Below are positions 1 to 64,000 of a DNA stretch of 64,000 nucleotides, one piece after another. The notes under the pieces were generated by a model. It made no database searches. It saw only the letters and a list, made by a program, of their open reading frames with translations, and had not been told where the DNA came from. How positions within the stretch are numbered: position 1 is the stretch's first letter; the number at the start of each line of letters is the position of its first letter. A program made the translations under genes and the position numbers. Origin of the DNA: Patescibacteria group bacterium (lineage in GTDB: Bacteria > Patescibacteriota > Patescibacteriia > UBA1558 > GWA2-36-10); assembly GCA_018819405.1 (NCBI GenBank), contig JAHJQF010000001.1, positions 513,377 through 577,376 of the forward strand. The letters are read 5' to 3'.

Positions 1-144
1 TTTTTGGGGTTACTTTTGGTCAGTCATTTTGATAGTCGTAGGATTTAGTCTGATGAATAAAAACCAGAATAAAGATGAGTGCTGGCACTGGTGGTGTTCG
101 TCCAAAAAAAAGGACAAAAAACACAAAATAGTAGACGAGCAATA

Positions 145-549
145 ATGCAAAAAATAATTGGAGAAAAAGAGTCTCAGGTAGAAGCCAAGAAATCTAGATT
201 CTTGGGCTTTTGCTTTTATGTAGAGTCAGTTGATAAAGTAAAAGAAATTCTTGATAGCTTTGAAGGAAAATACAAAGGCTCGGTTCATACTGTCTATGCC
301 TATAGATTAAAAGAAAATGGGGTGCTCCGTGAAAAATTTGACAATGACCGTGAGCCAGTGGGATCGGCCGGACCACCGCTTTTGTCGCTTCTCAAAAATA
401 AAGGTGTAATGAATTGTCTATTAGTAGTAGTTAGATATTTTGGCGGTACTTTATTAGGCACCGGAGGATTAGTCAGAGCTTATACCAGCGCCGGACAGCT
501 TACTTTGGAAGAAAATTTATGTCTATTAGAACAGAACAAAGAAAAATAA
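145..549 (+). CDS. IMPACT/YigZ family protein (UPF0029)
   Basis: ORF 79-549. The motif RYFGGTLLGTGGLVRAYT is typical of the YigZ/IMPACT N-domain. The start was moved to the internal ATG at 145 (MQKIIGEK) by inference. Confidence 0.55.
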   Translation: MQKIIGEKESQVEAKKSRFLGFCFYVESVDKVKEILDSFEGKYKGSVHTVYAYRLKENGVLREKFDNDREPVGSAGPPLLSLLKNKGVMNCLLVVVRYFGGTLLGTGGLVRAYTSAGQLTLEENLCLLEQNKEK

Positions 550-1088
550 ATATAAATGACTGTGAGTATTCATATACACTGCGTCGACGTTGGCGTGTCA
601 GATATGTCAGGTTGTCTATTGAGCATGACGGGTCTTTGGTTTTGACGGCTCCATTATCTTATCCAATTTTTTTGATAAACAGGTTTTTGCACAGTCGTGT
701 TTTATGGATAGATAATGGCTTGGCCAAAGTAAAAAACAGAGCTAGTGTCATGGGTATCAAACACAGTGAGGCCGAGCTAAAAAAATATAAAAAAATTACT
801 CGAGAATTGGTGAAAAGTCGGCTTGATTATTTTAATCAGTTTTATGGTTTTAAGATAAATAGGATTGCAATTAGAAACCAAAAAAGCCGCTGGGGCTCCT
901 GCTCGTCAGATAAAAATCTTAATTTTAATTATCGTTTAACACTTATTCCACCTGATTTGGCAGATTATATAATAGTCCACGAATTGTGCCATTTGTCTCA
1001 GATGAATCATTCCAAGGCTTTTTGGCAATTAGTTGCTCAGACTGTCCCGGATTACAAAAATAAAGAAAAATTACTCAAGAAAATTTAA
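519..1088 (+). CDS. YgjP-like (DUF45) HExxH metal-dependent hydrolase
   Basis: 189 aa with HELCHLSQMNH (HExxH) near the C-terminus as in the YgjP family. Overlaps the upstream ORF by 31 nt. Confidence 0.55.
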   Translation: MSIRTEQRKININDCEYSYTLRRRWRVRYVRLSIEHDGSLVLTAPLSYPIFLINRFLHSRVLWIDNGLAKVKNRASVMGIKHSEAELKKYKKITRELVKSRLDYFNQFYGFKINRIAIRNQKSRWGSCSSDKNLNFNYRLTLIPPDLADYIIVHELCHLSQMNHSKAFWQLVAQTVPDYKNKEKLLKKI

Positions 1089-1121
1089 CCAGCACCTTTT
1101 TATAAAAAGGTGCTGGTTTTA
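1089..1121 (+). terminator. rho-independent terminator
   Basis: ccagcacctttt / aaaaggtgctgg hairpin followed by tttt, directly after the stop of the 519-1088 ORF. Confidence 0.7.
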
Positions 1122-1199
1122 GCTAATATTAGTTAAGAAAGTAACCTCGGAGGTTGATTTGAACAATCTAGCTTATTTTGCTAAAATAAGAAGACAAGT

Positions 1200-1973
1200 A
1201 TGGAAGAAAAATATCAAAAAATAATTGAGGCAGCCCAGGCCGGCGGCCAAGTTTTGAAGCACTATTTTGGGCAAAATTTGGATATTGAACAAAAAACTAT
1301 TCCAGCTGATATCAGAACCAAGGCCGACACAGAATCAGAACAAGTTATTTTAAAAATACTCAAAGAAGATTTTCCAGACTACAATATACACTCTGAAGAA
1401 GATGGTAATACTGACAATGGATCAGAATATACTTTTGTAGTGGATCCACTAGATGCTTCAAACAATTTTGTACTTGGCATTCCCAATTTTTCGGTTATCA
1501 TTGCTTTGCAAAAAAATAATGAAACAATTTTTGGGCTAGTTTATCAGCCTATTTTGGATTTGAGCTATTATGCTATCAAAGGCCAGGGCGCTTTTTTAAA
1601 CGGAAAAAAGATATTGGTCAACGATAAAGAAAATATTCAAGACATATCAATTGGAGTAGTTTGGGGTTATGAGCATGACAAAGATTTGGATGCCGACTGG
1701 ACTCAAAAAATTATCAAATCAGATATTAAACGATTATGTTTTAATTGGTCGGTAGGAATTGATTTTTGTATGTTAGCTTCCGGCAAGATAGAGGCAATAC
1801 TTCACAACAATTTAGATATTCATGATTTTTTGGCGGGCAAATTGATTGCCAAAGAAGCCGGAGCATATATATCAGATTTGGCTGGTAATCCAGATAAGGA
1901 TGATGAAAATAATACTTTTTTGATTACTAACAACAAAATAATTAATAATAAAATTTTAGAAATTTTAAAATAA
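1200..1973 (+). CDS. inositol monophosphatase family protein
   Basis: 257 aa. The VVDPLDASNNF...FSVIIAL motifs are typical of the IMPase/SuhB fold. Confidence 0.7.
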   Translation: MEEKYQKIIEAAQAGGQVLKHYFGQNLDIEQKTIPADIRTKADTESEQVILKILKEDFPDYNIHSEEDGNTDNGSEYTFVVDPLDASNNFVLGIPNFSVIIALQKNNETIFGLVYQPILDLSYYAIKGQGAFLNGKKILVNDKENIQDISIGVVWGYEHDKDLDADWTQKIIKSDIKRLCFNWSVGIDFCMLASGKIEAILHNNLDIHDFLAGKLIAKEAGAYISDLAGNPDKDDENNTFLITNNKIINNKILEILK

Positions 1974-1979
1974 ACCTAT

Positions 1980-2516
1980 ATGGCAGAAGAAAAGAAGGCC
2001 GGAGGCCTAGACAATAACAAGGAAGAAAAATATGTCCGTCCAACTTGGGATGAATATTTTATGGAAATGGCTAGAACTGCTTCCAAGCGTGCGACTTGCA
2101 GTCGCGGTAGAAGTGGTTCAATTGCTGTCAAAGACAACCAAATTTTGGTAACAGGTTACGTCGGCGCACCAAAAGGATTGCCTGATTGTGATGAAGTTGG
2201 TCATTTGATAAAAAAAGTAGACCATGGCGATGGTACAGTCAGTAATCACTGTGTACGCACCATTCATGCTGAGCAAAATCTAATTTGCCAAGCTGCCAAA
2301 AGGGGAGTGTCTATAGAAGGGGCGACTGTTTATTGTCGTATGGTACCTTGTGTTGTCTGCTGTATGCTCCTTGTCAATTGTGGTATCAAGCGAGTAGTAG
2401 CTGAAAGACACTATCATCAGGGTGGACAAGATATTTTGAAGCAAGCAGGTATAGAGTTGGATGTCATATATGATGATGAAATGCAGACTTATGAAGGTAT
2501 GACTGAAAAAAAATAA
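1980..2516 (+). CDS. dCMP deaminase (cytidine/deoxycytidylate deaminase family)
   Basis: HAEQNLICQAA (HxE) and PCVVCCMLLVNCGI (PCxxC) zinc-binding motifs. Sits in a thymidylate-supply gene context. Confidence 0.75.
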   Translation: MAEEKKAGGLDNNKEEKYVRPTWDEYFMEMARTASKRATCSRGRSGSIAVKDNQILVTGYVGAPKGLPDCDEVGHLIKKVDHGDGTVSNHCVRTIHAEQNLICQAAKRGVSIEGATVYCRMVPCVVCCMLLVNCGIKRVVAERHYHQGGQDILKQAGIELDVIYDDEMQTYEGMTEKK

Positions 2517-2523
2517 TAAAACA

Positions 2524-3072
2524 ATGAAACAAGAAAAAATAATTTTAGGATTTACTGGATTAATAGCTTGTGGCAAAGGTACAGCTGCTAAATATTTTGC
2601 AAGCAAATATAATGCTGATACTTTTCGTTTTTCTACTATGCTCAGAGATATATTAGATAGATTATATTTGCCTCAATCTAGGGAGAATTTTCAAATTATA
2701 TCTCCAGTATTAAGAGAGGCCTTTGGTCAAGACTTAATGGCTAAAGTAATATCGGAGGATGTTAAAAATTCTCAGGCTGAGATGATAGTTATAGATGGAA
2801 TGCGTCGTCCAGCTGATATAGAATATCTTAAAAAAATTTCTGGTTTTAAAATGATAGCTATAGAAGTAGATGCTAAGGTGCGTTATGAAAGATTAAGAGC
2901 CAGAGGAGAGAATTCTGATGATAAAGAAAAAACTTGGGAGCAATTTCAAGCAGAGCACAAAGCGGAAACAGAAATTTATATTCCAGATTTAATGAAACAA
3001 GCTGATATTACTATAAATAATAACGGAACTTTGGAAGAGTTATATAAACAACTTGATAAATTAGTTGATTAA
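2524..3072 (+). CDS. P-loop nucleotide kinase (dNMP-kinase / dephospho-CoA-kinase-like)
   Basis: Walker [10 protein letters not shown] at the N-terminus in a protein of about 180 aa. Flanked by dCMP deaminase and thyA. The exact substrate cannot be told from sequence. Confidence 0.4.
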
Positions 3073-3075
3073 TTT

Positions 3076-3149
3076 GTCATTGCGAGCCCGAAGGGCGTGG
3101 CAATCTAAATATTGTAGATTGCTTCGTCGCTAAATATTCTCGCAATGAC
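3076..3149. repeat. REP-like nested palindromic element, copy 1
   Basis: Outer 11-bp inverted repeat GTCATTGCGAG/CTCGCAATGAC encloses an inner GGCAATCTA/TAGATTGC palindrome. The copy at 4063-4136 is nearly identical. Confidence 0.7.
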
Positions 3150-3158
3150 GGTAAGAAA

Positions 3159-4055
3159 ATGAAACAATATTTACAACTACTTCAAAAAATAATGGATGAG
3201 GGCGTAGACAAAAGTGACCGTACTGGTGTAGGTACGCGTAGTGTTTTTGGTGCTCAGGCCAGATTTGATTTGTCCGAAGGCTTTCCATTACTCACTACCA
3301 AAAAAGTATTTTTAAAAGGAATAATTCATGAGCTTATCTGGTTTGTCAGGGGGGATACCAATATCAAATATTTGGTAGACAATGGTGTGCGTATTTGGAA
3401 TGAGTGGCCATACCAAAAATATCTGGAAGCCAATGGATTGGCAGATAAATATCCAAAATATACACCTGAGTGGGAAGAAAAAATGCAAGAGTTTGTAGAT
3501 AATGTAAAAAATGATGACGAGTTTGCCAAAAAGTGGGGTGATCTCGGTCCAGTTTATGGCAAACAGTGGCGTGATTTTGGCGGGGTAGACCAACTCAAGG
3601 ATGTGATTGAAAGATTAAAAACAAACCCCAATGACAGGCGTATGATAGTGTCTGCTTGGAATCCACCAGAAATCCCCAAGATGGCTTTGCCACCTTGTCA
3701 TTTGCTTTACCAATTTTATGTAGCTGACGGTAAATTGTCACTACAAATGTATCAAAGGAGCTGTGACACATTTTTGGGTGTGCCTTTTAATATTGCTTCT
3801 TATTCGTTGCTTTTGATGATGGTAGCTCAAGTAGTTGGTTTGAAACCCGGTGTATTCGTTCATGTCTATGGTGATTTGCATATTTATAGCAATCATTTTG
3901 ACCAGGTTAAAGAACAATTATCACGTGAGCCAAGACAACTTCCGATCATGAAAATAAATTCAGATGTCAAAAATATTGAAGATTTTAAATTTGAAGATTT
4001 TACATTAGAGGGCTATGATCCATATCCTATTATAAAAGCACCAATTGCAGTTTAA
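3159..4055 (+). CDS. thyA: thymidylate synthase
   Basis: The [11 protein letters not shown] motif, [11 protein letters not shown] with the catalytic Cys, and the DLHIY motif are canonical ThyA. Confidence 0.95.
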
Positions 4056-4062
4056 TTAATTG

Positions 4063-4136
4063 TCATCGCGAGCCCAAAGGGCGTGGCGATCTAAAATCTT
4101 TTAGATTGCTTCGTCACTAAGTTCCTCGCAATGACA
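4063..4136. repeat. REP-like nested palindromic element, copy 2
   Basis: GTCATCGCGAG...CTCGCAATGAC with the same inner palindrome as copy 1. The two copies flank thyA. Confidence 0.7.
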
Positions 4137-4147
4137 GATAAAAAATC

Positions 4148-4627
4148 ATGACAATAAGTTTAATAGCAGCCATAGCCCGTGACAGAGGTATTGGTTACAA
4201 AAATAAATTATTGGTGCATTTGCCACCGGATTTGCAGCATTTTAAAAAAATTACTCAGGGGCACATGGTCATCATGGGGCAAACTACTTACCAATCTATG
4301 GGTAAGGCCCTACCCAATAGACAAAATATAGTGCTTACTTTGGACAAAGATTGGAAAGTGGATGATGCAGTGGTGCTACATTCTATAGAAGAGGCCATTG
4401 AATATGCCAAGGCATCAGGCGATGATGAAATTTTTTTTATTGGTGGTGCCTCAATATATAGACAATCTATCAAGTATGCTGACAAGTTGTATTTGACTAT
4501 CATAGACAAGACTTTTGAAGCAGATACTTATTTTCCGGAGTACGATGAATTTAAAAATATTGTTTCAGAATCAGAAACACAAGAATACGAAGGCACAAAG
4601 TTTAAATATTTAGAATTGACCAGATAA
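4148..4627 (+). CDS. folA: dihydrofolate reductase
   Basis: ISLIAAIARDRGIG...LPW-like N-terminus and a 159-aa DHFR fold. Immediately downstream of thyA. Confidence 0.9.
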   Translation: MTISLIAAIARDRGIGYKNKLLVHLPPDLQHFKKITQGHMVIMGQTTYQSMGKALPNRQNIVLTLDKDWKVDDAVVLHSIEEAIEYAKASGDDEIFFIGGASIYRQSIKYADKLYLTIIDKTFEADTYFPEYDEFKNIVSESETQEYEGTKFKYLELTR

Positions 4628-4632
4628 AATAT

Positions 4633-5037
4633 ATGAGAACAGAAATACCTAGTAATGAGTCTTTGCCTGAATCAAAATCGGAGAGTATTGAATATTATAT
4701 AGGTATGTTTACAAAATTGAGGGACGGATATAGTAATGATGTACCTAAAGAAATTATTCATAGCAATTCCATTGATAGCAACTTTAAGATAAGACGAGGC
4801 TGGTTTACAGCTTTGGTTGGCCAGCTGGTCTTATTTAAAGAAGATTATTTGGAGGGCAGTGACAATAATGAGACTCAAACATTGGTGACAGAAATAGATA
4901 CTTTTGTAAATTATTGTACTAGCCCTGATTTCATAGAAAAAGATAGGACAGAGAAAGAAGATGTAGATAGAGGAGATGAAATTTTAAATAAAGTATTAAA
5001 AGTTTTAGAAAATATAGACAGCCATGAACCCCGTTAG
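4633..5037 (+). CDS. hypothetical protein
   Basis: 134-aa acidic ORF. The last two codons plus the stop (CCC CGT TAG) are supplied by the palindromic element at 5029. Confidence 0.35.
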   Translation: MRTEIPSNESLPESKSESIEYYIGMFTKLRDGYSNDVPKEIIHSNSIDSNFKIRRGWFTALVGQLVLFKEDYLEGSDNNETQTLVTEIDTFVNYCTSPDFIEKDRTEKEDVDRGDEILNKVLKVLENIDSHEPR

Positions 5038-5134
5038 AAATTCACCAGATAACGTTATGGTGTTAAAGTATAATAAATCAGTGTTGATTTTACTAACAGG
5101 GAAAAAGTTATTTAATCATTAATTTCTAACGGGG
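5029..5134. repeat. palindromic intergenic element (TIR CCCCGTTAGAAATT / AATTTCTAACGGGG)
   Basis: 14-bp terminal inverted repeats around an AT-rich spacer that contains TATAAT. The left end supplies the stop of the 4633-5037 ORF. The right end abuts the GTG start of dut. Confidence 0.7.
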
Positions 5135-5556
5135 TGAAAATAAAAGCTAAAAAAATATATCCAGATGCCCAGATGCCCCAGACTATGAGGCCAGGCGACG
5201 CAGCGATGGATTTTTATAGTTATCGTGATTATGAAATCAAACCTGGCGAAAGGATAATAGTAGAAACTGGCATTGCTATTGCTATTCCAGACGGCTATTG
5301 GGGCAATGTCAGGGATCGTGGAGGTCTGCCAGCCAAACACGGCATTCACACTATGGGCGGAGTTTTTGATTCCAATTTTCGTGGTGAAGTGCAAATCATT
5401 ATGATTAATCTAGGGCAAGAAACTTACAAAATAGCTAAAGGTCACCGTATTTGTCAGATGATTATAGAGCGTCATGAAACAGTAGAACTAGAAGAAGTAG
5501 ATGAGCTTGATGAAACAAACAGGGGAGATAATATGCTGGCCTCAAGTGGTTATTAA
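5134..5556 (+). CDS. dut: dUTP diphosphatase
   Basis: GGVFDSNFRGEVQIIMINLG is a dUTPase motif. GTG start lies inside AACGGGGTG. Confidence 0.9.
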   Translation: MKIKAKKIYPDAQMPQTMRPGDAAMDFYSYRDYEIKPGERIIVETGIAIAIPDGYWGNVRDRGGLPAKHGIHTMGGVFDSNFRGEVQIIMINLGQETYKIAKGHRICQMIIERHETVELEEVDELDETNRGDNMLASSGY

Positions 5557-5564
5557 ATTAAAAT

Positions 5565-5813
5565 ATGGATAAAAATCTAATTTTAAATAGAGGCGTTCAA
5601 ATTGCCCTGCCATCGCTAACTATAGGAGCTCAGGTGGCAATAGCTTTAAAATTTCCTCAATATGGATTAATAATTAATTTATTAGCCCAACCTTTTTGGC
5701 TGTATTCGTCTTGGAAAGCGTATAAACAAGCTGGTCAAAGCGGAATTTTGATAACTACTATAATAATCACTATTGTTTTGATATCAGGGATTATAAATTA
5801 TTGGTTTTTATAA
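5565..5813 (+). CDS. small membrane protein (hypothetical)
   Basis: 82 aa with two hydrophobic helices. Confidence 0.35.
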   Translation: MDKNLILNRGVQIALPSLTIGAQVAIALKFPQYGLIINLLAQPFWLYSSWKAYKQAGQSGILITTIIITIVLISGIINYWFL

Positions 5814-5816
5814 AAT

Positions 5817-6494
5817 ATGTCAAAAGGAAAATTAATAGTCATAGAAGGCGGTGATGGCAGTGGTAAAACTACTCAATTTAATTTGCTCAAAGAAAAGCTA
5901 ATCAAAGATGGGCAGCTTATAGAAATCGTAGATTTTCCACGTTACGGACAGCCAGCGGCAGTCATGGTAGAAAAATACCTCAATGGTGATTTTGGCGCTG
6001 CCAAAGACGTAGGGGCTTATCGGGCTAGTATTTTTTATGCTATGGACAGATACGATGCTTCTTTTGATATGAAGAGATGGCTGGAAGATGGTAAAATTGT
6101 ACTAGCCAATCGCTATGCTACATCTAATATGGTCCATCAGGCCGGCAAGATCAAAGATCAAAAAGAGCGAGATATATTTTTGGATTGGTTGGATGAGTTG
6201 GAATTTAATATTTTTGCAATTCCTAGACCAGATGTAGTATTTTTTATGAATGTTTCAGCAGAGATTTCTCAAAATTTGGCACTTAGCAAAGATGGTCGTC
6301 ATGACAATCTCAAATCAAAAAATGATATACATGAGAATGATTTAAATCATTTACGTGATGCTCTTGAGGCTGGACAATATGTGGCCAAAAAATATAATTG
6401 GGAAATAATAGACTGTGATGATGGTACTGGACATATGAGAACAATAGATAGCATTCACGATGAAGTTTGTCAGAAGTTAAAAAAATATATATAG
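5817..6494 (+). CDS. tmk: thymidylate kinase
   Basis: LIVIEGGDGSGKTTQ P-loop and DRY motif. Confidence 0.9.
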   Translation: MSKGKLIVIEGGDGSGKTTQFNLLKEKLIKDGQLIEIVDFPRYGQPAAVMVEKYLNGDFGAAKDVGAYRASIFYAMDRYDASFDMKRWLEDGKIVLANRYATSNMVHQAGKIKDQKERDIFLDWLDELEFNIFAIPRPDVVFFMNVSAEISQNLALSKDGRHDNLKSKNDIHENDLNHLRDALEAGQYVAKKYNWEIIDCDDGTGHMRTIDSIHDEVCQKLKKYI

Positions 6495-6505
6495 TTATAG
6501 TACCT

Positions 6506-6541
6506 GCCCCGTAAAAAATTTGTTATAATAATAAACGGGGC
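6506..6541. repeat. GCCCCGT...ACGGGGC palindrome (sister of the CCCGTTA element family)
   Basis: 7-bp inverted repeat GCCCCGT/ACGGGGC around a 22-nt AT spacer containing TATAAT, between tmk and gatB. Confidence 0.5.
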
Positions 6542-6571
6542 AATAAATAATTCTTAAATTTTTATACTGGG

Positions 6572-8083
6572 GTGGCTAAATACCAAACAATTATAGGTTT
6601 AGAGATTCATTTGCAACTCAAGACAAAGAGTAAGATGTTTTGTCATTGTTCCAATGCCAGTGATGGTAAGGAGCCAAATACTTTGGTGTGCCCAATTTGT
6701 TTGGGTCATCCGGGCACACTTCCAACAGTCAATAAAGAGGCAGTCAAGATGGGTTTGATGATGGCTTTGGCTTTGAATTGTAAGATAAATAAAATATCAA
6801 AGTTTGACAGAAAAAATTATTTTTATCCTGATTTGCCAAAAGGCTATCAGATATCTCAGTTTGATGAGCCTTTGGCTCATGATGGGCACTTGGTTATTGA
6901 AATAGATGAGCAAAAATGGAGTATTGGTATAGAGAGACTACATCTAGAGGAGGACGCTGCCAAAAATATACATAGCACAGGTAAGACTTTGGTAGATTTT
7001 AACCGTGGTGGCACACCACTAGCTGAGATTGTCACTCAACCGGACTTTAAGAGCCCTAAGGAAGCCAAAGAATTTTTAATTGAGCTTCGTCTGATTGCCA
7101 GATATTTGGGAGTTTCTGATGCTGATATGGAAAAAGGCCACATGAGATGTGATGCCAATATATCACTAAGGCCAATGGGTGATCATGATTATTATGCCAA
7201 AACAGAAGTTAAAAATCTAAACTCATTTAAAGCTGTAGAAAAAGCTTTGCTGTTTGAAGAAAAACGACAGGCCAAACTATGGGAGGCCAAGACTCCACCA
7301 CAAAAGACAGAAACTCGCGGTTGGGACGAAGACAAAGAAGAAACAATCCTTCAGCGTACCAAAGAGGGCTCGTCTGATTATCGGTATTTTCCGGAGCCAG
7401 ATTTGCCCCTTTTGCATATTAGTGAAAATTTGCTGACTGAAGTGCAAAGTATGATGCCGGAACTACCGCTTCATAGAAAAGACCGCTTTGTTACAGAATA
7501 TCGCCTTAGCTCAAAAGATGCTTGGGAGCTTATCAATCAAAGAATCTGGGCAAATTATTATGAAAATGTAATGTCCGATTTGCGGGCTTGGATGTTTAAG
7601 TCCAAAGGGCTAGGAGAAGATAGTAAAGAGGCTGAAACTCTTTGGCAGGAACATAAAGCTAAATTATCTAAACTAGCTTATAGTTGGATTACTAGTGAGC
7701 TTTTTGGTCTGATAAAAGGCAAATTCAAGATAGAGGATTTGAAAATCAGTGCCGAAAATATGTCTGAGCTTTTGACGCTTATTTATGAAAAGAAAATAAA
7801 CAGCTCTGCTGGACAGATAATTCTAAAAGAAATGTTTAATGGAGCTGATGACGACCCCTCTCACATTGCCGAGCGTCTTGACCTAGCTCAGATTGAGGAT
7901 GATATGACTTTAGATGGTATTGTAATAAAAGTAATAATGAGCAATCCTGAGCAAGTCAAAGAATATCAGGCCGGCAAAGCAGCTGTGCTCAAGTTTTTAC
8001 TTGGTCTGGTTATGAAAGAGAGTAGGGGTAAAGCCAATCCGCAAAAAGCTGAGGAAATGCTCAAAGAAAAATTAAGCTCTTGA
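6572..8083 (+). CDS. gatB: aspartyl/glutamyl-tRNA amidotransferase subunit B
   Basis: IGLEIHLQLKTKSKMFCHCS and the full-length GatB fold. GTG start. Confidence 0.9.
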   Translation: MAKYQTIIGLEIHLQLKTKSKMFCHCSNASDGKEPNTLVCPICLGHPGTLPTVNKEAVKMGLMMALALNCKINKISKFDRKNYFYPDLPKGYQISQFDEPLAHDGHLVIEIDEQKWSIGIERLHLEEDAAKNIHSTGKTLVDFNRGGTPLAEIVTQPDFKSPKEAKEFLIELRLIARYLGVSDADMEKGHMRCDANISLRPMGDHDYYAKTEVKNLNSFKAVEKALLFEEKRQAKLWEAKTPPQKTETRGWDEDKEETILQRTKEGSSDYRYFPEPDLPLLHISENLLTEVQSMMPELPLHRKDRFVTEYRLSSKDAWELINQRIWANYYENVMSDLRAWMFKSKGLGEDSKEAETLWQEHKAKLSKLAYSWITSELFGLIKGKFKIEDLKISAENMSELLTLIYEKKINSSAGQIILKEMFNGADDDPSHIAERLDLAQIEDDMTLDGIVIKVIMSNPEQVKEYQAGKAAVLKFLLGLVMKESRGKANPQKAEEMLKEKLSS

Positions 8084-8084
8084 T

Positions 8085-9626
8085 ATGAGTGGTTTTGTTT
8101 GGAGACGTAATTTTGAAATATACAGGATGCCCGTCATAGTCACTGGGCCACCTGTTTTTTCTGCTATACGTGATCAAAAGAAGCTAATTGGCAGAGATAT
8201 TTTAAAAGATTTTTTATTGATTGGCGAAAATTATGATCTGACTGGCGCTTATATACCGGACAAACAATTACGGAATTTTATAGAAGCTATTTTAGATATT
8301 ATAAAAACCAAGCCTGATTTTGTCTTTAAATTTCAGAGACAAGGGATTGTTGATATCAAAAAATTATTTAATTTTATCAAAGAAAATTTAAATTATGATT
8401 TTGGCAAAATGAGTGATGATCAGCTTGTCAAATTTCACGATAAATTACAAAAAAAATTTTTTGAAGCGGAAGGTAGGCTGACACTTACTACTTGGTTTGT
8501 AGATTCCGACGGAGAAGATTTATCAAAATTTTTGATGAGTATAGTAGAGGACAAGATAAAACAAAATAAAATAGATATAAGTGTAGCAGAAGCTTTTTCT
8601 CTACTTACCACACCAGATAAGATGAGTTTATCTATGCAGGAGGAAATAGAATCTTTAGAGATTTTACAAGCTATAAAAAAAGACCCTAAAGCCAAAAAAA
8701 TATTTACCAATCAAGATATAAAGTATATAGAGGATAATTTATCTGAAATAGATGTTAAACTGAGAAATAAAATATTAAAGCATTACAAAAAATGGCTATG
8801 GATGCCCTATACATATATAGGGCCAGCTTATGAGCTAGATTATTATATTAGTATGTGGTCGGGCTTGCTCAGACAAAGAGTAAAAGCAGAGCAAAATATA
8901 AAAGTCTTAAGAAAACAGACGCTAGATAACAAAAAATCTAGACAAGAGCTTATCAAAAAACTATCTCTAAAAGGTAAGGAAAAAAAATATTTTGATTTAG
9001 CTAAAGATATTATATATATAAAGTCATATCGTAAAGATGCTTGGTTTTATTATTGTTATTTATTGGAATTTGTTCATAAAGAAATGGCTAAGCGTTTGCA
9101 TTTGTCTTTGAAGCAGTTTAGGATGATGACTTTTGATGAAGTTGCCTTGGCTTTAAAAAAGGGCAAATTTGATACTAGGACTCTCAACCAGAGATTTAAA
9201 AAAAGTGTTTATATATTTTCTGGCTTAAAAGCAAAAATTTATGCTAGTGAAAAAGCGGAAAAATTTTTGGCTACGCAAAATCTTGAGCAGGAACAAATCA
9301 AGATAGTAGATGAAATCAGGGGTACTTCGGCTCGTCCCGGTAAAATCAACGGACAGGTAAAGATAGTAAATTTACCAGAGGAAATGCATAAGATGAATAA
9401 AGGAGATGTCATGGTAGCGCGCACTACTTTTCCATCTCTAGTTCCGGCTATGAAAAAAGCGGCAGCTATAGTGACTAATGATGGAGGTATTACTTGTCAC
9501 GCCGCCATAGTAGCTAGGGAACTTAAAATTCCTTGTGTAGTGGGTACCAAAATAGCCACCAAAGTCTTCAAAGACGGAGATAGGGTCAGTGTAGATGCTA
9601 TAAATGGTATTATAAAAAAGTTGTAA
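8085..9626 (+). CDS. PEP-utilizing enzyme mobile-domain protein
   Basis: C-terminal GGITCHAAIVARELKIPCVVG is the phospho-histidine swivel domain. The 400-aa N-terminal region is unrecognized. ATG overlaps the gatB stop (TGATATG). Confidence 0.6.
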   Translation: MSGFVWRRNFEIYRMPVIVTGPPVFSAIRDQKKLIGRDILKDFLLIGENYDLTGAYIPDKQLRNFIEAILDIIKTKPDFVFKFQRQGIVDIKKLFNFIKENLNYDFGKMSDDQLVKFHDKLQKKFFEAEGRLTLTTWFVDSDGEDLSKFLMSIVEDKIKQNKIDISVAEAFSLLTTPDKMSLSMQEEIESLEILQAIKKDPKAKKIFTNQDIKYIEDNLSEIDVKLRNKILKHYKKWLWMPYTYIGPAYELDYYISMWSGLLRQRVKAEQNIKVLRKQTLDNKKSRQELIKKLSLKGKEKKYFDLAKDIIYIKSYRKDAWFYYCYLLEFVHKEMAKRLHLSLKQFRMMTFDEVALALKKGKFDTRTLNQRFKKSVYIFSGLKAKIYASEKAEKFLATQNLEQEQIKIVDEIRGTSARPGKINGQVKIVNLPEEMHKMNKGDVMVARTTFPSLVPAMKKAAAIVTNDGGITCHAAIVARELKIPCVVGTKIATKVFKDGDRVSVDAINGIIKKL

Positions 9627-9743
9627 AATATATACTGGCCGTAGTCTTCGCTTTGGACGGTTTTATAGTTGACAGGAGAGTATTTTTATGGTTATTTTAT
9701 CAGGTTCGCTGTTATTTTACTCTAGCCTAGGAAGGGGTTCAAG

Positions 9744-10208
9744 ATGGCCGTAATTATCAATTATCCGGTAGTAGAAAAGCCGGCACCTCACTTTGAGGGC
9801 AATGCTGTAGGTAATGCCCTTTGGAATCTGCTACAACTGGAGCAGGAAGGACACATATTGCCGGAGCTGCAGTTCCATCTGCAAGGAGGGAGGGTTTTGA
9901 CCCGCATGAAATTGGTGTCCAGCCAGTGTAAGGTGGATGAATGTACTGGTCATGTCACGGTTGTGGCTCGGGCGGCTACTTCCTGTCACTGCCCCTGCAG
10001 TCTGCAGAGGCTTCACTTCGTCCCGGACAACGGGGTGGCTATCGAACACGATGGTTTGATTGTGGCGATGACAGTGGGCTACCCCAGCTGGGAAGCCTGG
10101 ACAGTCATTGAGAATACTCACCTCAAGATCAGGAAGACATTCAAGCCGGATGGCAGCGTCGAGACCGAGGACCTCAATTCCAAACAGCCCAAGGATAAGG
10201 TAGGCTAG
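9744..10208 (+). CDS. hypothetical protein in a GC-rich island
   Basis: 154-aa ORF of about 55% GC in a genome of about 35% GC. Strong GGAAGGGG ribosome-binding site 7 nt upstream. No recognizable family. A 96-aa antisense ORF at 9831-10121 is probably an artefact of the high GC. Confidence 0.45.
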   Translation: MAVIINYPVVEKPAPHFEGNAVGNALWNLLQLEQEGHILPELQFHLQGGRVLTRMKLVSSQCKVDECTGHVTVVARAATSCHCPCSLQRLHFVPDNGVAIEHDGLIVAMTVGYPSWEAWTVIENTHLKIRKTFKPDGSVETEDLNSKQPKDKVG

Positions 10209-10224
10209 CCTTCAATACTGAGGG

Positions 10225-10280
10225 TAAAACTAAAGACCCGCATCATGATTGCGTCAAGCGCTTTCTAGCGGGTCTTTAAA
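10225..10280 (-). terminator. terminator downstream of miaB-miaA
   Basis: aaagacccgc...gcgggtcttt hairpin adjacent to the 10282 stop, with TAGTTTTA following on the minus strand. Confidence 0.5.
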
Positions 10281-10281
10281 A

Positions 10282-12312
10282 TTATTTCAAAAATTCTTTT
10301 ATTGATTTTTTTGTCTGAGTAATATTTTTGTTCCAGTGTATTTTTATACCTTGTTTTTCCATGCGGCGAAACCAAGTCATTTGCCTTTTGGCGTAGTGGC
10401 GGGTATTTTTTTTGATTTTATCAATGGCAGTTTCTAAGCTTATCTTGCCATCCAAATATTCTATGATTTCTCGGTAGCCAATACCAGTCAATGAGCTTAG
10501 TTTTTTGTGCGGGTATTTTTTGTAGAGTTTTTTGACTTCTTGTATTGATCCGTCACCGAACATTCTATCAACTCTTTTGTTTATTTTTTGGTATAGCTTG
10601 TCTCTGTCAGGGGAGAGTCCGAAGACAACAAAGTCATAAGGGCATTTTCTCAGCTGTGGATTTTTTGGATTTAAATCATAATTTTGTAAAATTGAAGATA
10701 TATAAAGTCCGGTGCCACCGGCAATAATCGGCAGTTTGTTTTTGGCCAAGATTTTTTTAATAGTTTTAAAAGCGTCCTGTTGCCAGTTATAAAGATTGTA
10801 TTCTTTATCAGGAGTGGTGATATCCAGCATATGATGGACAATACCTTTCATTTCCTCTTTGGTGATTTTATTGCTGGCAATATTCATACCTTTATAAATT
10901 TGTCTGGAATCAGCCGATATTATTTCGCCATTAAATTGTTTGGCAATTTTTACAGCTAAGTCAGATTTGCCGGCAGCAGTGGGCCCAAGGATAACAGCTA
11001 TTTTATCTTTCAATTTTGCTTTGACACCCCAGTGTTTGGCTTCTATTATATTGGCATTGTAAAATTTTCCGACATTAAGTGGTTTTTTGCTTTCAATGTG
11101 TACGGCCACATAGTTTGATAATTTGCCTATATTCAGATAATTGTCTCCGGTTTTGTTGACGGCATCTATCAAAACTTCTCGCTTTTGACCAATTAAGTTT
11201 TTATTAAATTCCAAAGATTGCTGTTCAATTATTGTGTTCAGTTTTTGCCAGCGGGATTTTTTGGTATTTTTTGGCACATCATCTTTGTATAGGCGCCAGG
11301 CTACAGTGCCAGCTCGGCTAGAATATTGGCCCAGGTAGGTCATATTATATTTCATCTCTTTGGCCAATTTGAGTGTGGCTTGAAAATCTTTATTTGTTTC
11401 CGAGCAAAAGCCTACTATAATATCTGTTGAAATTGCTATATTTGGTATTTTTTTTCTAATTTTTTTTATTAATTTTTTGTAGTCAGCTATTTTGTAATGG
11501 CGGTTCATTTTTTTAAGAATTTTGTTTGAGCCTGATTGTACAGGTAGATGCAGATAATCATTGAGATTTTTGCATTCAGCCATGATGTTTATGAGTTTGT
11601 CACTCATATCATAAGGATGGCTGGTTAAAAATTTTAACCAAAAATGATCTGATAAACTATCAATTTTTTTTAGTAATTCTGGGAAATCCAATTCTTTCTT
11701 ATTTTGTTTTATCAAATCTTTCCCATAGCTATTTACATTTTGTCCAAGGAGTATTATTTCTGTATAGCCTTTTGCTAGTAGTTCCTGGATTTCTTCTATT
11801 ACAGCTTTTGATGGTCTAGATACTTCTCGTCCACGGGTATAGGGGACAGCACAGTACGAACAAAATTTATTACAGCCTGTCATGATAGGTACATAGGCAC
11901 GATGTTTTGATTTGTAGCTAGGGCTGATATCAAAAAAATCTGGCAAAGCTAATTTTTCTTCGGGGGCAATATTTTTTAGTTGATCGGCCAAATTGTGAAG
12001 GTTTTTTATATCAATAAAAAGATCAAATTTATCAGCCAATTTTTTTTGGTCACGCTCTAAAATGCAGCCTGATAGCAGAGTTATTAGGGGTCTTTTTTCT
12101 TTGATAATTTGCCAATCTCTTAGTTTGCTATATAGTCTATCTACAGCCGCTTGTCTGACAGAGCAGGCTACAATACCAATAAGATCAGCATCTTTTTCCT
12201 GATTGGTCTCTTGGTAACCGAGCTTTTTCAAAACTGTCGCCAGACGTTCGGCATCAGAATAATTCATCTGACAGCCAAATATAATAAGATGAAATTTCTT
12301 TTTTCTTTGCAT
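10282..12312 (-). CDS. miaBA: fused tRNA-i6A37 methylthiotransferase MiaB / tRNA dimethylallyltransferase MiaA
   Basis: N-terminal half is MiaB radical SAM (CSYCAVPYTRG, TRAM end). C-terminal half starts IAVILGPTAAGKSDLAV (MiaA P-loop) and continues with the DSRQIYKGMNI MiaA motifs in one 676-688-aa frame. The ATG at 12312 is the likely start; the track start is TTG. Confidence 0.8.
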   Translation of the reverse strand: MQRKKKFHLIIFGCQMNYSDAERLATVLKKLGYQETNQEKDADLIGIVACSVRQAAVDRLYSKLRDWQIIKEKRPLITLLSGCILERDQKKLADKFDLFIDIKNLHNLADQLKNIAPEEKLALPDFFDISPSYKSKHRAYVPIMTGCNKFCSYCAVPYTRGREVSRPSKAVIEEIQELLAKGYTEIILLGQNVNSYGKDLIKQNKKELDFPELLKKIDSLSDHFWLKFLTSHPYDMSDKLINIMAECKNLNDYLHLPVQSGSNKILKKMNRHYKIADYKKLIKKIRKKIPNIAISTDIIVGFCSETNKDFQATLKLAKEMKYNMTYLGQYSSRAGTVAWRLYKDDVPKNTKKSRWQKLNTIIEQQSLEFNKNLIGQKREVLIDAVNKTGDNYLNIGKLSNYVAVHIESKKPLNVGKFYNANIIEAKHWGVKAKLKDKIAVILGPTAAGKSDLAVKIAKQFNGEIISADSRQIYKGMNIASNKITKEEMKGIVHHMLDITTPDKEYNLYNWQQDAFKTIKKILAKNKLPIIAGGTGLYISSILQNYDLNPKNPQLRKCPYDFVVFGLSPDRDKLYQKINKRVDRMFGDGSIQEVKKLYKKYPHKKLSSLTGIGYREIIEYLDGKISLETAIDKIKKNTRHYAKRQMTWFRRMEKQGIKIHWNKNITQTKKSIKEFLK

Positions 12313-12346
12313 AGAAGAAATTGTATATTTTTCCTTATAAAAAATC

Positions 12347-12380
12347 AACCCTTTGACTACGCTCAGGGTTGATTATTTTT
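12347..12380 (-). terminator. bidirectional hairpin terminator
   Basis: caaccct...agggttg stem with T-runs on both strands, between the 12381 stop and the miaBA start. Confidence 0.5.
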
Positions 12381-13646
12381 TTATTGGTTACTATCAGTTG
12401 GTTGAGCCTGATAAGAGCGGATGTTGAGATTGGGTTTGGTAGGCATCATTTTTTGTCTTTCCTGTATTTCTTTTCTTAGTACAGGATATTCTCGTAGGTT
12501 TTGTTCTAGTGTTCTTAATTTGACAGGATCAGTAGTGCTTTGGATTTTTTCCTTCAGGCCTTCTTGCTGTATTTCAATTAAGTTTTGTATTCTCTCTTTA
12601 AATTGTGGCATATCAAGACCTTGCAAAAATTCTAGATTGGCTGGGTGACTACGTAATTTGTTTTCAAATTGGTCCAAAAACTTTTCTTTTTCTTCATCAC
12701 TTAGGCTTTCAAAGCGTGTTCTTAATTGGCTATTGTATCTTTCAAAAGAATTAGCGATGGTTTGCCTAGTTTGAGCAGACAAATTTGGACTATCTTTCAG
12801 GTTACTTATAAATTTTTGTTTGACTACCTCGGTCGTTTTTATGTTATTGATATATTTTTCTATTTTTTCTTGATCTTGTCTGTCCAAATTTTCTAACTTT
12901 TGATTGAGTCTTTCTTCAGCTATTTCTTTGGCGGCTGTTATTTTGTCACCGGCTTCTTCTGGTAACACATTTTTTAATTCTTCTAAGGTAGCAATGTTTC
13001 TTAATTGTTTAAATTTGCTGCCCAGGTCATTATTTTGGATGGAATTTTCCAGTCTTTGTTGGATTTGATCCGGGTTTGTATTGTACCAGTTTAGGGCGTT
13101 TTCATCTTTTATTTTTTGGATTTCGTCAATAGTTTTATTTGGTGCTTTATTTCTCAATTTTTCGGCGACGTCACTTAGTATTTGTTGATGTCTCAATTGA
13201 TTGGTATCAAATTTGGTCAGAATGTCTTCAGAGATATTAGGATTGTCTTTAAGCTTTTGACTCAACTCTTCCATTCGGATCTGGTATTTAGCCAAAGCAT
13301 CTTCTATTCTTGTAGCAGCGTTATCAGTGCCTATTTCAGCTAGTTTTTTAGCTTCCAAAAGACGACGACTGGCTATTTCTTGTAATTTTTCAGCTTTTTT
13401 TTCTTGGTTGAAAGTAAAAAATAGACCGACATTTTCTTTGAGATTTTGCCACCAATAGCCGCCATCACCTGGTAAGACCAAAGGATCAGAAGTGCCCAAG
13501 GCGGGAGCGTCTATTTCATCAGCTTCATATTCAGCTAGAGCGTTGGCTAAATTATCGTTTGTTTGGGCTAAGGCACTATTTGAAAAAAATAACCCAGCAA
13601 ATAATCCGCTTATTAGAAATAAACTAAATAATTTAAAAATTTTCAT
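12381..13646 (-). CDS. secreted coiled-coil protein (hypothetical)
   Basis: N-terminal signal peptide MKIFKLFSLFLISGLFAGLFFSNSALAQ. The remainder is Q/E/K-rich and predicted coiled coil. Confidence 0.45.
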   Translation of the reverse strand: MKIFKLFSLFLISGLFAGLFFSNSALAQTNDNLANALAEYEADEIDAPALGTSDPLVLPGDGGYWWQNLKENVGLFFTFNQEKKAEKLQEIASRRLLEAKKLAEIGTDNAATRIEDALAKYQIRMEELSQKLKDNPNISEDILTKFDTNQLRHQQILSDVAEKLRNKAPNKTIDEIQKIKDENALNWYNTNPDQIQQRLENSIQNNDLGSKFKQLRNIATLEELKNVLPEEAGDKITAAKEIAEERLNQKLENLDRQDQEKIEKYINNIKTTEVVKQKFISNLKDSPNLSAQTRQTIANSFERYNSQLRTRFESLSDEEKEKFLDQFENKLRSHPANLEFLQGLDMPQFKERIQNLIEIQQEGLKEKIQSTTDPVKLRTLEQNLREYPVLRKEIQERQKMMPTKPNLNIRSYQAQPTDSNQ

Positions 13647-13679
13647 GATTTTTTAATTTTAATATTTAGTCGTTTTTTA

Positions 13680-13771
13680 CCCAGTTAGAAATTATAGAAA
13701 AATATTTTTACAAATAATAATATTTTATTCTGGTTTATAATTGTGAATTTCTAACTGGGTTTATTATAGCA
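13680..13771. repeat. palindromic intergenic element, variant TIR CCCAGTTAGAAATT / AATTTCTAACTGGG
   Basis: Inverted repeats at 13680-13693 and 13746-13759. The tail tctaactgggtttattatagca recurs as a 22-mer at 19427-19448. Confidence 0.65.
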
Positions 13772-13783
13772 TTTTAAGACAAG

Positions 13784-15202
13784 TTACAAAAGTTCATTGT
13801 CATGAGATTTTGATTCTCGCATTCCGGAATCGGTTATTCTGATAAACTGAGCGTTCTTTTTTAGTTCCTCTAAATTTCTGGCATTAGCGTAGCTCATACC
13901 TGACCGTAAGCCACCTACATACTGATTTAAAATATTTTTCACAGGGCCGCGGTAGGGGACACGAGCTTCTACTCCTTCTGGAGTAATTTTGTCCATACTT
14001 TCTTTGGAGTCAGGACGTGATAATGCGGCAGTGAGTGAAGCCATGCCGCGCGAAACTTTGTACTGTCTGCCATGATAATTGATAGTTGGACCTGGTGATT
14101 CGGTGGTGCCTGATAGCTGGCCACCCATCATAACAGTATCAGCTCCGGCAGCTAGTGCTTTGACCAGATCACCGGATTGTTTGATGCCACCATCTGCAAT
14201 CATAGGAATATCGTATTTTTTACACACCTGGTAAGCATTCATTATCGCTGTCAGCTGGGGTACGCCAAAACCAGTAGTAATCCTTGTGGTGCAAATTGAG
14301 CCTGGACCGACACCAATTTTGACAGCGTCTACACCGGCTTTTATAAGATCTTTGGCACCTTGGCCGGTAGCAATATTGCCACCAATTATTTCTACATTAG
14401 GATATTTTTCTTTGATTTTTCCTATAGTGTTGAGAGCGTTGTCAGAATGTCCATGGGCAATATCAAGTATCAGTACATCAACATCAGCTTGCACCAAGGC
14501 ATCAACTCTGTCCATAAAATCTGAACGCACTCCCACGGCAGCCCCAACCAAGAGTCGGCCGCGACTGTCTTTGCTGGCATTTTTTTCATTGTAATTTTTG
14601 GCGATGTCTGTGGCAGTAATCAGGCCTTTTATTTTAAAATCACTATCAATCAGAGGTAATTTTTCTATCTTATTTTCATTCATTATACGTTTGGCTTCAT
14701 CTATACTAATACCAAAGTGAGCAGTAATTAGCTTTTCTTTTGGCGTCATGAGCTTTTCTACCAATACATCGGCATCCTCAATAAATGAAATGTCTCGGTT
14801 GGTTAGTATGCCTAGTAGTTTTTGGTCATTGTCAGTTACCAAAAAACTTTTGCAGTTGAATTCCAGGATTTTTTCTTTGACTTCTTTGAGAGTATTTTTT
14901 GGTGAGACAAAAAATGGATTATCTATGATGATATTTTGTTTTCTTTTTACTTGAGATATTTTTTTGGCCTGAGTGGTGATATCACAAAAGCGGTGAATAA
15001 TGCCAATGCCGCCATAAATAGCCATGGCAATAGCCATACGACTTTCAGTGACAGTGTCCATATTGGCGGAGACTATAGGAATTTTTAGACTGATATTACG
15101 ACTGAGTCTGCTTGATACATCGACATCTTGTCGGGATTTTATGTCAGATTTTTGAGGCACCAATAAAACATCATCGTAAGTAAGCGCTGTCTTGATTTCC
15201 AT
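13784..15202 (-). CDS. guaB: IMP dehydrogenase
   Basis: [11 protein letters not shown] catalytic loop and a CBS-pair insert. Confidence 0.9.
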
Positions 15203-15292
15203 AAGCTTAGTATTAATTGGTTAAAACTAAATATGAGAATACAAATTTATAATCTTTTAGATCCCCATTCGGGGACTCCGCCTTTGGCGGGA

Positions 15293-17047
15293 TTATAAAA
15301 GAGTCAGGCTACGATTTTTGATGTCGGTTTTTATTTTTGAGATAAATTCTTTTTTGTCTATTTCCAAAAGATCTTGTTTGCCGCGTACTCTGACAAATAG
15401 TTTGTCAGAATTCATTTCTTTGTCACCAATGACTAGAGTATAAGGAGATTTTTCTTTGGCCGATTTGCGTATCTTGTTGCCGACGGTTTCATCAGACATA
15501 TCAATTTCAGTTATTATATTTTCTTCAGCAAATTCATCGGCAATTTTTTTAGCAAACTCAATATGATTTTGATTGACAGTTAGTATTTTGATATGGACAG
15601 GGGAGAGCCATAAAGGAAAGGCACCACCATAATGCTCAATCAAAATCCCTAAAAATCTTTCGGGAGAGCCAATAATGGCTCGGTGAATCATAACGGGAGT
15701 TTTTTCTGTACCGTCTTGGTCGGTATAACTGAGCTCAAATCTTTTTGGCATATTAAAGTCCAATTGAATGGTGGATATCTGCCACTGACGTGACAAAGCA
15801 TCTTTGGCAATTATATCCATTTTTGGCCCATAAAAAGCCGCTTCACCTGTAGCTGACTCGTATTCTATTTTATTTTCTTTGAGTAGTTTTTCTAAGAGTG
15901 TCTGAGATTTTTCCCAAACTTTTTCATCGCCGAGGTATTTTTCTTTTTGTTCGGGATCCCATAGTGACAACCTGACATAATAATTTAGACCATAAGTTTT
16001 TAGAGCTTCATTTATAATGCTCAAGACATTTTTGAATTCTGACTCTATTTGATCTTCACGGCAGAAACTGTGTCCATCGTCTTGAGAAAAACACCTTAGT
16101 CTGGTCAGGCCAGACAATTCTCCTGGCTTTTCGTCTCTAAAAAGATTCGCAAAATCAGAGTATCTGATAGGCAAATCACGATAACTTCTTTTTTTGCTAG
16201 CAAATATCTGAGTATGCTGAGGGCAATTCATTGGTTTTAGAAAGAATTCGTCTTTACTATAGTGAGAGCTAGCTGAAATCATATCATCTTTGAATTTTTC
16301 CCAGTGTCCGGAAACATGAAAAAGTTCAGCTCTGTTCATCTGTGGTGTGTGGACTTCTTGAAAGCCTATTTTATTTTGTAATTCATTAGAAAAATTTATA
16401 ATTTGGCGTCTGACATGAGCGCCTTTGGGAGTATAAAGAGGCATACCAGCACCGACTAGCTCTGAAAAAGTAAATAGATCCATTTCTTTACCAAGCTTGC
16501 GATGGTCTCTTTCTTTGGCTTGTTTTAGCTTTTCCAAATAATCATCCAGCTCTTCTTTTGTTTCAAAAGCTACGCCATAGATACGAGTGAGCATTTGGTT
16601 TTTTTCATCACCACGCCAATAAGCGCCGGCAGTAGTAGTGAGCTTAAAGGCGTCAATATTTATCTCTGAGCTTTTTTCCACGTGTGGTCCAGCGCACAAA
16701 TCAGTAAATTCACCGGAACTGTAAAAACTAATTTCTTCGTCTTCTGGCAAGTCATTGATTAGTTCAATCTTAAATATTTGATCGCTAGCCATTTTTAGGG
16801 CAGAGTCTCTAGCCGCTACTTGTTTGGAAAAATTAATGTTTTGTTTTATGATTCTTTTCATTTCTTTTTCCAGTTTTGGCAAATCATTGTCTGATAGTTT
16901 ATCAGGCAATAGAAAATCATAATAAAAACCATTTTCTATAGTTGGCCCAATTGCTAGTTTGGCATCAGGAAACTTTTTGAGTATTGCCATAGCCATGATG
17001 TGAGACAGAGAGTGTCTTACGCGGTGCATTTTTTCTTGTTTGTCCAT
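15293..17047 (-). CDS. thrS: threonine--tRNA ligase
   Basis: 584-aa class II aaRS with the HxxxH...CxxH editing/second-site motif and class II cores. Confidence 0.9.
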   Translation of the reverse strand: MDKQEKMHRVRHSLSHIMAMAILKKFPDAKLAIGPTIENGFYYDFLLPDKLSDNDLPKLEKEMKRIIKQNINFSKQVAARDSALKMASDQIFKIELINDLPEDEEISFYSSGEFTDLCAGPHVEKSSEINIDAFKLTTTAGAYWRGDEKNQMLTRIYGVAFETKEELDDYLEKLKQAKERDHRKLGKEMDLFTFSELVGAGMPLYTPKGAHVRRQIINFSNELQNKIGFQEVHTPQMNRAELFHVSGHWEKFKDDMISASSHYSKDEFFLKPMNCPQHTQIFASKKRSYRDLPIRYSDFANLFRDEKPGELSGLTRLRCFSQDDGHSFCREDQIESEFKNVLSIINEALKTYGLNYYVRLSLWDPEQKEKYLGDEKVWEKSQTLLEKLLKENKIEYESATGEAAFYGPKMDIIAKDALSRQWQISTIQLDFNMPKRFELSYTDQDGTEKTPVMIHRAIIGSPERFLGILIEHYGGAFPLWLSPVHIKILTVNQNHIEFAKKIADEFAEENIITEIDMSDETVGNKIRKSAKEKSPYTLVIGDKEMNSDKLFVRVRGKQDLLEIDKKEFISKIKTDIKNRSLTLL

Positions 17048-17054
17048 ATTTTTA

Positions 17055-17104
17055 CCCCGTTAAATGTTCGCCCCGCGAACACTGCAAAGCAGTATTTAAC
17101 GGGG
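17055..17104. repeat. CCCCGTTAAAT / ATTTAACGGGG palindrome with an inner GTTCGC/GCGAAC hairpin
   Basis: Lies between the thrS start and the leader terminator. Same TIR type as the elements at 22921, 35871 and 46736/47005. Confidence 0.6.
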
Positions 17105-17398
17105 TGAAAATTAAAATAACCCAAGACTAGTTAAGTCTTGGGACCCTGAGTGACTCCTAAGGAGTCAAACGGGCGGTTCCACCCAAGTTCCTCCTATAAA
17201 AGGAGGCAACTCATTTATTTTATTGAGATTTAGTCCCTGTTTTGAGGGATTCCATATGCTGGAAGAATAGTTGGTTGCTATTCCAATCATCTAAGGCGTT
17301 TATAATTATAGCTCATTTTAATATTTGTTGTAAACTATTGACAAAATAGTAAATACATGATATACTTAGATATTATTTTGAACTTTAAATTAGGTCAA
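17105..17398 (-). promoter_or_regulatory. putative T-box riboswitch leader of thrS (promoter, stem I, T-box, terminator)
   Basis: The minus strand reads GGAGGAACTTGGGTGGAACCGCCCG, matching the T-box core GGGUGGNACCGC. It is followed by the terminator CCCAAGACTTAACTAGTCTTGGG and a T-run. AACTTGGG of the T-box can pair with the 5' arm of the terminator as an antiterminator. A TTGACC-17-TAATAT promoter lies at 17370-17398 on the minus strand. A candidate ACC specifier sits in the loop CAACCAA. Confidence 0.5.
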
Positions 17399-17502
17399 AA
17401 AATATGGCCTTAGCAGTTAGTTTGGATATAAATCATCTGGTCTGACTGCTACGGCTATAATGTAACACGGACGTAGTAAAACTCTAGAATTGGAGGAAAA
17501 TC

Positions 17503-18003
17503 ATGAAGAAGCTCACCATCCTGTTCGCTTTGGTGTTGACTCTGCTTGCTTTGACCACGATCTTGGTCAACAGGCATGAGGGTGGTGTCTACCGACTGGA
17601 AGTTTCCGGGGACAGCATCAGTGATATGGTTCGTCGAGGCAATTATGATTGGACCAACTCCAACATCAATGATGACTACTTCACTGCTGATGCTCCGCAC
17701 GAAGCGAACATCATTATTTTCAAGCACTTCGGCGAGGACATGAGCACGAAGGCCGTGCTCAAAGCTCTGGATGACGACGGCTTACGTCCGGCAACTATGT
17801 CCGAGCTACTCGAGCTTGGCATTTGCTATCCCGAATTGCAGAAGCAGTTTCCTATCGTCGCCCTCGGTTCTATCTCTCAGGATCCGTATGGCGACCGCTC
17901 TGTCGGTTTCCTCTACTCCGTTGATGGTCAGCGCGAGCTCGGCCTGGACTGGATCGACGATGACTGGTACGACCACTTTCGTTTCGCCGCTGTCCGCAAG
18001 TAA
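17503..18003 (+). CDS. secreted hypothetical protein in a GC-rich island
   Basis: About 55% GC. Strong GGAGG ribosome-binding site 8 nt upstream. N-terminal signal peptide MKKLTILFALVLTLLALTT. No recognizable domain. Confidence 0.5.
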   Translation: MKKLTILFALVLTLLALTTILVNRHEGGVYRLEVSGDSISDMVRRGNYDWTNSNINDDYFTADAPHEANIIIFKHFGEDMSTKAVLKALDDDGLRPATMSELLELGICYPELQKQFPIVALGSISQDPYGDRSVGFLYSVDGQRELGLDWIDDDWYDHFRFAAVRK

Positions 18004-18106
18004 CTGGTTCTTGGCTACTTGTGTCCTCGGGACTTGATTGTCTCTTGCTTGTCCGCCGGAGCTCGCAAGAGCGTAGGCGGAAACACTTGGCCTCGGTCAG
18101 ATCGCA

Positions 18107-18153
18107 AAACTCCGTCTCAATATTCCCATCAGGGTGCGAGACGGAGTTTTTTA
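18107..18153 (+). terminator. rho-independent terminator
   Basis: aaaactccgtctc...gagacggagtttttt. Confidence 0.8.
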
Positions 18154-18171
18154 TTATCTAAAAATCCTCAA

Positions 18172-18206
18172 AACCCCCTCCTATTCGGCAGGGGGGGGGC
18201 TTTTGG
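18172..18206 (+). terminator. rho-independent terminator (second)
   Basis: ccccctcc tattcggca ggggggggg cttttgg. Confidence 0.6.
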
Positions 18207-18208
18207 TG

Positions 18209-18247
18209 AAAACCAACCTTCGAGGTTAACCTCGAAGGTTGGTTTTT
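18209..18247. terminator. bidirectional terminator
   Basis: Perfect palindrome aaaaccaaccttcgaggttaacctcgaaggttggttttt that overlaps the stop of the minus-strand gene at 18246. Confidence 0.8.
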
Positions 18248-19370
18248 ATTCGATTATTATATGATCTTTAAATCGGGGAGCAGATTTTACCCAAAATGGA
18301 GAAAAGTCTATATCAATTCTCTGTGCTTTAAAATCTTGGAAATATTGACGTAAGCCGTTTTCATCTAGACCAACCAAATCTTCTTTATTTATATTTAGAG
18401 CGTTTTGGCCATTATTTATTTCCGCTTCCAAACTTACTTCTATGACAGCTTCTTCTTTTTCAAAATTAATATCCAATATTTTATAATCAAATTTGTCAGG
18501 GTTGAATTTGATTAGTGTCTGACTACTAGCCAGTTCTTTTTGGAATTTTTCTTGGGCAAGCTCAAATAGTTTTTGTTGGTCAAAAATTAGGGCATGAGCC
18601 GTCACATTTTCAGTCACAGATGTTTCTTCGGATACATCTCCCAGCTCGCTGGACTCCACGACTTCAAATTCAAATATTATTTGTTTGGCGGATATTGATA
18701 GGTTTTCCGGTAAAATATTATTTATATTTTCTACAGCTTTTTTTTCGGCGCTAGTTTTTAATTCAGCTATTACTTTGTCAAGATTTTCTTGGCTGACACT
18801 ATAATGAGGAATTGAAGTTTGTTTCATTCCTTCTGTAGTCTCAGCATATATTTTGTCCTGTAAGCCCTCCCATAGTCCTGGTATGATAAAGGTAGTAGCC
18901 TCGGTTACGTATTCTGCACCTGTTTGATCGGCTTCGGCCCATACCTCTACTTGTCCGCCAGCTGGCACAGTCACACCTTCACTGATACGAAATAATTTAC
19001 CATCAGGTGTCAGTAGGCGAGTGGTTTTAATCAATGGTTGACTTTTAGAATAATTGTTGTAGATAGTGACATAGCCACCGGCTTTTTCACTGCTGCTCAT
19101 TTCTTGACTGCTTTTTATGTTGGCTGATATTTCAAATTCAGTGTTTATGATTTTACCCAATATAGCATCTGGTGATATTTCAGTAGTATCTTCAGATTGC
19201 ATTTCCACCAAAACAGAGCCAGTTTTGTTTTCCAGATTGTTATATATTTTTATTTTTACTTTAGCCAGAGCAAAGTGGACAATCATTAAAATAGCTACAA
19301 GAGTCAGAAAAAAGAAAAAAATAACTACTTTGGAATATATATTGCCTTTGGCTCTGGATGGATTTGTCAT
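18246..19370 (-). CDS. membrane-anchored hypothetical protein
   Basis: N-terminal TM helix followed by an acidic extracytoplasmic domain. Confidence 0.45.
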   Translation of the reverse strand: MTNPSRAKGNIYSKVVIFFFFLTLVAILMIVHFALAKVKIKIYNNLENKTGSVLVEMQSEDTTEISPDAILGKIINTEFEISANIKSSQEMSSSEKAGGYVTIYNNYSKSQPLIKTTRLLTPDGKLFRISEGVTVPAGGQVEVWAEADQTGAEYVTEATTFIIPGLWEGLQDKIYAETTEGMKQTSIPHYSVSQENLDKVIAELKTSAEKKAVENINNILPENLSISAKQIIFEFEVVESSELGDVSEETSVTENVTAHALIFDQQKLFELAQEKFQKELASSQTLIKFNPDKFDYKILDINFEKEEAVIEVSLEAEINNGQNALNINKEDLVGLDENGLRQYFQDFKAQRIDIDFSPFWVKSAPRFKDHIIIE

Positions 19371-19470
19371 ATTTTTTCAATTTAATTACTTTTAGCTAGT
19401 TAAACCGTTAGAAGCCTAGCTCCTTAGCAGGTCTAACTGGGTTTATTATAGCAGAGATATCAAATTAATA

Positions 19471-22400
19471 TCAATTAGTTTTTAATTTCCAGCTATTTGG
19501 CCCTAAAAATTTATTTATTTTTTCTTTTAGTTTTTCATCCGGTAGCACTTTAAGGTCGGTTTTTAACTTGCGTATATGGCCATTATGTATTTCCAGATAA
19601 ACTGGGCTAAGTCCGGGATGTTGGTCCAATATTTTTTTGAGCTCAGCCATTTTATCTTTATCAAAACCTTCGGGTAAAACTAGCCAAAGCTTTTTTTCAG
19701 ACAATCCTTTGGCTTTAAAATCTTTGATTGTTTCTGGGTTTATAATTTCTGCTCTTTCGGCAATCACCTTGGGGTGGCCGTCTTTTTCAGAGACCTTGCC
19801 TTCTACCAAAACTCTATTTTCGTCTTTCCATAGATTGAAAGTAGTTTCCAACATGGAAGGGAAGACAATCACTTCAATACTAGAGCTGGAATCTTCTATA
19901 GTGACAAAGAGCATAGCCTGACCTTTGTGAGTGACTATTTTGTGAACAAAAGTAATAATACCAGCTACTCGGACATTGTTTCCGTCTTTGTTTTTTAATT
20001 TATCCAACGGGATAATATATTTTTTGAGTATTTCCAGATCGTTTTTGAAAGGGTGGTCGGATATATAAAGACCCATTAGCTCTTTTTCCCAAGAAAGTTT
20101 AGTATTTTGGTCTATATCATCAAAGTGTTCTAGTTTGAGGGAAAAAGTGGTATTAGCTAGTGGTAAATCGGCAAACAAATTATTTTGTCCGCTTTTATGT
20201 TCATTTTGTATTTTTTTGTTAAATTCCAAAATAGTAATCAAATTTCCCAAAGCTTGTCCGCGATTAGATAATGAATCTAAGGCGCCGGCTTTTATTAGGC
20301 TTTCGAGTGATTTTTTGTTTAGATCCTTATCTTTTATCCTAGAGAGAAAATCCTCCAGAGATTTGTACTGACCGTTCTTTTTTCTTTCAGAGATTATGAC
20401 TTTGGCAATATTGTGTCCAACATTTTTAATAGCATTTAGCCCAAAACGAATTTTTCCTTTTTTGTTTGGATCAGTACTTTCTACCACTGAAAAATTAGAA
20501 AAACTTTCATTGACATCAGGCGGTAAGACATCTATATCCATTTTGCGACATTCTTTTATTTCAATAGTGACCCTGTCAATATTGTCTTGGTCGGCTGTCA
20601 AAAGGGCGGCCATAAAAGCCTCTGGATAGTTAGCTTTTAAATAGGCAGTTTGATAGGCAATCATGGCGTAGCAGGCAGCGTGTGATCTGTTAAAACCATA
20701 TCTGGCAAAAGGCACAATAAATTCCCATATTTTGTTGGCAGTTTTTTTGTCTACGCCGTTATCTATCAAGCCTGATACTACTTTTTCCTCCTGCTCATCG
20801 AGCAGTTCTTTTATTTTTTTACCTACCGCTTTTCTTAATACATCAGCCTGACCGTAGCTAAAACCAGCTAGGTCTCTGACAATTCTCATCAATTGTTCCT
20901 GATATACCGCAATACCATAGGTATTTTTTAGGATCGGTTCCAACTTGGGATGCAAGTAGTTTACTTTTTTTAATCCATGTTTGGCGGCAATAAAATCTGG
21001 GATAAACTCCATCGGTCCTGGGCGGTATAGGGCGACCATAGCAATGATATCTTCTAGCTCAGTTGGTTTGAGCTGTTTGAGGTATCTTTTCATGCCACCG
21101 GATTCTAGTTGGAATACGCCGGTGGTTTCACCTTTTTGGAAAAGATCAAAGGTTTTTTGGTCATCAAGTGGCAAATGATCTATATTAATTTTGGTATTTT
21201 TGGTAGCTTCTACTATCTCGATAGTTTGTTCTAAGATGGTCAGATTTTTGAGGCCCAAAAAATCCATTTTGAGTAAGCCCAGGTCTTCAACTGGGTGCAT
21301 AGAGTATTGGGATATAATAGTTTTATCGTCACCGGAGGCATATTGCAAAGGGGTGTAGTTTGTCAGTGGCTCTTTGGTGATTAGTACGGCACAGGCGTGG
21401 GTAGAGGAGTGGCGAGCTAGACCTTCTAGTTTTTTGGCCATGTCCAATAGTCTTTGTGCTTCAGGATCTTCTTCATATATTCTTTTTAGATCATCGACAT
21501 TGGCCAAAGCTTCCTCCAGAGAAGTAAACATTGGAATCATTTTGGCCAGTTGGTCGCAGTAGCCATAACTATAACCCATCACACGTCCTACGTCTCTGAC
21601 AGCTGCTCGAGCAGCCATAGTACCAAAAGTTATGATTTGGGCTACGTGATCTTTGCCATACTTTTCTTCAACATAGCGGATTACTTCTTCACGTCTGATA
21701 TCGGCAAAATCAAGATCAATATCAGGCATGGATATACGTTCTGGGTTGAGGAATCTTTCAAAAATAAGCTCATACTTGATGGGGTCGATATTGGTGATAT
21801 TTATCAGGTAAGATACCAGCGATCCAGCAGCTGATCCACGACCTGGGCCGACTACTATCTTTTGTTCTTTGGCCCAATTGACAAAATCTTGCACTATCAA
21901 AAAGTAGGCCGCAAAACCAGTCTTAGTTATGATAGAGAGCTCATAATCCAATCTTTCTTTGATATTGGTCGGGATTTGGTCTATCTCGTATCCGTAGCGT
22001 TTTTTTACGCCCAAGAGGCATAATTGTTTTAGCTCTTCCTCGGCACTGTTAGCATTTTGTAACTGGTATTCAGGCAATTGAATAGTGCCCAACTCTATTT
22101 CTATATTGCAACGGTCAGCTAATTTTTGAGTGTTATCAATTGCGGTTTGTATTTCGTCGCCAAATAATTCTTTGACTTTATTTTCAGAAATCATAGAGAA
22201 ATCGTCTCCTAGGTATGACATCCTATCTTCATCCGACTGCTTATGCTTTGTTTGTATACAGAGTAATATATCTTGGGCTTCATTATCATCAGAATTTATG
22301 TAGTGGACATCATTGGTGATAATAAGGGGTATATTATGTTGCTTGGAAATTTTTTTGTATTCTTCATTGACTATTTCTTGTTCACTATCATTTCGGTGTT

Positions 22401-22914
22401 GTAATTCCAAATATAAATGATCATTTCCAAAAATATCTAAGAGTGTCTTGAGATTTTCTTGGACAGTCTGGTGTTGTCCGGCTTTGATGTGGCGAGCCAA
22501 TGGTCCACCTAGACAGGCTGTGGCGGCTATTAATCCTTCTTTGTGTTTTTTTAATATTTCCCAATCTATTCTTGGTTTATAATAAAAACCTTCCAGATGA
22601 GCAATGGTAGTCAATTTGAGAAGGTTTTTGTATCCTTGGTTGTTTTCTGCCAAGAGAATAAGATGATATGGTTTTTCTTTGTGGTTTCTGTCGGATATTG
22701 AACCAGGGGCAACATAACATTCAACACCGATGATCGGTTTTATGCCACTAGCCAGACATTTTTGATAAAATTCTATAGCTCCATACATAACACCATGATC
22801 AGTCAGAGCCAAAGCATTGACTGCCTGCTCTTTAGCCTTTTTTACTAGTTGGTCTATAGTACTCAAGCCATCAAGTAGGCTGTAATGAGAGTGATTATGG
22901 AGGTGAATAAGCAT
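19471..22914 (-). CDS. dnaE: DNA polymerase III alpha subunit
   Basis: N-terminal PHP domain HLHNHSHYSLLDG, polymerase core and OB fold. 1147 aa. Confidence 0.95.
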   Translation of the reverse strand: MLIHLHNHSHYSLLDGLSTIDQLVKKAKEQAVNALALTDHGVMYGAIEFYQKCLASGIKPIIGVECYVAPGSISDRNHKEKPYHLILLAENNQGYKNLLKLTTIAHLEGFYYKPRIDWEILKKHKEGLIAATACLGGPLARHIKAGQHQTVQENLKTLLDIFGNDHLYLELQHRNDSEQEIVNEEYKKISKQHNIPLIITNDVHYINSDDNEAQDILLCIQTKHKQSDEDRMSYLGDDFSMISENKVKELFGDEIQTAIDNTQKLADRCNIEIELGTIQLPEYQLQNANSAEEELKQLCLLGVKKRYGYEIDQIPTNIKERLDYELSIITKTGFAAYFLIVQDFVNWAKEQKIVVGPGRGSAAGSLVSYLINITNIDPIKYELIFERFLNPERISMPDIDLDFADIRREEVIRYVEEKYGKDHVAQIITFGTMAARAAVRDVGRVMGYSYGYCDQLAKMIPMFTSLEEALANVDDLKRIYEEDPEAQRLLDMAKKLEGLARHSSTHACAVLITKEPLTNYTPLQYASGDDKTIISQYSMHPVEDLGLLKMDFLGLKNLTILEQTIEIVEATKNTKINIDHLPLDDQKTFDLFQKGETTGVFQLESGGMKRYLKQLKPTELEDIIAMVALYRPGPMEFIPDFIAAKHGLKKVNYLHPKLEPILKNTYGIAVYQEQLMRIVRDLAGFSYGQADVLRKAVGKKIKELLDEQEEKVVSGLIDNGVDKKTANKIWEFIVPFARYGFNRSHAACYAMIAYQTAYLKANYPEAFMAALLTADQDNIDRVTIEIKECRKMDIDVLPPDVNESFSNFSVVESTDPNKKGKIRFGLNAIKNVGHNIAKVIISERKKNGQYKSLEDFLSRIKDKDLNKKSLESLIKAGALDSLSNRGQALGNLITILEFNKKIQNEHKSGQNNLFADLPLANTTFSLKLEHFDDIDQNTKLSWEKELMGLYISDHPFKNDLEILKKYIIPLDKLKNKDGNNVRVAGIITFVHKIVTHKGQAMLFVTIEDSSSSIEVIVFPSMLETTFNLWKDENRVLVEGKVSEKDGHPKVIAERAEIINPETIKDFKAKGLSEKKLWLVLPEGFDKDKMAELKKILDQHPGLSPVYLEIHNGHIRKLKTDLKVLPDEKLKEKINKFLGPNSWKLKTN

Positions 22915-22920
22915 AATTTG

Positions 22921-22956
22921 TTTTTACCCCGTTAAGTCCCGCTTTTCGGGATTTAA
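22921..22956. repeat. CCCGTTAA...TTAACGGG palindrome upstream of dnaE
   Basis: ccccgttaagtcccgcttttcgggatttaacggg is a nested hairpin. The minus strand reads TAACGGGGTAAAAACAAATTATG into dnaE. Confidence 0.6.
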
Positions 22957-23127
22957 CGGGAGTAAATATTTAATGGGATGAATAATAAAACCCGATAACA
23001 CTCGTTAGGGAGATTAAAATTTATCGGGATGTTGATTTATAAAAAATAAATCAAATAATTTGTTTTTGTTTTTGTTTGCCCGAGCGATTTGTGGTGAGCG
23101 TAATTGAATTAAATCGAGGGGTTTTTA

Positions 23128-23424
23128 TTATTTTTTGTTTTTGGAATTTTTTCTGGCGCCTTTTTTTTCGCTGATAGTTTTTATGATTGATTGGGCGCTT
23201 TTGACGAATACAGTCAAAAAAGCGGAAGCATTACCAGCTTTACTTTTGAAATTTTGAACTCCTTCATCAATGCCATTGGCAATATTTTCTATTACTTTTA
23301 GGGTATTATTGAGGCCTTTAATTGTTTTGGCTATTTCATACAGTACCCAAGAGAATAGTATGGCCACTAGAGTTACCGAAAATCCCAGGAGCAAATTTAA
23401 TAAATCTTTTGAATTTTCTAACAT
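23128..23424 (-). CDS. small membrane protein (hypothetical)
   Basis: 98 aa with one TM helix and a K-rich tail. Confidence 0.4.
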   Translation of the reverse strand: MLENSKDLLNLLLGFSVTLVAILFSWVLYEIAKTIKGLNNTLKVIENIANGIDEGVQNFKSKAGNASAFLTVFVKSAQSIIKTISEKKGARKNSKNKK

Positions 23425-23525
23425 TTTATTTTTTTTATTTTTTTATTTCGTCTTTATTATAACATAGTAGTTCATATAATGCCAAATCTGGCTTTTGAGA
23501 GTAAAATATTGTATAATATTAAAGT

Positions 23526-24404
23526 ATGGACGAATACAAACCAATTAGTCAAAAAGAATTAGAACGAGGTTATTTTTTCGTTACGCATAGACCTCAAATT
23601 ATAAAAGTATTTTATGGTTTATCCATATTAGTTTTAGCTATTTTATATATTTTTTTGGCTTGGCGTGTTATTACTTACCTACAGGGTGGTAATTTTGAAA
23701 AAGCAGCAGCCAATTTGGAGAACGCGTCTTTTGATTGGGAGACTTATCATATAAAGCGCGCGCCTATAAATCTGGCAATAGGTAAACCTCAATTTATTTC
23801 GTTGGGAGAAAGAAAATATAATTTGGTGGTGCCAATTGTAAACCATAACACAGACTGGGCTTTGCGTGAGTTAAAATATAGTTTTGTGGTCAATGGTGAG
23901 ACTTTACCCGAAGAAAGCACTTTTCTAAATCCGGATGAAACACAATTATTAATTTTATTTTCTCATGAATCAAGTAAGGGTGTAGTTGATTTGGATGTGG
24001 AATTGGGCGAGCAAGACTGGCAGAGGGTTGGACCAAATTTTTATGATATAAATTTTTCTGTATCCAATGTAAAATTTCAGGCTGCTACTAGGCTGGAAGT
24101 TGGCAAAGAGGTGATAGATGTTCCTGCCCGAGTAATTTGGCAAGCCCAAAATATGACCTTAAATAATTTTTGGGATGTGGGCTGGCAGGTAGTTTTGTAT
24201 AATGGTGATAAAATAATTGGTGTTAATTATCTTTTGACTCATGATTTTTTAGCTTTGGAAAAGAGAGAGCTGGAGGTGGTCTGGCTTGACAAATTGCCCC
24301 GAGTGACTAAAGTAGAAGTGTTGCCGGTCATAAATAAAATGGACAAAGGCAATATTAAAGATATTTATGTGGACAACCCGAGCGGCGATTTGATAAATTT
24401 ATGA
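23526..24404 (+). CDS. membrane-anchored hypothetical protein
   Basis: 292 aa with an N-terminal TM helix. Overlaps the next gene as ATGA. Confidence 0.45.
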   Translation: MDEYKPISQKELERGYFFVTHRPQIIKVFYGLSILVLAILYIFLAWRVITYLQGGNFEKAAANLENASFDWETYHIKRAPINLAIGKPQFISLGERKYNLVVPIVNHNTDWALRELKYSFVVNGETLPEESTFLNPDETQLLILFSHESSKGVVDLDVELGEQDWQRVGPNFYDINFSVSNVKFQAATRLEVGKEVIDVPARVIWQAQNMTLNNFWDVGWQVVLYNGDKIIGVNYLLTHDFLALEKRELEVVWLDKLPRVTKVEVLPVINKMDKGNIKDIYVDNPSGDLINL

Positions 24405-25495
24405 GGATTTTTTTAGCCAAATGGCAAAAGATAGACTGGTTGTTATTTTTTGCTGTTCTAATTTTGCTAGTTTTAGGAATTAGCATTTTATATAGTCTTA
24501 GTTTGAATACTGATACGGCAAATTTCGCTGTTTTTAAAAAACAAATACTTTTTGCCTTATCAGGTTTTGTTTTATTTTTTTTCTTAGCCAGTATAAATTA
24601 TAATGTTTGGTTGACTTATGCCAAATTGATTTTTATATTATTTGTATTGGTTCTTTTGTTTGTTTTATTTTTTGGTGTAGAGATAAAAGGTACGACTGGT
24701 TGGTTGTCCGTCGGTCCTTTTGTTTTGCAGCCGGTAGAGTTTGCTAAAATTGCTTTGGTTATAGCTCTGGCCAGATATTTTGCTCATTACGCTAATGAGT
24801 TTTTTATGTTTAAACATATTTTTATTTCTGGTTTACTTACGCTTGCTTTTGTCGGACTAGTTACTCTGCAGCCTGATCTTGGTTCAGCCTTGGTGCTTTT
24901 GGGTACCTGGATAATAATGCTTTTATTTACCGGTATTAAACGTCAGCATTTTTGGTGGCTCTTGGCAGTATTTTTGGTAGTGGTAGTAATAAGCTGGTTT
25001 TTCCTTTTACAATCTTATCAACAGTCTAGAATATTAACTTTCTTCAACCCAGGTCTTGATCCTCAAGGTGAGGGCTACAATGTCATACAGTCAATAATTG
25101 CTGTTGGTTCTGGACAAACTTTTGGCAGAGGTCTAGCTCTAGGCTCACAAAGTAGCTTGAGATTTTTGCCTGAGCCGGGCACAGATTTTATATTTGCCGT
25201 AATTGCTGAGGATTTAGGTTTGGTGGGAACAGGTTTGTTGTTAGCCTTATTTGCTTTTATATTTTATAGATTATTTTTGATAATGAGGAAAAGTCAGGAT
25301 GATTTTGGAGCTTATCTGATATTGGGTATTGCAGCTATGCTTTTGGTACAGACTTTTATAAATATTGGTATGAATATGGGAATATCACCGGTTACAGGTA
25401 TTCCTTTACCCTTAGTTTCAGCTGGCGGTAGTTCAGTCTGGGCTGTAATGATCGCTTTGGGTATAGCACAAAGTGTGCATTTGAGGAATGGATAA
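24401..25495 (+). CDS. FtsW/RodA/SpoVE family peptidoglycan glycosyltransferase
   Basis: 364 aa with about 10 TM helices and an FtsW/RodA-like motif arrangement (LQPVEFAKIALVIALA). Confidence 0.8.
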   Translation: MRIFLAKWQKIDWLLFFAVLILLVLGISILYSLSLNTDTANFAVFKKQILFALSGFVLFFFLASINYNVWLTYAKLIFILFVLVLLFVLFFGVEIKGTTGWLSVGPFVLQPVEFAKIALVIALARYFAHYANEFFMFKHIFISGLLTLAFVGLVTLQPDLGSALVLLGTWIIMLLFTGIKRQHFWWLLAVFLVVVVISWFFLLQSYQQSRILTFFNPGLDPQGEGYNVIQSIIAVGSGQTFGRGLALGSQSSLRFLPEPGTDFIFAVIAEDLGLVGTGLLLALFAFIFYRLFLIMRKSQDDFGAYLILGIAAMLLVQTFINIGMNMGISPVTGIPLPLVSAGGSSVWAVMIALGIAQSVHLRNG

Positions 25496-25502
25496 TAAGT
25501 TC

Positions 25503-25531
25503 TTGACAGTGGACCCTTTTTATGATTAAAT
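25503..25531 (+). promoter_or_regulatory. sigma70-like promoter upstream of rplY
   Basis: TTGACA, a 17-bp spacer, then TTAAAT. Confidence 0.4.
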
Positions 25532-25565
25532 AGAGCCACTGTGTTTTTAATTTATAAGAAAAAAT

Positions 25566-26246
25566 ATGGCAGAATTTGTACTAGAAGCAAAAGAACGTAA
25601 GACTGGCACTCAAGGTCAGTTGACAGAAATCCGTGATTCAAAAAGAGTCCCAGGAGTTATTTATGGCTTTTCTCAGGAGCCAATATCTATTGATTTGGCT
25701 TATTTGGAGCTACTAAAAGTGCTCAAAGAAGCTGGAACTAGCAATATTATTTCTATAAAAGTTGGAGATAAAACCATCAAAGTTATTGTCCGTGAATACC
25801 AACAGGATCCTGTCAAAGACACTTTGTCACATGTTGATTTTATGGCTATTGATGAGAAAAAAGAGCTTACTACCAAAGTGCCATTGGCCTTTGTAGGAAT
25901 CTCGACTGCTGTGCGTGAGCAAGGTGGTCAGGTAAATACCAAAAATATTTCAGTTAATGTGCGATGTTTGCCAGCTGATTTACCAGCTAAGATAGATGTG
26001 GATGTCAGTTTATTGAAAGAGCTTGGTCAGAAATTGATTATTTCAGATCTACAAGTAGATGATAAAGTAAATATTTTGAATAACCCAAATGATCCAGTAG
26101 TTGATGTTACTTTGCCGAAGAAAATTAAAATTGAAGAAGTGGCTACTCCTGTTGCTGGTGCTGAAGGCGAAACTAAAGAAGGTGAAGAAGGCGAAACTAA
26201 AGAAGGTGAAGAAGGCGAAACTAAAGAAGGTGAAGATAAAAAATAG
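25566..26246 (+). CDS. rplY: 50S ribosomal protein L25 / general stress protein Ctc
   Basis: N-terminal VLEAKERKTGTQGQLTEIRDSKRVPGVIYG. The C-terminal tail is encoded by a 3 x 24-bp tandem repeat (EGETKEGE x3). Confidence 0.8.
   Translation: MAEFVLEAKERKTGTQGQLTEIRDSKRVPGVIYGFSQEPISIDLAYLELLKVLKEAGTSNIISIKVGDKTIKVIVREYQQDPVKDTLSHVDFMAIDEKKELTTKVPLAFVGISTAVREQGGQVNTKNISVNVRCLPADLPAKIDVDVSLLKELGQKLIISDLQVDDKVNILNNPNDPVVDVTLPKKIKIEEVATPVAGAEGETKEGEEGETKEGEEGETKEGEDKK
26160..26237 (+). repeat. 24-bp tandem repeat x3 inside the rplY 3' end
   Basis: Three copies of gaaggcgaaactaaagaaggtgaa. Confidence 0.85.
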
Positions 26247-26299
26247 CCTCGTTGAATACCATTTTGTGGTATTTGCAGGGCAAATATTTGACGGGTTAA

Positions 26300-27340
26300 A
26301 TGTTAAATCATCAAATAAAAATATATTTATTAATAACTGTCATTTTTATGGCAGTTATTTTGTTATATTTGGGCTTGAGAGACTTATTTAAAGACCAACA
26401 AGCTGTCTCTATGCCAACAGAGCAAAAACAGGAAGAAAATAGGTCTGATTTTAAGAGAAATCCTTTGACTGGATTGGAGCAGAAAGCTGATTTTTTTCCT
26501 ATTTCTATCATGTTTGACAATTCATATAATGTCCGACCTCAGCAGGGTTTGTCTGGAGCAGATATCGTCTATGAGGCATTAGCTGAAGGCAACATCACCA
26601 GAATAATGGGAGTTTTTGATAGCACTAAGTCGCTTGAAAAGATTGGACCAGTTAGGTCGGCTAGACCATATTTTATGGACTGGGCCGGGGAGTATGGTGG
26701 AGTTTATATGCATGTTGGTGGCAGTCCAGAGGCACTGACTAATATTTCCAAATATGATTTTATAAATATTGATCAGATTGGGGCTAGTGAAATTTATTTT
26801 TGGCGCGACAATAATCTTGACGCACCTCATAATGTGTTTACCTCATCTTCAAATTGGTTGAGAATAGGGGAGATAAAAGATGTGGCCAATATAGACAGAG
26901 AAACATTTTTTACTTATGTAGATTTTCCGGACCAGTATCCCAAAGAAAGATCATATATGCCACCACTGTCATTTATAGTAGATTTTTCATCCAATGATTA
27001 CAAAGTAGAATGGAAATTCAATGAAGCACTCAATGTGTATCAGAGATGGCAGGGTGATGAAAAACATCTTTATGAAAATGGTCAGCAGATAGCTGTCAAA
27101 AATGTGCTTGTTCAAGTGGCCAAATCTAGGATTATAGATGACAAAGAAAGACGCAGTATGGATAATAAAACTAGCGGAATAGCCTATCTAGTCAATCCGT
27201 ACGGATACCAGACTGGCACTTGGCAGTACAAAGATGGTTATACTTATTTTTATAAGGATGATGGAAATCCTATGGAATTTGTACCAGGTAAAACCTGGAT
27301 AGAGGTAGTGCCTAGTACAGAATCCTTTATTATAGAATAA
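26300..27340 (+). CDS. DUF3048 (YerB-like) domain protein
   Basis: N-terminal TM/signal. RPQQGLSGADIVYEALAEGNITR...RSARPYF resembles the DUF3048 N-domain. The alternative start at 26348 is possible. Confidence 0.45.
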   Translation: MLNHQIKIYLLITVIFMAVILLYLGLRDLFKDQQAVSMPTEQKQEENRSDFKRNPLTGLEQKADFFPISIMFDNSYNVRPQQGLSGADIVYEALAEGNITRIMGVFDSTKSLEKIGPVRSARPYFMDWAGEYGGVYMHVGGSPEALTNISKYDFINIDQIGASEIYFWRDNNLDAPHNVFTSSSNWLRIGEIKDVANIDRETFFTYVDFPDQYPKERSYMPPLSFIVDFSSNDYKVEWKFNEALNVYQRWQGDEKHLYENGQQIAVKNVLVQVAKSRIIDDKERRSMDNKTSGIAYLVNPYGYQTGTWQYKDGYTYFYKDDGNPMEFVPGKTWIEVVPSTESFIIE

Positions 27341-27354
27341 TTTATCCCCTAAAC

Positions 27355-27386
27355 ATCAATGTTTAGGGGTTTTTTGAAATAAATTT
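27355..27386 (+). terminator. rho-independent terminator
   Basis: cccctaaacatcaatgtttagggg followed by tttttt. Confidence 0.8.
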
Positions 27387-27487
27387 ATAATTTTAGCGTA
27401 GTATAGTATATAAGAGGAGAGGTTGAGTAAAATTAAAAGGGTCAGAATGAGAAACTCAACCGCCTCCTTTGGCCCTTTTAATTTTAT

Positions 27488-29368
27488 TTGCTAATCAAAA
27501 TTATGAAATTTAAAAATCCATTTATCCTTATTTGGAAACACAAGATTATTTCTTTACTTGTTTTGGTCGTTTTATCAGGCAGCGGTTATTTTTTTTATGG
27601 TCGTTTACACAAGACCGAAGCAAGTATAAATTATGTGACCCAAACTGCTTCAAAAGGCATGTTAGTTTCTAGTGTCAGTGGCAGTGGTCAAGTATCTTCA
27701 TCTAACCAGGTAGATATTAAGCCAAAAGTATCGGGAGATGTGATAGCTGTCAGCATGACAGTTGGTCAGGAAGTAAAAAAAGACGATGTTTTGGCCAAAA
27801 TAGATAGCGGCGATGCTTATAGACAGTATAATGATGCTAGAATCACCTACGAAAATGCTAAGTTGGAATTGGATGAGCTTTTGGCACCGCCTGATGATTC
27901 TGATTTACTCTCAGCCAAAAATTCTTTGGCTGATGCCCAGGATAGTCTGATCAAATTAGAGTTTAATCAAACACAGGATTATAATCAGGCGCAAAAAGAT
28001 ATTACAGACGCTGAAAAAGATCTTGAGGATTCATATGATGATATATACAATGACATATCTGATGCTTTTTTGGATTTTCCAGATATTTTGACGGAATTAA
28101 ATACGGTACTTTTTAGTGATGAAATTGCTGACAGTGAAGTGACTATAAATAATATTTCCAATAATTATGCCTTAGAAAATGCTTTCAACAACAATCATTA
28201 TGATGAAAGATCGCGTTTTGAAAGCTACATAGATGTAGCTGAAAACAATTATCAATCAGCCAAAGATAGTTATGATGTTAGCTTTGATAACTATAGAGAT
28301 ATTAGCCGTTATTCTAATAAGGATACTATAGAAAATCTATTAAGTGAGAGCATAGATACAGCTAAGAAAATTTCTGATGCTTTGAAAAGTCAAATAAATA
28401 TGCTTGATTTTTGGGTAGAGTATCGTATTGATAAAAACTTGTCCGTTTATAGTCAAGTTACTCAATATCAATCTGCGCTAGCTAGCTATACTTCTCAAGC
28501 TAATAGCCATTTAAGCGGTTTATTATCTGTAGAGCGTAGTTTAGACAATGCTAAACAAAGTATTGATGATGCCAAGGAAAATTTTGAGGAATTGAAACAA
28601 AACCAACCTCTTGATTTAGCATCTGCTGAGAGAAATTTAGTCGCCAAGCAACAAAATTTAGATGATCTTTTGGCTGGAGCTACAACTCTAGAAATAAAAA
28701 ATAAACAATTAAGCGTTCAACAAAAATATAATTCTTTTTTGGAGGCTAGTTCGGATTTAGCTGATCATTCTATCAAAGCGCCTTTTGATGGTGTGATTGC
28801 CTCAGTTGATGTGGTAGTTGGTGATACCGTTGGTTCTTCAGCTATAGCTTCTTTGATAACCAAACAAAATATTGCGGAAATTACTTTGAATGAAATTGAT
28901 GCCGCTCAGGTCAAGGTCGGTCAAAAAGTCACACTCACTTTTGATGCGGTGGAGGATTTGTCAGTAACAGGTGAAGTAGCTGAAGTAGATGCTATTGGTG
29001 AAGTGAATCAGGGAGTAGTGAGCTATGGTGTAAAAATTGTTTTTGATATTCAGGATGATAGAATAAAATCAGGTATGAGTACTAGTGTAAATATAATTAT
29101 AGAATCTAAAACAGATATTTTGTTAATACCTATTGGGGCGGTAAAAACGCAAGGATCTAGTAGTTATGTGGAGATAATGGATAATGGTCAGATAAAGCGT
29201 CAGACAGTAACCACTGGTCTAAGTAATGACACGATGATAGAAATTATTGATGGTTTGGAAGAAACTCAGGAAGTAGTGACCCAGACAATCAGTTCAGGTG
29301 GTTCATCTAGCAATACCAGTGGTAGTCAATCCGGACCAGATGAGAGGATGATGCTTAGGGCATTTTAA
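27488..29368 (+). CDS. HlyD-family periplasmic adaptor (MacA-like) with long coiled coil
   Basis: N-terminal TM helix, a biotinyl/lipoyl-like hairpin and a long coiled-coil region, as in membrane-fusion proteins. Confidence 0.7.
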   Translation: MLIKIMKFKNPFILIWKHKIISLLVLVVLSGSGYFFYGRLHKTEASINYVTQTASKGMLVSSVSGSGQVSSSNQVDIKPKVSGDVIAVSMTVGQEVKKDDVLAKIDSGDAYRQYNDARITYENAKLELDELLAPPDDSDLLSAKNSLADAQDSLIKLEFNQTQDYNQAQKDITDAEKDLEDSYDDIYNDISDAFLDFPDILTELNTVLFSDEIADSEVTINNISNNYALENAFNNNHYDERSRFESYIDVAENNYQSAKDSYDVSFDNYRDISRYSNKDTIENLLSESIDTAKKISDALKSQINMLDFWVEYRIDKNLSVYSQVTQYQSALASYTSQANSHLSGLLSVERSLDNAKQSIDDAKENFEELKQNQPLDLASAERNLVAKQQNLDDLLAGATTLEIKNKQLSVQQKYNSFLEASSDLADHSIKAPFDGVIASVDVVVGDTVGSSAIASLITKQNIAEITLNEIDAAQVKVGQKVTLTFDAVEDLSVTGEVAEVDAIGEVNQGVVSYGVKIVFDIQDDRIKSGMSTSVNIIIESKTDILLIPIGAVKTQGSSSYVEIMDNGQIKRQTVTTGLSNDTMIEIIDGLEETQEVVTQTISSGGSSSNTSGSQSGPDERMMLRAF

Positions 29369-29373
29369 AATAT

Positions 29374-30081
29374 ATGATTGAATGTAAAGATATAGTAAAA
29401 ATATACAAAACTGGAGATAGTGAGCTAAAAGTTTTGAAAGGCGTATCTTTTAAAATAGAAAAAGGTGAATTTGTAGCTATTATTGGTCCATCAGGTTCTG
29501 GTAAATCTACTTTGATGCATATTTTGGGAGCTTTAGATAGACCAAGTAGCGGTAGCTATATTTTGAACGGAAAAAATATTTTGGAATTTAGTGATGATGA
29601 TTTGGCTGATATTAGGTCACAACAAATTGGTTTTGTATTTCAGAGTTTTAATTTGCTATCTCGGGCAAGTGTGCTCAGAAATGTTCTATTACCTTTGATA
29701 TATAATACTAAAATCCTTAAGAGTAAAAGGATAAAAATGGCCGAAGAAGCTTTGATGGCATCTGGTCTTGATAAAGATCGTTGGCACCATTTATCAAATC
29801 AGCTGTCAGGTGGACAAATGCAGAGAGTAGCTATTGCCAGGGCGCTAGTCAATGAGCCGGACATTATTTTGGCTGATGAGCCGACTGGTAATTTGGATAC
29901 TAAAACTGGAGATATTGTGCTTTCAACTTTCAAAAAATTAAATAAAGAAAAAGGCCACACTATTGTATTGATTACTCATGAACGTTATGTAGCGGAACAT
30001 GCTGATAGGATTATAGAAATAAGAGATGGGGAGCTCATATCTGATAAAAGTACTAATAATGAATTATTAAAAGATAAATAA
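29374..30081 (+). CDS. ABC transporter ATP-binding protein (MacB/LolD-type)
   Basis: Walker A GPSGSGKST, signature LSGGQMQRVAIARAL and Walker B ILADEPTGNLD. Confidence 0.9.
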   Translation: MIECKDIVKIYKTGDSELKVLKGVSFKIEKGEFVAIIGPSGSGKSTLMHILGALDRPSSGSYILNGKNILEFSDDDLADIRSQQIGFVFQSFNLLSRASVLRNVLLPLIYNTKILKSKRIKMAEEALMASGLDKDRWHHLSNQLSGGQMQRVAIARALVNEPDIILADEPTGNLDTKTGDIVLSTFKKLNKEKGHTIVLITHERYVAEHADRIIEIRDGELISDKSTNNELLKDK

Positions 30082-30085
30082 TTTT

Positions 30086-31312
30086 ATGTTATTTTCTGAT
30101 TTAAGCCAAGAAACATATTTTTCCCTTTCGTCAAACAAATCAAGATCAATTTTGACTATCTTAGGTATTGTTATAGGCATTGGTTCTGTTATTACTATGA
30201 TTTCTATCGGTCAGGGTGCGGCAAAAAATATTGAAGCCAATATTCAGTCGCTAGGCTCAAATCTTTTAATTGTCATGCCCGGATCGCAGCGTTCAGTTGG
30301 TCAAGTCGCCAGAGGTGGATCTGGTTCAGCTACTACTTTGGTTTTGGATGATTCTACAGCAATTGCTGAAGCTATCAGTTCGGCTGATGCTATCGCTCCG
30401 ACAGTTACTTCAAGAAAACAGATCAAGACCACGACTGGTACAAATACCAATACTAGTATTTATGGGGTGACAGAAAGTTATGGCACTATAAAGAGTATTA
30501 GCATGGAGTCTGGTAATTTTATCAATGATAATTATGATAAAAAATTATCAAAGGTAGCTGTTTTGGGTCCGACTACTAGAGATGATTTATTTGGTGAGAA
30601 TGTAGACCCAACAGGACAAAAAATCAGAATTGATAATACAGAATTTACTATTATTGGTGTGACTGAATCAAAAGGAGGTAGTGGTTTTACCAATGCGGAC
30701 GATATTATTTATGTGCCACTCTCCACTGCTATGAAATATATCACTGGTAGCGAATCACTAAGTAATATAAATATTCAGATAACGGAGAGTGATTTAATGA
30801 CCTCAGCCCAAGAACAAGTTAATAGTTTATTACTTGCTAGACACAATATTGTTGATCCAACAGCGGCTGATTTTAGTATAGTTAATCAGGCGGATATTAT
30901 AGATACTGCTACTTCGGTGACAGATACTATGACTTTGCTTTTGGGGGCTATAGCTGGTATTTCTCTTTTAGTGGGTGGTATTGGTATTATGAATATGATG
31001 CTTACTACTGTCACGGAAAGAACCAGAGAAATAGGGCTTAGGAAATCTTTGGGTGCGAAAAATAATGATGTTAGTATTCAATTTTTAGCTGAATCCGTTG
31101 CTCTTACTTTTATTGGGGGTGTTATAGGAATTTTTATAGGTTGGCTGGCTTCAATTATAGTTACCAAGTTGAGCGGTACTACTACAGCAGTTACTTTATT
31201 CTCAGTACTTTTGGCTTTTGGTGTGTCAGCTTTTATTGGCATTGTTTTTGGCTATTATCCGGCTAGACGAGCTGCTAAATTAAATCCTATAGAAGCTTTG
31301 CGTTATGAATAA
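30086..31312 (+). CDS. ABC transporter permease, FtsX/MacB family
   Basis: 408 aa. An N-terminal TM helix, a large periplasmic domain and three C-terminal TM helices give the FtsX-like topology. Confidence 0.8.
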   Translation: MLFSDLSQETYFSLSSNKSRSILTILGIVIGIGSVITMISIGQGAAKNIEANIQSLGSNLLIVMPGSQRSVGQVARGGSGSATTLVLDDSTAIAEAISSADAIAPTVTSRKQIKTTTGTNTNTSIYGVTESYGTIKSISMESGNFINDNYDKKLSKVAVLGPTTRDDLFGENVDPTGQKIRIDNTEFTIIGVTESKGGSGFTNADDIIYVPLSTAMKYITGSESLSNINIQITESDLMTSAQEQVNSLLLARHNIVDPTAADFSIVNQADIIDTATSVTDTMTLLLGAIAGISLLVGGIGIMNMMLTTVTERTREIGLRKSLGAKNNDVSIQFLAESVALTFIGGVIGIFIGWLASIIVTKLSGTTTAVTLFSVLLAFGVSAFIGIVFGYYPARRAAKLNPIEALRYE

Positions 31313-31327
31313 TTTATTTTAAAAAAT

Positions 31328-31963
31328 ATGAAGAAAAATCATTTTATTTACATTTTTATTTTATTAGGTTTATTTTTTCTTTCTGGTTGTTCAAAAAATA
31401 AAATAAATAATTCTGAGACAAATACCAACATTCAACCAGATAATAGCTGGCAGGAAAATTTTGATGAGGTATCAGTTGGCGAATTTGTTTTGGGTGAGCG
31501 AGTAAGTGTTATGGGGGAGGAAAATTCAGAGGGAAGTATTGTAGCAACTAGTATTATTTTAATACCCAATGGACAGGAATTTCAAAATTTTGACCCGCCT
31601 GATATGGTAAACAATGTGCCTGATCAAAATAAAGAAAACTTTCCTACTAACAACATTAATAATACTGACCAGCCAAATTTTGATAGGGCAAGTCGTCCAG
31701 ATTTTCAAAATATGAGCGAAGAGGAGAGGCAAGCTAGGAGAGAACAGCTTATGGATAGTGGTGCTACTGCTGGCAATGTTAATCGAGCAGGACTTGGTGG
31801 CAACGCTCGTATCAATGGTGAGATATTGTCAATTAATGATAGCGGATTGACTATCAAATTAGCTGATGGTGGATCAAAATTGGTATTTTTTTCTAGTGAT
31901 ACTAAATTTCTAGCACCAAAAGCAATAAGTGATATAGAATCTCAAGAAGTGACAGAAGAATAA
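31328..31963 (+). CDS. lipoprotein (hypothetical), N-rich
   Basis: Lipobox FFLSGC after a signal peptide. Low-complexity N/Q-rich linker. Confidence 0.5.
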   Translation: MKKNHFIYIFILLGLFFLSGCSKNKINNSETNTNIQPDNSWQENFDEVSVGEFVLGERVSVMGEENSEGSIVATSIILIPNGQEFQNFDPPDMVNNVPDQNKENFPTNNINNTDQPNFDRASRPDFQNMSEEERQARREQLMDSGATAGNVNRAGLGGNARINGEILSINDSGLTIKLADGGSKLVFFSSDTKFLAPKAISDIESQEVTEE

Positions 31964-31965
31964 AA

Positions 31966-32012
31966 AAAATTAGACCCCGCACAGTTTGCCTATGCGGGGT
32001 CGATCTTTTTGG
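31966..32012. terminator. bidirectional terminator
   Basis: gaccccgca...tgcggggtc followed by gatcttttt. Confidence 0.75.
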
Positions 32013-32175
32013 CGGCAGCCGAATGTACATGGCTGCCTTCGTTTTTATGGACCTTGGTGATACGGAATTTTCCAAGCCTTTCTACTTTGATTTCCTGGCC
32101 GACTGACAGGTCAGTTTCAGAATCGTATCTGAAAGTAGACACTGGCGAGCCGTAGAAGATTACCCAAATATGCAT
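31990..32175 (-). CDS. small hypothetical protein (61 aa), GC-rich with a strong ribosome-binding site
   Basis: The internal ATG at 32175 is preceded by CAAGGAGG. About 47% GC. A hairpin with a T-run (aacacta...tagtgtt) lies just upstream. The track ORF starts at 32211, but the ribosome-binding site supports 32175. Confidence 0.4.
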   Translation of the reverse strand: MHIWVIFYGSPVSTFRYDSETDLSVGQEIKVERLGKFRITKVHKNEGSHVHSAAAKKIDPA

Positions 32176-32251
32176 GGAGAGCCTCCTTGCTCGAGGAAAA
32201 GAAAAAAACACTAGAACGAAAGAGTATAGTGTTTTTATTGTTTTTTGTCAA

Positions 32252-33088
32252 CTAGTTGGTGATTTTGGCTACTCGGAAGTGGCCAGCCAGATCTTTGATA
32301 AATTTGATTTTTACAAGAGGCATGTTTTCACTTATGATTTCTTCTATAGCCTTTTTTTGTTGGGGATCTATTTCTATAAGCACTAGATATTTTTTGGCTA
32401 AGTAGGTATTTATTTGGCCAAACATTTTTCGGTAATGATCTAATCCATCTTTGCCTGACAAGAGAGCTATTTTTGGTTCTTTTTTTATAGATTTTTCTTT
32501 GAGTTGTTCTGGTGTCAGATAAGGGAGATTGGCTATTATAATATCAAATTTTTGAGCTTTTATATTTTTGAGTAAATTGGATTTTAGGAATTTGATTTTT
32601 TTACTTAAACCAAGTTTGCGCGCATTGGTTCTGGCAGTTTTAAGAGCTTTATCAGATATATCAACAGCTGTATAAGAGGAGGTTTTTGGATTATTTTTGG
32701 CTATGGACAAAATCAGACAGCCACTACCTGTGCCAATATCTAGTATACTATTTTCTTTTTTTATATTTTTTAGCGCTTCTTCAACTATCAATTCACTTTC
32801 AGGGCGGGGGACAAGAGTATTTTTGGAGACCAAAAATTTGAGCCCATAAAATTCTCTGTAGCCTTTTAGATAAGCTAGTGACCAATTATCTTGTCTTTTT
32901 TTGATTAATTTATAAAAAGCTCTGACAGCCGCGGGGCCTATTTTTTTATCAGGATTTTTGTAGATATATTCTTTGGATTTTTTTAGAGACAAAGCTAAAA
33001 GATCATCAAGTTCAGCTGGCTCAAGTTGGCCAGCTGATTTTTGCAGTATTTCTTTTATTGTTTTTTTTGATCTTTGGCTGCTTGCCAT
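32252..33088 (-). CDS. prmC: release factor glutamine methyltransferase
   Basis: SAM motif DIGTGSGCL and the NLPY substrate motif. Downstream of prfA. Confidence 0.8.
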
Positions 33089-34113
33089 AGTGGTTGTATA
33101 ATTTGCATTAAGTCACCATTTAAGATGCTATCCATATTATGCAGTGTCAGTTTGATGCGGTGGTCAGTCACTCTGTCTTGAGGATAATTGTAAGTACGAA
33201 TTTTTTCACTGCGGTCTCCTGTGCCAATCTGACTTTTTCTTTGGGCGGCATCTTTGGCCAGTTTTTCTTCTTCTAGTTTGGCTAGAATACGTGAGCGGAG
33301 GATTGACATGGCTTTTTCTTTGTTTTGTCCTTGAGATTTTTCGTCTTGGCAGGATACTACAGTATTGGTTGGTAGGTGAGTGATACGTACAGCTGAGTAG
33401 GTAGTATTGACCGATTGTCCACCAGCCCCAGATGAACAGAAAGTATCAATCCTGATATCTTTAGCTTCAATTTTTAAATCAATTTCTTCAGCCTCCGGCA
33501 TGACCGCTACGGTAGCGGCGCTGGTGTGGACACGTCCGGCTTTTTCTGTTTCTGGTACACGTTGCACGCGGTGGACACCACTTTCGTATTTGAAATGTTT
33601 GTAGACATTAGTACCGCTTACTTCAGCAATTATTTCTTTGAAGCCCCCAATCTCAGTACGATTTGATGACAAAGTTTTTATTTTAAAATCCATATTTTCA
33701 CAAAAGCGTGAGTACATGCGAAATAAATTGGCGGCAAAAAGGGCTGATTCATCACCACCGGTGCCAGCTCTGATTTCCAAGATTATATTTTTTTTGTCAT
33801 TTGGATCATCTGGATTTATTATTTCGTCCAATTTTTCTTCGTCATCTTGTATTTTTTTCTCCAAGGCATTTATTTCTTCTTGAGTCAGAGCAATCATTTC
33901 TTCGTCGCTTTCTGATTGTAGAGACAAGTGTAGACTCTCCAAATCATGTCTAGTTTTTTCTAGACTTTGAGCAAGAGACAGAGTTTCTTTGGCTTCGTAA
34001 TATTTTTTGCCAAGTTGTGACATTTTTTGGTTATCAGAAACAATCTCAGGTTTTTGCATTTGAGATTCTAGTTCGCTTATTTTTTCCTCAATTTGTTTTA
34101 TATCTATGGTCAT
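33055..34113 (-). CDS. prfA: peptide chain release factor 1
   Basis: GGQ motif ([10 protein letters not shown]) and the P-E-T tripeptide at the PxT position (RF1-type). Confidence 0.9.
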
Positions 34114-34210
34114 ATATTTTTGTTCCTGATTCAGGATGTTTTTGTCGCTTTTATTATAACAAAAAAGCCCCTATAAATCTAAGAGAGCTTTTTTGTAAAA
34201 GTTTGTGTAG

Positions 34211-34570
34211 TTATTTGTTGACTTTTTTGGCAGCTGGTTTCTTTTTGCTGGAAGCTTCAGTATTGGCTTTGATTTCAGCTTTTACTTTTTCTTTTTCTTT
34301 TTCCAATTTTCTTTCAGCTGCTTTGGCTTTTTTGATAGCCTTGCCTTTTCTAGTTTTAGCTGCTTTGACTTGCTGTTCTTTGATTTTTTTGAATCTATCA
34401 ACACGTCCGGCAGTATCTACCAGTTTTTCTTTTCCAGTATAAAAAGGATGACAGTGAGAGCAGATTTCTACGTGTATTTCTTTGACAGTAGAGCCAATAG
34501 TAAATACATGTCCGCAAGCACAGCTGACTTTTGCATCTGGATAATAAGTTGGGTGAATATCTTTTTTCAT
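34211..34570 (-). CDS. rpmE: 50S ribosomal protein L31 with a Lys/Ala-rich C-terminal extension
   Basis: [10 protein letters not shown]...CACGH...[10 protein letters not shown] is canonical bL31. About 55 extra K/A-rich residues at the C-terminus. Confidence 0.8.
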
Positions 34571-34649
34571 AGTATTTTTAAAATTTGATACTACAACACA
34601 ATAGCAGAAAGTCCATAAAAAGTCAACCTGTCTGCTGGTAAGCTGGGGG

Positions 34650-34693
34650 TATGAAAAAAAAGAGCCCCCGCCGCGCTTGGCGCGGCGGGGGCT
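34650..34693 (-). terminator. GC-rich rho-independent terminator of the GC-rich operon
   Basis: gcccccgccgcg cttgg cgcggcgggggc. The minus strand continues tcttttttttc. Confidence 0.75.
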
Positions 34694-34708
34694 GGTAAGG
34701 TATGGTCA

Positions 34709-34981
34709 TCAAATCCTCTTGAGAACGAGGTTTTTGATGTCCACCTCAAAGGGGCGGGGGACCAGGGGAACGGCCACCCGCACCATCAGGTCAAAGCCGA
34801 CTACGCAGTTGCTATTCGCTTCGTCGATGATGATGTGCGTGACGGTGGGTACGCTGAGCATGGTGCCTTGGGTACCGACCGGGATCTTGATGTCACCATC
34901 GTTGCCGGGGACAGTATAGTCCTCGACAAAAGTGATCTTCTGTCGCCAGAAGCTGCCGTCAACGGGGATTCTTTTTTCCAA
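34709..34981 (-). CDS. hypothetical 90-aa protein (GC-rich operon, gene 3)
   Basis: TTG start with AAGGAGG 7 nt upstream. About 55% GC. No recognized family. Confidence 0.45.
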   Translation of the reverse strand: MEKRIPVDGSFWRQKITFVEDYTVPGNDGDIKIPVGTQGTMLSVPTVTHIIIDEANSNCVVGFDLMVRVAVPLVPRPFEVDIKNLVLKRI

Positions 34982-34996
34982 GTCTTTCCTCCTTGA

Positions 34997-35182
34997 TTAG
35001 TTGTTCTGGACGCGGATCTTGGTGGCGGGGTTTTGGTCGGCCTTCGAGGTCTGGAGTTGGATATGACGGCACTTGGTGTCGCCGTCTTCGGCGTGGGACT
35101 GGTGCACTTTGCACCACTGTCCTTGAATCAGGCAGGGTTTGGCTTTCAGTGAAGGACTAAAAGCCTGGCAGCTTTGGCACAT
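34997..35182 (-). CDS. Cys-rich 61-aa protein (GC-rich operon, gene 2)
   Basis: MCQSCQAF...C...C...C carries five Cys residues (CxxC plus three more). Abuts gene 1. Confidence 0.4.
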   Translation of the reverse strand: MCQSCQAFSPSLKAKPCLIQGQWCKVHQSHAEDGDTKCRHIQLQTSKADQNPATKIRVQNN

Positions 35183-35183
35183 C

Positions 35184-35645
35184 TCAATCTCCTTGTTCGG
35201 TGTAGTAGTGTTCGGTCGGGTAGTCTGGTAGGGATAACCCTAAAAACATGACTAAACTCATCAGCCCCATGAGAAAAGCGGATAGTACACAGACCCGAGG
35301 CACGGCCAACGAAGATGAATTGACAAAAAGCCAACTGACCCAAGTGACCCCGATGGATACTTTTAGCAGTACAAAGCCATCATTTTGCTGGCCAATAGTG
35401 GCTACGATCAACATTATGCCGGCCAGACTGGGCAGAATAGACAACCAATTGTAGTCTAGGAGCATCAGCGGACCACTGATGCCCAAAAGCACCATGGCCA
35501 GTACTTCGCGCCAGTTGGTCAGCGGACGGGCAAAGGTTAGCCCGACGATGGTCAGGCCCAAGCCGACCACGACAGGCTGGCTGTTGAATAAGGCTATAGC
35601 CAGCATGGTAAAAGCCGACAGGATGGTCAGTAGAACGGATTTCAT
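35184..35645 (-). CDS. integral membrane protein, 4-5 TM (GC-rich operon, gene 1)
   Basis: 153 aa, highly hydrophobic, GC-rich. GGAG-like ribosome-binding site upstream of the ATG at 35645. Confidence 0.5.
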   Translation of the reverse strand: MKSVLLTILSAFTMLAIALFNSQPVVVGLGLTIVGLTFARPLTNWREVLAMVLLGISGPLMLLDYNWLSILPSLAGIMLIVATIGQQNDGFVLLKVSIGVTWVSWLFVNSSSLAVPRVCVLSAFLMGLMSLVMFLGLSLPDYPTEHYYTEQGD

Positions 35646-35870
35646 GGTTTGTCTCCTTGAGTCAGGGTTTTAGCAGATGCGGAGGGTACAGAAGGTGTTG
35701 ATGTCTTCCGGAAAAGTAACCTATGTTTTTACCCCTTATCTTATGCGGATGTAAAATAACTTTAACTAGTATATATAAACTAATTTTGTCTTTTTTGTCA
35801 ATGATGTATTTAGGCCTTGCTTTTTTTGAATTTTTATGTTAAATTAATGTCTGTTTAATTTTAATTCACC

Positions 35871-35930
35871 CCGTTAAATCCCCAACGGGCTAATCCGCTA
35901 GGCGGATTATTTAACGGGGTCAACAAGTAT
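35871..35930. repeat. CCCCGTTAAAT / ATTTAACGGGG palindrome with an inner TAATCCGC/GCGGATTA hairpin
   Basis: Upstream of rpsB. Same TIR type as 17055 and 46736. Confidence 0.6.
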
Positions 35931-36028
35931 TTTGCCTGTGATTTTGGCATCCTTCCCCATTTTGGGGCGCTAAAATCAGTAAAATACGGGTAAAGCCCGC
36001 TTTTGGCGAGGCTAGAAAGGAAAGAAAT

Positions 36029-36709
36029 ATGAGTTTACCAACACTAGAAGAACTTTTGAAGAGTGGTGTCCATTTTGGTCATCAGACTTCCAAAAGATAT
36101 CCAAAAGCGGCTTCTTATATCCACAGCCAGCGTGGCGGAGTACATATCATTGATTTGCAAAAAACCGTAGAAGGTCTGCAAAAAGCTATTGATTTTGTGA
36201 CCAAGCTGACCAAAGGAGGAGGCCTTATTTTATTTGTCGGCTCCAAAAAACAAGCCAAGGCAATTGTAAAAGAACAGGCCATTGGTTGTGGTATGCCATA
36301 CATTATTGGTCGCTGGTTGGGTGGGACTTTTACCAATTTTGAAAATATCGTCAAACTTACCAAAAAATTGGAAAAAATGGAGCGCGAAGAAGAAGATGGT
36401 ACTTGGGATCTTTATACTAAAAAAGAACAAGTAGTTTTCAAAAAAGAAATGGAAAAGCTTCAGGAGAATGTCGGTGGTATCAAACAAATGAAAAATTTGC
36501 CAAAAGCAATCTTTGTAGTTGATATCAAAAAAGAAAAAACCGCTATTGCCGAAGCCAATAAGATGAAAATTCCGGTCATTGCTATGGTTGATACTAATGT
36601 CAATCCAGAACTGGTTGATTATCCAATACCGGCCAATGACGACGCACTCAAATCAATTGAAATTATTACTAGCCTCTTGGCTGATGCTGTCAAAAAAGCT
36701 AGAGTTTAA
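36029..36709 (+). CDS. rpsB: 30S ribosomal protein S2
   Basis: LLKSGVHFGHQT...IHIIDL is canonical uS2. Confidence 0.95.
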   Translation: MSLPTLEELLKSGVHFGHQTSKRYPKAASYIHSQRGGVHIIDLQKTVEGLQKAIDFVTKLTKGGGLILFVGSKKQAKAIVKEQAIGCGMPYIIGRWLGGTFTNFENIVKLTKKLEKMEREEEDGTWDLYTKKEQVVFKKEMEKLQENVGGIKQMKNLPKAIFVVDIKKEKTAIAEANKMKIPVIAMVDTNVNPELVDYPIPANDDALKSIEIITSLLADAVKKARV

Positions 36710-36782
36710 TGAGATTTTGTAAAATGCTATCAAGTGTAGTAAAAGATTTTACACTTTTTAACTTTTAATTTGAAACAAAACT

Positions 36783-37556
36783 ATGTCACTTGAACTTATC
36801 AAAGAAGTAAGACAAATCACTGGCGCTGGCATGAGCGACGTCAAAGTTGCTTTGGACGAAGCAGGCGGTGATAGAGAAAAGGCTATTGAAATCCTTAGAA
36901 AAAAAGGACAGAAGATTGCTGCCAAAAAATCTGATAGAGAAATCAAAGAAGGTGTAATTGCTATTTCTTCTGGTGACAAAAAAGTGGCTTTGGTAGGACT
37001 AGGTTGTGAAACAGATTTTGTAGCCAAAAATGAAGATTTTCAAAACGCTGTATCTGAATTGTCAGCCAAGCTATTAGAAATGGGAAAAGATAATTTTTCA
37101 GATTGGGCTACCAAATATATTCAAGATGAATTGATTGTAAAAATTGGTGAGAATCTGCAATTGGTATTTTCAGAAATTTTTGAAGGCAATACCATTGGTA
37201 CCTATCTTCATTCCAATAAAAAAGTAGCTTCGGTTGTAGTCTTGTCCAGTGGCCAAGAAGAAATTGCCAAAGAAATTGCTATGCATACTGCCGCCCTTGC
37301 TCCAAAATATCTAAAGCCGGAAGAAGTCCCATCTGATGTCTTGGACAAAGAAAAAGAAGTTTATGCTGAGCAGCTCAAAAATGAAGGCAAGCCGGCTGAT
37401 ATGATAGCCAAAATTAGTCTTGGAAAAGTAAACAAGTTTTATAGTGAGGTATGTTTGCTCAAACAGCCTTATGTAAAAGATGATAAAAAATCTATAGAGC
37501 AGTTTGCTCAAGACAATAATGCAGTGATAGAAAAGTTTGGGTATTTTTCATTATAA
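36783..37556 (+). CDS. tsf: elongation factor Ts
   Basis: LIKEVRQITGAGMSDVKVALDEAGGDREKAIEILRKKG is the UBA-like N-domain of EF-Ts. Confidence 0.9.
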   Translation: MSLELIKEVRQITGAGMSDVKVALDEAGGDREKAIEILRKKGQKIAAKKSDREIKEGVIAISSGDKKVALVGLGCETDFVAKNEDFQNAVSELSAKLLEMGKDNFSDWATKYIQDELIVKIGENLQLVFSEIFEGNTIGTYLHSNKKVASVVVLSSGQEEIAKEIAMHTAALAPKYLKPEEVPSDVLDKEKEVYAEQLKNEGKPADMIAKISLGKVNKFYSEVCLLKQPYVKDDKKSIEQFAQDNNAVIEKFGYFSL

Positions 37557-37564
37557 TAAACCAT

Positions 37565-37593
37565 AAAGCCCCGCAATAAAGCGGGGTTTTTTG
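37565..37593 (+). terminator. rho-independent terminator
   Basis: gccccgc aataaa gcgggg followed by tttttt. Confidence 0.8.
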
Positions 37594-37657
37594 ATACTTG
37601 CTATTATCCAATCAATTTGCCATAATAATATTAAATAAAAATATAAGTATTATTTGT

Positions 37658-38362
37658 ATGAAAAAAAGAATAGTTATCAAAACATCAGGCGAGACTATGG
37701 GCAATGCCCGTTCTGAATCAAATTTGGATTTTAAAGAAATAAAAAGTCTAGCCCAATCTCTGAAAAAACTAGTCAATCTTGGCTATCAAGTGTCTGTCGT
37801 AGCTGGCGGTGGCAATATTTTTCGTGGCCGGATGATCAAAGGAGCGGAAATTGACAAAACTACAGCTGATCATATGGGCATGATGGCCACTCATATCAAT
37901 GCTTTGGCGCTGGAATCAATGCTTAATAGTATTGGTCAAAAATCAGTAGTGATGTCTCCTTTTTATGTGCCAAAAATTGTCAGGCCTATAAATTACCAAA
38001 AAGCGATTGAACATTTAGAAAAAAAGACAGTGGTTATTTTTGCGGGCGGTACTGGTAATCCTTATTTTACTACGGATACCAATATGATACTGCGTGCTTT
38101 GGAAATACAAGCGGAAGTTGTGTATAAGGCCACCAATGTCTTGGGAGTTTATGACAAAAACCCTCTTAAGTACAAAAATGCAAAATTGTACAGAACCTTG
38201 ACTTATGATGAAGCTCTCAAAAAAAGTTTAGAGGTGATGGATCAGACTGCTTTTGCTTTGGCTCGTGACAACCAGGTCAAAATTACGGTATTCAAATACA
38301 GTCCACAAAATTTGATCAAGGCAGTCACTAAAAATAATATTGGTACAAAAATTAGTAATTAA
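37658..38362 (+). CDS. pyrH: UMP kinase
   Basis: KRIVIKTSGE...VAGGGNIFRG. Start at the internal ATG 37658. Confidence 0.9.
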   Translation: MKKRIVIKTSGETMGNARSESNLDFKEIKSLAQSLKKLVNLGYQVSVVAGGGNIFRGRMIKGAEIDKTTADHMGMMATHINALALESMLNSIGQKSVVMSPFYVPKIVRPINYQKAIEHLEKKTVVIFAGGTGNPYFTTDTNMILRALEIQAEVVYKATNVLGVYDKNPLKYKNAKLYRTLTYDEALKKSLEVMDQTAFALARDNQVKITVFKYSPQNLIKAVTKNNIGTKISN

Positions 38363-38369
38363 AAACGGG

Positions 38370-39254
38370 GTGAAAGTAGTCAAAATACAATTTCATAGAT
38401 TAGACAAAGAATATTTTTTTCTGCCTGAATTTAGCGATGACAGTTCCGATATACAGGTAGGGGATTTTGTAGTAGTAGATACTAGTCTTGGTCAAGATAT
38501 AGGTCAGATTACCGGTTGGGATGAATTTGAATCAAGAGCCAAGGATAATAGTGAAGATAATTCCAAAAATACTCCTCAGCTTGTCCAAAATAGCATATCA
38601 GATGTCAAACAAATGACCAGAAAAGCTACGGAAAAAGATCTGCAAGATTGGGAAAATATAAAAGATTTATATCATAAATATTTGACAGAGTGCCGTGAAC
38701 TTTGTCGCAAGCTTGGACTCAAAGAAATGAAGCTCATAGATGCAGCCGAGTCTTTTGATAGAAAAAGATTGACTTTTTATTTTGTGTCTGATTCCAGAGT
38801 TGATTTTCGTGATTTGGTCAAAGAGCTGGTTAGGATTTATCATAAAAAGATTAGGTTACAGCAAGTTGGAGTGCGTGATGCCACCAAAATCTGTGGAGGT
38901 TTTGGGCCTTGTGGTCTGCCTTTGTGTTGCAGCTTGTGGCTAGAAGATGTCGGCAATGTATCTCCGGATTTTATAAAAGATCAGGAGCTTAGTCATCGTG
39001 GGGCTGACCGTCTGACTGGTCCTTGTGGCCGACTCAAATGTTGCTTGCGTTTTGAAGAAGAGGCTTATAAATACAATTTGGAAAAAATGCCAAAGGAAGG
39101 GGACATTATTAAAACTGGTGCTGGGAGAGGCAGAGTAGTATCTGTCCATCCTATGAAGCATACCGTGGAGTTGGAGATTGATGGGGCTCGTGTGGAGTAT
39201 CCTTACCTAGAAGGTAAGTTATGTGAAAAGAGTTGTTCTGAATCAGAAAGGTAA
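38370..39254 (+). CDS. PSP1 C-terminal domain protein (RicT/YaaT-like)
   Basis: The Cys-rich GGFGPCGLPLCCSLW...GPCGRLKCCLRFE is typical of the PSP1 domain. GTG start inside AACGGGGTG, 8 nt after the pyrH stop. It occupies the slot where frr usually sits. Confidence 0.65.
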   Translation: MKVVKIQFHRLDKEYFFLPEFSDDSSDIQVGDFVVVDTSLGQDIGQITGWDEFESRAKDNSEDNSKNTPQLVQNSISDVKQMTRKATEKDLQDWENIKDLYHKYLTECRELCRKLGLKEMKLIDAAESFDRKRLTFYFVSDSRVDFRDLVKELVRIYHKKIRLQQVGVRDATKICGGFGPCGLPLCCSLWLEDVGNVSPDFIKDQELSHRGADRLTGPCGRLKCCLRFEEEAYKYNLEKMPKEGDIIKTGAGRGRVVSVHPMKHTVELEIDGARVEYPYLEGKLCEKSCSESER

Positions 39255-39277
39255 TTTTTATTTTTAGATATAAAAGG

Positions 39278-39304
39278 TCGTTAGTCAAATAATGACTTTT
39301 TTGT
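39278..39304 (+). terminator. weak hairpin terminator
   Basis: agtca aataa tgact followed by tttttt. Confidence 0.4.
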
Positions 39305-39445
39305 TATAATATAAGCAAGTTGAAAGTTTCAAGCTGAAAGTTATAAAGTAGTTTAGTTAATTAGTTTTCCTATTAATATTTAATTATTCTAAAAACTTTT
39401 TATTAATTTGAACTTTTGATTTTTTAACTTTTTAAACTAATTTAT

Positions 39446-40453
39446 ATGGTAAAAAAGAAAATTCGTGTCGCTATCAATGGTTTTGGCCGTATTGGTCGGG
39501 CGGCTTTTAAGATTATATTATCTAGCAACAAATATGAAGTAGTAGCTATAAATGATTTGGCCTCAGCCGAGAGTTTGGCCTACCTTCTCAAATACGATAC
39601 AGTCTATGGGCGATATGATAAAAAAGTTTTAGCCAAGGGTAATGATATTTATGTAAATGGTAAAAAATATCAGATTACAGCCGAACCTGAACCAAAAAAA
39701 TTACCATGGAAAAAGATGAGAATTGATGTAGTATTGGAATGCACCGGGCGTTTTGTCAAAGATGGATTAGCAGCTGATCATATCAAAGCGGGTGCCAAAA
39801 AAGTGATTATCTCAGCACCGGCCAAAGGTGGAGGAGTGGATACATTCCTTTTGGGCGTCAATGAAAATAATTACAAAAATCAAAAAGTCATTTCCAATGC
39901 CTCTTGTACGACCAATTGTATTGCCCCAGTCGCTCAGATTATGGTCAGCAAATTTGGTGTGGAAAAAGCCATGATGACTACAATTCATTCATATACTGCC
40001 GATCAGAGCTTGGTTGATTCTCCACACAAAAAAGATGTGCGCCGAGGCAGAAGTGCTGCCCAAAATATTGTCCCGACTTCCACTGGTGCGGCAATTGCCA
40101 CTGGTCTAGTTGTGCCAGAACTAGCGGGTCTTTTTGATGGTCTGTCACTGCGTGTGCCAACACCTGTTGTTTCACTTTCAGATTTTACTTTTGTGCTCAA
40201 AAAAAATGTCACTGTCAAGCAGGTCAATGATGCTTTGACCAAGGCTAGTCAGTCCAAGCAGTACAAAGGCATACTGGGCGTGACTGATGAGCCAGTTGTT
40301 TCTTCTGATTTTATAGGGGACAAGCGTTCATCTATAGTGGATCTCAATCTTACTCAGGTAGTAGGTGGCAATATGGTCAAAGTAATTGCCTGGTATGACA
40401 ACGAATGGGGATACTCCAATCGTTTGGTAGAAATGATAGGTCAAATGAAATAA
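39446..40453 (+). CDS. gap: glyceraldehyde-3-phosphate dehydrogenase
   Basis: INGFGRIGR NAD motif and the catalytic SCTTNC. Confidence 0.9.
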   Translation: MVKKKIRVAINGFGRIGRAAFKIILSSNKYEVVAINDLASAESLAYLLKYDTVYGRYDKKVLAKGNDIYVNGKKYQITAEPEPKKLPWKKMRIDVVLECTGRFVKDGLAADHIKAGAKKVIISAPAKGGGVDTFLLGVNENNYKNQKVISNASCTTNCIAPVAQIMVSKFGVEKAMMTTIHSYTADQSLVDSPHKKDVRRGRSAAQNIVPTSTGAAIATGLVVPELAGLFDGLSLRVPTPVVSLSDFTFVLKKNVTVKQVNDALTKASQSKQYKGILGVTDEPVVSSDFIGDKRSSIVDLNLTQVVGGNMVKVIAWYDNEWGYSNRLVEMIGQMK

Positions 40454-40545
40454 TCAAAAAAACCGGTCCAAAGATGGGCTGGTTTTTAGTATATAGACAA
40501 AAGTATATTTTCTAGATACAATAAAATGACCGAAATATAAGAAAT

Positions 40546-41928
40546 ATGGATATTTATTTATACAACAGTTTACACAAAAAAAAGGAAAAATTTGAGCCAA
40601 TCGCCAAGAAAAAGCTCGGTCTTTATACTTGCGGTCCGACTGTTTATGATTATCCACATATTGGCAACTTGGCAGCCTATGTTATCTGGGACATTTGGAA
40701 GCGCTTATTTATTTCTCAAGGTTACAAGGTAAAACATATTATGAATGTCACTGATGTTGGACATTTGACATCAGATGCCGATGATGGTGAAGACAAGATG
40801 GAAAAAGCTAAGCGTCAGTCAGGCAAATCAGCCTGGCAAATTGCTGATTTTTTCTTCAAGGTTTTTCGCAACAATCTCCACAACCTAAACATCTTTGAGC
40901 CGGACAAATTTTTGCGAGCAACTGAGACTATCAAAGAACAGATTGCCTTTGCCAAAATTTTGGATGAAAAGGGATATTTGTATAAGATTTCAGATGGTAT
41001 GTATTTTGATACTTCCAAGATTAGTGACTACGGAGTATTGGCTAATTTGCAAGACGTAGATTTGCAAGAAGGGGCTAGAGTAGAAAAAAATAATGAAAAG
41101 AAAAATCCGACTGATTTTGCGGTCTGGAAGTTTTCTCCAGAGGATAAAACTCGTGATATGGAATGGGAGTCTCCTTGGGGACTAGGATTTCCAGGTTGGC
41201 ATTTGGAATGTTCGGTCATGAGTCAGATAGAACTAGGAGATACTTTTGATATACACACTGGTGGTATGGATCATCTTACTGTCCATCATCCCAATGAAAT
41301 GGCACAATCGGAAGCAGTGACTGGTAAGTTGCAAGCTAATTATTGGCTACACAATGCTTTTGTAAAATATGAAGGCGGCAAAATTTCCAAATCCAAAGGC
41401 AGCTTTTTTACTCTTGAAGATTTGAAAGCCAAGGGATTCTCGCCAATGTATTTTCGTTATCTTATTTTGCAAAACAATTATCGTACTCCACTCAATTTTT
41501 CTTGGGAATCTTTGCTAGCCGCCAAAAATGGATTATTAAATATTATAAAAGAAATAGCTTATTATCCAAAACCAAAAAAAGCTGACAAGCAGATATTGGA
41601 GGATTTTTATCATTCTTTGTCTGATGATCTCAATACTGCCAAAGGATTGGCTATATTACAAAGTGTGATTGACTCAGATATGGATGATGGCCAGAAGCTG
41701 GCTACTATTTATAAGATGGACGAAGTTTTGGGCTTGTCTTTGGAAAACTTGTCAGCCAAAGCGCTAGATATTCCCGATGACGCTTTGATTATTTTGTCCG
41801 AGCGTCAAAAAGCACGGGAGGAAAAAAATTGGGAGTTATCTGACAAATTGAGAGATAAGTTGTTATTATTGGGTATAGAAGTCAAAGATAGTCCAGAGGG
41901 TCAAAAACCATTATATTTGAATTTATAA
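40546..41928 (+). CDS. cysS: cysteine--tRNA ligase
   Basis: HIGN (HIGH-type) and KISKSKG (KMSKS) motifs. 460 aa. Confidence 0.9.
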   Translation: MDIYLYNSLHKKKEKFEPIAKKKLGLYTCGPTVYDYPHIGNLAAYVIWDIWKRLFISQGYKVKHIMNVTDVGHLTSDADDGEDKMEKAKRQSGKSAWQIADFFFKVFRNNLHNLNIFEPDKFLRATETIKEQIAFAKILDEKGYLYKISDGMYFDTSKISDYGVLANLQDVDLQEGARVEKNNEKKNPTDFAVWKFSPEDKTRDMEWESPWGLGFPGWHLECSVMSQIELGDTFDIHTGGMDHLTVHHPNEMAQSEAVTGKLQANYWLHNAFVKYEGGKISKSKGSFFTLEDLKAKGFSPMYFRYLILQNNYRTPLNFSWESLLAAKNGLLNIIKEIAYYPKPKKADKQILEDFYHSLSDDLNTAKGLAILQSVIDSDMDDGQKLATIYKMDEVLGLSLENLSAKALDIPDDALIILSERQKAREEKNWELSDKLRDKLLLLGIEVKDSPEGQKPLYLNL

Positions 41929-41940
41929 GTATTTTTGTTG

Positions 41941-41968
41941 AGGCAGCCTTTTTAGGCTGTTTTTTTGT
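41941..41968 (+). terminator. rho-independent terminator
   Basis: cagcc ttttt aggctg followed by ttttttt. Confidence 0.7.
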
Positions 41969-41974
41969 TGGGTC

Positions 41975-42004
41975 TTGACAACAGCCAAATATGTGCTATG
42001 ATAA
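41975..42004 (+). promoter_or_regulatory. sigma70-like promoter of the tRNA cluster
   Basis: TTGACA, an 18-bp spacer, then GATAAT (TATGATAAT). Confidence 0.5.
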
Positions 42005-42055
42005 TTTTTACGCTTAATAAAAGGGTATGTTTTTTTGAGAAGTCACCGTATAGGT

Positions 42056-42130
42056 GGGCTGGTAGCTCAGTGTTAGAGCGCCTGTCTGGCAGACAGGAGG
42101 ACAGGGGTTCAAGTCCCCTCCAGTCCACCA
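42056..42130 (+). tRNA. tRNA-Ala (anticodon GGC)
   Basis: Clover-leaf with a G3:U70 pair, anticodon loop CUGGCAG, T-loop GGTTCAAGTCC and an encoded CCA. Confidence 0.85.
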
Positions 42131-42380
42131 CTGTTTCGGGTACCGTGCTCTTTTGGGAGCGAGTCGGCAAGGCTAACTGGCGAGAAGGTCTTGCGCAAAA
42201 AGACTGGGAAAAAGTGGATTCCCCGGTACCCGATGATTTTTCTTGCCTCACAACGAGGTGTCGCTCCTTTGGGAGGATTTTTAGCCGGGGTTTACGAGTC
42301 CCTAGGCTGACAATCGAGGCATTGGGCGCCTCCGACACCTTGTTGAAGCTTTGTACTTTTTTACATAATGCACTTTTGTG
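42131..42380 (+). ncRNA. structured RNA candidate between tRNAs (unknown class)
   Basis: About 50% GC. Long-range helices CGGGTACCG/CGGTACCCG and AGGTGTCG/CGACACCT enclose multiple local hairpins. Co-transcribed with the tRNAs between the promoter at 41975 and the terminator at 42692. No match to tmRNA, SRP or RNase P motifs that I can verify by eye. Confidence 0.3.
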
Positions 42381-42381
42381 C

Positions 42382-42453
42382 CCCCCGTTGGTCCAATTGG
42401 ACAGGACACCTGCCAGTCAGGTAATATAGGTTCAAATCCTATACGGGGTACCA
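42382..42453 (+). tRNA. degenerate tRNA-like element (T-arm + acceptor + CCA, abnormal D/anticodon arms)
   Basis: Good T-arm ATAGG-TTCAAAT-CCTAT and a 3' acceptor ACGGGGT-A-CCA. The D region is the perfect palindrome GTCCAATTGGAC and the anticodon arm folds with a 5-nt loop. Either a tRNA pseudogene or an unusual tRNA. Confidence 0.3.
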
Positions 42454-42464
42454 CAATTTCGGTC

Positions 42465-42540
42465 GCGGGTTTAGCTCAGTTGGCTAGAGCACTTCACTTG
42501 AAATGGAGTCGCACAGGTTCGAATCCTGTAGCCCGCGCCA
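42465..42540 (+). tRNA. tRNA, 76 nt, anticodon loop CUUGAAA (anticodon UGA; isotype uncertain)
   Basis: Perfect clover-leaf (7/4/5/5-bp stems, D-loop AGTTGGCTA, T-loop TTCGAAT, CCA encoded). The anticodon reads UGA (Ser codon UCA) but the variable arm is only 4 nt, so it is not a canonical tRNA-Ser. Confidence 0.6.
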
Positions 42541-42633
42541 CACTATCGTCTGGGGAGACATCAATCGGACAGAGCGCTCCGTTCGTTCGGAAAGCGTTGT
42601 CGGTTCGAGTCTGACAGTGTCCTTCTCAGCGAT

Positions 42634-42692
42634 GGGGAGGGGGTTGAGTCTTGCGCTTGTGGCAAGACAATTCCCCCTCCTTTTTCTTTTTG
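42634..42692 (+). terminator. rho-independent terminator of the tRNA cluster
   Basis: ggggaggggg...ccccctcc with a nested gtcttgc/gcaagac hairpin, followed by tttttctttttg. Confidence 0.7.
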
Positions 42693-42789
42693 TTTAAAAA
42701 ATAAAATCATTGACAAAAACCCTTAAAATTACTATATTAAATTATACGACGGCGCATATTTGCTGACGGCTAAAATTTTTTTTATAAAT

Positions 42790-42861
42790 CCCGTTAGAAA
42801 TTCACGAGATTTTATCGGGAGATAGTAAATAAAAAATAATTTAACTATAATTTCTAACGGG
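42790..42861. repeat. palindromic element (TIR CCCGTTAGAAATT / AATTTCTAACGGG)
   Basis: Near-identical to the copy at 58361-58439, including the shared 31-mer taatttaactataatttctaacgggatgaat. The right end supplies the ATG of the gene at 42862. Confidence 0.75.
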
Positions 42862-44259
42862 ATGAATTTATCAACATTATTATTACTTTTGGTATATATA
42901 GTAAACGTAGGTCTTTTAGTATATGTTTTGTTTTCCAAAAATAAAAAAAAAGGCTGGCCGTTTTTTTGGATGTTGCTTTTGTTGATTTTATGGCAGAGTA
43001 CAGAATTATTTAGTATTATATATTTTGTTGACAAAGGAGAAACCCTTCTTCTTTTTGCTGTCAGAGCCGGGCTTTTGCCGACTCTTTATCTAGCGCCAGC
43101 TTTTTTGTGGCTGGTTTTTTCTTTGTTTGATAAATGGCAGACTTTCAAACCATGGCGCAAATTTTTGTATTTTCTACCGGCTATTATTATGTCGCCTTTT
43201 GCGTTTACAGATTTTAATACCAGTCAGGTAGTATTTGAGGATGAGAGGATATATTATGTTGGCGGGCCGATTTATTGGTTTTTTGCTGCCTACTTTATCA
43301 TATTGATGAGTTATGGCATGTATTTTTTGATCAAAAACAGAAAACAAGCCAAGGCTATAGTCAGGCGGCAAATAGATTATATTTTTATAGGGACTTTTTT
43401 GACAGCTGCTTGCGGATTGATATTTAACATATTATTGCCAATATTTGGTCTGAACAACTTATATTATCTGGGTGTAAATAGCACTATATTTTTTACAGCT
43501 ATTCTTACTTATGCACTTTTTAGGTATAGATTCTTTGATTTGTATATTTCTTTTTATCGTTTACTGATTGATTTTGTGCGTTTATTTTTTACAGGTTTGA
43601 TCTTTTATATTCTTTATATTTTGCTTTTTGATGTAGCAGATTTGGATTTTTCAGTGACTAGCAATGTCTTGTTGTTTTTGGTTATGATTGCTCTAGTTGG
43701 GCCATTTTTGTTTCGCTTGATAAATAAATTTTTTGTAGCTTATCTGGTCTATCCGGAAAATGACATCAAAAATTCAGAAAACAAAATTGCCGATATTTTG
43801 CGCTCCAGTCGTGATCTGGATGTTTTATTTTCACGTTTGGCTAGAGAGATAAGTAAAATAGTGGACTATCAGGACATTTATTTTTTTCTTTCCAAAAGAA
43901 AAAATGTCGATATGTTTTATCAGGTATTTCCGGTAGGCGAGAGACTGATGAGCAAGACAAATAGTGAGATGCTTTCTTATCTTGCTCGCAAACGAGAAGT
44001 TATAAATAAGGCAGAATTAGAATATATAGGCGCTGAGAAAAGCCTGCTGTCAGAATTGTCCGAAAAGCAAGTAGATCTGGTGTTGCCCATTTTTTATAAT
44101 CGTCAGCTTTTGGGAGCAATACTTATAAATAACAACAATGGTCTGGTATCTATCCAAAAAATACATTTTCTAAAACAGCTAAATAAATATCTAGACATTG
44201 CTATTGGTAGTCTGCTCTTGCATCAACAGGATATGGCGGAAAACAGTCCAAAAGTTTAA
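42862..44259 (+). CDS. 7TM membrane sensor protein (His-kinase-type 7TM N-domain + cytoplasmic domain)
   Basis: 465 aa. The N-terminal multi-TM region is similar to those of 44353, 45048 and the kinase at 51398. The C-terminal soluble domain may be GAF-like. Confidence 0.5.
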   Translation: MNLSTLLLLLVYIVNVGLLVYVLFSKNKKKGWPFFWMLLLLILWQSTELFSIIYFVDKGETLLLFAVRAGLLPTLYLAPAFLWLVFSLFDKWQTFKPWRKFLYFLPAIIMSPFAFTDFNTSQVVFEDERIYYVGGPIYWFFAAYFIILMSYGMYFLIKNRKQAKAIVRRQIDYIFIGTFLTAACGLIFNILLPIFGLNNLYYLGVNSTIFFTAILTYALFRYRFFDLYISFYRLLIDFVRLFFTGLIFYILYILLFDVADLDFSVTSNVLLFLVMIALVGPFLFRLINKFFVAYLVYPENDIKNSENKIADILRSSRDLDVLFSRLAREISKIVDYQDIYFFLSKRKNVDMFYQVFPVGERLMSKTNSEMLSYLARKREVINKAELEYIGAEKSLLSELSEKQVDLVLPIFYNRQLLGAILINNNNGLVSIQKIHFLKQLNKYLDIAIGSLLLHQQDMAENSPKV

Positions 44260-44352
44260 AGTTGAAAAGTATTAACATATAAAATTTGCGTAATTTTTAA
44301 TAATATGGTTATATAATTTGTTCAACTTTTAATTTTTTAACTTACTAACGGG

Positions 44353-45042
44353 ATGAGTATTCAAAACATTTTTCTCTTGATAGCCGCTATAGTCAATTTG
44401 CTTATGAGTATTGTTGTTTTTTCTCGCGGTATAAAAAACAAGGTAAACTTATATTTTGGCTTGCTGACTTTTTTTAATTTTTTATGGGCGCTTGGGCTGA
44501 TATTGGTGAATTTGGCTATTAGCTATGAGTTTACTAGATTTTTTGCCAGTTTTGTTTATCCGGTGGCCTTGATGGTAGTAGTTAGTCTTTATTATTTTAT
44601 TGTTTATTTCCCTTATAAAACTTTTGAATTGCCCAAGCTTTATAAAAATTTAATTACTTTTTTTGTGGGTCTAGTCACTTTATTTTGTATAGGAGCCTAT
44701 AAGATTTTTGTCCAAGATGTTTCTTTTAATCAAGGTGTTACGATTTTTTATGAAATGTGGAGCTATACATCTTATAGTATTTTGTTGGTTATATTAATGA
44801 TTCTTGGTATAGCTGTTTTATTTTCAAAGATTAAAAAAGCCGAGGGTATTTTTAAAGTGCAATTAAAATTAATTTTAATCGCGGTTATTATTGGTACAGC
44901 AGTTGGGAGTTATTCCAATTTATTTATGATGTATTTTTATAATTGTCAGTATAATCACCTAGGTCCTTTATTTACTTTATTTATCAACTTTGTAGTTTTT
45001 TATTTTATATTTTTTAGTCAAAAATCTAAACAGCTATCATAA
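44353..45042 (+). CDS. 7TM membrane protein, paralog A
   Basis: The N-terminus IAAIVNLLMSIVVFSRGIKNKVNLYFGLLTFFNFLWALGL is about 80% identical to the next gene over 50 aa. Confidence 0.5.
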   Translation: MSIQNIFLLIAAIVNLLMSIVVFSRGIKNKVNLYFGLLTFFNFLWALGLILVNLAISYEFTRFFASFVYPVALMVVVSLYYFIVYFPYKTFELPKLYKNLITFFVGLVTLFCIGAYKIFVQDVSFNQGVTIFYEMWSYTSYSILLVILMILGIAVLFSKIKKAEGIFKVQLKLILIAVIIGTAVGSYSNLFMMYFYNCQYNHLGPLFTLFINFVVFYFIFFSQKSKQLS

Positions 45043-45047
45043 ATACT

Positions 45048-45743
45048 ATGGTGATCACAACTTTACAATTACAAAATTTAACTTTGTTAATTGCGGCTAT
45101 CATAAATATAGTCATGAGTATATTTGTGTTGTCGCGCGGGCTTAAAAACAAAGTAAATTTATATTTTGGTCTGCTGACTTTTTTTAATTTTTTGTGGGCT
45201 TTGGGATTATTTTTGTCTAGGATTTTAGTGGATGATTTTACCGCTCAATTGCTTTATAGAACAGCGTATTTTGCCGCTATTTGGATAGCCGTATTTTTAT
45301 TTTATTTTACTCTAAATTTTCCTTATAAAATTAAGGATTTAAATAAGTATTATAGGTACTTTATTTGGTTTTTTTCGATATTAATATCTATACTAATTTA
45401 TACTAAATTTCATATAATTAGTTTTGAAAGAAGTGCAAACTTGGCAAATTGGTTTATGAATTATTATAAGCCATTTTACATAATTTATAGTATCTTCTTC
45501 TTTGTTTTAGTTTTGTTTGCAATTTATTTTTTAGTAGACAAGCTAGATAAAATAGAGGGATTTTTAAAGGATAAGATTAAGATATTATTATTTACCATAA
45601 TAATGGGCTTGATATTTGGCTCTTATTTCAATTTAATATTATGTTATTTCCAAAATTGGGATTATATATGGTTTGGGCCAATATTTACGGCTTTTATGAA
45701 TATTTATGTTTTTAGATTAATCAGCCTTTCCAAAGAAAGATAA
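45048..45743 (+). CDS. 7TM membrane protein, paralog B
   Basis: Tandem paralog of 44353. IAAIINIVMSIFVLSRGLKNKVNLYFGLLTFFNFLWALGL. Confidence 0.5.
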   Translation: MVITTLQLQNLTLLIAAIINIVMSIFVLSRGLKNKVNLYFGLLTFFNFLWALGLFLSRILVDDFTAQLLYRTAYFAAIWIAVFLFYFTLNFPYKIKDLNKYYRYFIWFFSILISILIYTKFHIISFERSANLANWFMNYYKPFYIIYSIFFFVLVLFAIYFLVDKLDKIEGFLKDKIKILLFTIIMGLIFGSYFNLILCYFQNWDYIWFGPIFTAFMNIYVFRLISLSKER

Positions 45744-45749
45744 TTTTTT

Positions 45750-46742
45750 ATGGCCAAAGCAAATAAAAAAATATATTTACTCTTAGCTGGCGGTACTTGT
45801 ATTTTGGATAAAGATAGCCGTATTTTTGCAATTAATGAAAAAAAAGACATTGATTATTGGTTTGATTTAATGCCAGAGCTGCGTATTTTGGCTGACATAG
45901 AAACAGTTTTGATTTCTAGCGAAGACCAAGTAGTAGACACTAGTGTCTGGCAGAAAATTGCCAAGAGTATTGTAGACAGAGAAAAATCAGCCGATGGTTT
46001 TGTAGTAGTGACAAAAATAGACCAACTTGTCAACACCTCTTTAGCAATTAATTTTTTGTTGCAGAATTTTAAAAAGTCTATTATTTTTACCAGTTCCCAA
46101 GTCAGCGGCAGTAGTTTTGTAGACAAAAAAGAAGTAATAAATAAACTAAAATCAAAACACGGTGGGTTAGGCCTAAGGACCAATTTGATAAACGCTATTC
46201 AAATTGCTTGTGAGCCTCTTCCACAGACAGCTGTTTTGTTTGGTACTAGGTTAATCGCTTCTACCAAAGCAATAGTAGATCTTCAGGATAGTATAAACAA
46301 TTTTATCAGTGTGGAAGGTAATTATTTAGCCAAAATTGATTTTGGTATAAATTTGAAATCGGGACTCAAATATTCCACCAAAAAAACAGAGATTTATCCC
46401 AGTATGTCAGCCAAAGTTTTGGCAATCTATGATATCCCAGGTATTGATTGGCAGTTTGAGCAAACTGATATGGCTAAATACGACGGGCTATTTATCAAAA
46501 TATCTCCCTTTCAAAACCTTGAAAATGTCAAAATAAAAAAAATAAATAATTGGAAAATACCGACAGTAATTTTTAATTCACGATATGTACCAGTTGTAAA
46601 AGGAGCGGTATCTGTATCAGGTTGTACTTTTAACTCAGCTCTTATCAAAACTATTTGGGCCTTGTCAAACAAAAAGAAACTACCAGATTTTGAAAATGTG
46701 ATGAAGCAAAATATAATTGGTGAGTTTAATTCACCCCGTTAA
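45750..46742 (+). CDS. asparaginase/glutaminase-family protein (putative)
   Basis: N-terminal IYLLLAGGTCIL resembles the TGGTIAG threonine motif of L-asparaginases. About 330 aa. The C-terminal SPR* is encoded by the palindromic element. Confidence 0.4.
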   Translation: MAKANKKIYLLLAGGTCILDKDSRIFAINEKKDIDYWFDLMPELRILADIETVLISSEDQVVDTSVWQKIAKSIVDREKSADGFVVVTKIDQLVNTSLAINFLLQNFKKSIIFTSSQVSGSSFVDKKEVINKLKSKHGGLGLRTNLINAIQIACEPLPQTAVLFGTRLIASTKAIVDLQDSINNFISVEGNYLAKIDFGINLKSGLKYSTKKTEIYPSMSAKVLAIYDIPGIDWQFEQTDMAKYDGLFIKISPFQNLENVKIKKINNWKIPTVIFNSRYVPVVKGAVSVSGCTFNSALIKTIWALSNKKKLPDFENVMKQNIIGEFNSPR

Positions 46743-46760
46743 ATAAATTTAAATCATAAT

Positions 46761-47018
46761 ATGAATCATTATGTATATATATTAAAAAGTAAGAAAGATA
46801 ATAACTTCTATGTAGGTTATACTAAAGATTTAAATTTAAGATTTAAGCAACACCAAGAAGCTAAAGTAGAATCAACTAAAAACAGAAGACCATTAAATTT
46901 GATATATTATGAATGTTGTTTAAATCAACAAGATGCTACTAAGAGAGAAAAATATTTAAAAACATATCTTGGTAGATATTATATCAAGAAAAGGCTTAAA
47001 TCTTATTTAACGGGGTAA
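46761..47018 (+). CDS. GIY-YIG nuclease family protein (85 aa)
   Basis: YVYILKS...NFYVGYTKDLNLRFKQH is a GIY-YIG motif. The gene is flanked by CCCCGTTAAAT (46736-46746) and ATTTAACGGGG (47005-47015), and its stop lies in the right repeat. Confidence 0.7.
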   Translation: MNHYVYILKSKKDNNFYVGYTKDLNLRFKQHQEAKVESTKNRRPLNLIYYECCLNQQDATKREKYLKTYLGRYYIKKRLKSYLTG

Positions 47019-47020
47019 AT

Positions 47021-47581
47021 ATGAAAATTTATTTTTATACCAATCAGGAGCTAAATAACACTGACGCCAAAGAAATTATCAATCACTTGAGGCGGGCAGA
47101 TATTGAGGTCATTAGTAGCTTGAGTAGCTCTTCAGATACGCAACTTGAAAGAGTGGATGCTTTTGTTTTTCAGGGACAAAAATTTGATACTAAGGCTGGA
47201 TATTTGACAGCTCTAGCTTTGGCGCAGAGCAAAGAGGTGCTTTGTCTTTTGCCTAGTGGTAGCAAAATTGATAGCTCGTTGGCCAGCCTGAGAGATAATA
47301 GGAATTTGGCCAAGCATTTATTGGTAGAATTTTATACTGATAGTGACTTGTCAGATAAACTGGAAAAATTTTTGACCAAATTGGACAAAAAAACTATCCG
47401 GGATTTGTTTAATATCAAATATACTTTGAGAGTATCGGGCAAGATAAATGATTATCTCAATTGGAAAGCCAGAGAAAAATCTGTCAAAAAAGCCGACTGG
47501 ATAAGGGACAACATACAGGATTTGATGAAAAATGATGAGAAATATCAGGATTTTTTAAAAAATAAATTTAAGGCTGGCTAA
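47021..47581 (+). CDS. hypothetical protein (possible nucleoside 2-deoxyribosyltransferase-like N-domain)
   Basis: ADIEVIS...DAFVFQGQKFDTKAGYLTALALAQSKEVLCLLP loosely resembles the NDT/Rcl fold. Low confidence. Confidence 0.3.
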   Translation: MKIYFYTNQELNNTDAKEIINHLRRADIEVISSLSSSSDTQLERVDAFVFQGQKFDTKAGYLTALALAQSKEVLCLLPSGSKIDSSLASLRDNRNLAKHLLVEFYTDSDLSDKLEKFLTKLDKKTIRDLFNIKYTLRVSGKINDYLNWKAREKSVKKADWIRDNIQDLMKNDEKYQDFLKNKFKAG

Positions 47582-47586
47582 AAAAG

Positions 47587-48387
47587 ATGACTAAAAATGA
47601 AGTCAAAAAAACTTTTTTTGAAGTACCGGAAGTGGTCAAAGATGCCTTGCCCTTTCGTATTGAATCCGGCAATGAGACTTTGGCCATAATTACTCACGGC
47701 TTTACCAGCTCGCCATATCATTTGCGTCATTTGGCTGAGTATTTGGCCGAGCGCGGTATAGACGTGGAGACTATTCTTTTGGCCGGCCATGGATCTTCCG
47801 AGCAGGCTTTGGAAAAAACCAGTCATCATGATTGGCTTGATTCGGTAGAAAGTGTCTTATTGAAAAATCTGGATAAATACAAAAAAATCTATATGATAGG
47901 TCATTCTTTGGGAGCCAATATTTCAATTTGTTTGTCGGTCAAATATCCTCAGATAAAAGGCATTGTATCTTTGGGAGCATCTATATATTTGCGCGGTGAA
48001 TTTTGGCAAAGATTTTTTTTGCCCTGGTACAAGTTTTTTGGTATAAAAAAATTGAAAAAAATGTGGCTCAAGCCAGAAGAAGCTGAGCTCATAATAAAAA
48101 GGGGAGGGAGAACCAATATCCCTATAAAATCAGTTGATCAGCTTTATAAGTTTATTGATACCCATACAAAAAAAGAAATAGCGCAGGCTACAGCGCCGAT
48201 ACTCATCGTTCATTCTCGGTACGACAAGGTGTCTCACCCTTATAGCTCTCAGTTTTTGTTTGAAAATATTGCCAGTCAGGACAAGGAGTTGTTTATTTTG
48301 GACAAAAGCGACCATGGTCTTCTCCAGAGTACTAGACGAGATTTTTTGTTCAAAAAAATAGTAAATTTTATAGGTAATCATAATTAA
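47587..48387 (+). CDS. alpha/beta hydrolase (esterase/lipase)
   Basis: GHSLGA nucleophile elbow. The HG..S..L fold runs over 266 aa. Confidence 0.7.
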   Translation: MTKNEVKKTFFEVPEVVKDALPFRIESGNETLAIITHGFTSSPYHLRHLAEYLAERGIDVETILLAGHGSSEQALEKTSHHDWLDSVESVLLKNLDKYKKIYMIGHSLGANISICLSVKYPQIKGIVSLGASIYLRGEFWQRFFLPWYKFFGIKKLKKMWLKPEEAELIIKRGGRTNIPIKSVDQLYKFIDTHTKKEIAQATAPILIVHSRYDKVSHPYSSQFLFENIASQDKELFILDKSDHGLLQSTRRDFLFKKIVNFIGNHN

Positions 48388-48435
48388 TATTTATTTTTAA
48401 AAAAGCGTTTTTTGTGGTAAAATATAATAACAAAT

Positions 48436-50133
48436 ATGACTTTAGCTGTTAGATTCAAGCAGATAGTGGATAAATTTGGCAGGCATACAGCCTTGGCCTA
48501 TTTAGTTGATGAACAATACAAAAAAATAAGCTATCGGGAGCTAGATAGACGTCGTTTATATCAGGCAAATAATTGGAAAAGTTTTGGCTGGCAAAAAGGT
48601 GAAAAGGTAGCTCTGATGCTGGATAATTCTCCAGAATGGGTAATCAGTGATTTAGCGGCAGCGACTTTGGGTCTTATAGTTGTGCCAATTCATACTACCT
48701 TTAATGGTGAATATATTAAAAGGGTCATGGAGCACTCGGGCGCCAAGTATTTAATTATAAATCGTGAGTATTTTGATAAACACAAAAATACAATATTATC
48801 TTTTGACTTAAAAAAAATAATTATAGTAGGTGGTAGTCTAGATTTAAAGGATGAAAAAATTATTGGCTGGCCAAGACTGGATTTACAGAAAAAATTGGAG
48901 GATATCTTGATAAATGTGGACGAGGATGATGTGCACACTATAATATATACATCTGGTACTACGGGTGATCCAAAAGGCGTAATGTTGACTCATAAAAATT
49001 TGATAGTAAATGCAGAGTCAGCCAAAAGGAGTGTCAATATTACCTATAAAGATCGATTTTTTTCTTTTTTACCCCTTTCTCACGCTTTTGAGCGCACAGC
49101 TGGTTATTATTGTCCAATTTTTACTGGATCAAGCATTTATTTTGCCAGAAGCAGTAAAAGCATAGTAGATGATATCAAAAAAGCTAGGCCGACTATGATC
49201 AACAGTGTGCCCCGTATTTTTGAAAGGATTTATGGCAAGGTTTTTGACAATGTAGAATCAGGTAGTAATTTCAAAAAAAAGTTGTTTTTCAAATCTCTCA
49301 AGCTATCGGTTTTGAAAAGAAAAAATGAACTGGATTTTTTAAGCAAATTATCTTTATTTATTTTAGATTTATTGGTATTAAAAAAAGTCAGGGCGATATT
49401 GGGGGGTAGACTTAGATTGGCAATATCAGGCGGCGCTTCTTTAGATATAAAAATTTTGAGATTTTTTGAAAATTTGGGCATTGATATTATAGAAGGATAT
49501 GGTATGACCGAGACTTCACCTGTGATTGCTGTAAATAAAGTAAATAATAGCCGACCTGGTACTGTAGGCCAAGCTTTAGATTGTAATGAGATAGTCGTGG
49601 CTCAAAATAAGGAAATTTTGATAAAAGGTGAAAATGTAATGTTGGGATATTATGCTAATGATGGAGCAACTAGTGAAATTATAGACAAAGACAAGTGGCT
49701 GCATACAGGAGATTTTGGTTTCTTAGATAAAGAAGGTTTTTTGACCATAATAGGTAGAGCCAAGGATGTTATAGTGCTTTCTACCGGTAAAAATATTTTT
49801 CCAGAGACTATAGAAAATACATTAAATGAAAGTAGATTTATTGTTCAAAGTATGGTTTACGGAGACAATCAAAAACATATATCTGCTTTGATAGTCCCAA
49901 ATTTTGAACAATTAAAAAAATGGTGTGAAGAAAATAAAATAGAATTTGATTTAAACGATCAAAAAGTACAAGGCTTTTATAGAGATAAGATAACTAGTCG
50001 ATTGGCTCATTTTGCCCAAGTAGAACAAATAGGTGATTTTAAATTATTGGAAGAGGAATTTAGCCAAGAAAATGGAATGTTGACTCCTACTTTGAAATTA
50101 AAGAGGTATAAGATTAAAAAAATATATTTATAA
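48436..50133 (+). CDS. long-chain fatty acid--CoA ligase (AMP-binding)
   Basis: IIYTSGTTGDPKGV AMP-binding motif I and the GYGMTE motif. Confidence 0.85.
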   Translation: MTLAVRFKQIVDKFGRHTALAYLVDEQYKKISYRELDRRRLYQANNWKSFGWQKGEKVALMLDNSPEWVISDLAAATLGLIVVPIHTTFNGEYIKRVMEHSGAKYLIINREYFDKHKNTILSFDLKKIIIVGGSLDLKDEKIIGWPRLDLQKKLEDILINVDEDDVHTIIYTSGTTGDPKGVMLTHKNLIVNAESAKRSVNITYKDRFFSFLPLSHAFERTAGYYCPIFTGSSIYFARSSKSIVDDIKKARPTMINSVPRIFERIYGKVFDNVESGSNFKKKLFFKSLKLSVLKRKNELDFLSKLSLFILDLLVLKKVRAILGGRLRLAISGGASLDIKILRFFENLGIDIIEGYGMTETSPVIAVNKVNNSRPGTVGQALDCNEIVVAQNKEILIKGENVMLGYYANDGATSEIIDKDKWLHTGDFGFLDKEGFLTIIGRAKDVIVLSTGKNIFPETIENTLNESRFIVQSMVYGDNQKHISALIVPNFEQLKKWCEENKIEFDLNDQKVQGFYRDKITSRLAHFAQVEQIGDFKLLEEEFSQENGMLTPTLKLKRYKIKKIYL

Positions 50134-50134
50134 G

Positions 50135-50734
50135 ATGGGATATTATATTTTGAAATATTTATTCTATCCATTTATCAAACTGTTCTGGTTAGATAAAATT
50201 AGTGGTCTTAATAATATACCTAAAAAAGGCTCTTTTATAATAGTAGCTAACCATAAAAGTTATTTGGATTTTATATTACTTTTTACTTTTATACCAAGAA
50301 GAATATCTTTTTTAGCAGCTGAAGTTTTTTTTAAAAGTAAACTATGGCACCCAATAATGAAAATCACGGGGCAAATAAAAGTTGATAGGGAATCCCCTAA
50401 TAAAGGGGAAGTGTATAAAAATGTTGATAGGTTATTTAAAAAAGGAGGGGTTTTAGGTATATTCCCAGAAGGAACTAGGTCTAGAGACGGCAAATTACAC
50501 AAGGGTTATAATGGAGCTGTTAAATTTTCTTTTAAGTATCAAGTGCCTATCATTCCTATTGGTCTAATAAATACCTTTGATGCTTTTCCTCCGCATAGCA
50601 AAAAGCCGAGGTTGGTTAGATGTATAATTAATATAGGTGAGTCGTTTTATTTAGATAGTACAGATTATGATATAGAAACTAGCAGATTAATGAACAAAAT
50701 AGCAAAACTTTCAGGTGAGGTATATGAAGATTGA
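50135..50734 (+). CDS. plsC: 1-acyl-sn-glycerol-3-phosphate acyltransferase
   Basis: NHKSYLD (HX4D) and the FPEGTRS motif. Confidence 0.75.
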   Translation: MGYYILKYLFYPFIKLFWLDKISGLNNIPKKGSFIIVANHKSYLDFILLFTFIPRRISFLAAEVFFKSKLWHPIMKITGQIKVDRESPNKGEVYKNVDRLFKKGGVLGIFPEGTRSRDGKLHKGYNGAVKFSFKYQVPIIPIGLINTFDAFPPHSKKPRLVRCIINIGESFYLDSTDYDIETSRLMNKIAKLSGEVYED

Positions 50735-51398
50735 TAATAAGGACATTTTAGTATTTTTTGATATAGATAATACAATAGTGGATGGTTATACACAGAAATA
50801 TTTTATTCAATTTTTGATGAATAAAGGTAAGATAAGTAAAAAATATTTATTATTTTTAGCAATTTGGTTTATATTATATAAATTAAAAGTTATAAAAAAT
50901 ACAAACAGAGCTATAAAATTTTATGTAGGTTTATTGAATGGTCTAAGCGAACAAGAACTACGGAACATTGTTGATGATTTTTTCCAAAGTAAAATAAAAA
51001 ATCATATTTTTTTAGGGGCATTAAGAGATGTTAAATATCATTTGAAGAATGGACACAATGTTGTATTTGTTTCTATGAGTTTAAAACCAATAGTAGAAAA
51101 AATAGCGGAGTATTTAAAAGTTAATTATGTTGTAGCCACTAATCTAGAGATATTAAATGGGGTTTATACTGGAAAAATTTTAGGGTATATAATAGAAGGA
51201 GATTTTCGTCTAAATGCCATAAAAGAATACATAAAAATGTTCGACAGTGATAAATTAATAACACATTTTTATACAGATCATTATTCAGATATACCAATTT
51301 TGAGATTAATTGATAGTCCGCATGTTGTTAATCCAGATAATATTTTATATAGAGAGGCAATAAAAAATAACTGGGAAATATTAAAATATAAGAAATAA
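50715..51398 (+). CDS. HAD-superfamily hydrolase (subfamily IB-like)
   Basis: FFDIDNTIVDG gives the DxDxT motif I. Confidence 0.6.
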   Translation: MRYMKIDNKDILVFFDIDNTIVDGYTQKYFIQFLMNKGKISKKYLLFLAIWFILYKLKVIKNTNRAIKFYVGLLNGLSEQELRNIVDDFFQSKIKNHIFLGALRDVKYHLKNGHNVVFVSMSLKPIVEKIAEYLKVNYVVATNLEILNGVYTGKILGYIIEGDFRLNAIKEYIKMFDSDKLITHFYTDHYSDIPILRLIDSPHVVNPDNILYREAIKNNWEILKYKK

Positions 51399-54205
51399 TG
51401 AATGCTTTTGCTTTTTCAAGTTTAGTTACTAGTATTTGGAGCTTTGTATTAGCTAGTTTTGTTTTTATCAAGAATAAGAATAGATCAAGTATCTTATGGG
51501 CTAGAACCAGTGTGTCTATCGGATTTTGGAGCATGGGTTTGTTTGGTGTAACATTTTTTAAAAATTATCAATATGCCTATTTGTCACAAATAATTCTAGA
51601 TATAGGTGCTATATTTTTGCCAGTGTTTTTTGTAGATTTTGTAGCAAATTTAACAGAGGAGGGGAATAAATACAAGAAATTCATTAGATTTAATTATATA
51701 TTTGCAATATTTTTATCATTATTTAGCTTGACCCCATATTTTAAGACAGGTTTAAAGTCAGTATTTAATTTTGAGTATTGGATAAATCCAGGACCATTAT
51801 ATTTTGTATTTCCAGTATTTTTTATGGTATTAGCAATATTTTCTGTATTTTTGTTAATTAGCAATCGGAAAATGTCTTTAGGTCTTAAAAGGCAACAAAT
51901 AAAGTATGTCTTATACTCGGCTTTTATTGGTTTTGGTGGTGGAGCCTTCAACTTCCTGCCACAATTTTCACATATATATCCCATAGGTAATTATTTAGTA
52001 GGATTTTATGCTTTAGCGATTACTTATGCAATAATTAAGTATCGTTTAATGAATATCCGTCTAATCCTTACCCGTAGTATATTGTACGGTGTCTTAGTAG
52101 CTGCTGTAGCTGCTTTTTTTGCCCTATCGGTATTGGTAGTAGGTGAGGCTGTTGGGGGCAATACCAAAACTAGCAAAATAATTACCTATATTATTACTTC
52201 ATTTATAGTGGTTGTATTTTTGGATCCAGTTAAGCGCACTTGGGCCAAAGTGACAGATAAAATATTTTATAAAGACAAAATAGATTATCAGGATGCTTTG
52301 CAGCAGGCTAGTACTATATTGGCTAGAGAAATTGACTTGCAAAAATTATTGCAAAAATTATCTAAACTCTTGACCATTAGGCTCAAAATAAAAAATATAG
52401 CTGTATTAATTCCAGAAAATGGCATTTTTTATTCAGTAAAGCCTGTGTTGTCTGAAAAAAATAATCCAGGAATTAGTGTTTCGCAGAATTTTGTTGCTTA
52501 TCTTAATAATAATAAAGAGTTGTGTATAATAGAGGAAATTATCCGCGGTAGTAAGGAAGGAGAAATCAGCCAACAAACTCAAGATTTTATAAAAGAAGCA
52601 GAAAACTTAAAAATAGAAGTAGTGGTCCCTATAGTAGAGTCAGAAAATATTACTGCTATATTTCTTATCAGCGCCAAGCAATCGGGTGACCTTTACAATG
52701 ATGATGATGTCAATTTTTTCAAAGTACTCACTCCTCAGGTGGCCAATGCCATAGAAAAGTCCAAGCTTTATGAGGAAGTGGAGCAGTTCAATAGAGAATT
52801 GCAGCAAAAAGTAGAGGATAGGACCAAAGATCTCAAGCAGGTCAATCTGGCGTTGGAGGATAGAAACAAATTTTTGACTACCATGCAAGTAGTTATTAAT
52901 ATGGTTAGTCGCACTCTAGATCTTAAAAAAGTCAATCAAATGATCGCCGATTCTATTGCCAAAGAGCTTGGTTATGTTGGCGGTATTTTGAGTTTTGTAG
53001 ACAGCGAAAAAAAAGTTTTGCGTGTAGGGGCTATTACGTCCAATGAAAATGCTCAAAAAGCTTTTCGGATGCTTGCTCAAGAGCCACGTGAATATGAAAC
53101 AAACCTAGAAAATAATTATAATTTGTCAGCCCAAACATTTCTCAATGGAAAGATAAATTTTTCCGATAAGATGTCAGACTTTTTGTCCCCGCCGGTAGAA
53201 AAAGAGGCAATAGACAAAATTCAAGAAATTTTGGGTATCAAGACAGTGGTTGGTGTGCCTATATTTTCTGAAGCCAAGATAATCGGTGTGATTCAATTTT
53301 ATCTGCCAGTCAAACAGGATAAAATATCAGCTCTTGATATAGAAATTATGACAGCACTTACCAACCAAGTAGGTATAGTATCTCGCAACTTGAAATTGTA
53401 CAAAAATCTTCAAAAAGCCAATATGGATTTGCAGGATGCTAATATCCGTTTGCGCGAGCTGGACAAAGCCAAAAGTGAATTTTTGTCCATTGCTTCTCAT
53501 CAGCTACGCACTCCTATATCAGCTATCAAAGGGTATTTGTCTATGATGATAGACGGTGATTTTGGTAAAATACCACCAAGCATCTCTGCTGTGATAGCCA
53601 ATCTTTTTGAGAGTTCCGCCAGGCTGGCCAGGCTGATAAATATATTTTTGAACGTATCACGCATTGAATCAGGACGTCTCAAGCTGGAGAAAAAACCCAT
53701 CCAGATAAATGATATGATAGAAAGTGTGATGATGGAACTTGTCAATCAGGCCAATCAAAAAGGCGTAAAACTCAAATACAAAAAAGCCAAAAAAGCTCCG
53801 CCACTTATATTGGCTGATGCCGACAAGCTGCGCGAAGTAGTACTCAACTTGGTAGACAATGCTATCAAATATACTCCAGAGGGCAAGATTGATGTGATGG
53901 TAGAATATGACAAGGCCAATCTAAAGTTTTTGGTCAAAGACACTGGTATTGGTATAGATCCAATGGAGGCCAAGACTTTGTTTAGAAAGTTTGTCCGAGG
54001 TAGTGGTGTAGCCCAGATTCACACCGGCGGATCCGGTTTAGGATTATTTATTGCTCAAAAGATTATCAAAGAACACGGCGGTAATATCTGGGTAGAGAGT
54101 GAAGGCAAGGGTAAAGGCTCAGTATTTCAATTTGAAATACCAATATATGACGGACATGAAGTACCGGAGTATAAAAAAGAGGCAGAGGATAGTAAGAGTA
54201 AATAA
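51398..54205 (+). CDS. sensor histidine kinase with 7TM N-domain, GAF domains, HisKA and HATPase_c
   Basis: H-box LSIASHQLRTPISAIKGY. N, G1 (DTGIGI) and G2 (GGSGLGL) boxes. N-terminal 7TM like the paralogs at 42862-45743. Confidence 0.8.
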   Translation: MNAFAFSSLVTSIWSFVLASFVFIKNKNRSSILWARTSVSIGFWSMGLFGVTFFKNYQYAYLSQIILDIGAIFLPVFFVDFVANLTEEGNKYKKFIRFNYIFAIFLSLFSLTPYFKTGLKSVFNFEYWINPGPLYFVFPVFFMVLAIFSVFLLISNRKMSLGLKRQQIKYVLYSAFIGFGGGAFNFLPQFSHIYPIGNYLVGFYALAITYAIIKYRLMNIRLILTRSILYGVLVAAVAAFFALSVLVVGEAVGGNTKTSKIITYIITSFIVVVFLDPVKRTWAKVTDKIFYKDKIDYQDALQQASTILAREIDLQKLLQKLSKLLTIRLKIKNIAVLIPENGIFYSVKPVLSEKNNPGISVSQNFVAYLNNNKELCIIEEIIRGSKEGEISQQTQDFIKEAENLKIEVVVPIVESENITAIFLISAKQSGDLYNDDDVNFFKVLTPQVANAIEKSKLYEEVEQFNRELQQKVEDRTKDLKQVNLALEDRNKFLTTMQVVINMVSRTLDLKKVNQMIADSIAKELGYVGGILSFVDSEKKVLRVGAITSNENAQKAFRMLAQEPREYETNLENNYNLSAQTFLNGKINFSDKMSDFLSPPVEKEAIDKIQEILGIKTVVGVPIFSEAKIIGVIQFYLPVKQDKISALDIEIMTALTNQVGIVSRNLKLYKNLQKANMDLQDANIRLRELDKAKSEFLSIASHQLRTPISAIKGYLSMMIDGDFGKIPPSISAVIANLFESSARLARLINIFLNVSRIESGRLKLEKKPIQINDMIESVMMELVNQANQKGVKLKYKKAKKAPPLILADADKLREVVLNLVDNAIKYTPEGKIDVMVEYDKANLKFLVKDTGIGIDPMEAKTLFRKFVRGSGVAQIHTGGSGLGLFIAQKIIKEHGGNIWVESEGKGKGSVFQFEIPIYDGHEVPEYKKEAEDSKSK

Positions 54206-54217
54206 TATTAGTTTTAT

Positions 54218-54251
54218 TACCGCCGCGGCAAAGCCGCGGCGGTTTTTTTAT
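54218..54251 (+). terminator. rho-independent terminator
   Basis: accgccgcgg caaa gccgcggcggt followed by ttttttt. Confidence 0.85.
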
Positions 54252-54259
54252 TATTTCTA

Positions 54260-54306
54260 TTGACAAGTTATTTCTATTGCTATAAACATAGCGACGGCTC
54301 TAGAAA
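54260..54306 (+). promoter_or_regulatory. promoter plus palindromic operator-like motif upstream of the radical-SAM gene
   Basis: TTGACA, a 15-bp spacer, TATAAA. GCTATAAACATAGC-GACGGCTCTAGAAA shares a 20-plus-nt core with 60948-60975. Confidence 0.5.
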
Positions 54307-54368
54307 ATGTCCTCTCACAATTTTGTCTTTTTGGTCTAGAAACCTTGGTGCTTAGAAAGGAGCATATT

Positions 54369-55388
54369 ATGTTTTGCTGGCTTACCGTTAACAGATCTTG
54401 TAACATGCGTTGCCATTGGTGCTACGCTAAAGAAAAGATTGATAGTTCTTCTAGTATGACTCTAGATGTTCTGGAGTCAATATTGAGTGTGGTGGCTAAT
54501 AAACCAATAAACGTTTTTACACTTATTGGTGGAGAGCCAACCATACACAAAGATCTATCGTCTTTCATCAAGCGCCTCAAGCCATCACGAGTAATGATGG
54601 TAAGTAATGGTTTGAGATTGGCAAATATGTCATATTTGTTCAATCTCAAGGAGAGTGGTTTGGATGTAGTAGCTCTTTCTTTGAAAGGGGCAAATCAAGC
54701 GGAGTACCTAAAAAACACTGGTGTGCCAGGATTGGATAAGGTAGAACGGGCGGTAGCTAATATGAATGCTTTGGGCATGCAGTACAATATTTCGGTTACG
54801 TTTTCAGATAGTGTCATGGATTCGTTGCCGATGATATTGGATTGGATGCAATCATCCAATGCTCAAAGTATGTCTATAAACTATTGCCGACCTTATGTAG
54901 TCGACGGTAGAATCAGTGCACAGGGGGTTCCTAGCCCCGTAGAGATGGCAGAAAGGACAGTGCAGAGTTACGAGCTGATCAGGAAAAGCGGAGTACGCTG
55001 TACCTTTTCTTTCTTGTTGCCGCTGTGTTTGTTGCCGCGGGAGTTTATTGACTTGCTAGTCTCAAGGAATGAACTCTCAACAATCTGTCAACTTCAGAAG
55101 CATACAGGTATCATTTTTGAACCAGATGGTAGTCTAATCCCTTGTCATCATTTGTTTGACTACAAGCTCGGGAAGCTTGGAGAGGATTTTACTACCGCTG
55201 CGGAATTTGATACCTTTATGGAAGGAGGTAAAATATCAAGGTTTTATCGTAAGACAGGCGGTTTTCCACACGAAAAATGTTTGTCTTGCGATTTGCGAAC
55301 AAGGTGTGGTGGAGGCTGCTTGGTACAACACCTGCAGTATTCTCCTAGTGAATTAATACCCCAAGCTTTTGAAAGGATGGAGAAATGA
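54369..55388 (+). CDS. radical SAM / SPASM-domain peptide-modifying enzyme
   Basis: CNMRCHWC (CxxxCxxC) at the N-terminus. C-terminal SPASM CLSCDLRTRCGGGC. Start at ATG 54369, preceded by AAAGGAG. Confidence 0.8.
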   Translation: MFCWLTVNRSCNMRCHWCYAKEKIDSSSSMTLDVLESILSVVANKPINVFTLIGGEPTIHKDLSSFIKRLKPSRVMMVSNGLRLANMSYLFNLKESGLDVVALSLKGANQAEYLKNTGVPGLDKVERAVANMNALGMQYNISVTFSDSVMDSLPMILDWMQSSNAQSMSINYCRPYVVDGRISAQGVPSPVEMAERTVQSYELIRKSGVRCTFSFLLPLCLLPREFIDLLVSRNELSTICQLQKHTGIIFEPDGSLIPCHHLFDYKLGKLGEDFTTAAEFDTFMEGGKISRFYRKTGGFPHEKCLSCDLRTRCGGGCLVQHLQYSPSELIPQAFERMEK

Positions 55389-55546
55389 ACAACAACCAGT
55401 CTGATCTTCGGCAGATCGTCGATGATATGCTGGACAAGCGTATCGAGACGGGAGAAGATCTCAGTGGCTTCAGCATCCGTGGTGCTGTGGCAGGAGAGAT
55501 GATCTGTGGCGACTGCGGAGATGGCGATTGCGAATGTAGCTCGTAG
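55385..55546 (+). CDS. 53-aa Cys-rich peptide, putative RiPP precursor (not in the ORF track)
   Basis: ATGA overlap with the radical-SAM stop. Translation MNNNQSDLRQIVDDMLDKRIETGEDLSGFSIRGAVAGEMICGDCGDGDCECSS. About 52% GC. Hairpin after the stop. Confidence 0.5.
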   Translation: MNNNQSDLRQIVDDMLDKRIETGEDLSGFSIRGAVAGEMICGDCGDGDCECSS

Positions 55547-55601
55547 AGCTCTTCGTGATTTTACGGGGGTATGTCTGTAGCATGCCCCCACAATAAAGTT
55601 T

Positions 55602-56120
55602 ATGAAATTTATATATAACAAAGAAATTGACCAGCAGTGTCATGATAGATTGTCAGCTCATGATAGTATTTTTGGTGAAGTCAAAAAAACTGGCAGCTAC
55701 CCAGTGACCGAAGAGATTGTCAAACAGTTTAATGATAAATGGACAGAAGAAATTGATAAATATTTTGTAGCTGGTATATATAAAATATTTAAAAAATCAA
55801 TTCCAGAAAATTTTACAGTATATATAAATTCCACGCCTTATTCTATGGATATAGAGGACGGAATATCTATTTCAGCCTCATCTATCAATGTAATGATAAT
55901 GCTTGTTTGCCACGAGGCCAATCACTATATGTTTAGAAAGAGTGATTATAAAAATAAATATTTTCCAAATAAAGATATAGAAGAGGCTAAAGAGATTTTT
56001 ACAGTAGTAAATAATATTTATTTCAAAGATATTATGGAAAAAGAGGACAAGGCTTGGAGTAAATTTTTTGAAGAAAGAGAACAATTTTTACAACGATGGA
56101 AAGATCGCTTTGCCGGGTAA
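55602..56120 (+). CDS. HExxH-motif protein (putative zinc metallopeptidase)
   Basis: 172 aa containing VCHEANHYMF. Sits downstream of the peptide. Confidence 0.45.
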   Translation: MKFIYNKEIDQQCHDRLSAHDSIFGEVKKTGSYPVTEEIVKQFNDKWTEEIDKYFVAGIYKIFKKSIPENFTVYINSTPYSMDIEDGISISASSINVMIMLVCHEANHYMFRKSDYKNKYFPNKDIEEAKEIFTVVNNIYFKDIMEKEDKAWSKFFEEREQFLQRWKDRFAG

Positions 56121-56291
56121 ATTCCAGCCCTCGGCAACTCTGTCCCACGCATCTTTCGCTGCCAATCGTGATTTTTACGCCAGAAAGGAGGCTCAGTACA
56201 TCTGATTTTCCTAGGGGGCAGACGTATTTTGCATCTTGCTGATATGTCTGCCTCCACACTTTATATATAATATAGTTTTATATATTGTAGT

Positions 56292-56320
56292 TTGACAACA
56301 ATTTGAGGATGCCTTATAAT
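56292..56320 (+). promoter_or_regulatory. consensus sigma70 promoter of the proBCA leader
   Basis: TTGACA, exactly 17 bp, then TATAAT. Confidence 0.65.
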
Positions 56321-56331
56321 TTTTGATAGTT

Positions 56332-56473
56332 ATGAAAAAATTATTCAGCAACAACCAAGCCCCGCATCCTCGCGAAATAGATTTTAGCGCCCGCTAAGGG
56401 ATGTTGTTGTTTTGAATATATTAAGTATAAATTTTATTAAGTAATAACTCTTGGCAGCGGCTAAGAGTTTTTT
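56332..56473 (+). promoter_or_regulatory. proB leader: 21-codon uORF plus an intrinsic terminator 6 nt before the proB ATG (attenuator-like)
   Basis: uORF MKKLFSNNQAPHPREIDFSAR at 56332-56397. Hairpin ctcttggcagcggctaagag plus tttttt at 56448-56473. Confidence 0.4.
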
Positions 56474-56479
56474 GTGAAT

Positions 56480-57550
56480 ATGAAAGAAATAATAGTAGTA
56501 AAAGTTGGTACAAATACCCTGACCGCCAATGGCTCAAATCTAAATAATGATTTGATAGCTAATTTGGTAAAACAACTGGCAAAACTCCATGAACAGGGTT
56601 ACCAGGTTGTTTTGGTAACTTCAGGGGCAGTAGCGGCTGGCAAGGAGGCACTGTATTTATCAAATGGTGATAATACGATTGTAAAGAGGCAGGTTTATGC
56701 TTCGGTTGGTCAGGCTCGGTTGATGCACAAGTATGAGAATTTTTTTGCCGAGCACGGGCTCAATATCGGCCAGGCACTACTGACTCATGATGATTTTTGT
56801 CATAGAGCCCGATATGATAATGCCTTACAAACTCTTCATGGATTATTAGACAGTGGAATCATCCCTGTTATTAATGAAAATGATGTAGTAACTATTAATG
56901 AATTATCATTTGGGGACAACGATGTCTTGGCCGCTACCACAGCAATAGCCATAGGGGCTAGCAAACTAATTTTTTTGACAAATCAAGAAGGTGTGATGAC
57001 AGATAATCCAAATAAAAATTCAGACGCCAGATTGATAGACAAGGTAGAGGATGCTAAAGAAATTTTTTCTGTAATATCGGATGGTCTGCCTTCTTCTGGC
57101 GGTATAGGAGGCATGTTTTCCAAAGTCAATGCTGCCAGGATTGCAACCAGTGCGGGAGTAGCCACCTGGGTTGCCAGTGGTCTGAGACCGGCCAATATAA
57201 GTGATATTGTACAGGGTAAAAAAATAGGTACATATTTTGTACCAAAAAAAACTACTTTGACAGCTAAGTCTAGATGGATTCTTTGTGCCAAGAATGCTTC
57301 CACAGGTGTTTATGTAGATGCCGGAGCAGTCAAAGCTTTGACTGACAGAAAAAGTCTTTTGATGGTAGGTATTCATAAAATTAAAGGATTTTTTGAAGCC
57401 AAGCAGATAATAGAAGTAATAGATGATACTGATCGTATAGTGGGATATGGGGTAGTAAATTATGACTCAGAAAGCTTAAAAGCAGCCTTGGACAACCCCA
57501 GATCTTTGGATAAAGAAATAATACATGCAGATAATTTTAGACTAATATGA
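56480..57550 (+). CDS. proB: glutamate 5-kinase
   Basis: VVKVGTN...LVTSGAVAAG amino-acid-kinase fold plus a C-terminal PUA domain. Confidence 0.9.
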   Translation: MKEIIVVKVGTNTLTANGSNLNNDLIANLVKQLAKLHEQGYQVVLVTSGAVAAGKEALYLSNGDNTIVKRQVYASVGQARLMHKYENFFAEHGLNIGQALLTHDDFCHRARYDNALQTLHGLLDSGIIPVINENDVVTINELSFGDNDVLAATTAIAIGASKLIFLTNQEGVMTDNPNKNSDARLIDKVEDAKEIFSVISDGLPSSGGIGGMFSKVNAARIATSAGVATWVASGLRPANISDIVQGKKIGTYFVPKKTTLTAKSRWILCAKNASTGVYVDAGAVKALTDRKSLLMVGIHKIKGFFEAKQIIEVIDDTDRIVGYGVVNYDSESLKAALDNPRSLDKEIIHADNFRLI

Positions 57551-58368
57551 AAAAAAATAAAAAAATTTTAGTAGTCGGCTGCGGCAATATGGGACAAGCG
57601 ATAATCAGTCAGCTTTTGGATTGCAGATTTAGCTCCCGAAAATATTTAGCTGGTTTTGATAAAGCAAAAAATAGAGCAAAAGTAAGGGGGCTGTATGATA
57701 TAGATATGGTCGGTGATCTTAATAAAGCTATAGACAATGCTGACATTATTATTTTTTCTATAAAGCCACAACAGTTTAATGATATAGCAAAACAAATAAA
57801 AGGACGATTAAAACCAAATCAATTAGTAGTTTCTATTATGGCCGGTATTTCCTATAAACATATTAGTCAAAGTATAAAGCATAAAAAAGTAGTGCGAGCC
57901 ATGCCCAATTTGGCATTACAGGTCGGGCATAGTGTCACGGCTTGGTATACTCCTAGGGCATTTGTTAAAAGTGTCAAAAGTACTACCAATAGTCTATTGT
58001 CTGTTTTCGGGGCAGTTCTAGAAGTAAAAAAAGAAGATATGATAGACAAGGTGACAGCCATTAGTGGTTCCGGGCCAGCTTATTTCTTTTTTACAGCCGA
58101 GGCCTTAGAAAGTGTTGCTTTAGATTTTGGTTTCAACAAAAGACAGGCAGCTATGTTAGCCAAAGATACTTTCATTGGGGCAGCCAAGCTAGCACAGGTA
58201 GATAAGAGAGATAATAAAAAGTTGCGTCAAGCAGTCACTTCCAAAGGCGGCACTACCGAAGCAGCTATTAGAGAAATAAGTACAGATTTTTTATCTATGT
58301 GGCGTCGAGCTCTAAAAGCAGCTCATCAAAGGGCAAAAGTAATTTCCAAGAAATATGAATCCCGTTAG
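57547..58368 (+). CDS. proC: pyrroline-5-carboxylate reductase
   Basis: ILVVGCGNMGQAI Rossmann motif. P5CR length. The stop is supplied by the palindromic element. Confidence 0.8.
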   Translation: MKKNKKILVVGCGNMGQAIISQLLDCRFSSRKYLAGFDKAKNRAKVRGLYDIDMVGDLNKAIDNADIIIFSIKPQQFNDIAKQIKGRLKPNQLVVSIMAGISYKHISQSIKHKKVVRAMPNLALQVGHSVTAWYTPRAFVKSVKSTTNSLLSVFGAVLEVKKEDMIDKVTAISGSGPAYFFFTAEALESVALDFGFNKRQAAMLAKDTFIGAAKLAQVDKRDNKKLRQAVTSKGGTTEAAIREISTDFLSMWRRALKAAHQRAKVISKKYESR

Positions 58369-58439
58369 AAATTCACAAAATTCTGACAGGATATAATAGT
58401 AAATAATTAATATATAATTTAACTATAATTTCTAACGGG
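58361..58439. repeat. palindromic element (TIR CCCGTTAGAAATT / AATTTCTAACGGG)
   Basis: The left end gives the proC stop and the right end gives the proA ATG. Near-identical to 42790-42861. Confidence 0.75.
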
Positions 58440-59699
58440 ATGAATAAAGATATTATCATTATTGGAAAGAGAGCTAAGGATGCTTCTCGGGAATTTGCTA
58501 CTGCAAGTAGTCAGCAAAAAAATGCGTTGCTGACTACTCTGGCATCTATGATAGCCTTTTATAAAAAGCAAATTCTTGATGCCAACAAAAAAGATCTATC
58601 AAATTATGTTAAAGATCATCCATTTTTTGATCGTCTAATGCTCAATGATTAGCGTCTGGATGAAATTAGACGTAGTTTGTTGGCTGTAGCCAAATTGCCT
58701 GATCCAATAGGAGAAATATCAGATGAAAAACGTCGTCCTAGCGGTATAGTAGTGTCCCGTATGAGAGTGCCTTTGGGTGTATTGGGAGTTATTTATGAAG
58801 CTAGACCAAATGTGACTATAGAGATTTCTAGTTTGGGGCTCAAATCGGGTAATGCTATTGTACTCAAGGGTGGTAAAGAAGCTATAAATAGTAATCAGAT
58901 TTTGGTAAAGATTATCCAAAAAGCCTTGGTCAAAAATGGATTTTCTAAATATACTGTTCAGCTTATCGGCACAAATCAGCGTAGTTTGGTGGCTGATATG
59001 ATAAGGATGAATAAATATATAGATGTTATAGTCCCTCGTGGAGGCAGGAGACTGATTGATTTTGTCAGAGACAATGCCTCGGTGCCTGTGATTGAGACCG
59101 GAGCAGGAGTTTGCCATACTTATGTAGAAAAAAGTGCTGATTTGAAAAAAGCCGTAAGGATTGTGGTGAATGCCAAGACCCAGCGGCCAAGTGTCTGTAA
59201 TGCTTTGGATACTTTGGTACTAGACAGTCAGATTGCCAAAAAGTTTTTGGCGTTATTGTCAGAGGAGCTGTCAAAGCACAGTGTGTTACTGCGCGCCGAT
59301 TCGGTCAGCTATTATATATTAAAAAAATATTATCCCAACAGTTTATTAAAAAAAGCTAAATTGTCAGATTTTAGCAAAGAATTTTTGGGTTTGGAGATGT
59401 CTATCAAAACAGTCAATAATGCTAAACAAGCTATGGATTTTATACAAGAGTATAGTTCGGGACATTCAGAAGCAATTTTGACCAAAAATGCCAAACTGGG
59501 ACAAATTTTTTTGAGGACAATTGATGCCGCAGCAGTCTATGTTAATACTTCCACTCGTTTTACAGATGGTTTTGAATTTGGTCTGGGTGCTGAAGTAGGT
59601 ATTTCTACTCAAAAATTGCACGCCAGAGGTCCTATGGGTCTCAAGGCGCTTACTAGTATGAAGTGGATTGTAAATAGTGATTGGAAGGGCAGGAAATAA
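58440..59699 (+). pseudogene. proA: gamma-glutamyl phosphate reductase interrupted by one in-frame TAG (codon 71)
   Basis: ORFs 58440-58652 and 58677-59699 are in the same frame and together span full-length ProA. They are separated only by TAG at 58650-58652. There are no other lesions. Confidence 0.5.
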
Positions 59700-59727
59700 A
59701 AATATATTTAAAAGAAATATAATTAAA

Positions 59728-60822
59728 ATGAATAATAATATTATTGGTTTAATTTTTGGAGGTCAATCAGCAGAACATGATATATCAATCATGTCGGCTG
59801 GTTTTGTAAGAAAAGCTTTATTACAAAATAATTTTGAAATTATTTTGATAGTTATTGATAAAGAAGGATATTGGAGATTAGTAGATAATGAAAGTTTTGA
59901 TGGTATTTCAAATGGCCATATCAAATTAAGCGACATGAGAAAAATTATACCTATACCTCAGGGCAAGGGAGAATTTCTAGTTTTTGAAGGGGCAAATTCT
60001 AATAAATTATTTAAAATTAAAATAGATATTGCTTTCCCAGTTTTGCATGGCCCTATGGGAGAGGACGGTGTAGTCCAAGGTTTGTTAAAGATATTGGGTA
60101 TACCTTTTGTTGGAGCGGATGTTTTAGGTTCATCTATAGGCATGGATAAGGTAATTATGAAGAAGGTATTAAGAGATTCTAATATTCCGGTAGGCAATTT
60201 TTTATATTTTAATAAACCCCAAAAATCAGATATTAATTATAATGAAATTAATGATGTTTTAAAAACTCCATTCTTTGTAAAACCTGCTAACATGGGATCA
60301 TCTGTGGGCATAAGTATGGTCGATAACGAATCTCAACTTAGTAGTGCTCTTGATGCAGCATTTAACTATGATAATAAAATAATAATAGAAGAGTTTATAA
60401 ATGGTCGTGAATTAGAGTGCTCCGTTTTGGGGGATGACATTATAGCTGAAGCATCTTTACCAGGAGAAATTAAGTTAGTTAATAATAAATTTTATTCTTA
60501 TGATGAGAAATATAATGATAGTAGCACCACGATCATTGAAATTCCCGCTAAATTAAATAAAGATTTATCAGAAGAAATTCAGAATTTAGCAATTAAGACT
60601 TTTAAAGTTTTGAATTGTTATGGAATGGGAAGGGTAGATTTTTTTCTCACAAAAGAAAACAAGTTAATTGTAAATGAGATAAATACTATTCCTGGGTTTA
60701 CAAAAATTAGTATGTATCCAAAGTTATGGGAAGCAAGCGGAATAGGATCAGCAGAGCTTATTCGTCGTTTAGTAGATTTAGCTATTATCAGGTTTGATAA
60801 AGAAAAATTATTAAATATATAA
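59728..60822 (+). CDS. ddl: D-alanine--D-alanine ligase
   Basis: IGLIFGGQSAEHDISIMSA N-terminus and an ATP-grasp C-terminal half. Confidence 0.85.
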   Translation: MNNNIIGLIFGGQSAEHDISIMSAGFVRKALLQNNFEIILIVIDKEGYWRLVDNESFDGISNGHIKLSDMRKIIPIPQGKGEFLVFEGANSNKLFKIKIDIAFPVLHGPMGEDGVVQGLLKILGIPFVGADVLGSSIGMDKVIMKKVLRDSNIPVGNFLYFNKPQKSDINYNEINDVLKTPFFVKPANMGSSVGISMVDNESQLSSALDAAFNYDNKIIIEEFINGRELECSVLGDDIIAEASLPGEIKLVNNKFYSYDEKYNDSSTTIIEIPAKLNKDLSEEIQNLAIKTFKVLNCYGMGRVDFFLTKENKLIVNEINTIPGFTKISMYPKLWEASGIGSAELIRRLVDLAIIRFDKEKLLNI

Positions 60823-60856
60823 AAAAGCAGGTTTCAAAGAAACTGGCAAAATAAAT

Positions 60857-60898
60857 ACAACCTCCGAGGTTAATCAACCTCCGAGGTTGTTTTTTTAC
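60857..60898 (+). terminator. rho-independent terminator
   Basis: caacctccgagg...cctccgaggttg followed by ttttttt. Confidence 0.7.
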
Positions 60899-60928
60899 TT
60901 GACAGTCTTTTTTTGTTGTTATATATTT

Positions 60929-60975
60929 AGAGTAGAAGCTAGAGACGGCTATAAATATAGCGACGGCTCTAAACA
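60929..60975 (+). promoter_or_regulatory. palindromic operator-like motif, copy 2 (upstream of the NTase-GNAT operon)
   Basis: GCTATAAATATAGC-GACGGCTCTAAACA preceded by the half-site AGAGACGGCT. Same core as 54279-54306. Confidence 0.5.
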
Positions 60976-61033
60976 TAGCTCTTTAAAATAAAGAGAGAAA
61001 GGTAATTGACTTCCTAAGAGAAAGGAGGAAATC

Positions 61034-61987
61034 ATGACTCAGCAAACTTTGTGTTGCTACGATTTGATTATGGTCAGGTCGGGCGAAATACTCACAATAA
61101 ATGGTAACTTTGATGGAGAATATTGCCGTGCTACTTTGAGCTTGTTTCCCTCTTCTATGGGGAATAGGCTTATAGACGGCCGTGTATATAAGAAAGCAAC
61201 TTATGAGTTGGGATATAAGATTCCCTACGTCAGGAAGATATTAGATTTACCTGGTCAGCAGCAGTTTTTGGTAGACAGGAACAGCATCGTCAGAGTGTAT
61301 TCTGCAAGGAGAGCTTTTGACTCTTTGTCCTTTCAGGATAAAATTAGGACGCGTTTGTTCATGGACTATCTGGGTCTAGATTACAATTTTCACGGTTTGA
61401 CTGGTAGTAGTGCATCGGGCTGTCGGCTCTCTGACTCTGACTTTGATTGGGTTTTGTATACCAATCAATTATGGTCAGTTAAACAGAGGGTAGTTGATGT
61501 CCCTAGGATGTTGACTTTCGATATGCAACACGCTTATCGAAAGTATCATGTCTTTGAGGTGCTGTCTAAGCAGGACATAGATTTGATTTTTGGCAATAAG
61601 TGGAAGTATCTATGGTTTTGCGGTCTGCACATATCAGTTAATTTTGTTGATATGGCTGTACGCGCTGACCACCTTTGCGATACTGACAATTGCCGAGATC
61701 GTCTTGTTTTGCGAGGTAGGGTAATAGATGGGAAAGGCTCCTATTACTCTCCTTATGTCATTCCATTCGAAAGCGATGGGCAGACGTACCAGATACTCAC
61801 TTGGCTTTATTTGTATAATGGAGCCTTTGCATCTGGTGACCTAATAGAGCTATCAGCTCGGAGAGGATCTTTTGGAGGGCAGGAGTATTTGGTAGTCGAA
61901 AGACCACCAGATTACATTCGTAAGTTGGTCTGCAAGGATGGAGGAGGCTATGTCTCTGATAGACTATATTCAGCTAGTAGTAGCTGA
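61034..61987 (+). CDS. Pol-beta-superfamily nucleotidyltransferase (cGAS/DncV-like arrangement)
   Basis: GLTGSSASGCRLSDSDFDW gives GS-x9-SDSD at residues about 115-133, with the acidic DIDLIF about 60 aa later. Ribosome-binding site GAAAGGAGG. About 42-45% GC. Confidence 0.5.
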   Translation: MTQQTLCCYDLIMVRSGEILTINGNFDGEYCRATLSLFPSSMGNRLIDGRVYKKATYELGYKIPYVRKILDLPGQQQFLVDRNSIVRVYSARRAFDSLSFQDKIRTRLFMDYLGLDYNFHGLTGSSASGCRLSDSDFDWVLYTNQLWSVKQRVVDVPRMLTFDMQHAYRKYHVFEVLSKQDIDLIFGNKWKYLWFCGLHISVNFVDMAVRADHLCDTDNCRDRLVLRGRVIDGKGSYYSPYVIPFESDGQTYQILTWLYLYNGAFASGDLIELSARRGSFGGQEYLVVERPPDYIRKLVCKDGGGYVSDRLYSASSS

Positions 61988-62447
61988 AGACAGTAGAATC
62001 GTCGAGTTGTGTGAGTTTTTGAGTCGGGAGGACATAGACCGTTCTTTTGTCCTACCATTGTCTAGTAGGGACATTAGCATTAGAGAAAGGGTGGTAAAAA
62101 TACAAAAGCAAGGTTTTTGGTTGCTGGCTATACATGGAAACAAAATAGTTGGCTGCCGTGGCTGCAAAGGAATTGTTGACGAAAAGGAGGATATTTTGGA
62201 GTTTTCCACCACAGTTGTTGACCCTAGTTATCGGGGGATTGGTTTGGGGATGCTTATCTTCCGACAAGGGGTCAAGTTAGCTCGTGATCGGTATAAGCCC
62301 AAAGTCGTGAGGATGGACAGTACGCCTGATAATGAAGCCATCAAGAGGATGGCTGCCGATTCAGGTTTTGTTGTAAGTCGTATCTACGACGATCCTGTAA
62401 AAAGAGGCTCTGGAGGAAAGTCAATCGAATATATTCTCTGTTTATAG
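61950..62447 (+). CDS. GNAT family N-acetyltransferase
   Basis: Motif A VVDPSYRGIGLGMLIFRQGVKLA. Ribosome-binding site GGAGGAGG. Overlaps the NTase by 38 nt. Confidence 0.65.
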   Translation: MSLIDYIQLVVAEDSRIVELCEFLSREDIDRSFVLPLSSRDISIRERVVKIQKQGFWLLAIHGNKIVGCRGCKGIVDEKEDILEFSTTVVDPSYRGIGLGMLIFRQGVKLARDRYKPKVVRMDSTPDNEAIKRMAADSGFVVSRIYDDPVKRGSGGKSIEYILCL

Positions 62448-62515
62448 CCCCTGTGCCACAAGGTGCAGGGGCATCCAATATTGTTAGTTGTTTGATAAAT
62501 TATTATAATAAATGT

Positions 62516-63328
62516 ATGAAAATAAAGATATTAGGATCAGGAGCTTGGCAAGGTATTCCAGCATCGTTTTGTAACTGCGATATTTGTCAGAAGGCATCCA
62601 AAAATTTATATACTAAAGACGCTCGTACTCGTCCACAATTTATGGTTGAGACCAAACAGGGGACTTTCTTGATGGAAATAAGCCCTGATATAAGGCTGCA
62701 ATCCACCAGGTTTTCTTTACCAAACGTTAATAATTTTTTAGTAAGTCATTGGCATTTTGATCACATGTATGGTTTGCATGAACTTTTGACTTGGTCAAAG
62801 GGATTGGAGACTAGGCCATTGTTATACGGATCTGTTGCCACAAAAGATAAAATAGATAAAGAATTTAGTTATTTGCCATTTGATTTTCAGTTGTTAGAGC
62901 CCTATAAAAAATTTAATATTTTCGGGGTAGATATAACACCATTGCCTTTATATCATGCATTTACAATAGATGAAGAATTTTCAGAAAATGATATTAATAA
63001 CACTTTTGGATATATGCTGGGGCATGAAGGAAAAAAAGTAGTTTATTTATCAGATTATTATAAAGTACCGCAGAAAGTTTTGGATAAAATCAAAGGAGCT
63101 GATGTGTTGATTGCAGACGGCACTTATCTTTTTACTGATAAGTTCAGAGGAATAAAACTAAATCATTTGCATAATGTAGATATATTGCAGTTAGTTGATA
63201 AAATTCAGGCAAAACAAGTTTATTTTCATAGTATTTCCCATTTGACCAGTTTGAACCATCAGGAAATGCAAGAAAAATTGTCAGAAAACCATTTTATTTC
63301 ATACGACGGTTTAGAAATTGATCTTTAA
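62516..63328 (+). CDS. PhnP-like MBL-fold phosphodiesterase
   Basis: CNCDIC (CxCxxC) near the N-terminus plus SHWHFDHMYG (HxHxDH). Start at the internal ATG (MKIKILGSGA). Confidence 0.55.
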   Translation: MKIKILGSGAWQGIPASFCNCDICQKASKNLYTKDARTRPQFMVETKQGTFLMEISPDIRLQSTRFSLPNVNNFLVSHWHFDHMYGLHELLTWSKGLETRPLLYGSVATKDKIDKEFSYLPFDFQLLEPYKKFNIFGVDITPLPLYHAFTIDEEFSENDINNTFGYMLGHEGKKVVYLSDYYKVPQKVLDKIKGADVLIADGTYLFTDKFRGIKLNHLHNVDILQLVDKIQAKQVYFHSISHLTSLNHQEMQEKLSENHFISYDGLEIDL

Positions 63329-63357
63329 TAAATAGTATAAAAACCACCGAGGAGAAA

Positions 63358-63786
63358 TTATTTTTTAAAAGCCTTATTTACTTGTTCTTTACTAAGATAT
63401 AGATATGAGAGTTTTGGGTCACAGTAGTGTCTACCAGTTTTTATCTTACCATCTTTAAACTCTAGTACTATTACTAAAGGAGTGCGAAATTTTTTCTTGG
63501 TTTTTGGATCAGTATAGCTTTCTATCATCTCTACTATTACTAGATTTTTTCCTTCCGCGATGTTTTTTATATCATAATGTCGATCTTTTATCACATATAC
63601 TTCTGATAGGTCTTTGGGGGATATTTTCTCCGATCTGGGAAACAACACACCTTTTCTATTTTGGTAGACCCAGGTCATAGTATAGTCGCGATGCATTTTT
63701 TTCAAAGAAGATTTTACATCACCTTTTACTTCATCTGACAGTATATCCAAAACTAATTTAATATTTTTACTTAGTTTCTTATTCAT
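63358..63786 (-). CDS. hypothetical protein
   Basis: 142-aa ORF with no recognized motif. Confidence 0.35.
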   Translation of the reverse strand: MNKKLSKNIKLVLDILSDEVKGDVKSSLKKMHRDYTMTWVYQNRKGVLFPRSEKISPKDLSEVYVIKDRHYDIKNIAEGKNLVIVEMIESYTDPKTKKKFRTPLVIVLEFKDGKIKTGRHYCDPKLSYLYLSKEQVNKAFKK

Positions 63787-64000
63787 AATATTGAGTTAAT
63801 TTATATATAAATAATATCATATAATATGAATTACTATCAAGCAAAAACAGAAGGTGATTTCAAATTTATAGCTTCACTTTTTAGTCCAGACCATACGGAA
63901 TATATGTTGACCAAAAAGGTAGACTATAAACATTTGATGAAGTCAGGTCAGTCAGAATATAGACATAATTTTATTGCTACTGTAGATGGTAAAAAAATTG

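Follow-up and report, generated by a model that had tools for sequence, protein, structure and literature searches.

A GC-rich three-gene operon between rpmE and rpsB in a Patescibacteria genome is probably an old insertion that a diverged relative also carries

The window, by which we mean the whole 64-kb stretch of DNA that was analysed, contains a GC-rich operon of three minus-strand genes situated between two ribosomal-protein genes. On one side lies rpmE (ribosomal protein L31; 34211–34570, minus strand), followed by prfA and prmC, and on the other rpsB (ribosomal protein S2; 36029–36709, plus strand), followed by tsf and pyrH, such that rpsB is divergent from both the module and rpmE. 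The GC-rich island occupies approximately 1.1–1.2 kb between the back-to-back rpmE and rpsB promoters. The original prediction placed it at 34650–35700; the position was correct, but the limits set by loss of homology to a relative, L001, are slightly wider (34611–35746). GC content within these limits was 52.6 % versus 36.2 % for the whole window, confirming the predicted GC-rich operon in an AT-rich genome. The GC step was sharp at both edges, with values of 0.47–0.56 in 200 nt windows across the island and a peak of 0.57 in 300 nt windows (window mean 0.362, sd 0.058). Composition also proved unlike that of host genes, as had been claimed, with third-position GC of 0.61–0.74 in module genes versus 0.25–0.33 in host genes, and GC at four-fold sites of 0.63 versus 0.36.

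All three ORFs were as originally described, namely those of a 153 aa membrane protein, a 61 aa protein with five cysteines and a 90 aa protein. Gene 1 (35184–35645, minus strand) encodes the membrane protein, listed by NCBI as hypothetical protein KKH39_02825. Six helices were predicted (residues 2–21, 24–38, 45–64, 67–85, 91–108 and 114–138) from a low-confidence AlphaFold single-sequence model (pLDDT 55), and the positive-inside rule, read from the window and L001 sequences, suggests a protein that is probably N-in/C-in with an acidic C-terminal tail. Gene 2 (34997–35182, minus strand) encodes the Cys/His-rich protein, with cysteines at positions 2, 5, 17, 24 and 38 arranged as M-C-x2-C-x11-C-x6-C-x2-H-x2-H-x7-C. 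Its hydrophilic tail varies and in L001 is strongly basic. Public annotation lacks this gene: the protein collection did not contain its exact sequence, and NCBI accession numbers run on without a gap between its neighbours. Gene 3 (34709–34981, minus strand) has a TTG start and encodes a soluble protein (NCBI KKH39_02820, same start) that is probably rich in beta strands. Neither a signal peptide nor a conserved metal ligand was found in this product, and its AlphaFold single-sequence model was unusable (pLDDT 39).

The genes are tightly packed, as predicted, with gaps of 1 nt between genes 1 and 2 and 15 nt between genes 2 and 3. We infer the operon promoter (35772–35801, minus strand) from a consensus-like match read from the sequence, as the consensus scan did not list it: a TTGACA hexamer (35801–35796) is followed by a 17–18 nt spacer and TTATAT/TATATA in AT-rich DNA. 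In L001, the −35 hexamer and the DNA around it are retained (TTGACA-18-TAAATT) as part of a block of 81 % identity, and this block is missing from the empty site of another relative, L007. The 5′ untranslated region (35646–35771, minus strand) ends in AAGGAG (35653–35658), 7 nt before the ATG of gene 1. At the matching position L001 carries an extra gene, not found in the window, for a 62 aa Cys/His-rich protein; this gene is translationally coupled and lies upstream of the membrane gene. The ribosome-binding sites of the original prediction were present, but AAGGAG was found at all three genes (6 nt upstream of gene 2) and the full AAGGAGG only at the 90 aa gene, again 6 nt upstream. A GC-rich intrinsic terminator does close the operon (34654–34693, minus strand; stem 34663–34693, 14 pairs of which 13 are G-C, 3 nt loop), although its T-run is T8 and not T9. 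It lies directly upstream of the rpmE promoter-like site (34598–34626, minus strand; TTGACT-17-TATTGT, preceded by TG), which forms the host-side boundary of the island and is retained in both L001 and L007. The module brings its own promoter-like site, terminator and ribosome-binding sites and is self-contained in the sense first proposed. A functional antisense ORF was considered and rejected, the 160 aa ORF called on L001 not being conserved.

Mis-assembly at the junctions had been a concern. A Logan assembly of SRR6514730 was 100 % identical over 14 837 bp and covered both junctions, so the island is not an artefact. Three assemblies from another study (L001–L003) also carried a homologous GC-rich module (50.7 % GC) at the same site, comprising a membrane gene, a Cys-rich gene and an 86 aa gene. 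Gene order and orientation were the same in the window and L001, and the best tblastx matches fell in the annotated frames. The membrane protein displayed 31 % identity to a 145 aa protein of L001 (BLASTP, E 5e-12), with a dN/dS of 0.28 and conserved polar residues at N44, E47, S57, T83, K95 and S122; no His, Cys, Met or Asp was conserved in the helices between the two sequences. Gene 2 displayed 47 % identity to a 57 aa ORF (BLASTP, E 1e-16), with C2, C5, C17, C24, H27, H30 and C38 invariant and a dN/dS of 0.22. Gene 3 was the most divergent, with 23 % identity to the 86 aa ORF (E 2e-5) and conservation of the TTG start and an IPVD N-terminus; its dN/dS of about 1.1 indicates that it may be barely constrained. 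Genes 1 and 2 are under purifying selection. We estimate that chance alone would yield a 153-codon open frame at approximately 54 % GC with a probability of about 0.002, and since all three frames are moreover conserved in a second genome, the operon is more than a chance arrangement. The GC-rich three-gene operon between two ribosomal-protein genes is therefore real. A large structured RNA was rejected given this in-frame conservation at the protein level, the absence of any Rfam match in the island at E ≤ 1, and weak folding scores. Mean folding z against shuffles was −1.2 and −0.9 for module transcripts versus −0.05 and −0.37 for host genes, a weak signal that was similar on both strands and dominated by terminators.

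The remark that no family could be recognised for the three proteins was borne out. No family was found for the module proteins of either lineage in Pfam, PHROGs, PADLOC or NCBIfam, with the Pfam, NCBIfam and PADLOC searches read down to E ≤ 1. In particular, the seven module proteins from both lineages matched no defence-system family in PADLOC-DB, and no toxin or antitoxin family was matched in Pfam, NCBIfam or PADLOC at E ≤ 1. Word-indexed protein searches with all three proteins returned self matches or nothing, PDB sequence and profile searches were empty, and Foldseek against PDB returned nothing. DNA scans detected the Cys-rich protein in neither species-representative genomes nor viral contigs, the membrane and 90 aa proteins were likewise not detected in viral contigs, and tblastn against phage and plasmid records was empty. 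A back-translated motif scan (C-x2-H-x2-H-x-[DE]DGD-x2-C) yielded 26 stretches in genomes and none in viral contigs; all 26 were rejected as chance matches or His/Cys repeat proteins. Exhaustive phmmer searches with the 90 aa protein returned only two repetitive Calx-beta proteins (residues 7–58, E 2e-8 and 1e-7), whose E-values are inflated by summation over three to five repeats. No donor homologue was thus present in any protein, phage, plasmid, viral or genome collection searched, and no module paralogues were found elsewhere within the window. Among 20 flanking proteins, 90 % clusters were all singletons except those of L31 and a 317 aa protein.

Comparison of the rpsB–rpmE spacer between relatives provided a context for the insertion. 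Flanking proteins of the window and L001 were 89–95 % identical, four-fold sites of the flanking genes differed at 46.5 %, and the host protein PrmC was 67 % identical; the spacer itself measured 1458 bp in the window and 1428 bp in L001. The divergent rpsB/rpmE–prfA arrangement is common, and in 15 of 19 divergent loci the spacer was 114–307 bp. An empty site therefore exists in more distant relatives, exemplified by L007 (238 bp, GC 0.33). The module was absent from 80 other L31 loci among the matches listed by a metagenome L31 scan, which was not exhaustive, the window's own genome not being among those matches. As only two lineages carry the module among the matches listed, every statement on conservation made here is pairwise. 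Its absence from those 80 loci and from every protein and DNA collection searched indicates that the module is not housekeeping. In three further loci (L012, L017 and L023) the spacer held unrelated cargo; homology of the module membrane protein to the spacer membrane proteins of L012 and L023 was considered and dropped. The island displayed no flanking direct or inverted repeats or target-site duplication beyond chance, no mobility gene and no nearby tRNA, and a non-systematic look at the loci read recognised no recombinase gene. An integron-type cassette was also rejected: the hairpin at the 3′ end is an ordinary terminator, and none of the loci read contained a recognisable integrase gene.

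Translation signals set the module apart from its host, as originally claimed, in that host genes have next to no strong Shine-Dalgarno sites. Of the 61 entries in the ORF table (one of them spurious, overlapping tRNA genes), none outside GC-elevated regions exceeded a 5 nt AAGGA match upstream. A six-base Shine-Dalgarno core in combination with a gene-opening start was confined to the three module genes, a 61 aa mini-ORF at 32175, a radical SAM gene at 54375, a 317 aa gene at 61034 and, perhaps, an internal start near 6683. At least two further islets in the window share this style; among the small genes outside the module, at least two pair GC-rich transcribed DNA with a TTGACA −35 hexamer in an AT-rich segment ahead of it. 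At the level of sequence, the contrast in third-position GC and the near-complete lack of Shine-Dalgarno sites in host genes support a foreign origin of the module.

Foreign origin was one half of the original prediction; the other half, that acquisition was recent, was not supported, as a relative with a 46 % four-fold difference carries all three genes at 23–47 % protein identity. Positional homologues of all three genes in so diverged a relative suggest that the insertion most likely predates the split between the window and L001 lineages. Synonymous sites are near saturation, and we therefore base vertical descent on the location, gene order and promoter segment that both lineages share and not on a molecular clock. 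The best explanation, which we favour with moderate confidence, is that a truly protein-coding accessory operon was introduced from a foreign source by a single ancestral transfer and is expressed and employed as proposed below. The ancestor common to both lineages would have received the module once, from a very GC-rich, Shine-Dalgarno-using donor with a four-fold GC of about 0.88; slow amelioration in each lineage would then have led to the present 0.63, at which the module would be about half ameliorated. The ancestral value of about 0.88 is that required by a neutral model given a module four-fold GC of 0.63 in both lineages, and makes a high-GC donor quantitatively plausible.

Transcription of the operon would start at the sigma-70-like promoter, in the AT-rich segment beside the rpsB promoter, proceed towards rpmE and stop at the strong hairpin-T8 terminator, which may shield the rpmE promoter from read-through. 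The three genes would be translated via their AAGGAG sites and close coupling across the 1 and 15 nt gaps, in a genome whose own genes almost all lack such sites. Because searches of protein, phage, plasmid, genome and structure collections all failed to turn up a homologue, function can only be inferred. The six-helix N-in/C-in protein, a cytoplasmic Cys5His2 protein that would bind metal (probably zinc) and the small beta-rich protein could form a membrane-anchored complex, and this complex could constitute a dispensable accessory module of addiction or defence type, as opposed to a housekeeping one. We offer a membrane-anchored complex with a metal-binding partner and an addiction- or defence-like accessory role as a tentative suggestion, possible but doubtful.

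The two modules might instead be different alleles of a diverse GC-rich family, which each lineage acquired only after the split. The site would then be a permissive hot spot for repeated insertion, or the alleles would have arrived by recombination through the conserved flanks at the promoter and terminator. The module proteins are far less alike (23–47 % identical) than the flanking proteins (89–95 %), and homology ends exactly at the edges of the transcribed region, adjacent to the promoter segment of 81 % identity. The unrelated cargo in three other spacers would also suit a hot spot, and recent exchange does occur among these bacteria, as a 2.4 kb segment in another part of the window matches one genome at 93 % identity but the DNA next to it at only 69 %. 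Weak/strong difference at four-fold sites of the module was 0.47 ± 0.07, as expected for unrelated sequences (0.47), yet this figure fits common descent (expected 0.41) equally well. Against such exchange, no third allele or donor pool appeared in any collection searched, and repeats and, in the loci read non-systematically, recombinases were lacking. Host PrmC is itself only 67 % identical, so fast vertical divergence of weakly constrained small proteins suffices, and the equal four-fold GC of 0.63 in both lineages is what parallel amelioration predicts. We consider post-split exchange or reinsertion somewhat unlikely.

A further alternative to decay from a GC-rich donor is that GC-richness is maintained, by GC-biased gene conversion or by selection on the transcript, be it for stability or structure in an AU-rich cell or for deliberately rare codons in the membrane protein. 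In that case the date of origin could hardly be read from composition. High third-position GC has persisted in both lineages although synonymous sites are close to saturation, module transcripts fold slightly more stably against shuffles than host genes do, and at least two other small genes in the window are of the same style. However, the neutral model fits without selection if donor four-fold GC was about 0.88, the folding signal is weak, alike on both strands and terminator-dominated, and no Rfam match was found. Maintenance of GC content is accordingly an unlikely account of the module.

Equally improbable is a metal-handling system, in which a metal would be bound or buffered by the Cys/His protein and moved by the membrane protein, with the 90 aa protein as a chaperone-like partner. 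The five invariant cysteines and two invariant histidines, the N-terminal M-C-x2-C and the second Cys/His-rich gene coupled upstream of the membrane gene in L001 would all fit. The membrane helices, however, contain no conserved His, Cys, Met or Asp, the 90 aa protein has neither conserved metal ligand nor signal peptide, and no HMA, MerT/P, CopC/D or similar match was found in Pfam or NCBIfam even at E ≤ 1. We also give little credence to an undescribed class of small GC-rich, Shine-Dalgarno-dependent operons that would be kept by selection in an AT-rich, Shine-Dalgarno-poor Patescibacteria genome, the module being a new membrane and zinc-protein system among them, for example an addiction, defence or host-interaction device without database relatives. 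Such a reading counts at least three to four operons of this kind in the window.

A bacteriocin or modified-peptide locus, with the Cys-rich peptide as product and the polytopic membrane protein as immunity factor, is very unlikely. The adjacency of a small Cys-rich peptide and a small polytopic membrane protein, fast evolution and patchy distribution are in keeping with it, but the peptide lacks both leader and export signal, no gene of the operon encodes a transporter, protease or modifying enzyme, and the one radical SAM gene seen lies at a distance of 19 kb. The conserved part of the peptide is a Cys/His core that resembles a structural metal site. Recent acquisition by a single genome, or a chimeric or contaminant assembly, would account for the sharp GC step at both edges and the orphan proteins but is highly implausible, since a second lineage has a homologous module at this very site and an independent assembly is identical across both junctions.

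Single ancestral transfer, our preferred reading, makes the module a well-delimited old foreign islet in a streamlined, episymbiont-type 1-Mb genome. The donor fit at a four-fold GC of approximately 0.88 gives the idea of a high-GC partner organism a concrete, falsifiable form. The contrast in initiation signals between host genes and islets in the window suggests that foreign genes may be recognisable by these signals and are perhaps translated differently. The module additionally contributes three orphan protein families, including a conserved Cys/His-rich 61 aa gene missed by public annotation.

Similarities to known systems were partial. The product of gene 3, at approximately 90 aa, is the size of a single beta-sandwich domain such as Calx-beta (PF03160), yet it had no Pfam match and the profile–profile (hhalign) probability was only 27 % over 44 columns. 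The 61 aa protein resembles zinc-ribbon or treble-clef small proteins in its C-x2-C … C-x2-H arrangement, further Cys and His residues and hydrophilic tail (strongly basic in L001), but neither Pfam nor PDB sequence searches gave a match for it, even at E ≤ 1 to 10, and its spacing (C-x2-C-x11-C-x6-C-x2-H-x2-H-x7-C) matched no family tested. SpoIISA/B/C of Bacillus is an example of tripartite or membrane-toxin toxin–antitoxin modules, which by analogy likewise combine a membrane protein with one or two tiny cytoplasmic partners in a tight operon, and the module shares their patchy distribution and fast evolution. It nevertheless lacks similarity to toxin or antitoxin families and differs in gene order and sizes. 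The module also resembles small, horizontally acquired genomic islets of Patescibacteria/CPR; in Patescibacteria genomes, 61.6 % of genes within horizontally acquired regions are reported to lack an assigned function (PMC12455944). In comparison, the module is very small (1.1 kb, three genes) and lacks repeats and a recognised mobility gene; it most likely antedates a lineage split and has no donor homologue among the collections searched. It shares with them an atypical composition, genes of unassigned function, an empty site in relatives and a location between core genes. In sum, the module is most likely an old insertion common to a diverged relative and a fairly ordinary small genomic islet.

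The window has a mean GC content of 36.2 % (0.362 with an sd of 0.058 in 300-nt windows) and belongs to a Patescibacteria group bacterium contig of ~1.036 Mb. GC climbs to 0.47–0.56 from ~34600 to 35700, between rpmE (34211–34570, minus strand) and rpsB (36029–36709, plus strand), and the interval 34611–35746 (GC 52.6 %) found no nucleotide-level match in the closest relative. Here the ORF table and GC profile confirmed the predicted operon of three tightly spaced minus-strand ORFs: gene 1 (35184–35645, 153 aa), gene 2 (34997–35182, 61 aa) and gene 3 (34709–34981, 90 aa, TTG start), with gaps of 1 and 15 nt. All three starts are preceded by AAGGAG at 6–7 nt. The module ends in a hairpin terminator (34654–34693, minus strand) comprising a 14-bp stem with 13 G–C pairs, a 3-nt loop and T8. 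The predicted terminator therefore stands, although its T-run is T8 rather than T9, and the full AAGGAGG is present at only one gene of the three, gene 3. In the NCBI record, the two longer genes are hypothetical proteins KKH39_02825 (153 aa) and KKH39_02820 (90 aa); as these accession numbers are consecutive, the 61-aa gene is absent from the public annotation.

The module is not an assembly artefact, a possibility that had been raised initially. A Logan assembly of SRR6514730 matched the window at 100 % identity across 14,837 bp, both junctions included, and three assemblies of a related organism from another project (L001–L003) hold a module of high GC content in this position. Synteny between L001 and the window extends to both sides of the module at 78–87 % nucleotide identity, with protein identities of 95 % for L31 (tblastn-aligned part; 90 % full length), 94 % for S2 (both measures) and 89–90 % for RF1. 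Homology ends at 34610 and 35747, and the corresponding L001 interval is 1181 bp with a GC content of 50.7 %. It encodes, on its plus strand, a 62-aa Cys/His-rich ORF (6702–6890) behind AAGGAG, a fourth gene that the window lacks; a membrane protein of 145 aa whose gene overlaps this ORF by ATGA; a 57-aa protein 1 nt downstream starting MCQPCQ...GQWC..H.SHADDGDTLC; and, behind another AAGGAG, an 86-aa ORF that starts with TTG, the whole closed by a hairpin terminator. The gene caller instead reported a 160-aa antisense ORF (7375–7857, minus strand) on this contig, which displayed no conservation and is probably spurious. BLASTP identities between window and L001 were 31 % for the membrane protein (E 5e-12), 47 % for the Cys-rich protein (E 1e-16) and 23 % for the 90/86-aa protein (E 2e-5). 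The dN/dS values of gene 1 (0.28) and gene 2 (0.22) demonstrate purifying selection, indicating that both are real, constrained genes; gene 3 (~1.1) has kept its length, start and N-terminus but barely its sequence. Among the flanks, ribosomal and translation-factor genes gave 0.04–0.07 and PrmC 0.23. Elsewhere, the window has ~5 kb more than L001 between a DUF3048 gene and prmC (~27310–32425), which encodes a lipoprotein-like protein of 211 aa and an ABC efflux operon of the MacB type, made up of periplasmic adaptor, ABC ATPase and FtsX-type permease.

The empty site anticipated in related genomes is present in most of the listed loci that share the gene order. Of 80 metagenomic loci carrying a relative of L31, none encoded any module protein among the matches listed; at least 19 share the divergent rpsB/rpmE-prfA order, mostly with a spacer of 114–307 bp. 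In one such locus, L007 (L31, S2 and RF1 identities to the window of 74, 75 and 68 %), the spacer is 238 bp with a GC content of 33 %, and alignment showed the divergent promoters to have just ~20 bp between their −35 hexamers. Between these hexamers, the window and L001 hold the GC-rich transcribed unit plus a ~65-bp AT-rich segment (~35752–35815) that is 81 % identical between them and contains TTGACA-17/18-TTATAT (TAAATT in L001). As the L007 spacer lacks the module, the insertion postdates the split from L007-like lineages, and these alignments most simply place it before the split of the window and L001 lineages. Four further lineages have 635–1463 bp in this spacer, filled in three of them (L012, L017 and L023) by an unrelated membrane or lipoprotein-like gene, which indicates that the site tolerates insertions. 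The module is a self-contained operon, inserted relative to the ancestral spacer, with foreign-type composition and ribosome-binding sites.

The rpsB leader itself (35866–35922) folds into a stable branched hairpin (−26.6 kcal/mol, z = −4.0) that is absent from L001 and shorter in L007, and a second insertion of ~21 nt relative to both (~36005–36025) lies right before the rpsB start; these leader elements had no Rfam match. The motif TTAACGGGGT occurs nine times in the window at up to one mismatch versus 2.6 expected (5028/5126, 17054/17096, 22926, 35868/35911 and 46733/47007), mostly as inverted pairs that fold into hairpins between genes, in many cases shortly before a gene start (thrS, dnaE, rpsB and a gene at 47021); it resembles a repeated 5′-leader or REP-like element. 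A hairpin-rich region upstream of thrS (17136–17299, minus strand) matched the T-box family weakly (RF00230, 29.7 bits versus a gathering score of 93, E 2e-4) and probably represents a diverged T-box that regulates thrS. Rfam also identified a third tRNA (42382–42450, plus strand; 45.6 bits), missed by ARAGORN, between tRNA-Ala and tRNA-Ser.

The GC excess lies mostly at third codon positions (0.61–0.74 in the window module and 0.48–0.75 in that of L001, versus 0.25–0.33 in the flanks). Host genes are nearly devoid of Shine-Dalgarno sequences: in a table of 61 ORFs, their A/T-rich upstream regions match AAGGA over no more than 5 nt. In the window as a whole, which does not include the 16S rRNA, a six-base Shine-Dalgarno core (AAGGAG, AGGAGG or GGAGGT), counted only if followed by a start codon opening a gene, was confined to a handful of GC-elevated genes, namely those of the module, a 61-aa mini-ORF (32175), a radical SAM gene (54375) and a 317-aa gene (61034), and perhaps an internal start (~6683). 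Composition and translation signals differing from those of host genes support the foreign origin proposed in the original prediction; its 'recent' transfer is not supported, given the homologous, divergent module at the same site in L001. Between window and L001, 46.5 % of flank four-fold sites differ (GC 0.36), which a two-state model places at 74 % of saturation, such that each lineage would retain about half of any starting GC excess. Module four-fold GC is 0.63 in both lineages, for which the model needs ~0.88 at the split: a high value, yet normal in a genome of ~65–70 % GC. One old transfer followed by neutral amelioration would therefore be sufficient, if not proven, to explain the composition. 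The two modules differ in weak/strong state by 0.47 ± 0.07 (n=51), a value compatible with common descent (0.41) as well as with unrelated sequences (0.47).

Other small GC-rich genes are present in the window. Two orphans on the plus strand, of 154 aa (9744–10208; GC 0.53, third-position GC 0.63) and 166 aa, the latter having a hydrophobic segment at its N-terminus (17503–18003, 3′ region to ~18160; GC 0.53, third-position GC 0.66), each comprise a GC-rich transcribed region, a Shine-Dalgarno site, a TTGACA −35 hexamer in AT-rich DNA and a hairpin terminator; the mini-ORF (31990–32175, minus strand), with a Shine-Dalgarno site and hairpin terminator, looks similar. Their proteins showed no sequence kinship to each other or to the module and no informative Pfam match, with only sub-threshold hits for the 154-aa protein. 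The segment 60899–63343, encoding the 317-aa orphan (with AAGGAGG), a GNAT acetyltransferase and a metallo-beta-lactamase-fold protein, is 93 % identical to positions 7233–9673 of another genome (L111) whose adjoining DNA is only 69 % identical, suggestive of recent exchange between Patescibacteria lineages. A second segment (46729–47022), adjoining a GIY-YIG gene, matches L111 at 90 %. The radical SAM gene (54375–55388, plus strand; Pfam E 5e-19, AAGGAG site, mildly raised GC of 0.42) is 19 kb from the module, and nothing was found to connect it with the Cys-rich protein; it is followed by a gene for a 172-aa protein without a Pfam match.

As originally noted, the module proteins belong to no recognizable family: searches against family, defence, phage, plasmid, structure and genome collections were negative throughout. 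Gene 1 has six hydrophobic segments, modelled as helices 2–21, 24–38, 45–64, 67–85, 91–108 and 114–138 (low-confidence model, pLDDT 55). Positive charges at the N-terminus and loop 2 of both orthologues, and in loop 4 of L001, would by the positive-inside rule place both termini, including an acidic C-terminal tail, in the cytoplasm. Its conserved polar residues are N44, E47, S57, T83, K95 and S122, and its helices have no His, Cys, Met or Asp conserved between window and L001. Gene 2 resembles a small metal-binding domain, probably for zinc, with M1, C2, C5, C17, G21-Q-W-C24, H27, S29-H30-A31, D33-G-D-T36 and C38 invariant in the same comparison, ahead of a variable, hydrophilic tail that is strongly basic in L001. 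Gene 3 lacks a signal peptide and any conserved metal ligand, and the databases offered it nothing beyond a weak resemblance to Calx-beta repeats. Transcription would run from the AT-rich promoter adjoining that of rpsB towards rpmE, and the strong terminator would halt it just before the rpmE −35 hexamer (34626), leaving rpmE-prfA-prmC under their own control. Translation would be coupled and reliant on the Shine-Dalgarno sites, and the products may assemble into a complex anchored in the membrane, with a cytoplasmic partner that binds metal.

As to function, small size, tight packing, orphan proteins, rapid evolution and retention in both streamlined genomes prompt a tentative guess, from circumstantial features, at an accessory module of addiction or defence type. 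Of the alternatives, a role in metal handling is rather unlikely and a peptide-plus-immunity locus very improbable.

In sum, the unannotated conserved Cys/His-rich gene, the Shine-Dalgarno contrast and the quantitative amelioration fit are the points of interest here. The original interpretation is partly right, with support for a foreign origin but not for a recent transfer, and from a donor without a match in our searches. The module is best read as a small horizontally acquired islet of orphan proteins. Genomic islands have been reported in Patescibacteria, where 61.6 % of genes in horizontally acquired regions had no assigned function (PMC12455944), and this kind of object is therefore already known.

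Follow-up and report, generated by a model that had tools for sequence, protein, structure and literature searches.

The RNAs encoded directly 3′ of cysS in this genome, a streamlined one of ~1 Mb and 36% GC from a Komeilibacteria-like member of the Patescibacteria, probably form a lineage-specific and fast-evolving operon of tRNA mimics that do not decode and that probably act through their acceptor/CCA end. Judged from their sequences, the tRNA-derived genes of the locus retain what processing and acceptor-end enzymes recognise in a tRNA, namely the acceptor stem, both the D and the T arm together with their loops and, in most cases, an encoded NCCA, and appear to have given up the anticodon arm for decoding. 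In what follows, the window is the whole 64-kb stretch of DNA that was analysed.

A promoter-driven unit with six cloverleaf RNAs

The RNA genes lie in a single promoter-to-terminator unit (41975-42692, forward strand) with a predicted transcript of ~690 nt. The cysS gene (40546-41928, forward strand; CysRS domains by Pfam) is followed by its own intrinsic terminator, found in a terminator scan (41940..41963, forward strand), which marks the RNA unit as a transcript of its own. It begins with a sigma-70-type promoter (41975..42002, forward strand) that reads TTGACA-16-TATGAT with a TG extension and matches the consensus at 11 of 12 positions; equivalent TTGACA promoters were found upstream of tRNA-like operons in relatives. 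At the 3′ end of the operon, a long G+C hairpin with an inner stem (GGGGAGGGGG...CCCCCUCC) is followed by a U-run (UUUUUCUUUUU; 42634..42692, forward strand), and this terminator was visible in the fold and absent from the narrow terminator scan. The next promoter lies beyond the operon, at 42710-42738. The gene order, rpsB-tsf-pyrH-PSP1-gap-cysS-[RNAs]-7TM, is one of chromosomal synteny with conserved housekeeping flanks. An aminoacyl-tRNA transferase at the C-terminus of the 7TM protein was considered and rejected, since only HisKA_7TM and a weak LIC10906 match were obtained. Several GC-rich islands with small foreign-looking ORFs were observed in the window.

The operon carries six cloverleaf RNAs: tRNA-Ala(GGC), two four-way-junction RNAs, a body with a truncated anticodon arm, a Thr-like body with a UGA anticodon, and a degenerate T-arm unit (units 1 to 6, in this order). 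An earlier note on this DNA had described five parts here (a tRNA-Ala, a structured spacer, an aberrant tRNA-like element, a UGA-anticodon tRNA and a T-arm-like piece), and all of them were recovered in place by ARAGORN, Rfam, folding and promoter scanning. The RNAs have a GC content of 50-60%, against 36% for the genome, and in the whole window the only tRNA-shaped matches of our covariance model R1 were those of this operon. Rfam recognized no family in the unit besides tRNA. The intron or permuted arrangement that the note had offered as an explanation found no support: with introns of 0-300 nt and lowered thresholds ARAGORN reported only units 1 and 5, it detected no tmRNA, standard or permuted, and Rfam tmRNA_permuted reached 11.1 bits against a threshold of 47.

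Unit 1 (42056..42130, forward strand) was called tRNA-Ala(GGC) by ARAGORN and scored 69.8 bits with both Rfam tRNA and model R1. It has G3:U70, A73 and an encoded CCA, and its D-loop, AGUGUUA, lacks the G18G19 pair. With a GGC anticodon next to G3:U70/A73 and a canonical anticodon-loop geometry, unit 1 has all the features of a decoding tRNA, and in no other unit of the operon do anticodon and acceptor identity agree. In its counterpart (by position and sequence) in the related locus L007, G3:U70/A73 are kept and the anticodon is UAA instead. Units 1 and 5, which have fully canonical anticodon-loop geometry, could still decode.

Units 2 and 3 are tandem four-way-junction RNAs

The "240-nt spacer" of the earlier note (42131-42381) folds with -99.7 kcal/mol (z = -4.5, none of 200 shuffles as stable). 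Unit 2 (dom1; 42137..42232, forward strand), identified by folding and by a descriptor scan, is closed by a 9-bp acceptor-like helix (CGGGUACCG/CGGUACCCG). Inside it come a linker resembling U8, a first hairpin of D-arm type (GCUC-UUUUGG-GAGC), a second arm, which is long, and a third hairpin of 5 bp directly against the closing helix. Its fold has -41.1 kcal/mol (z = -3.6, 0/200 shuffles as stable), and the MFE and centroid structures agree. Unit 3 (dom2; 42254..42342, forward strand), identified by folding, has the same layout, with a closing helix of 10 bp (CGAGGUGUCG/CGACACCUUG) and -44.4 kcal/mol (z = -5.1), and its MFE and centroid structures likewise show the four-way junction. The helices of the two RNAs are of the 9-10/5 kind, and a variable arm is absent. 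Both carry the 13-nt GCTCYTTTGGGAG, which makes them tandem paralogues. The GCUC...GAGC first hairpin, the U8-like linker and the third hairpin abutting the closing helix point to a tRNA origin of the two RNAs as modelled.

No match to Rfam 15 was found for dom1, dom2 or unit 6 (tl_e) at the gathering score or at E <= 10 with permissive filters, and there was no alignable homologue of any of the three; in a set of 5.8 billion proteins, the nearest CysRS reached no more than 75% identity. The four-way-junction architecture was also present inside the RNA operons of L007, L010, L090 and L162. The five four-way-junction RNAs are too divergent to align (MAFFT/RNAalifold), so that dom1 and dom2 are supported by single-sequence thermodynamics together with the recurring architecture. 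A descriptor scan for this shape with strict seeds covered 0.72 Mb of family loci and 1.86 Mb of controls, mostly GC-rich. The enrichment in counts was modest (6 plus 4 tRNA-likes in 0.72 Mb vs 16 looser matches in the 1.86 Mb of controls), and the weight rests not on the count but on the location, all family matches being within RNA operons.

Units 4 to 6 depart from conventional tRNAs

Unit 4 (tl_c, "T1 type"; 42382..42453, forward strand) scored 45.6 bits with Rfam tRNA (gathering 29) and 64.6 bits with R1, and was not called by ARAGORN. It has normal D and T arms and ends in A73-CCA. The D-arm, GUCC/GGAC with the loop AAUUGGACA, had been taken for a palindromic pseudo-D-arm and reads better as a normal one, while the tRNA shape and the 5-nt anticodon loop that had been noted for this element were both confirmed. 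The oddities of unit 4 are a C1.U72 mismatch and an anticodon arm of 4-5 bp with the loop CCAGU, whose 5 nt are incompatible with decoding geometry. This loop differs among the orthologues, with 6 nt in L004, UUCCA in L165 and a UUCG tetraloop in L162.

Unit 5 (tUGA, "T2 type"; 42465..42540, forward strand) scored 64.6 bits with Rfam tRNA and was matched by R1. It is a 76-nt class-I body with G1-C72, C2-G71, G73 and CCA, acceptor and T stems of 7/5, a variable loop of 4 nt (UCGC) and the anticodon loop CUUGAAA at 42497-42503. The geometry of the anticodon arm is canonical (5-bp stem, 7 nt, U33, A37), but the anticodon is inconsistent with the identity of the body. Among annotated genes, phage tRNA-Thr(UGU) genes come nearest to it, with 78-79% identity over the full length. 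Unit 5 and canonical tRNA-Thr(UGU) have in common the pairs G1-C72 and C2-G71, G35, and both the D and the T arm, and its loop is one base off the Thr loop CUUGUAA; it differs in having A instead of U at position 36, which places it outside tRNA-Thr, in having G73 as discriminator, and in having orthologues that lack the loop geometry or carry GCU. In L165 the orthologue (2228-2301) has a 6-nt loop, CUUUGA, and in L015 the loop is AUGCUAU (GCU). ARAGORN labelled unit 5 "tRNA-Ser(tga)", and not as a conventional tRNA-Gln or tRNA-Leu, and the 4-nt variable arm to which the earlier note had drawn attention was confirmed. Bacterial SerRS needs a long variable arm, and unit 5, with its 4-nt variable loop, is not a bacterial type-II tRNA-Ser, though G73 is present.

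Unit 6 (tl_e; 42544..42634, forward strand), a degenerate tRNA-like element of 91 nt identified by folding, is the weakest of the operon's parts. Its parts are a long closing helix, what is left of a GAGC/anticodon arm (UCCG-UUCGUU-CGGA) and a T-arm (GUCGG-UUCGAGU-CUGAC), and the T-arm-like GUCGGUUCGAGUCUGAC lies within it at 42599-42615. Of 200 shuffles, 3 were as stable as this element on its own (z = -2.6), and the segment 42541-42692, which includes the terminator hairpin, gave z = -5.3. Both R1 and Rfam tRNA (the latter at E <= 10) missed it. By positional analogy, it stands where a "GCCC(C)-ended" tRNA-like unit is found in L165, L004 and L013.

tRNA-shaped genes recur under selection downstream of cysS in relatives

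In relatives, whose cysS is 61-75% identical, 32 more tRNA-shaped genes were found at the same place, and comparison with these orthologous clusters revealed similar, fast-changing sets of tRNA-like genes. With model R1, the window and 22 of 45 related loci together gave 35 tRNA-shaped genes, each of them 3′ of cysS and in the same orientation as cysS. As a control, 100 non-family cysS loci (788 kb) gave 10 R1 matches, 9 of which were ordinary by ARAGORN. Pairing is 97.7% in the acceptor, D and T stems vs 66.7% in shuffles, with compensatory changes at 15 of the 16 pairs. The T-loops read UUCRANY, GG is kept in most D-loops, NCCA is encoded in most of the 35 elements, and 1:72 is unpaired in 9/35. 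The T-type units have 7/5 stems and variable loops of 4-5 nt. Decoding geometry (5-bp stem, 7-nt loop, U33, purine-37) was present in 8 of the 33 non-His elements, and only two of those eight carry an anticodon that fits the body. In the other elements the anticodon arm ends in a UUCG or CUUG tetraloop or in a loop of 3-6 or 8-9 nt, has G, C or A in place of U33, or is expanded by 29-50 nt of inserted sequence. The orthologues of the window's units likewise vary chiefly in the anticodon loop.

The identity between orthologous RNAs was compared with that at fourfold-degenerate sites of cysS. It was 0.91 vs 0.66 for L008 and L009, and 0.95 vs 0.62 for L008 and L168. Between L010 and L090 it was 0.88 for the tRNA-like RNA and 0.79 for the four-way junction, vs 0.48 at the cysS sites. 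For the window, T2 gave 0.82 vs 0.53 with L165, and T1 gave 0.80 vs 0.44 with L004. RNAs that are so much more conserved than fourfold-degenerate sites are unlikely to be pseudogenes. The operon is missing at this position in about half of the related loci and its composition differs from genome to genome, which indicates that it is dispensable or mobile. Discriminator bases and acceptor stems vary between units, so that no single charging enzyme is implied, and a general alanine identity was rejected, as G3:U70 occurs in only 4/33. A pairing of the RNA loops with a downstream GACGGC motif was dropped, GCCGUC being present only in L089. A link to phages was sought with two exact-pattern scans of viral contigs, in which the sole match was a phage tRNA-Lys(CUU), a coincidence.

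Alternative explanations of the locus

The aberrant units could be non-functional, namely decaying duplicates of the tRNA-Lys/tRNA-Thr pair that lies beside cysS in other CPR, co-transcribed with a real tRNA-Ala. Canonical tRNA-Lys(UUU) and tRNA-Thr(UGU) genes are indeed found beside cysS in L037, L132 and L133, the locus turns over quickly and is present or absent among relatives, and unit 6, which escapes both tRNA models, is visibly degenerate. We regard such decay as unlikely, because the stems remain paired through compensatory changes, the RNAs keep a high GC content in a GC-poor genome, and their identity was far above that of fourfold-degenerate sites in all the pairs tested. Furthermore, the anticodon arms have been rebuilt as stable tetraloop hairpins or elaborate inserts and not eroded, and promoters and terminators are kept in a streamlined genome. 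An origin of the units from a mobile element, as tRNA fragments or att sites left by repeated integrase insertion and excision at a tRNA gene, which the earlier note had considered under the name of tRNA pseudogenes, is largely refuted and hardly credible any more. tRNA genes are common integration targets and the GC-rich islands would suit such a history, but neither att-like repeats nor directly repeated 3′ halves of a tRNA occur (the repeats of at least 12 nt are only the dom1/dom2 hairpin and A/T-rich pieces of the promoter region), no two of the four T-arms have the same sequence, the stems have stayed intact and the RNAs conserved, and the housekeeping flanks are in conserved synteny, with no integrase among the neighbours examined. 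It is also very improbable that the spacer represents a known class of structured RNA (6S, SRP, Y RNA, ribozyme or riboswitch) inside a tRNA operon. Its fold is strong and well defined, which speaks for such a class, but the best non-tRNA scores in Rfam 15 were far under gathering (e.g., 20 bits vs 69 for YrlA), and the hairpin, linker and abutting third hairpin of dom1 and dom2 are traits of tRNA origin. Among the explanations first proposed, a stable RNA that had escaped recognition and is processed like a tRNA comes closest to the reading preferred here: the tRNA-shaped chain and its selected recurrence in relatives bear it out, and the processing would follow from the shape.

Unit 5 might, on the other hand, be an active tRNA that mistranslates or recodes UCA, being charged with Thr or another non-Ser amino acid, like allo-tRNAs or missense suppressors of the tRNAProA type. 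G1-C72 and C2-G71 are acceptor determinants of ThrRS (E. coli ThrRS identity), and unit 5 has both of them, together with a canonical loop geometry and a loop one base away from that of Thr. However, U36 is also a ThrRS determinant, and it has been lost. UCA is a common codon in this genome (14.2 per 1000), and at conserved UCA columns the residue is Ser in 9/15, including an invariant Ser in GAPDH (38/38, 39/39, 42/42 and 43/43); UCA also falls on an invariant Ser of EF-Ts and on Ser-dominated CysRS columns. UCA at invariant Ser positions means that the genetic code is not reassigned. In 4/15 of the conserved columns the residue is Ala (p = 0.026, uncorrected), at known Ser/Ala-exchange positions, and a G3:U70/A73 tRNA with a UGA anticodon is present in the CPR loci L112 and L113. 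Unit 5, however, has no G3:U70, which leaves the Ala signal without a mechanism in this genome, and the 6-nt loop of L165 and the GCU loop of L015 indicate that the family conserves no anticodon. We therefore consider recoding by unit 5 improbable. Read from its sequence, unit 5 is a Thr-like body with a drifted anticodon loop, neither a serine tRNA, unusual or otherwise, as the earlier note had implied, nor evidence of recoding.

Comparison with known tRNA-like systems

Polycistrons of irregular tRNAs and inactive allo-tRNA-like RNAs have been described in Acidobacteria (Mukai et al. 2017, NAR 45:2776, PMC5389517; review PMC7609411), and their authors suggested that some irregular tRNAs are charged but used outside translation, or are regulatory ncRNAs (PMC5389517). 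As in those polycistrons, several irregular tRNA-shaped genes are found here in one transcript, with anticodons that mismatch the body identity. In contrast, the acidobacterial RNAs have 8/4 or 9/3 acceptor/T branches, long variable arms and G-1 or an extra loop, they keep 7-nt anticodon loops, and they lie near toxin-antitoxin or transposon genes, whereas the T-type units described here have 7/5 branches and short variable loops, their anticodon arm is truncated, tetraloop-capped or expanded, and the operon is chromosomal, beside cysS, in Patescibacteria. The units are also not allo-tRNAs, which are defined by a 12-bp branch (8/4 or 9/3) and a long variable arm; here the branches are 7/5 or 9-10/5.

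tRNA-Other of Bacillus cereus is described as not being a normal decoder and as having an aminoacylatable acceptor end (Ataide et al. 2005, as cited in PMC5389517). By that description, it resembles the present units as a tRNA-like small RNA that keeps its acceptor end, and differs from them as a single gene whose product is charged by a LysRS1/LysRS2 complex, in contrast to an operon of several units. A comparable operon with diverse units is not known for tRNA-Other, nor are derivatives with a four-way junction or a neighbouring barrel protein. The YrlA or bacterial Y RNA-like family (Rfam RF02553) has a tRNA-like module, with a T-arm, a D-arm and an acceptor-like stem, in which the anticodon arm is swapped for another helix. 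However, RF02553 scored 20.2 bits here vs a gathering score of 69, with a match that straddles two units, and YrlA has no CCA-ended acceptor; in addition, Pfam and NCBIfam scans of the neighbouring genes found no TROVE domain, by which an adjacent rsr (Ro) gene would be recognized. Cell-wall cross-bridge tRNAs (e.g., staphylococcal tRNA-Gly) are extra copies for non-ribosomal aminoacyl transfer with weakened elbow and EF-Tu features, and the absence of G18G19 from unit 1 would be a comparable weakening of the elbow. In cross-bridge tRNAs the anticodon stays normal and cognate, being required by the synthetase. The neighbours examined here included no transferase of the Fem/MurM type.

A putative mode of action and a barrel-protein neighbour

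Judging by its consensus matches, the operon would be transcribed from the sigma-70-type promoter to the terminator, and tRNA processing (RNase P at the 5′ ends and 3′ trimming), as the tRNA shape suggests, would then cut the chain into stable units of ~72-96 nt. Unit 1 may still serve as tRNA-Ala. The other units would read no codons and would act as tRNA mimics through the acceptor, T-arm and CCA end, either as amino-acid carriers for a non-ribosomal reaction or as decoys or regulators of tRNA-binding proteins. Hints of a class of aminoacylated, non-translational mimics may be seen in the encoded NCCA, in the unpaired 1:72 and in a protein encoded next to the operon in relatives.

This protein, a small stand-alone beta-barrel of the EF-Tu-domain-II/IF2-C2 type, adjoins the operon in about half of the genomes (L002/83/163/164, L082, L165, L004, L007, L013, L014/93, L169-172 and L173) and is absent from the 64-kb window. 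It is a remote homologue of ~82-aa "translation elongation factor-like" proteins with PF03144, and its AlphaFold model (pLDDT 87.8) matches eIF5B/IF2 barrels and EF-Tu domain II. In translation factors, this fold grips the aminoacyl-CCA end. The barrel protein is probably the partner of the RNAs in the related genomes that encode it. A more specific proposal, which we advance tentatively and hold to be doubtful, is an undescribed RNP system of Komeilibacteria-like Patescibacteria, in which diversifying anticodon-less mimics, including four-way junctions with acceptor-like helices of 9-10 bp, would have their CCA/aminoacyl ends handled by the barrel protein and not by EF-Tu, for a non-ribosomal purpose such as aminoacyl transfer to the envelope or the titration or decoying of enzymes with which hosts, phages or competitors target tRNAs.

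If the mimics are functional, as their conservation indicates, ultra-small symbionts with minimal genomes devote promoter-driven space to codon-blind tRNA look-alikes, which would add a CPR-specific chapter to non-translational tRNA biology. The units would also form a natural series from a true tRNA through a tetraloop-capped mimic to a four-way-junction derivative, from which the minimal needs of the processing and acceptor-end machinery could be read. ARAGORN labels the genes of this family tRNA-Ser, Leu, Cys, Asn, SeC or "???", and, taken at face value, these names could lead to mistaken reports of recoding or of unusual tRNA sets in CPR genomes.

The RNA operon of the window and its units

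The window has 36% GC, and its CysRS is closest to those of Candidatus Komeilibacteria/Parcubacteria MAGs (61-75% identity). The RNA operon lies between cysS (40546-41928), which has its own terminator (41940-41963), and the first of three HisKA_7TM membrane-protein genes (42862-44259), within the conserved gene order rpsB-tsf-pyrH-PSP1-gap-cysS-[RNAs]-7TM x3-asparaginase, and it is preceded by a near-consensus promoter (TTGACA-16-TATGAT with a TG extension, 41975-42002). All the parts that the earlier note had named were present. ARAGORN placed a tRNA-Ala(GGC) at 42056-42130 (unit 1) and the 76-nt tRNA with a UGA anticodon, reported as 'tRNA-Ser(tga)', at 42465-42540 (unit 5). The structured two-domain spacer (251 nt) folded far better than its shuffles (z = -4.5), and it consists of two separate four-way junctions, dom1 and dom2 (z = -3.6 and -5.1), in each of which the MFE and centroid folds are the same. 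The T-arm-like hairpin before the terminator was found inside a structured element (tl_e, unit 6); the last 150 nt (42541-42692), with this T-arm-like element and a long G+C hairpin followed by a U-run, gave z = -5.3, and on its own the part that carries the T-arm (42544-42634) reached no more than z = -2.6, 3 of 200 shuffles being equally stable. The element between the spacer and unit 5 (unit 4), which had been credited with tRNA features and a palindromic pseudo-D-arm, is indeed tRNA-shaped (Rfam tRNA model, 42382-42450, 45.6 bits), but the pseudo-D-arm gives way to a better-fitting standard D-arm (GUCC/GGAC, loop AAUUGGACA); its true abnormalities are the anticodon arm, with a 5-nt loop, and a C1.U72 mismatch. 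Across the operon tRNA was the sole Rfam family matched, even at E <= 10, the intron, low-threshold and tmRNA modes of ARAGORN added nothing to the default finds, and the tmRNA model did not match any unit. The 64-kb window holds no tRNA-shaped elements other than those of the operon.

tRNA-like genes recur 3′ of cysS in related genomes

The feature proved real, and it extends beyond what the single window had revealed: a tRNA-like operon recurs in relatives 3′ of cysS. There, ARAGORN reported odd 'tRNAs' with 2-nt or 4-nt anticodons, 76-nt 'Leu' and 'Ser', and 'SeC'. A covariance model built from 17 of these odd tRNAs was searched against the window and 45 family loci, and 35 real matches were obtained in 22 loci and the window, all on the cysS strand and 3′ of cysS. 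In 100 non-family cysS loci (788 kb) used as control there were 10 matches, nine of them ordinary according to ARAGORN (Lys, Thr, Phe, Cys or type-II Ser). In the 35 elements, pairing across the acceptor, D and T stems reached 97.7% (shuffled mean, 66.7%) and dropped to 39-52% when the partners were slid by 1-3 columns, and double-sided changes were seen in 15 of the 16 stem pairs. The T-loops read UUCRANY, GG is kept in most D-loops and most elements encode NCCA; position 1:72 is unpaired in nine of the 35.

The anticodon arm is where these elements depart from a tRNA. It ends in a UUCG tetraloop on a 5-6-bp stem (L162, L169:3453) or in a CUUG tetraloop (L010:5545), has loops of 3-6 nt (unit 4 of the window, L004, L090, L165, L012) or 8-9 nt (L013, L083, L009), carries G, C or A at position 33 (L014, L169:3339, L089:2048, L100), or is enlarged by 29-50-nt inserts that fold into an additional hairpin (L018, L169:3640, L173, L008/L009/L168). 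Canonical loop geometry was found in 8 of 33 non-His elements, and the anticodon fits the body in only two of those, Ala-GGC of the window and Lys-CUU of L089. The counterpart of the window tRNA-Ala in L007 keeps G3:U70 and A73 with a UAA anticodon.

Several other features accompany these genes. The motif (A)GUUCUU, which may be a processing signal, recurs directly 3′ of the unit CCA (L009 6471, L008 5098, L168 5625, L012 3436, L169 3530). A rod-like G+C-rich hairpin of ~100 nt precedes a tRNA-like unit in L012 (3335-3432) and L014 (4067-4165); that of L012 is closed by GGCGGCGCC/GGCGCCGCC and ends in UCCA and then GUUCUU, L014 has an equivalent helix, and the hairpin resembles a CCA-ended minihelix. 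Upstream of the L089 operon (~1500-1690) lies a long imperfect hairpin of ~200 nt with its own promoter, a purine-rich and a pyrimidine-rich arm and -70.7 kcal/mol. Canonical tRNA-Lys(UUU) and tRNA-Thr(UGU) stand immediately 5′ of cysS elsewhere in CPR (L037 3501-3767; L132/L133 3001-3267), and the Lys-like, unit 4-like bodies (T1) and the Thr-like, unit 5-like bodies (T2) found 3′ of cysS in this lineage may plausibly derive from them.

The 'UGA' tRNA and the spacer RNAs

The body of unit 5 is of class I and most like annotated tRNA-Thr(UGU) of T4-like phages (78-79% identity over the full length). It carries the pairs G1-C72 and C2-G71, and its loop reads CUUGAAA against the CUUGUAA of tRNA-Thr. 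In L165 (cysS 75% identical) the orthologue shares the body and the anticodon-stem strand CUUCA, but its loop has 6 nt, CUUUGA, and those of L015/L094 have the loop AUGCUAU, i.e., anticodon GCU. The anticodon is thus not conserved in the family, and the UGA loop is therefore one state of a drifting loop. The proposal that this tRNA decodes serine codons is not supported by this comparison, and on these alignments the 'UGA type-I tRNA' is best described as a drifted Thr-like body. A further 76-nt tRNA, in which anticodon UGA is combined with the alanine identity elements G3:U70 and A73, was seen in another CPR lineage (L112/L113 443-518; cysS ~50% identical), with an odd T-loop (UACAAUU) and its own terminator behind; anticodon/identity mismatches may hence be wider in CPR.

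Reassignment of UCA, a common codon here (14.2 per 1000 codons), found no support in nine window genes that have homologues in the related loci: UCA occurs at invariant Ser positions of GAPDH (38/38, 39/39, 42/42 and 43/43 homologues) and EF-Ts (16/16), and also at Ser-dominated CysRS columns. Ala appeared in 4 of 15 conserved UCA columns and in 2 of 47 for the remaining Ser codons (Fisher p = 0.026 with no correction and small homologue counts); the four (tsf codon 94, pyrH codons 107 and 116, gap codon 234) are Ser/Ala-exchangeable positions, and we build nothing on this signal.

The common stretch GCTCYTTTGGGAG marks dom1 and dom2 as tandem paralogues. Each starts with a 9-10-bp closing helix, a single U and a short hairpin, which in dom1 has the canonical D-stem GCUC/GAGC and a GG-containing loop, and continues with a purine linker, a long second arm and a third hairpin of 5 bp, which lies directly against the 3′ strand of the closing helix in the way that a T-arm meets the acceptor stem. 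The same layout is predicted 3′ of a T1-type gene in L007, L010, L090 and L162, and a descriptor scan recovered exactly these RNAs inside the RNA operons; those of L010 and L090 are alignable (79% identity, and 48% at fourfold sites). We read the four-way-junction type as strongly derived tRNA shapes, less well supported than the T-types because the window copies have no alignable homologue. In position, tl_e corresponds to the 'GCCC(C)-ended' tRNA-like unit of L165, L004 and L013, and it keeps a GAGC/anticodon-arm/T-arm remnant; neither tRNA model detected it, and it is the least secure part of the operon.

Selection, decay and a possible role

Units with such anticodon arms could be decaying pseudogenes. 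With the neighbouring cysS and its fourfold-degenerate third positions as baseline, however, RNA identity was well above fourfold-site identity in every pair tested: 0.91 and 0.66 for L008 and L009, 0.95 and 0.62 for L008 and L168, 0.88 and 0.48 for the tRNA-like RNAs of L010 and L090, 0.82 and 0.53 for the T2 units of the window and L165, and 0.80 and 0.44 for the T1 units of the window and L004. In the first three pairs the RNAs were also more conserved than their own flanks. Furthermore, the model-detected units have 49-64% GC in a genome of 36%, and their anticodon arms are rebuilt, not eroded; decay is therefore unlikely for these units.

On sequence grounds, a lineage-specific operon of non-decoding tRNA mimics is the reading that we consider somewhat probable. 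Its consensus signals suggest that the operon is transcribed as one RNA, which, from the shape of the units, tRNA-processing enzymes would cut at each cloverleaf. Unit 1 may serve translation, and the loop anatomy and orthologue comparison across the family point to the other units as stable mimics that cannot decode. These would act through the acceptor, the T-arm and the CCA end, either as amino-acid carriers for a non-ribosomal reaction or by titration of tRNA-binding or tRNA-cleaving proteins. The nearest precedent, though not a family match, is the 'polycistrons of irregular tRNAs' of Acidobacteria, with inactive allo-tRNA-like RNAs (PMC5389517). The operon units lack the 8/4 or 9/3 branch and long variable arm of allo-tRNAs. 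Further precedents are YrlA, whose model fails here, and tRNA-Other of B. cereus and the non-proteinogenic cell-wall tRNAs, neither of them a family match; cell-wall tRNAs differ in that they retain their anticodons. No relevant account of tRNA-like RNAs or non-canonical tRNAs in CPR/Patescibacteria came up in literature searches.

A small GC-rich ORF (89-204 aa) with its own promoter adjoins the operon in many relatives (L002/83/163/164, L082, L165, L004, L007, L013, L014/93, L169-172, L173, and probably two further loci), e.g., at L169 3001-3291, L165 1702-2070, L004 6039-6308, L083 5127-5741, L007 5543-5830, L013 5054-5344 and L014 4400-4717. About half of the operons have none nearby, and none was found in the window. 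Its product, a small protein specific to this lineage, had no sequence match in Pfam or PDB; a profile search tied it to 'translation elongation factor-like' proteins of ~82 aa, some with PF03144, PF14578 or PF16325, and it forms a divergent branch of these CPR proteins with an insertion and an LPPNN motif. The AlphaFold model (pLDDT 87.8) matched the beta-barrels of eIF5B/IF2, EF-Tu domain II, P. abyssi Pbp11 and the U32-peptidase C-terminal domain (E ~5e-4, TM 0.6-0.7). Since EF-Tu domain II and IF2-C2 touch the aminoacylated CCA end of tRNA, a link of this barrel protein to the CCA-ended mimics is plausible by analogy. In E. coli, EF-Tu would be disfavoured by a 1:72 mismatch such as is frequent here, and the mismatch and the neighbouring barrel protein make us lean towards specialised 3′-end handling.

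Other features of the window

GC-rich islands (55-64% GC) with small ORFs, which may be foreign or specialised cassettes, lie at 9745-10210, 17494-18002 and 34700-35650, against 36% GC in the rest of the window, and have no Rfam match. An 85-aa ORF among the conserved neighbours (46761-47018) has weak GIY-YIG/group I intron endonuclease similarity (TIGR01453, E = 3e-5, below cutoff). A direct repeat, GACGGC-N11-12-GACGGC (42748-42770 and 60944-60967), probably a regulator-binding site, stands just 3′ of a -10 box, ahead of the 7TM (HisKA_7TM) genes and of a further gene (61034-61987), with two copies in the window and none expected by chance; it is also present in most family loci (e.g., L009 6829/6846, L083 6765/6782, L162 ~5797/5814), and in L100 the pair is inverted.

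Follow-up and report, generated by a model that had tools for sequence, protein, structure and literature searches.

A short GIY-YIG nuclease gene in a Patescibacteria group bacterium lies between inverted repeats, and similar palindromes occur elsewhere in the same 64-kb stretch of DNA (the window, which is the whole stretch analyzed). The locus raises the question of whether gene and repeats form one unit, whether the palindromes without a gene belong to it, and whether the unit moves. We addressed these points using the window, 79 full-length homologous loci, and gene-less copies from metagenomes.

The nuclease gene and its flanking repeats

The nuclease gene (46761-47018, plus strand) encodes 85 amino acids forming a single domain (Pfam PF01541, E 7.8e-17, 61.8 bits with a cutoff of 22.6). 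The protein has the conserved Tyr, Tyr-x-Gly, Arg, His, and Glu of the GIY-YIG superfamily, and the residues Y6, Y17, G19, R27, H31, E51, and E63 were invariant across 22 diverse members. A total of 2736 homologues were found, with identities typically of 70-80%, and 107 of 120 homologues ended in KSYLTG. The NCBIfam search of the nuclease gave no family above the cutoff, and exact-sequence look-ups of the window nuclease and P0001 matched no record.

The inverted repeat consists of ACCCCGTTAAAT (46733-46744) and ATTTAACGGGGT (47005-47016), with 11-nt arms CCCCGTTAAAT at 46734-46744 and ATTTAACGGGG at 47005-47015. A sequence-only reading of this DNA had already described inverted repeats around the 85-aa gene, which holds, while its left arm (46736-46746) was placed 2 nt off. 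An independent repeat search returned 25-nt arms (46729-46753 and 46996-47020) that were 84% complementary and 242 nt apart. The arm 11-mer occurred nine times in the window when one mismatch was allowed; shuffled sequences are expected to hold 1.2, and none of 100 shuffles reached nine. The element core, ACCC...GGGT, spans 284 nt (46733-47016, plus strand) between the flanks TTC (46730-46732) and AAA (47017-47019), and it is the only full copy in the window. Across the homologous loci, the core measured about 284-290 bp, and the identical arm type flanked the gene in 79 of 79. The repeat belongs to the nuclease gene family.

Both arms reach into genes, as the sequence-only reading had noticed. 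The upstream gene (45750-46742; Pfam Asparaginase N-terminal, E 6e-18) ends in NSPR, and its TAA (46740-46742) lies in the left arm. The last four codons of the nuclease (Y L T G) and its stop codon fall within the right arm, whose GGGG precedes the start codon of the following gene (ATG at 47021) by 6-9 nt.

Nuclease and arms were found together in Patescibacteria, Desulfobacterota, Bacteroidota, and Brocadiaceae. The copies in other phyla, including that in the isolate genome NaphS2, showed 67-75% protein identity. The ORF was intact in 78 of the 79 loci, with an in-frame stop in L076 only; part of this conservation could stem from constraint on the nucleic acid, not on protein function. An independent study predicts the transfer of GIY-YIG genes out of Patescibacteria (PMC12455944).

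A three-way junction overlapping the coding sequence

The sequence-only reading took the locus for a simple unit bounded by terminal inverted repeats. This description was replaced by a conserved junction of three helices that overlaps the coding sequence: as predicted from the aligned copies, each strand of the whole unit can fold as a perfect three-way junction. Helix P1 pairs the left arm TTCACCCCGTTAAAT (46730-46744), containing the TAA of the asparaginase-like gene, with the right arm ATTTAACGGGGTAAA (47005-47019), encoding L-T-G and the stop codon of the nuclease. Helix P2' pairs the non-coding leader AAATTTAAATCA (46745-46756), directly after the left arm, with AGATTTAAATTT (46826-46837) within the ORF (about codons 22-27, KDLNL). 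Both strands of helix P3' are within the ORF, namely AAGATTTAAGC (46838-46848, about codons 26-30, LRFK) and GCTTAAATCTT (46994-47004, about codons 78-81, RLKS). All coordinates refer to the plus strand.

The pairing is kept while the letters change. P1 was 93.6% paired, with changes on both sides in 8 of 15 pairs. P2' showed compensatory changes against the coding strand in 9 of 12 pairs; for example, the leader reads TAGCTTGAGG and the ORF CCTCAAGCTA in Desulfobacterota copies, and TAATTCAATAT and ATATTGAATTA, respectively, in Bacteroidota copies. In P3', the column pair 131/283 was GC in 64 sequences and AT in 12, and the column pair 125/289 was AT in 73 and CG in five. Over the three helices, 94.2% of the cells were paired, and 20 of 38 pairs and 163 cells had changed on both sides, a level of covariation reached by none of 500 shuffles. 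Pairing fell to about 53% when the partner strand was slid by one column. On this comparative evidence, the three-helix structure is under selection. Codon changes, not only synonymous but even non-synonymous ones, are matched by changes in the non-coding leader, and the most conserved peptides of the nuclease (TKNLKLRFEQ and RLKSYLTG) double as helix strands.

The counts of G:T and A:C cells were 50 and 57 for P1, 10 and 10 for P2', and 1 and 19 for P3'. As G:T was no commoner than A:C, DNA is favored over RNA as the folded molecule. The structure was also predicted with RNA folding parameters (z -4.7), and an Rfam scan of the window at the gathering threshold returned only three tRNAs and no match to the element.

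Gene-less copies in the window and in metagenomes

Seven copies without an ORF were identified in the window, where palindromes occur about once per 8 kb. All copies folded as single-stranded DNA far better than shuffled sequences, with z values of -4.8 to -7.7 for those in the window. The three cargo-less palindromes of the sequence-only reading are real, with core coordinates now set to 17054-17105, 22926-22962, and 35868-35920. The copy at 17054-17105, located 7 nt upstream of the start of a minus-strand gene (15293-17047), is a three-way junction of P1 and the hairpins GTTCGC-CCC-GCGAAC and ACTGC-AAA-GCAGT (DNA fold -20.4 kcal/mol, z -7.7). The copy at 22926-22962 has only one internal hairpin, and each arm contains a mismatch (z -6.9); the minus-strand gene 19471-22914 starts 12 nt downstream of it. 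The third copy (35868-35920) is again a three-way junction (z -5.8), and the extended left end TTTAATTCACCCCGTTAAAT is common to it and the full element.

The other four copies, missed by the sequence-only reading, form a sister subfamily (GTTAGAA) with the compensated arms CCCGTTAGAAATT and AATTTCTAACGGG, and all are co-oriented with the downstream gene. At 5028-5135 (plus strand), the left arm provides the TAG stop of the gene 4633-5037, and the next ORF begins with a GTG that is part of the right arm (5134). The copy at 13679-13760 (minus strand) has the orientation of the flanking minus-strand genes. At 42788-42863 (plus strand), the right arm ending in ACGGGATG gives the ATG of the next gene (42862). 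At 58359-58441 (plus strand), the gene 57547-58368 ends at a TAG (58366-58368) contributed by the left arm.

At least 120 distinct gene-less copies were retrieved from metagenomes. The interiors of 101 of these 120 folded as exactly two hairpins, and their flanks followed the pattern of the full element (TTC|AAA in 34 copies and TTT|GAA in 21). At 45-110 bp, the gene-less copies keep P1 and the junction geometry and carry two short GC hairpins in place of the gene. The hairpin loops are mostly of 3 nt (TTT, AAA, TTC, and GAA), a type typical of stable DNA hairpins, and include GCGAAGC, which we take to be an unusually stable DNA mini-hairpin. Loop polarity was unrelated to flank polarity.

Judging by these shared features, the gene-less copies are members of the same family as the full element. 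Their descent from full elements, proposed by the sequence-only reading, is supported by the shared ends, the three-way-junction plan, and a single intermediate: L077:3391-3531 is an internally deleted full element in which only the six pairing strands are kept and the P2' loop is down to 3 nt, based on three matching segments read by eye. The interiors of the window copies were also considered as decayed ORFs, and this was rejected because the alignment scores were not above those of shuffled sequences (5028-5135 was only marginal, at about 2.6 sd).

Insertion sites

The nuclease gene of the window is located between the asparaginase-like gene and a gene for a 186-aa protein, and the same arrangement was found in L002; this site was empty in L010, which has the same gene block with a 20-nt spacer. 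L010 has a copy upstream of its GAPDH gene, at a site that is empty in the window. Another site was occupied in L012 and empty in L010, and the site of the gene-less copy at 42788-42863 was empty in L002 and L010. Two further insertions were inside genes that are intact elsewhere (L053 compared with L066, and L038 compared with L041, L097, and L007). L017, L059, and L055 each had two full copies within 20 kb. The closest relative of the window nuclease (93% amino acid identity, L084) adjoins ligA, and neither ligA nor its other neighbors were present in the 64-kb window. A look-up of the 186-aa neighbor returned only a contig starting inside the nuclease gene, and no strain-level empty site was obtained from it.

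Positions of the element differ in related genomes, and empty sites are present, as expected of a transposable element. The loci lacking the insert, which the sequence-only reading had named as a check, amounted to about ten occupied/empty comparisons. A single-copy, syntenic, and universally conserved gene, which it had named as grounds for refutation, was not what we found: sites differ (the window and L002 compared with L010), and some loci have two copies within 20 kb. Its description of the enzyme as a homing-type nuclease was not supported, as there are many insertion sites and a scan of 2.9 million IMG/VR viral contigs returned no relative. No intron context was seen.

The elements are placed between T-rich left and A-rich right flanks (TT...AA). 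Each occupied/empty comparison showed the gain of the core plus 2 nt between TT and AA without duplication; as the empty sites were drawn from diverged genomes (about 70-89% nucleotide identity), the ends of the element can be placed only to within 1-2 nt. The two flanks form an inverted repeat (TTY...RAA) instead of a direct one, and the sequence gained, core plus 2 nt, does not duplicate target bases. At the termini, the outermost nucleotides form a fixed mismatch, C..A or T..G. Its polarity varies independently of the orientation of the interior, which would not be predicted by any simple scheme of the cut-and-paste or peel-and-paste kind. A model in which only the core enters a TTC^AAA hexamer was rejected because 2 nt remain unaccounted for in every comparison and the reading frame would be lost in both intragenic cases. 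A direct 2-nt target duplication was also rejected: even in its Tc1/IS630-type form (TA), it accounts for no more than the rare T..A state.

The elements were very often located at operon stop/start junctions. There, the left arm gives the upstream gene a new stop and the right arm ends a few nucleotides before the next start. In over half of the loci, this start was -4 to +12 nt from the nuclease stop. The start-proximal GGG(G) may serve as a putative ribosome-binding site for the next gene.

Comparison with known systems

The closest known system is that of the Ssn nucleases, the cd10448 family, and their NTS/SRM repeats, in which single-domain GIY-YIG enzymes cut only single-stranded DNA, beside hairpin repeats flanking their own genes (Chenal et al. 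2025, Nat Commun, PMC11893778). As in Ssn, the enzyme is a single-domain GIY-YIG protein of about 85-95 aa whose members are 70-80% identical across distant taxa, and the gene is bracketed by structured inverted-repeat DNA that is also present as many ORF-less copies. The window shows this architecture, with its 85-aa single-domain protein, arms of a type found in 79 of 79 loci, and seven ORF-less copies. The authors of the Ssn study remark that the architecture of gene and repeat resembles an insertion sequence; the presence/absence polymorphism and the TT^AA insertion pattern shown here were not reported in that study (PMC11893778). In Neisseria ssnA, each flank is a separate hairpin outside the gene, whereas here the flanks and the coding sequence form one three-way junction.

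The published SRM motif HGTCWYN(0-2)YYVSBRHN(0-5)WNVSBRGN(0-2)RNCYNB had no match on either strand of the 64-kb window, and nine matches were found in 3.2 kb of the N. gonorrhoeae ssnA locus used as the control. The comparison with the SsnA-family alignment (hhalign) gave a probability of 96.7% (E 3e-10, 36% identity over 69 columns). Cross-scoring with the SsnA profile gave 37.9 bits for the window protein and 26.5 for YazA; the profile of the window family gave 47.6 bits for B. subtilis YazA and 35 for SsnA. By these profile scores, the window family is no closer to SsnA than to UPF0213. The leaders of N. gonorrhoeae ssnA and of the window both contain ATAAATTTAAAT, with no pairing partner seen by eye in the ssnA ORF; this resemblance is tentative and possibly due to chance or to a promoter.

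REP/RAYT units (REPtrons) and the IS200/IS605 family pair a small gene with inverted structured repeats on its two sides and with many ORF-less intergenic copies; folded single-stranded DNA is recognized, and insertion takes place beside a short specific sequence without target duplication. The element is similar to REPtrons and to IS200/IS605 "peel and paste" in this layout and in its insertion pattern, and it would share the recognition of folded single-stranded DNA. It differs in that their enzymes are HUH/Y1 transposases, which rejoin DNA through covalent intermediates, whereas its only ORF is a GIY-YIG domain, and we know of no chemistry by which a GIY-YIG hydrolase rejoins DNA. Their hairpins are subterminal and mutually independent, with no junction spanning the gene. 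Correia elements and Rickettsia palindromic elements are short palindromes at or in genes and can supply stops, starts, and promoters. Our units resemble them in lying in or next to genes and supplying stop or start codons. Such gene-end miniature elements derive from insertion sequences with DDE transposases or have no known autonomous partner; we know of no such element with a GIY-YIG partner or with a conserved three-way junction.

The gene-less copies also have the shape of the T-shaped terminal repeat of adeno-associated virus, a long stem closed by two small internal hairpins that is nicked by a site- and structure-specific nuclease. Unlike the element, this virus is a eukaryotic single-stranded DNA virus with an HUH Rep protein; its repeat is at the genome end and does not form a unit of its own, and there is no sequence relationship.

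Proposed and alternative explanations

In our reading, to which we give a probability of roughly 55%, the locus is one of the copies of a small mobile element that encodes a GIY-YIG nuclease and has miniature derivatives; it is present mainly in Patescibacteria and also in several other phyla. It appears to be a type of bacterial jumping element that has not been described before. The Ssn nucleases serve as the model: the encoded enzyme would recognize the folded single-stranded form and nick at the base of P1, and it would work in trans on the gene-less copies; excision and insertion would be finished by host replication or repair. Both mobilization by the nuclease itself and the chemistry of cleavage and transposition are proposed on this basis. 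GIY-YIG enzymes hydrolyze DNA, and we know of none that catalyzes strand transfer; therefore, a full transposition pathway would need unspecified host functions. At the present locus, the asparaginase-like gene before the insertion would most simply have read ...GAG TTT AAT TAA T ATG..., and the element would have entered the TTAA made by its stop codon, which would explain the NSPR tail. The further claim, which in our estimate falls somewhat short of even odds, is that of a new class of prokaryotic mobile element, in which a unit of single-stranded DNA that folds as a three-way junction and contains its own nuclease gene is moved into TTAA-like sites, with no duplication, by this hydrolytic single-domain GIY-YIG enzyme, spawns abundant T-shaped miniatures, and crosses phyla.

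A domesticated, Ssn-like host system is an unlikely rival. The nuclease would then be a host enzyme and the junction repeats its chromosomal recognition sites, marking or restricting single-stranded DNA in natural transformation or recombination, as proposed for SsnA and the NTS in Neisseria; the repeats would have spread in the past, and the system would now be maintained for host benefit. Ssn itself is the precedent, as its single-domain GIY-YIG gene likewise lies between structured repeats of its own that also occur as many scattered copies; in the present family, the ORF is intact in nearly all loci. Long persistence is suggested by the site common to the window and L002, whose flanking proteins are no more than 39-55% identical. 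Against such a system, positions vary among related genomes, some insertions interrupt genes, and two copies occur within 20 kb in some loci. It also lies inside the repeat structure, not beside it, an arrangement needed by a selfish unit and not by a host regulator. The host-system and mobile-element readings are not mutually exclusive. We consider improbable, in either of its forms, an explanation at the RNA level, in which the helices in the mRNA control translation or stability of the nuclease or, as a variant, P1 brings the upstream stop beside the downstream start so that translational coupling in the operon survives the insertion. The structure predicted under RNA parameters, the co-orientation of the elements with neighboring genes (all GTTAGAA copies with the downstream gene), and the closeness of the next start to the nuclease stop are in its favor; however, no helix is enriched in G:U over A:C despite 163 compensated cells, the 3-nt loops are those of stable DNA hairpins, and their polarity is unrelated to that of the flanks. 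Insertion-site polymorphism is unexplained by RNA pairing, and a DNA process is needed anyway.

The gene might instead be an ordinary housekeeping gene of the UPF0213/YazA/YhbQ type that lies by chance between terminator-like palindromes. These proteins are of the same fold family and size, the best solved-structure matches were the UPF0213 proteins BH0048 and EF2693 (1ZG2 and 1YWL), and the family profile scores B. subtilis YazA as given above. They lack the KSYLTG C-terminus, and to our knowledge they have no flanking repeats; the genuine yazA of B. subtilis is in a fixed trmNF-yazA-rsmI context, whereas synteny is not conserved here, and the palindromes are without a T-run. The arms, conserved and covarying in 79 loci of several phyla, and the absence of synteny refute this reading, which we consider very improbable. 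Still less credible is an integron-like gene cassette. The heptamers GTTAAAT and ATTTAAC do fit the attC core consensus strings, GTTRRRY and RYYYAAC; however, their order (GTTAAAT...ATTTAAC) is reversed relative to that of attC (RYYYAAC...GTTRRRY), they form base pairs with one another over the gene, 50-bp units that have no cassette are closed by these arms as well, and no cassette array was seen.

Implications

If the proposed new class of element is real, it would give bacteria their first DNA transposon driven by a GIY-YIG enzyme and would carry dual coding to an extreme, with protein motifs that are also pairing strands. If the nuclease mobilizes the units, a structure-guided GIY-YIG chemistry of transposition would join those of the DDE, HUH, and serine/tyrosine enzymes that prevail in the field. 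The question of the Ssn study, whether such a gene and its repeat amount to an insertion sequence, can be tested directly in this family, whose empty sites are clear. New specificities among sequence- and structure-specific single-strand nucleases would be of practical use, a case already made for Ssn. The element cleanly shows, in a natural setting, how DNA secondary structure constrains protein sequence, and it accounts for a conspicuous class of palindromes in the very small genomes of Patescibacteria, where these palindromes rewrite the ends and starts of genes.

Nuclease gene and inverted repeats

In the AT-rich window (G+C content of 36%), which is from a Patescibacteria genome, an ORF at 46761-47018 encodes an 85-aa protein consisting of a single GIY-YIG domain (PF01541, E = 7.8e-17). 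The inverted repeats that a sequence-only reading had placed around this gene are real, although its left coordinates were 2 nt too high: the left arm, ACCCCGTTAAAT, lies at 46733-46744 and the right arm, ATTTAACGGGGT, at 47005-47016, and an independent repeat finder returned 25-nt arms, 84% complementary, around the ORF. As that reading had also held, the TAA in the left arm is the stop codon of the upstream asparaginase-like gene, whose product ends in NSPR*, and the right arm consists of the nuclease gene's last four codons plus its stop. Two nucleotides beyond this stop, the next gene begins. The 11-mer of the arm, allowing at most one mismatch, was over-represented in the window (nine matches; 1.2 expected).

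More than 2700 homologues of the nuclease were found, typically 70-80% identical, and KSYLTG was the C-terminal end in 107 of the 120 best. Scanning a single genome for each species located 396 loci, 80 of which were fetched. Besides many Patescibacteria lineages, they represent Desulfobacterota (among them the isolate NaphS2), Bacteroidota, and Brocadiaceae. A scan of viral contigs yielded no relative. The arms TTYACCCYGTTAAATAA ... TTATTTAACRGGGTRAA were common to all complete copies (79/79). Changes in the arms were matched across them (GTCAAAT/ATTTGAC, GTGAAAT/ATTTCAC, GGTAAAT/ATTTACC, and ATTAAGT/ACTTAAT), and this compensation was kept even where the C-terminal residues of the nuclease change as a result. 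The repeat belongs to the nuclease gene family. One of the 79 copies (L076) carries an in-frame TAA (AAA GGG TAA) at about alignment column 147 and is probably a pseudogene, all others being intact. A chimeric homologue of 134 aa (P0003), joining residues 1-69 of one member to about 21-85 of another, looks as if two elements had recombined or one had inserted into the other.

Three-way junction of the full element

The predicted fold of window 46728-47022 comprised the helix of the paired arms (P1) and two further helices, which meet in a junction without any unpaired nucleotide. The non-coding leader directly 3' of the left arm was predicted to pair with codons about 22-26 (P2'), and the codons immediately after this partner with codons 78-81, directly 5' of the right arm (P3'). 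In the alignment of 79 elements, the leader TAATTTTAAATT is paired with AATTTAAAATTA in the ORF in most Patescibacteria, TAGCTTGAGG with CCTCAAGCTA in Desulfobacterota, via synonymous Leu and Lys codons, and, with a peptide change from NLKL to YIEL, TAATTCAATAT with ATATTGAATTA in Bacteroidota. In P3', AGA...TCT is replaced by CGA...TCG in five of six cases. Across the three helices, 94.2% of the alignment cells were paired, and both-sided changes were observed at 20 of 38 pairs (163 cells), which was equalled in 0 of 500 shuffles; sliding the partners by one column left only about 53% paired. The covariation in this alignment is overwhelming. The pairing strands encode exactly the two peptides picked by the locus finder as most conserved, TK[ND]L[KN]LRF[EK] and [KN]RLKSYLTG.

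RNA helices this variable normally show an excess of G:T over A:C. The counts of G:T and A:C were 50 and 57 in P1, 10 and 10 in P2', and 1 and 19 in P3'. Because no helix had more G:T than A:C, the data favour base pairing in DNA or one strand having been copied from the other.

Gene-less relatives

The three cargo-less copies of the same repeat type that had been reported for the window were recovered, at 17054-17105, 22926-22962, and 35868-35920. GC-richer hairpin-forming stretches follow two of them (17106-17180 and 22963-23030, e.g., CCCAAGACTAGTTAAGTCTTGGG and GAGTGACTCCTAAGGAGTCA), for which Rfam gave no match at the gathering threshold. A second subfamily (GTTAGAA), overlooked in the sequence-only reading, has arms CCCGTTAGAAATT / AATTTCTAACGGG that differ in a compensated way and occurs at 5028-5135, 13679-13760 (minus strand), 42788-42863, and 58359-58441. 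Its solos have a fixed polarity (left arm then ATTCAC; CTATAAT then right arm), and all four window copies are oriented as the downstream gene. With TATAAT some 15 nt short of the end and an ATG or GTG in the right arm, these solos may donate a promoter and start codon. Degenerate relatives of the palindrome were observed at further gene junctions, 6507-6571 and 44321-44352 (CCCCGTAAAAAATT...CTGGGGTG; CCCGTTAGTAAGT), with the downstream start codon in or beside the GGGGTG end.

Solos of the window and the fetched loci folded as single-stranded DNA into P1 and two short GC hairpins (z of -5 to -9) without unpaired junction bases. Scanning metagenomes for perfect arms 18-40 nt apart returned at least 124 matches in at least 120 loci, with at least 120 distinct interiors; among the matches listed, 101 of 120 interiors contained exactly two hairpins, and the loops were mostly TTT, AAA, TTC, and GAA. 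Unrelated samples share hairpin modules, such as AATTTCGCC-AAA-GGCGAAATT, which can occupy either position; this argues for common descent and spread. A copy at L077:3391-3531, another fetched locus, retains three segments of the full element nearly unchanged when matched by eye, namely the left arm with leader (28/30 nt), AAAAATTTAAAATTAAGATTTGA (23/23 nt), and the 3' strand of P3' with the right arm (22/25 nt), and its P2' loop is reduced to ATA; it is an intermediate between full element and solo. The suggestion that the solo palindromes are derivatives is supported by the same junction plan without the gene and by this intermediate; the interiors of the window solos had no significant similarity to the ORF. 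Elements adjoining or nested in each other were observed in L016 (about 4350-4385), L048 (about 5695-5730), and L200 (684-789); in L016, ACCCAGTTAAATAATTTCAAAT comes immediately after the stop codon.

Occupied and empty sites

Loci without the insert were found in related genomes. L010, whose gene order matches that of the window over a long range (about 70% nucleotide identity), has an empty site (20-nt spacer) between the asparaginase-like gene and the 186-aa gene, where the window and a second relative, L002, are occupied. Upstream of GAPDH, L010 is occupied and the window (39254-39446) empty, and at a third site, 5' of a gene that starts with ATGGAAAAC, L012 is occupied and L010, about 80% identical to it in nucleotides, empty. 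The solo at window 42788-42863, absent from L002 and L010, lies between a conserved GACGGC-N-GACGGC motif and ATG. A systematic junction search identified insertions within genes intact elsewhere (L053 vs. L066; L038 vs. L041, L097, and L007), and several solo insertions had empty paralogues or orthologues, e.g., L163 vs. six copies in L099. Two copies lie within 20 kb of each other in each of L017, L059, and L055, and the nuclease closest to that of the window (93% amino acid identity) adjoins ligA.

The direct repeat GACGGC-N11-12-GACGGC, just upstream of a 465-aa gene, is conserved in three related genomes (window 42680-42790; L002 6110-6160; L010 14150-14195). It is a possible operator, and the window has a solo between it and the start codon. 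Rfam called a third tRNA at window 42382-42450 without an ARAGORN call, and the stretch after tRNA-Ser (...GGTTCGAGTCTGACAGTGTCC; 42541-42625) resembles a further tRNA-like T-arm called by neither program. L099 contains another, unlike dispersed repeat (CTGCAGAAACGCAAAATGCAGAT...), about 130 bp long and present at least six times in 10.8 kb (1306-1435, 2171-2299, 5173-5300, 5890-6017, 7549-7678, and 9918-10045); one paralogue in L163 carries a solo. In two independent assemblies (L012 and L083, each at position 1), the nuclease gene is interrupted by an assembly break; one of the two is the same strain as the window, from a different data set. Such breaks would fit a repeated or strain-variable segment.

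Insertion site and terminal pair

Outside the core ACCC...GGGT, the left flank is TT (93-100%) followed by Y and the right flank R followed by AA (93-97%). In every comparison, the occupied site minus the core exceeded the empty site by 2 nt in length. In the two intragenic cases, the host frame was restored only by removing Y, core, and R, leaving TT^AA: L053 then reads ATT TTA ACA (EILTA), the same as L066, and L038 reads AAC ATT AAA ATT (NIKI), compared with NIQI in L041. The boundaries are uncertain by 1-2 nt, because some solos fit slightly better with both extra bases on one side (TC + core). The window ancestor is most simply reconstructed as ...GAG TTT AAT TAA T ATG..., in which the T before the stop codon would make TTAA, and insertion there would create the NSPR* tail. 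Insertion at the TTAA of a stop codon also explains why roughly 35 loci have an upstream ORF that ends within the left arm (at +7 or +11) and why, for over half of the loci, the next start codon lies -4 to +12 nt from the nuclease stop.

The Y..R pair was almost never Watson-Crick (C..A 34, T..G 27, T..A 7, and C..G 4; Fisher p = 2e-9), and the same pattern was observed in metagenome solos among the matches listed. As C..A and T..G are mutually reverse complementary, each such element has one TTCA/TGAA and one TTTA/TAAA end, assigned independently of the orientation of the interior. A tree of full elements has at least 34 changes of state, with different states mixed among close relatives; solo loop polarity was RR in 21 and YY in 17. 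This asymmetry could stem from a single nick site per element mobilising one strand only, from arm-to-arm recombination inverting the interior, or from asymmetric processing at integration, all three being possible causes.

Relationship to known systems

Among published systems, the Ssn family comes closest. Its members are GIY-YIG enzymes with a single domain, which bind a hairpin repeat (NTS/SRM) and cut single-stranded DNA on the upstream side of that repeat. Copies of the repeat flank the ssn genes and are dispersed by the hundred, and the authors point out a likeness to insertion sequences and REP/RAYT (PMC11893778). The window protein is 36% identical to Ssn (hhalign probability of 96.7%) and about equally close to UPF0213/YazA and SsnA. 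As a control, we used N. gonorrhoeae ssnA and its flanking NTS copies from NZ_CP119140.1 (L081), a 2.17-Mb chromosome filed as a plasmid in PLSDB; the published SRM pattern had nine matches in this 3.2-kb control and none in the window. The Neisseria repeats form individual hairpins that lie outside the gene, whereas in the window family a single junction is made by both flanks together with the coding sequence. No account of this element family, its junction, or its insertion behaviour emerged from literature searches; one study predicts GIY-YIG gene transfer from Patescibacteria to other bacteria (PMC12455944).

The proposal that the window element is a candidate autonomous member of a palindromic family is supported in substance: it is an autonomous-looking member of a structured palindromic element family with many miniature relatives. 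The analysis shows the covarying structure, the association of gene and repeat, the presence/absence polymorphism, the flank pattern, and the miniature derivatives. We infer that the enzyme recognises the element in its folded single-stranded form and drives its mobility. We rate the gene and its repeats as a variant of the Ssn-type arrangement of a nuclease with cognate structured repeats, and there is a substantial chance that the family represents a new class of mobile element.
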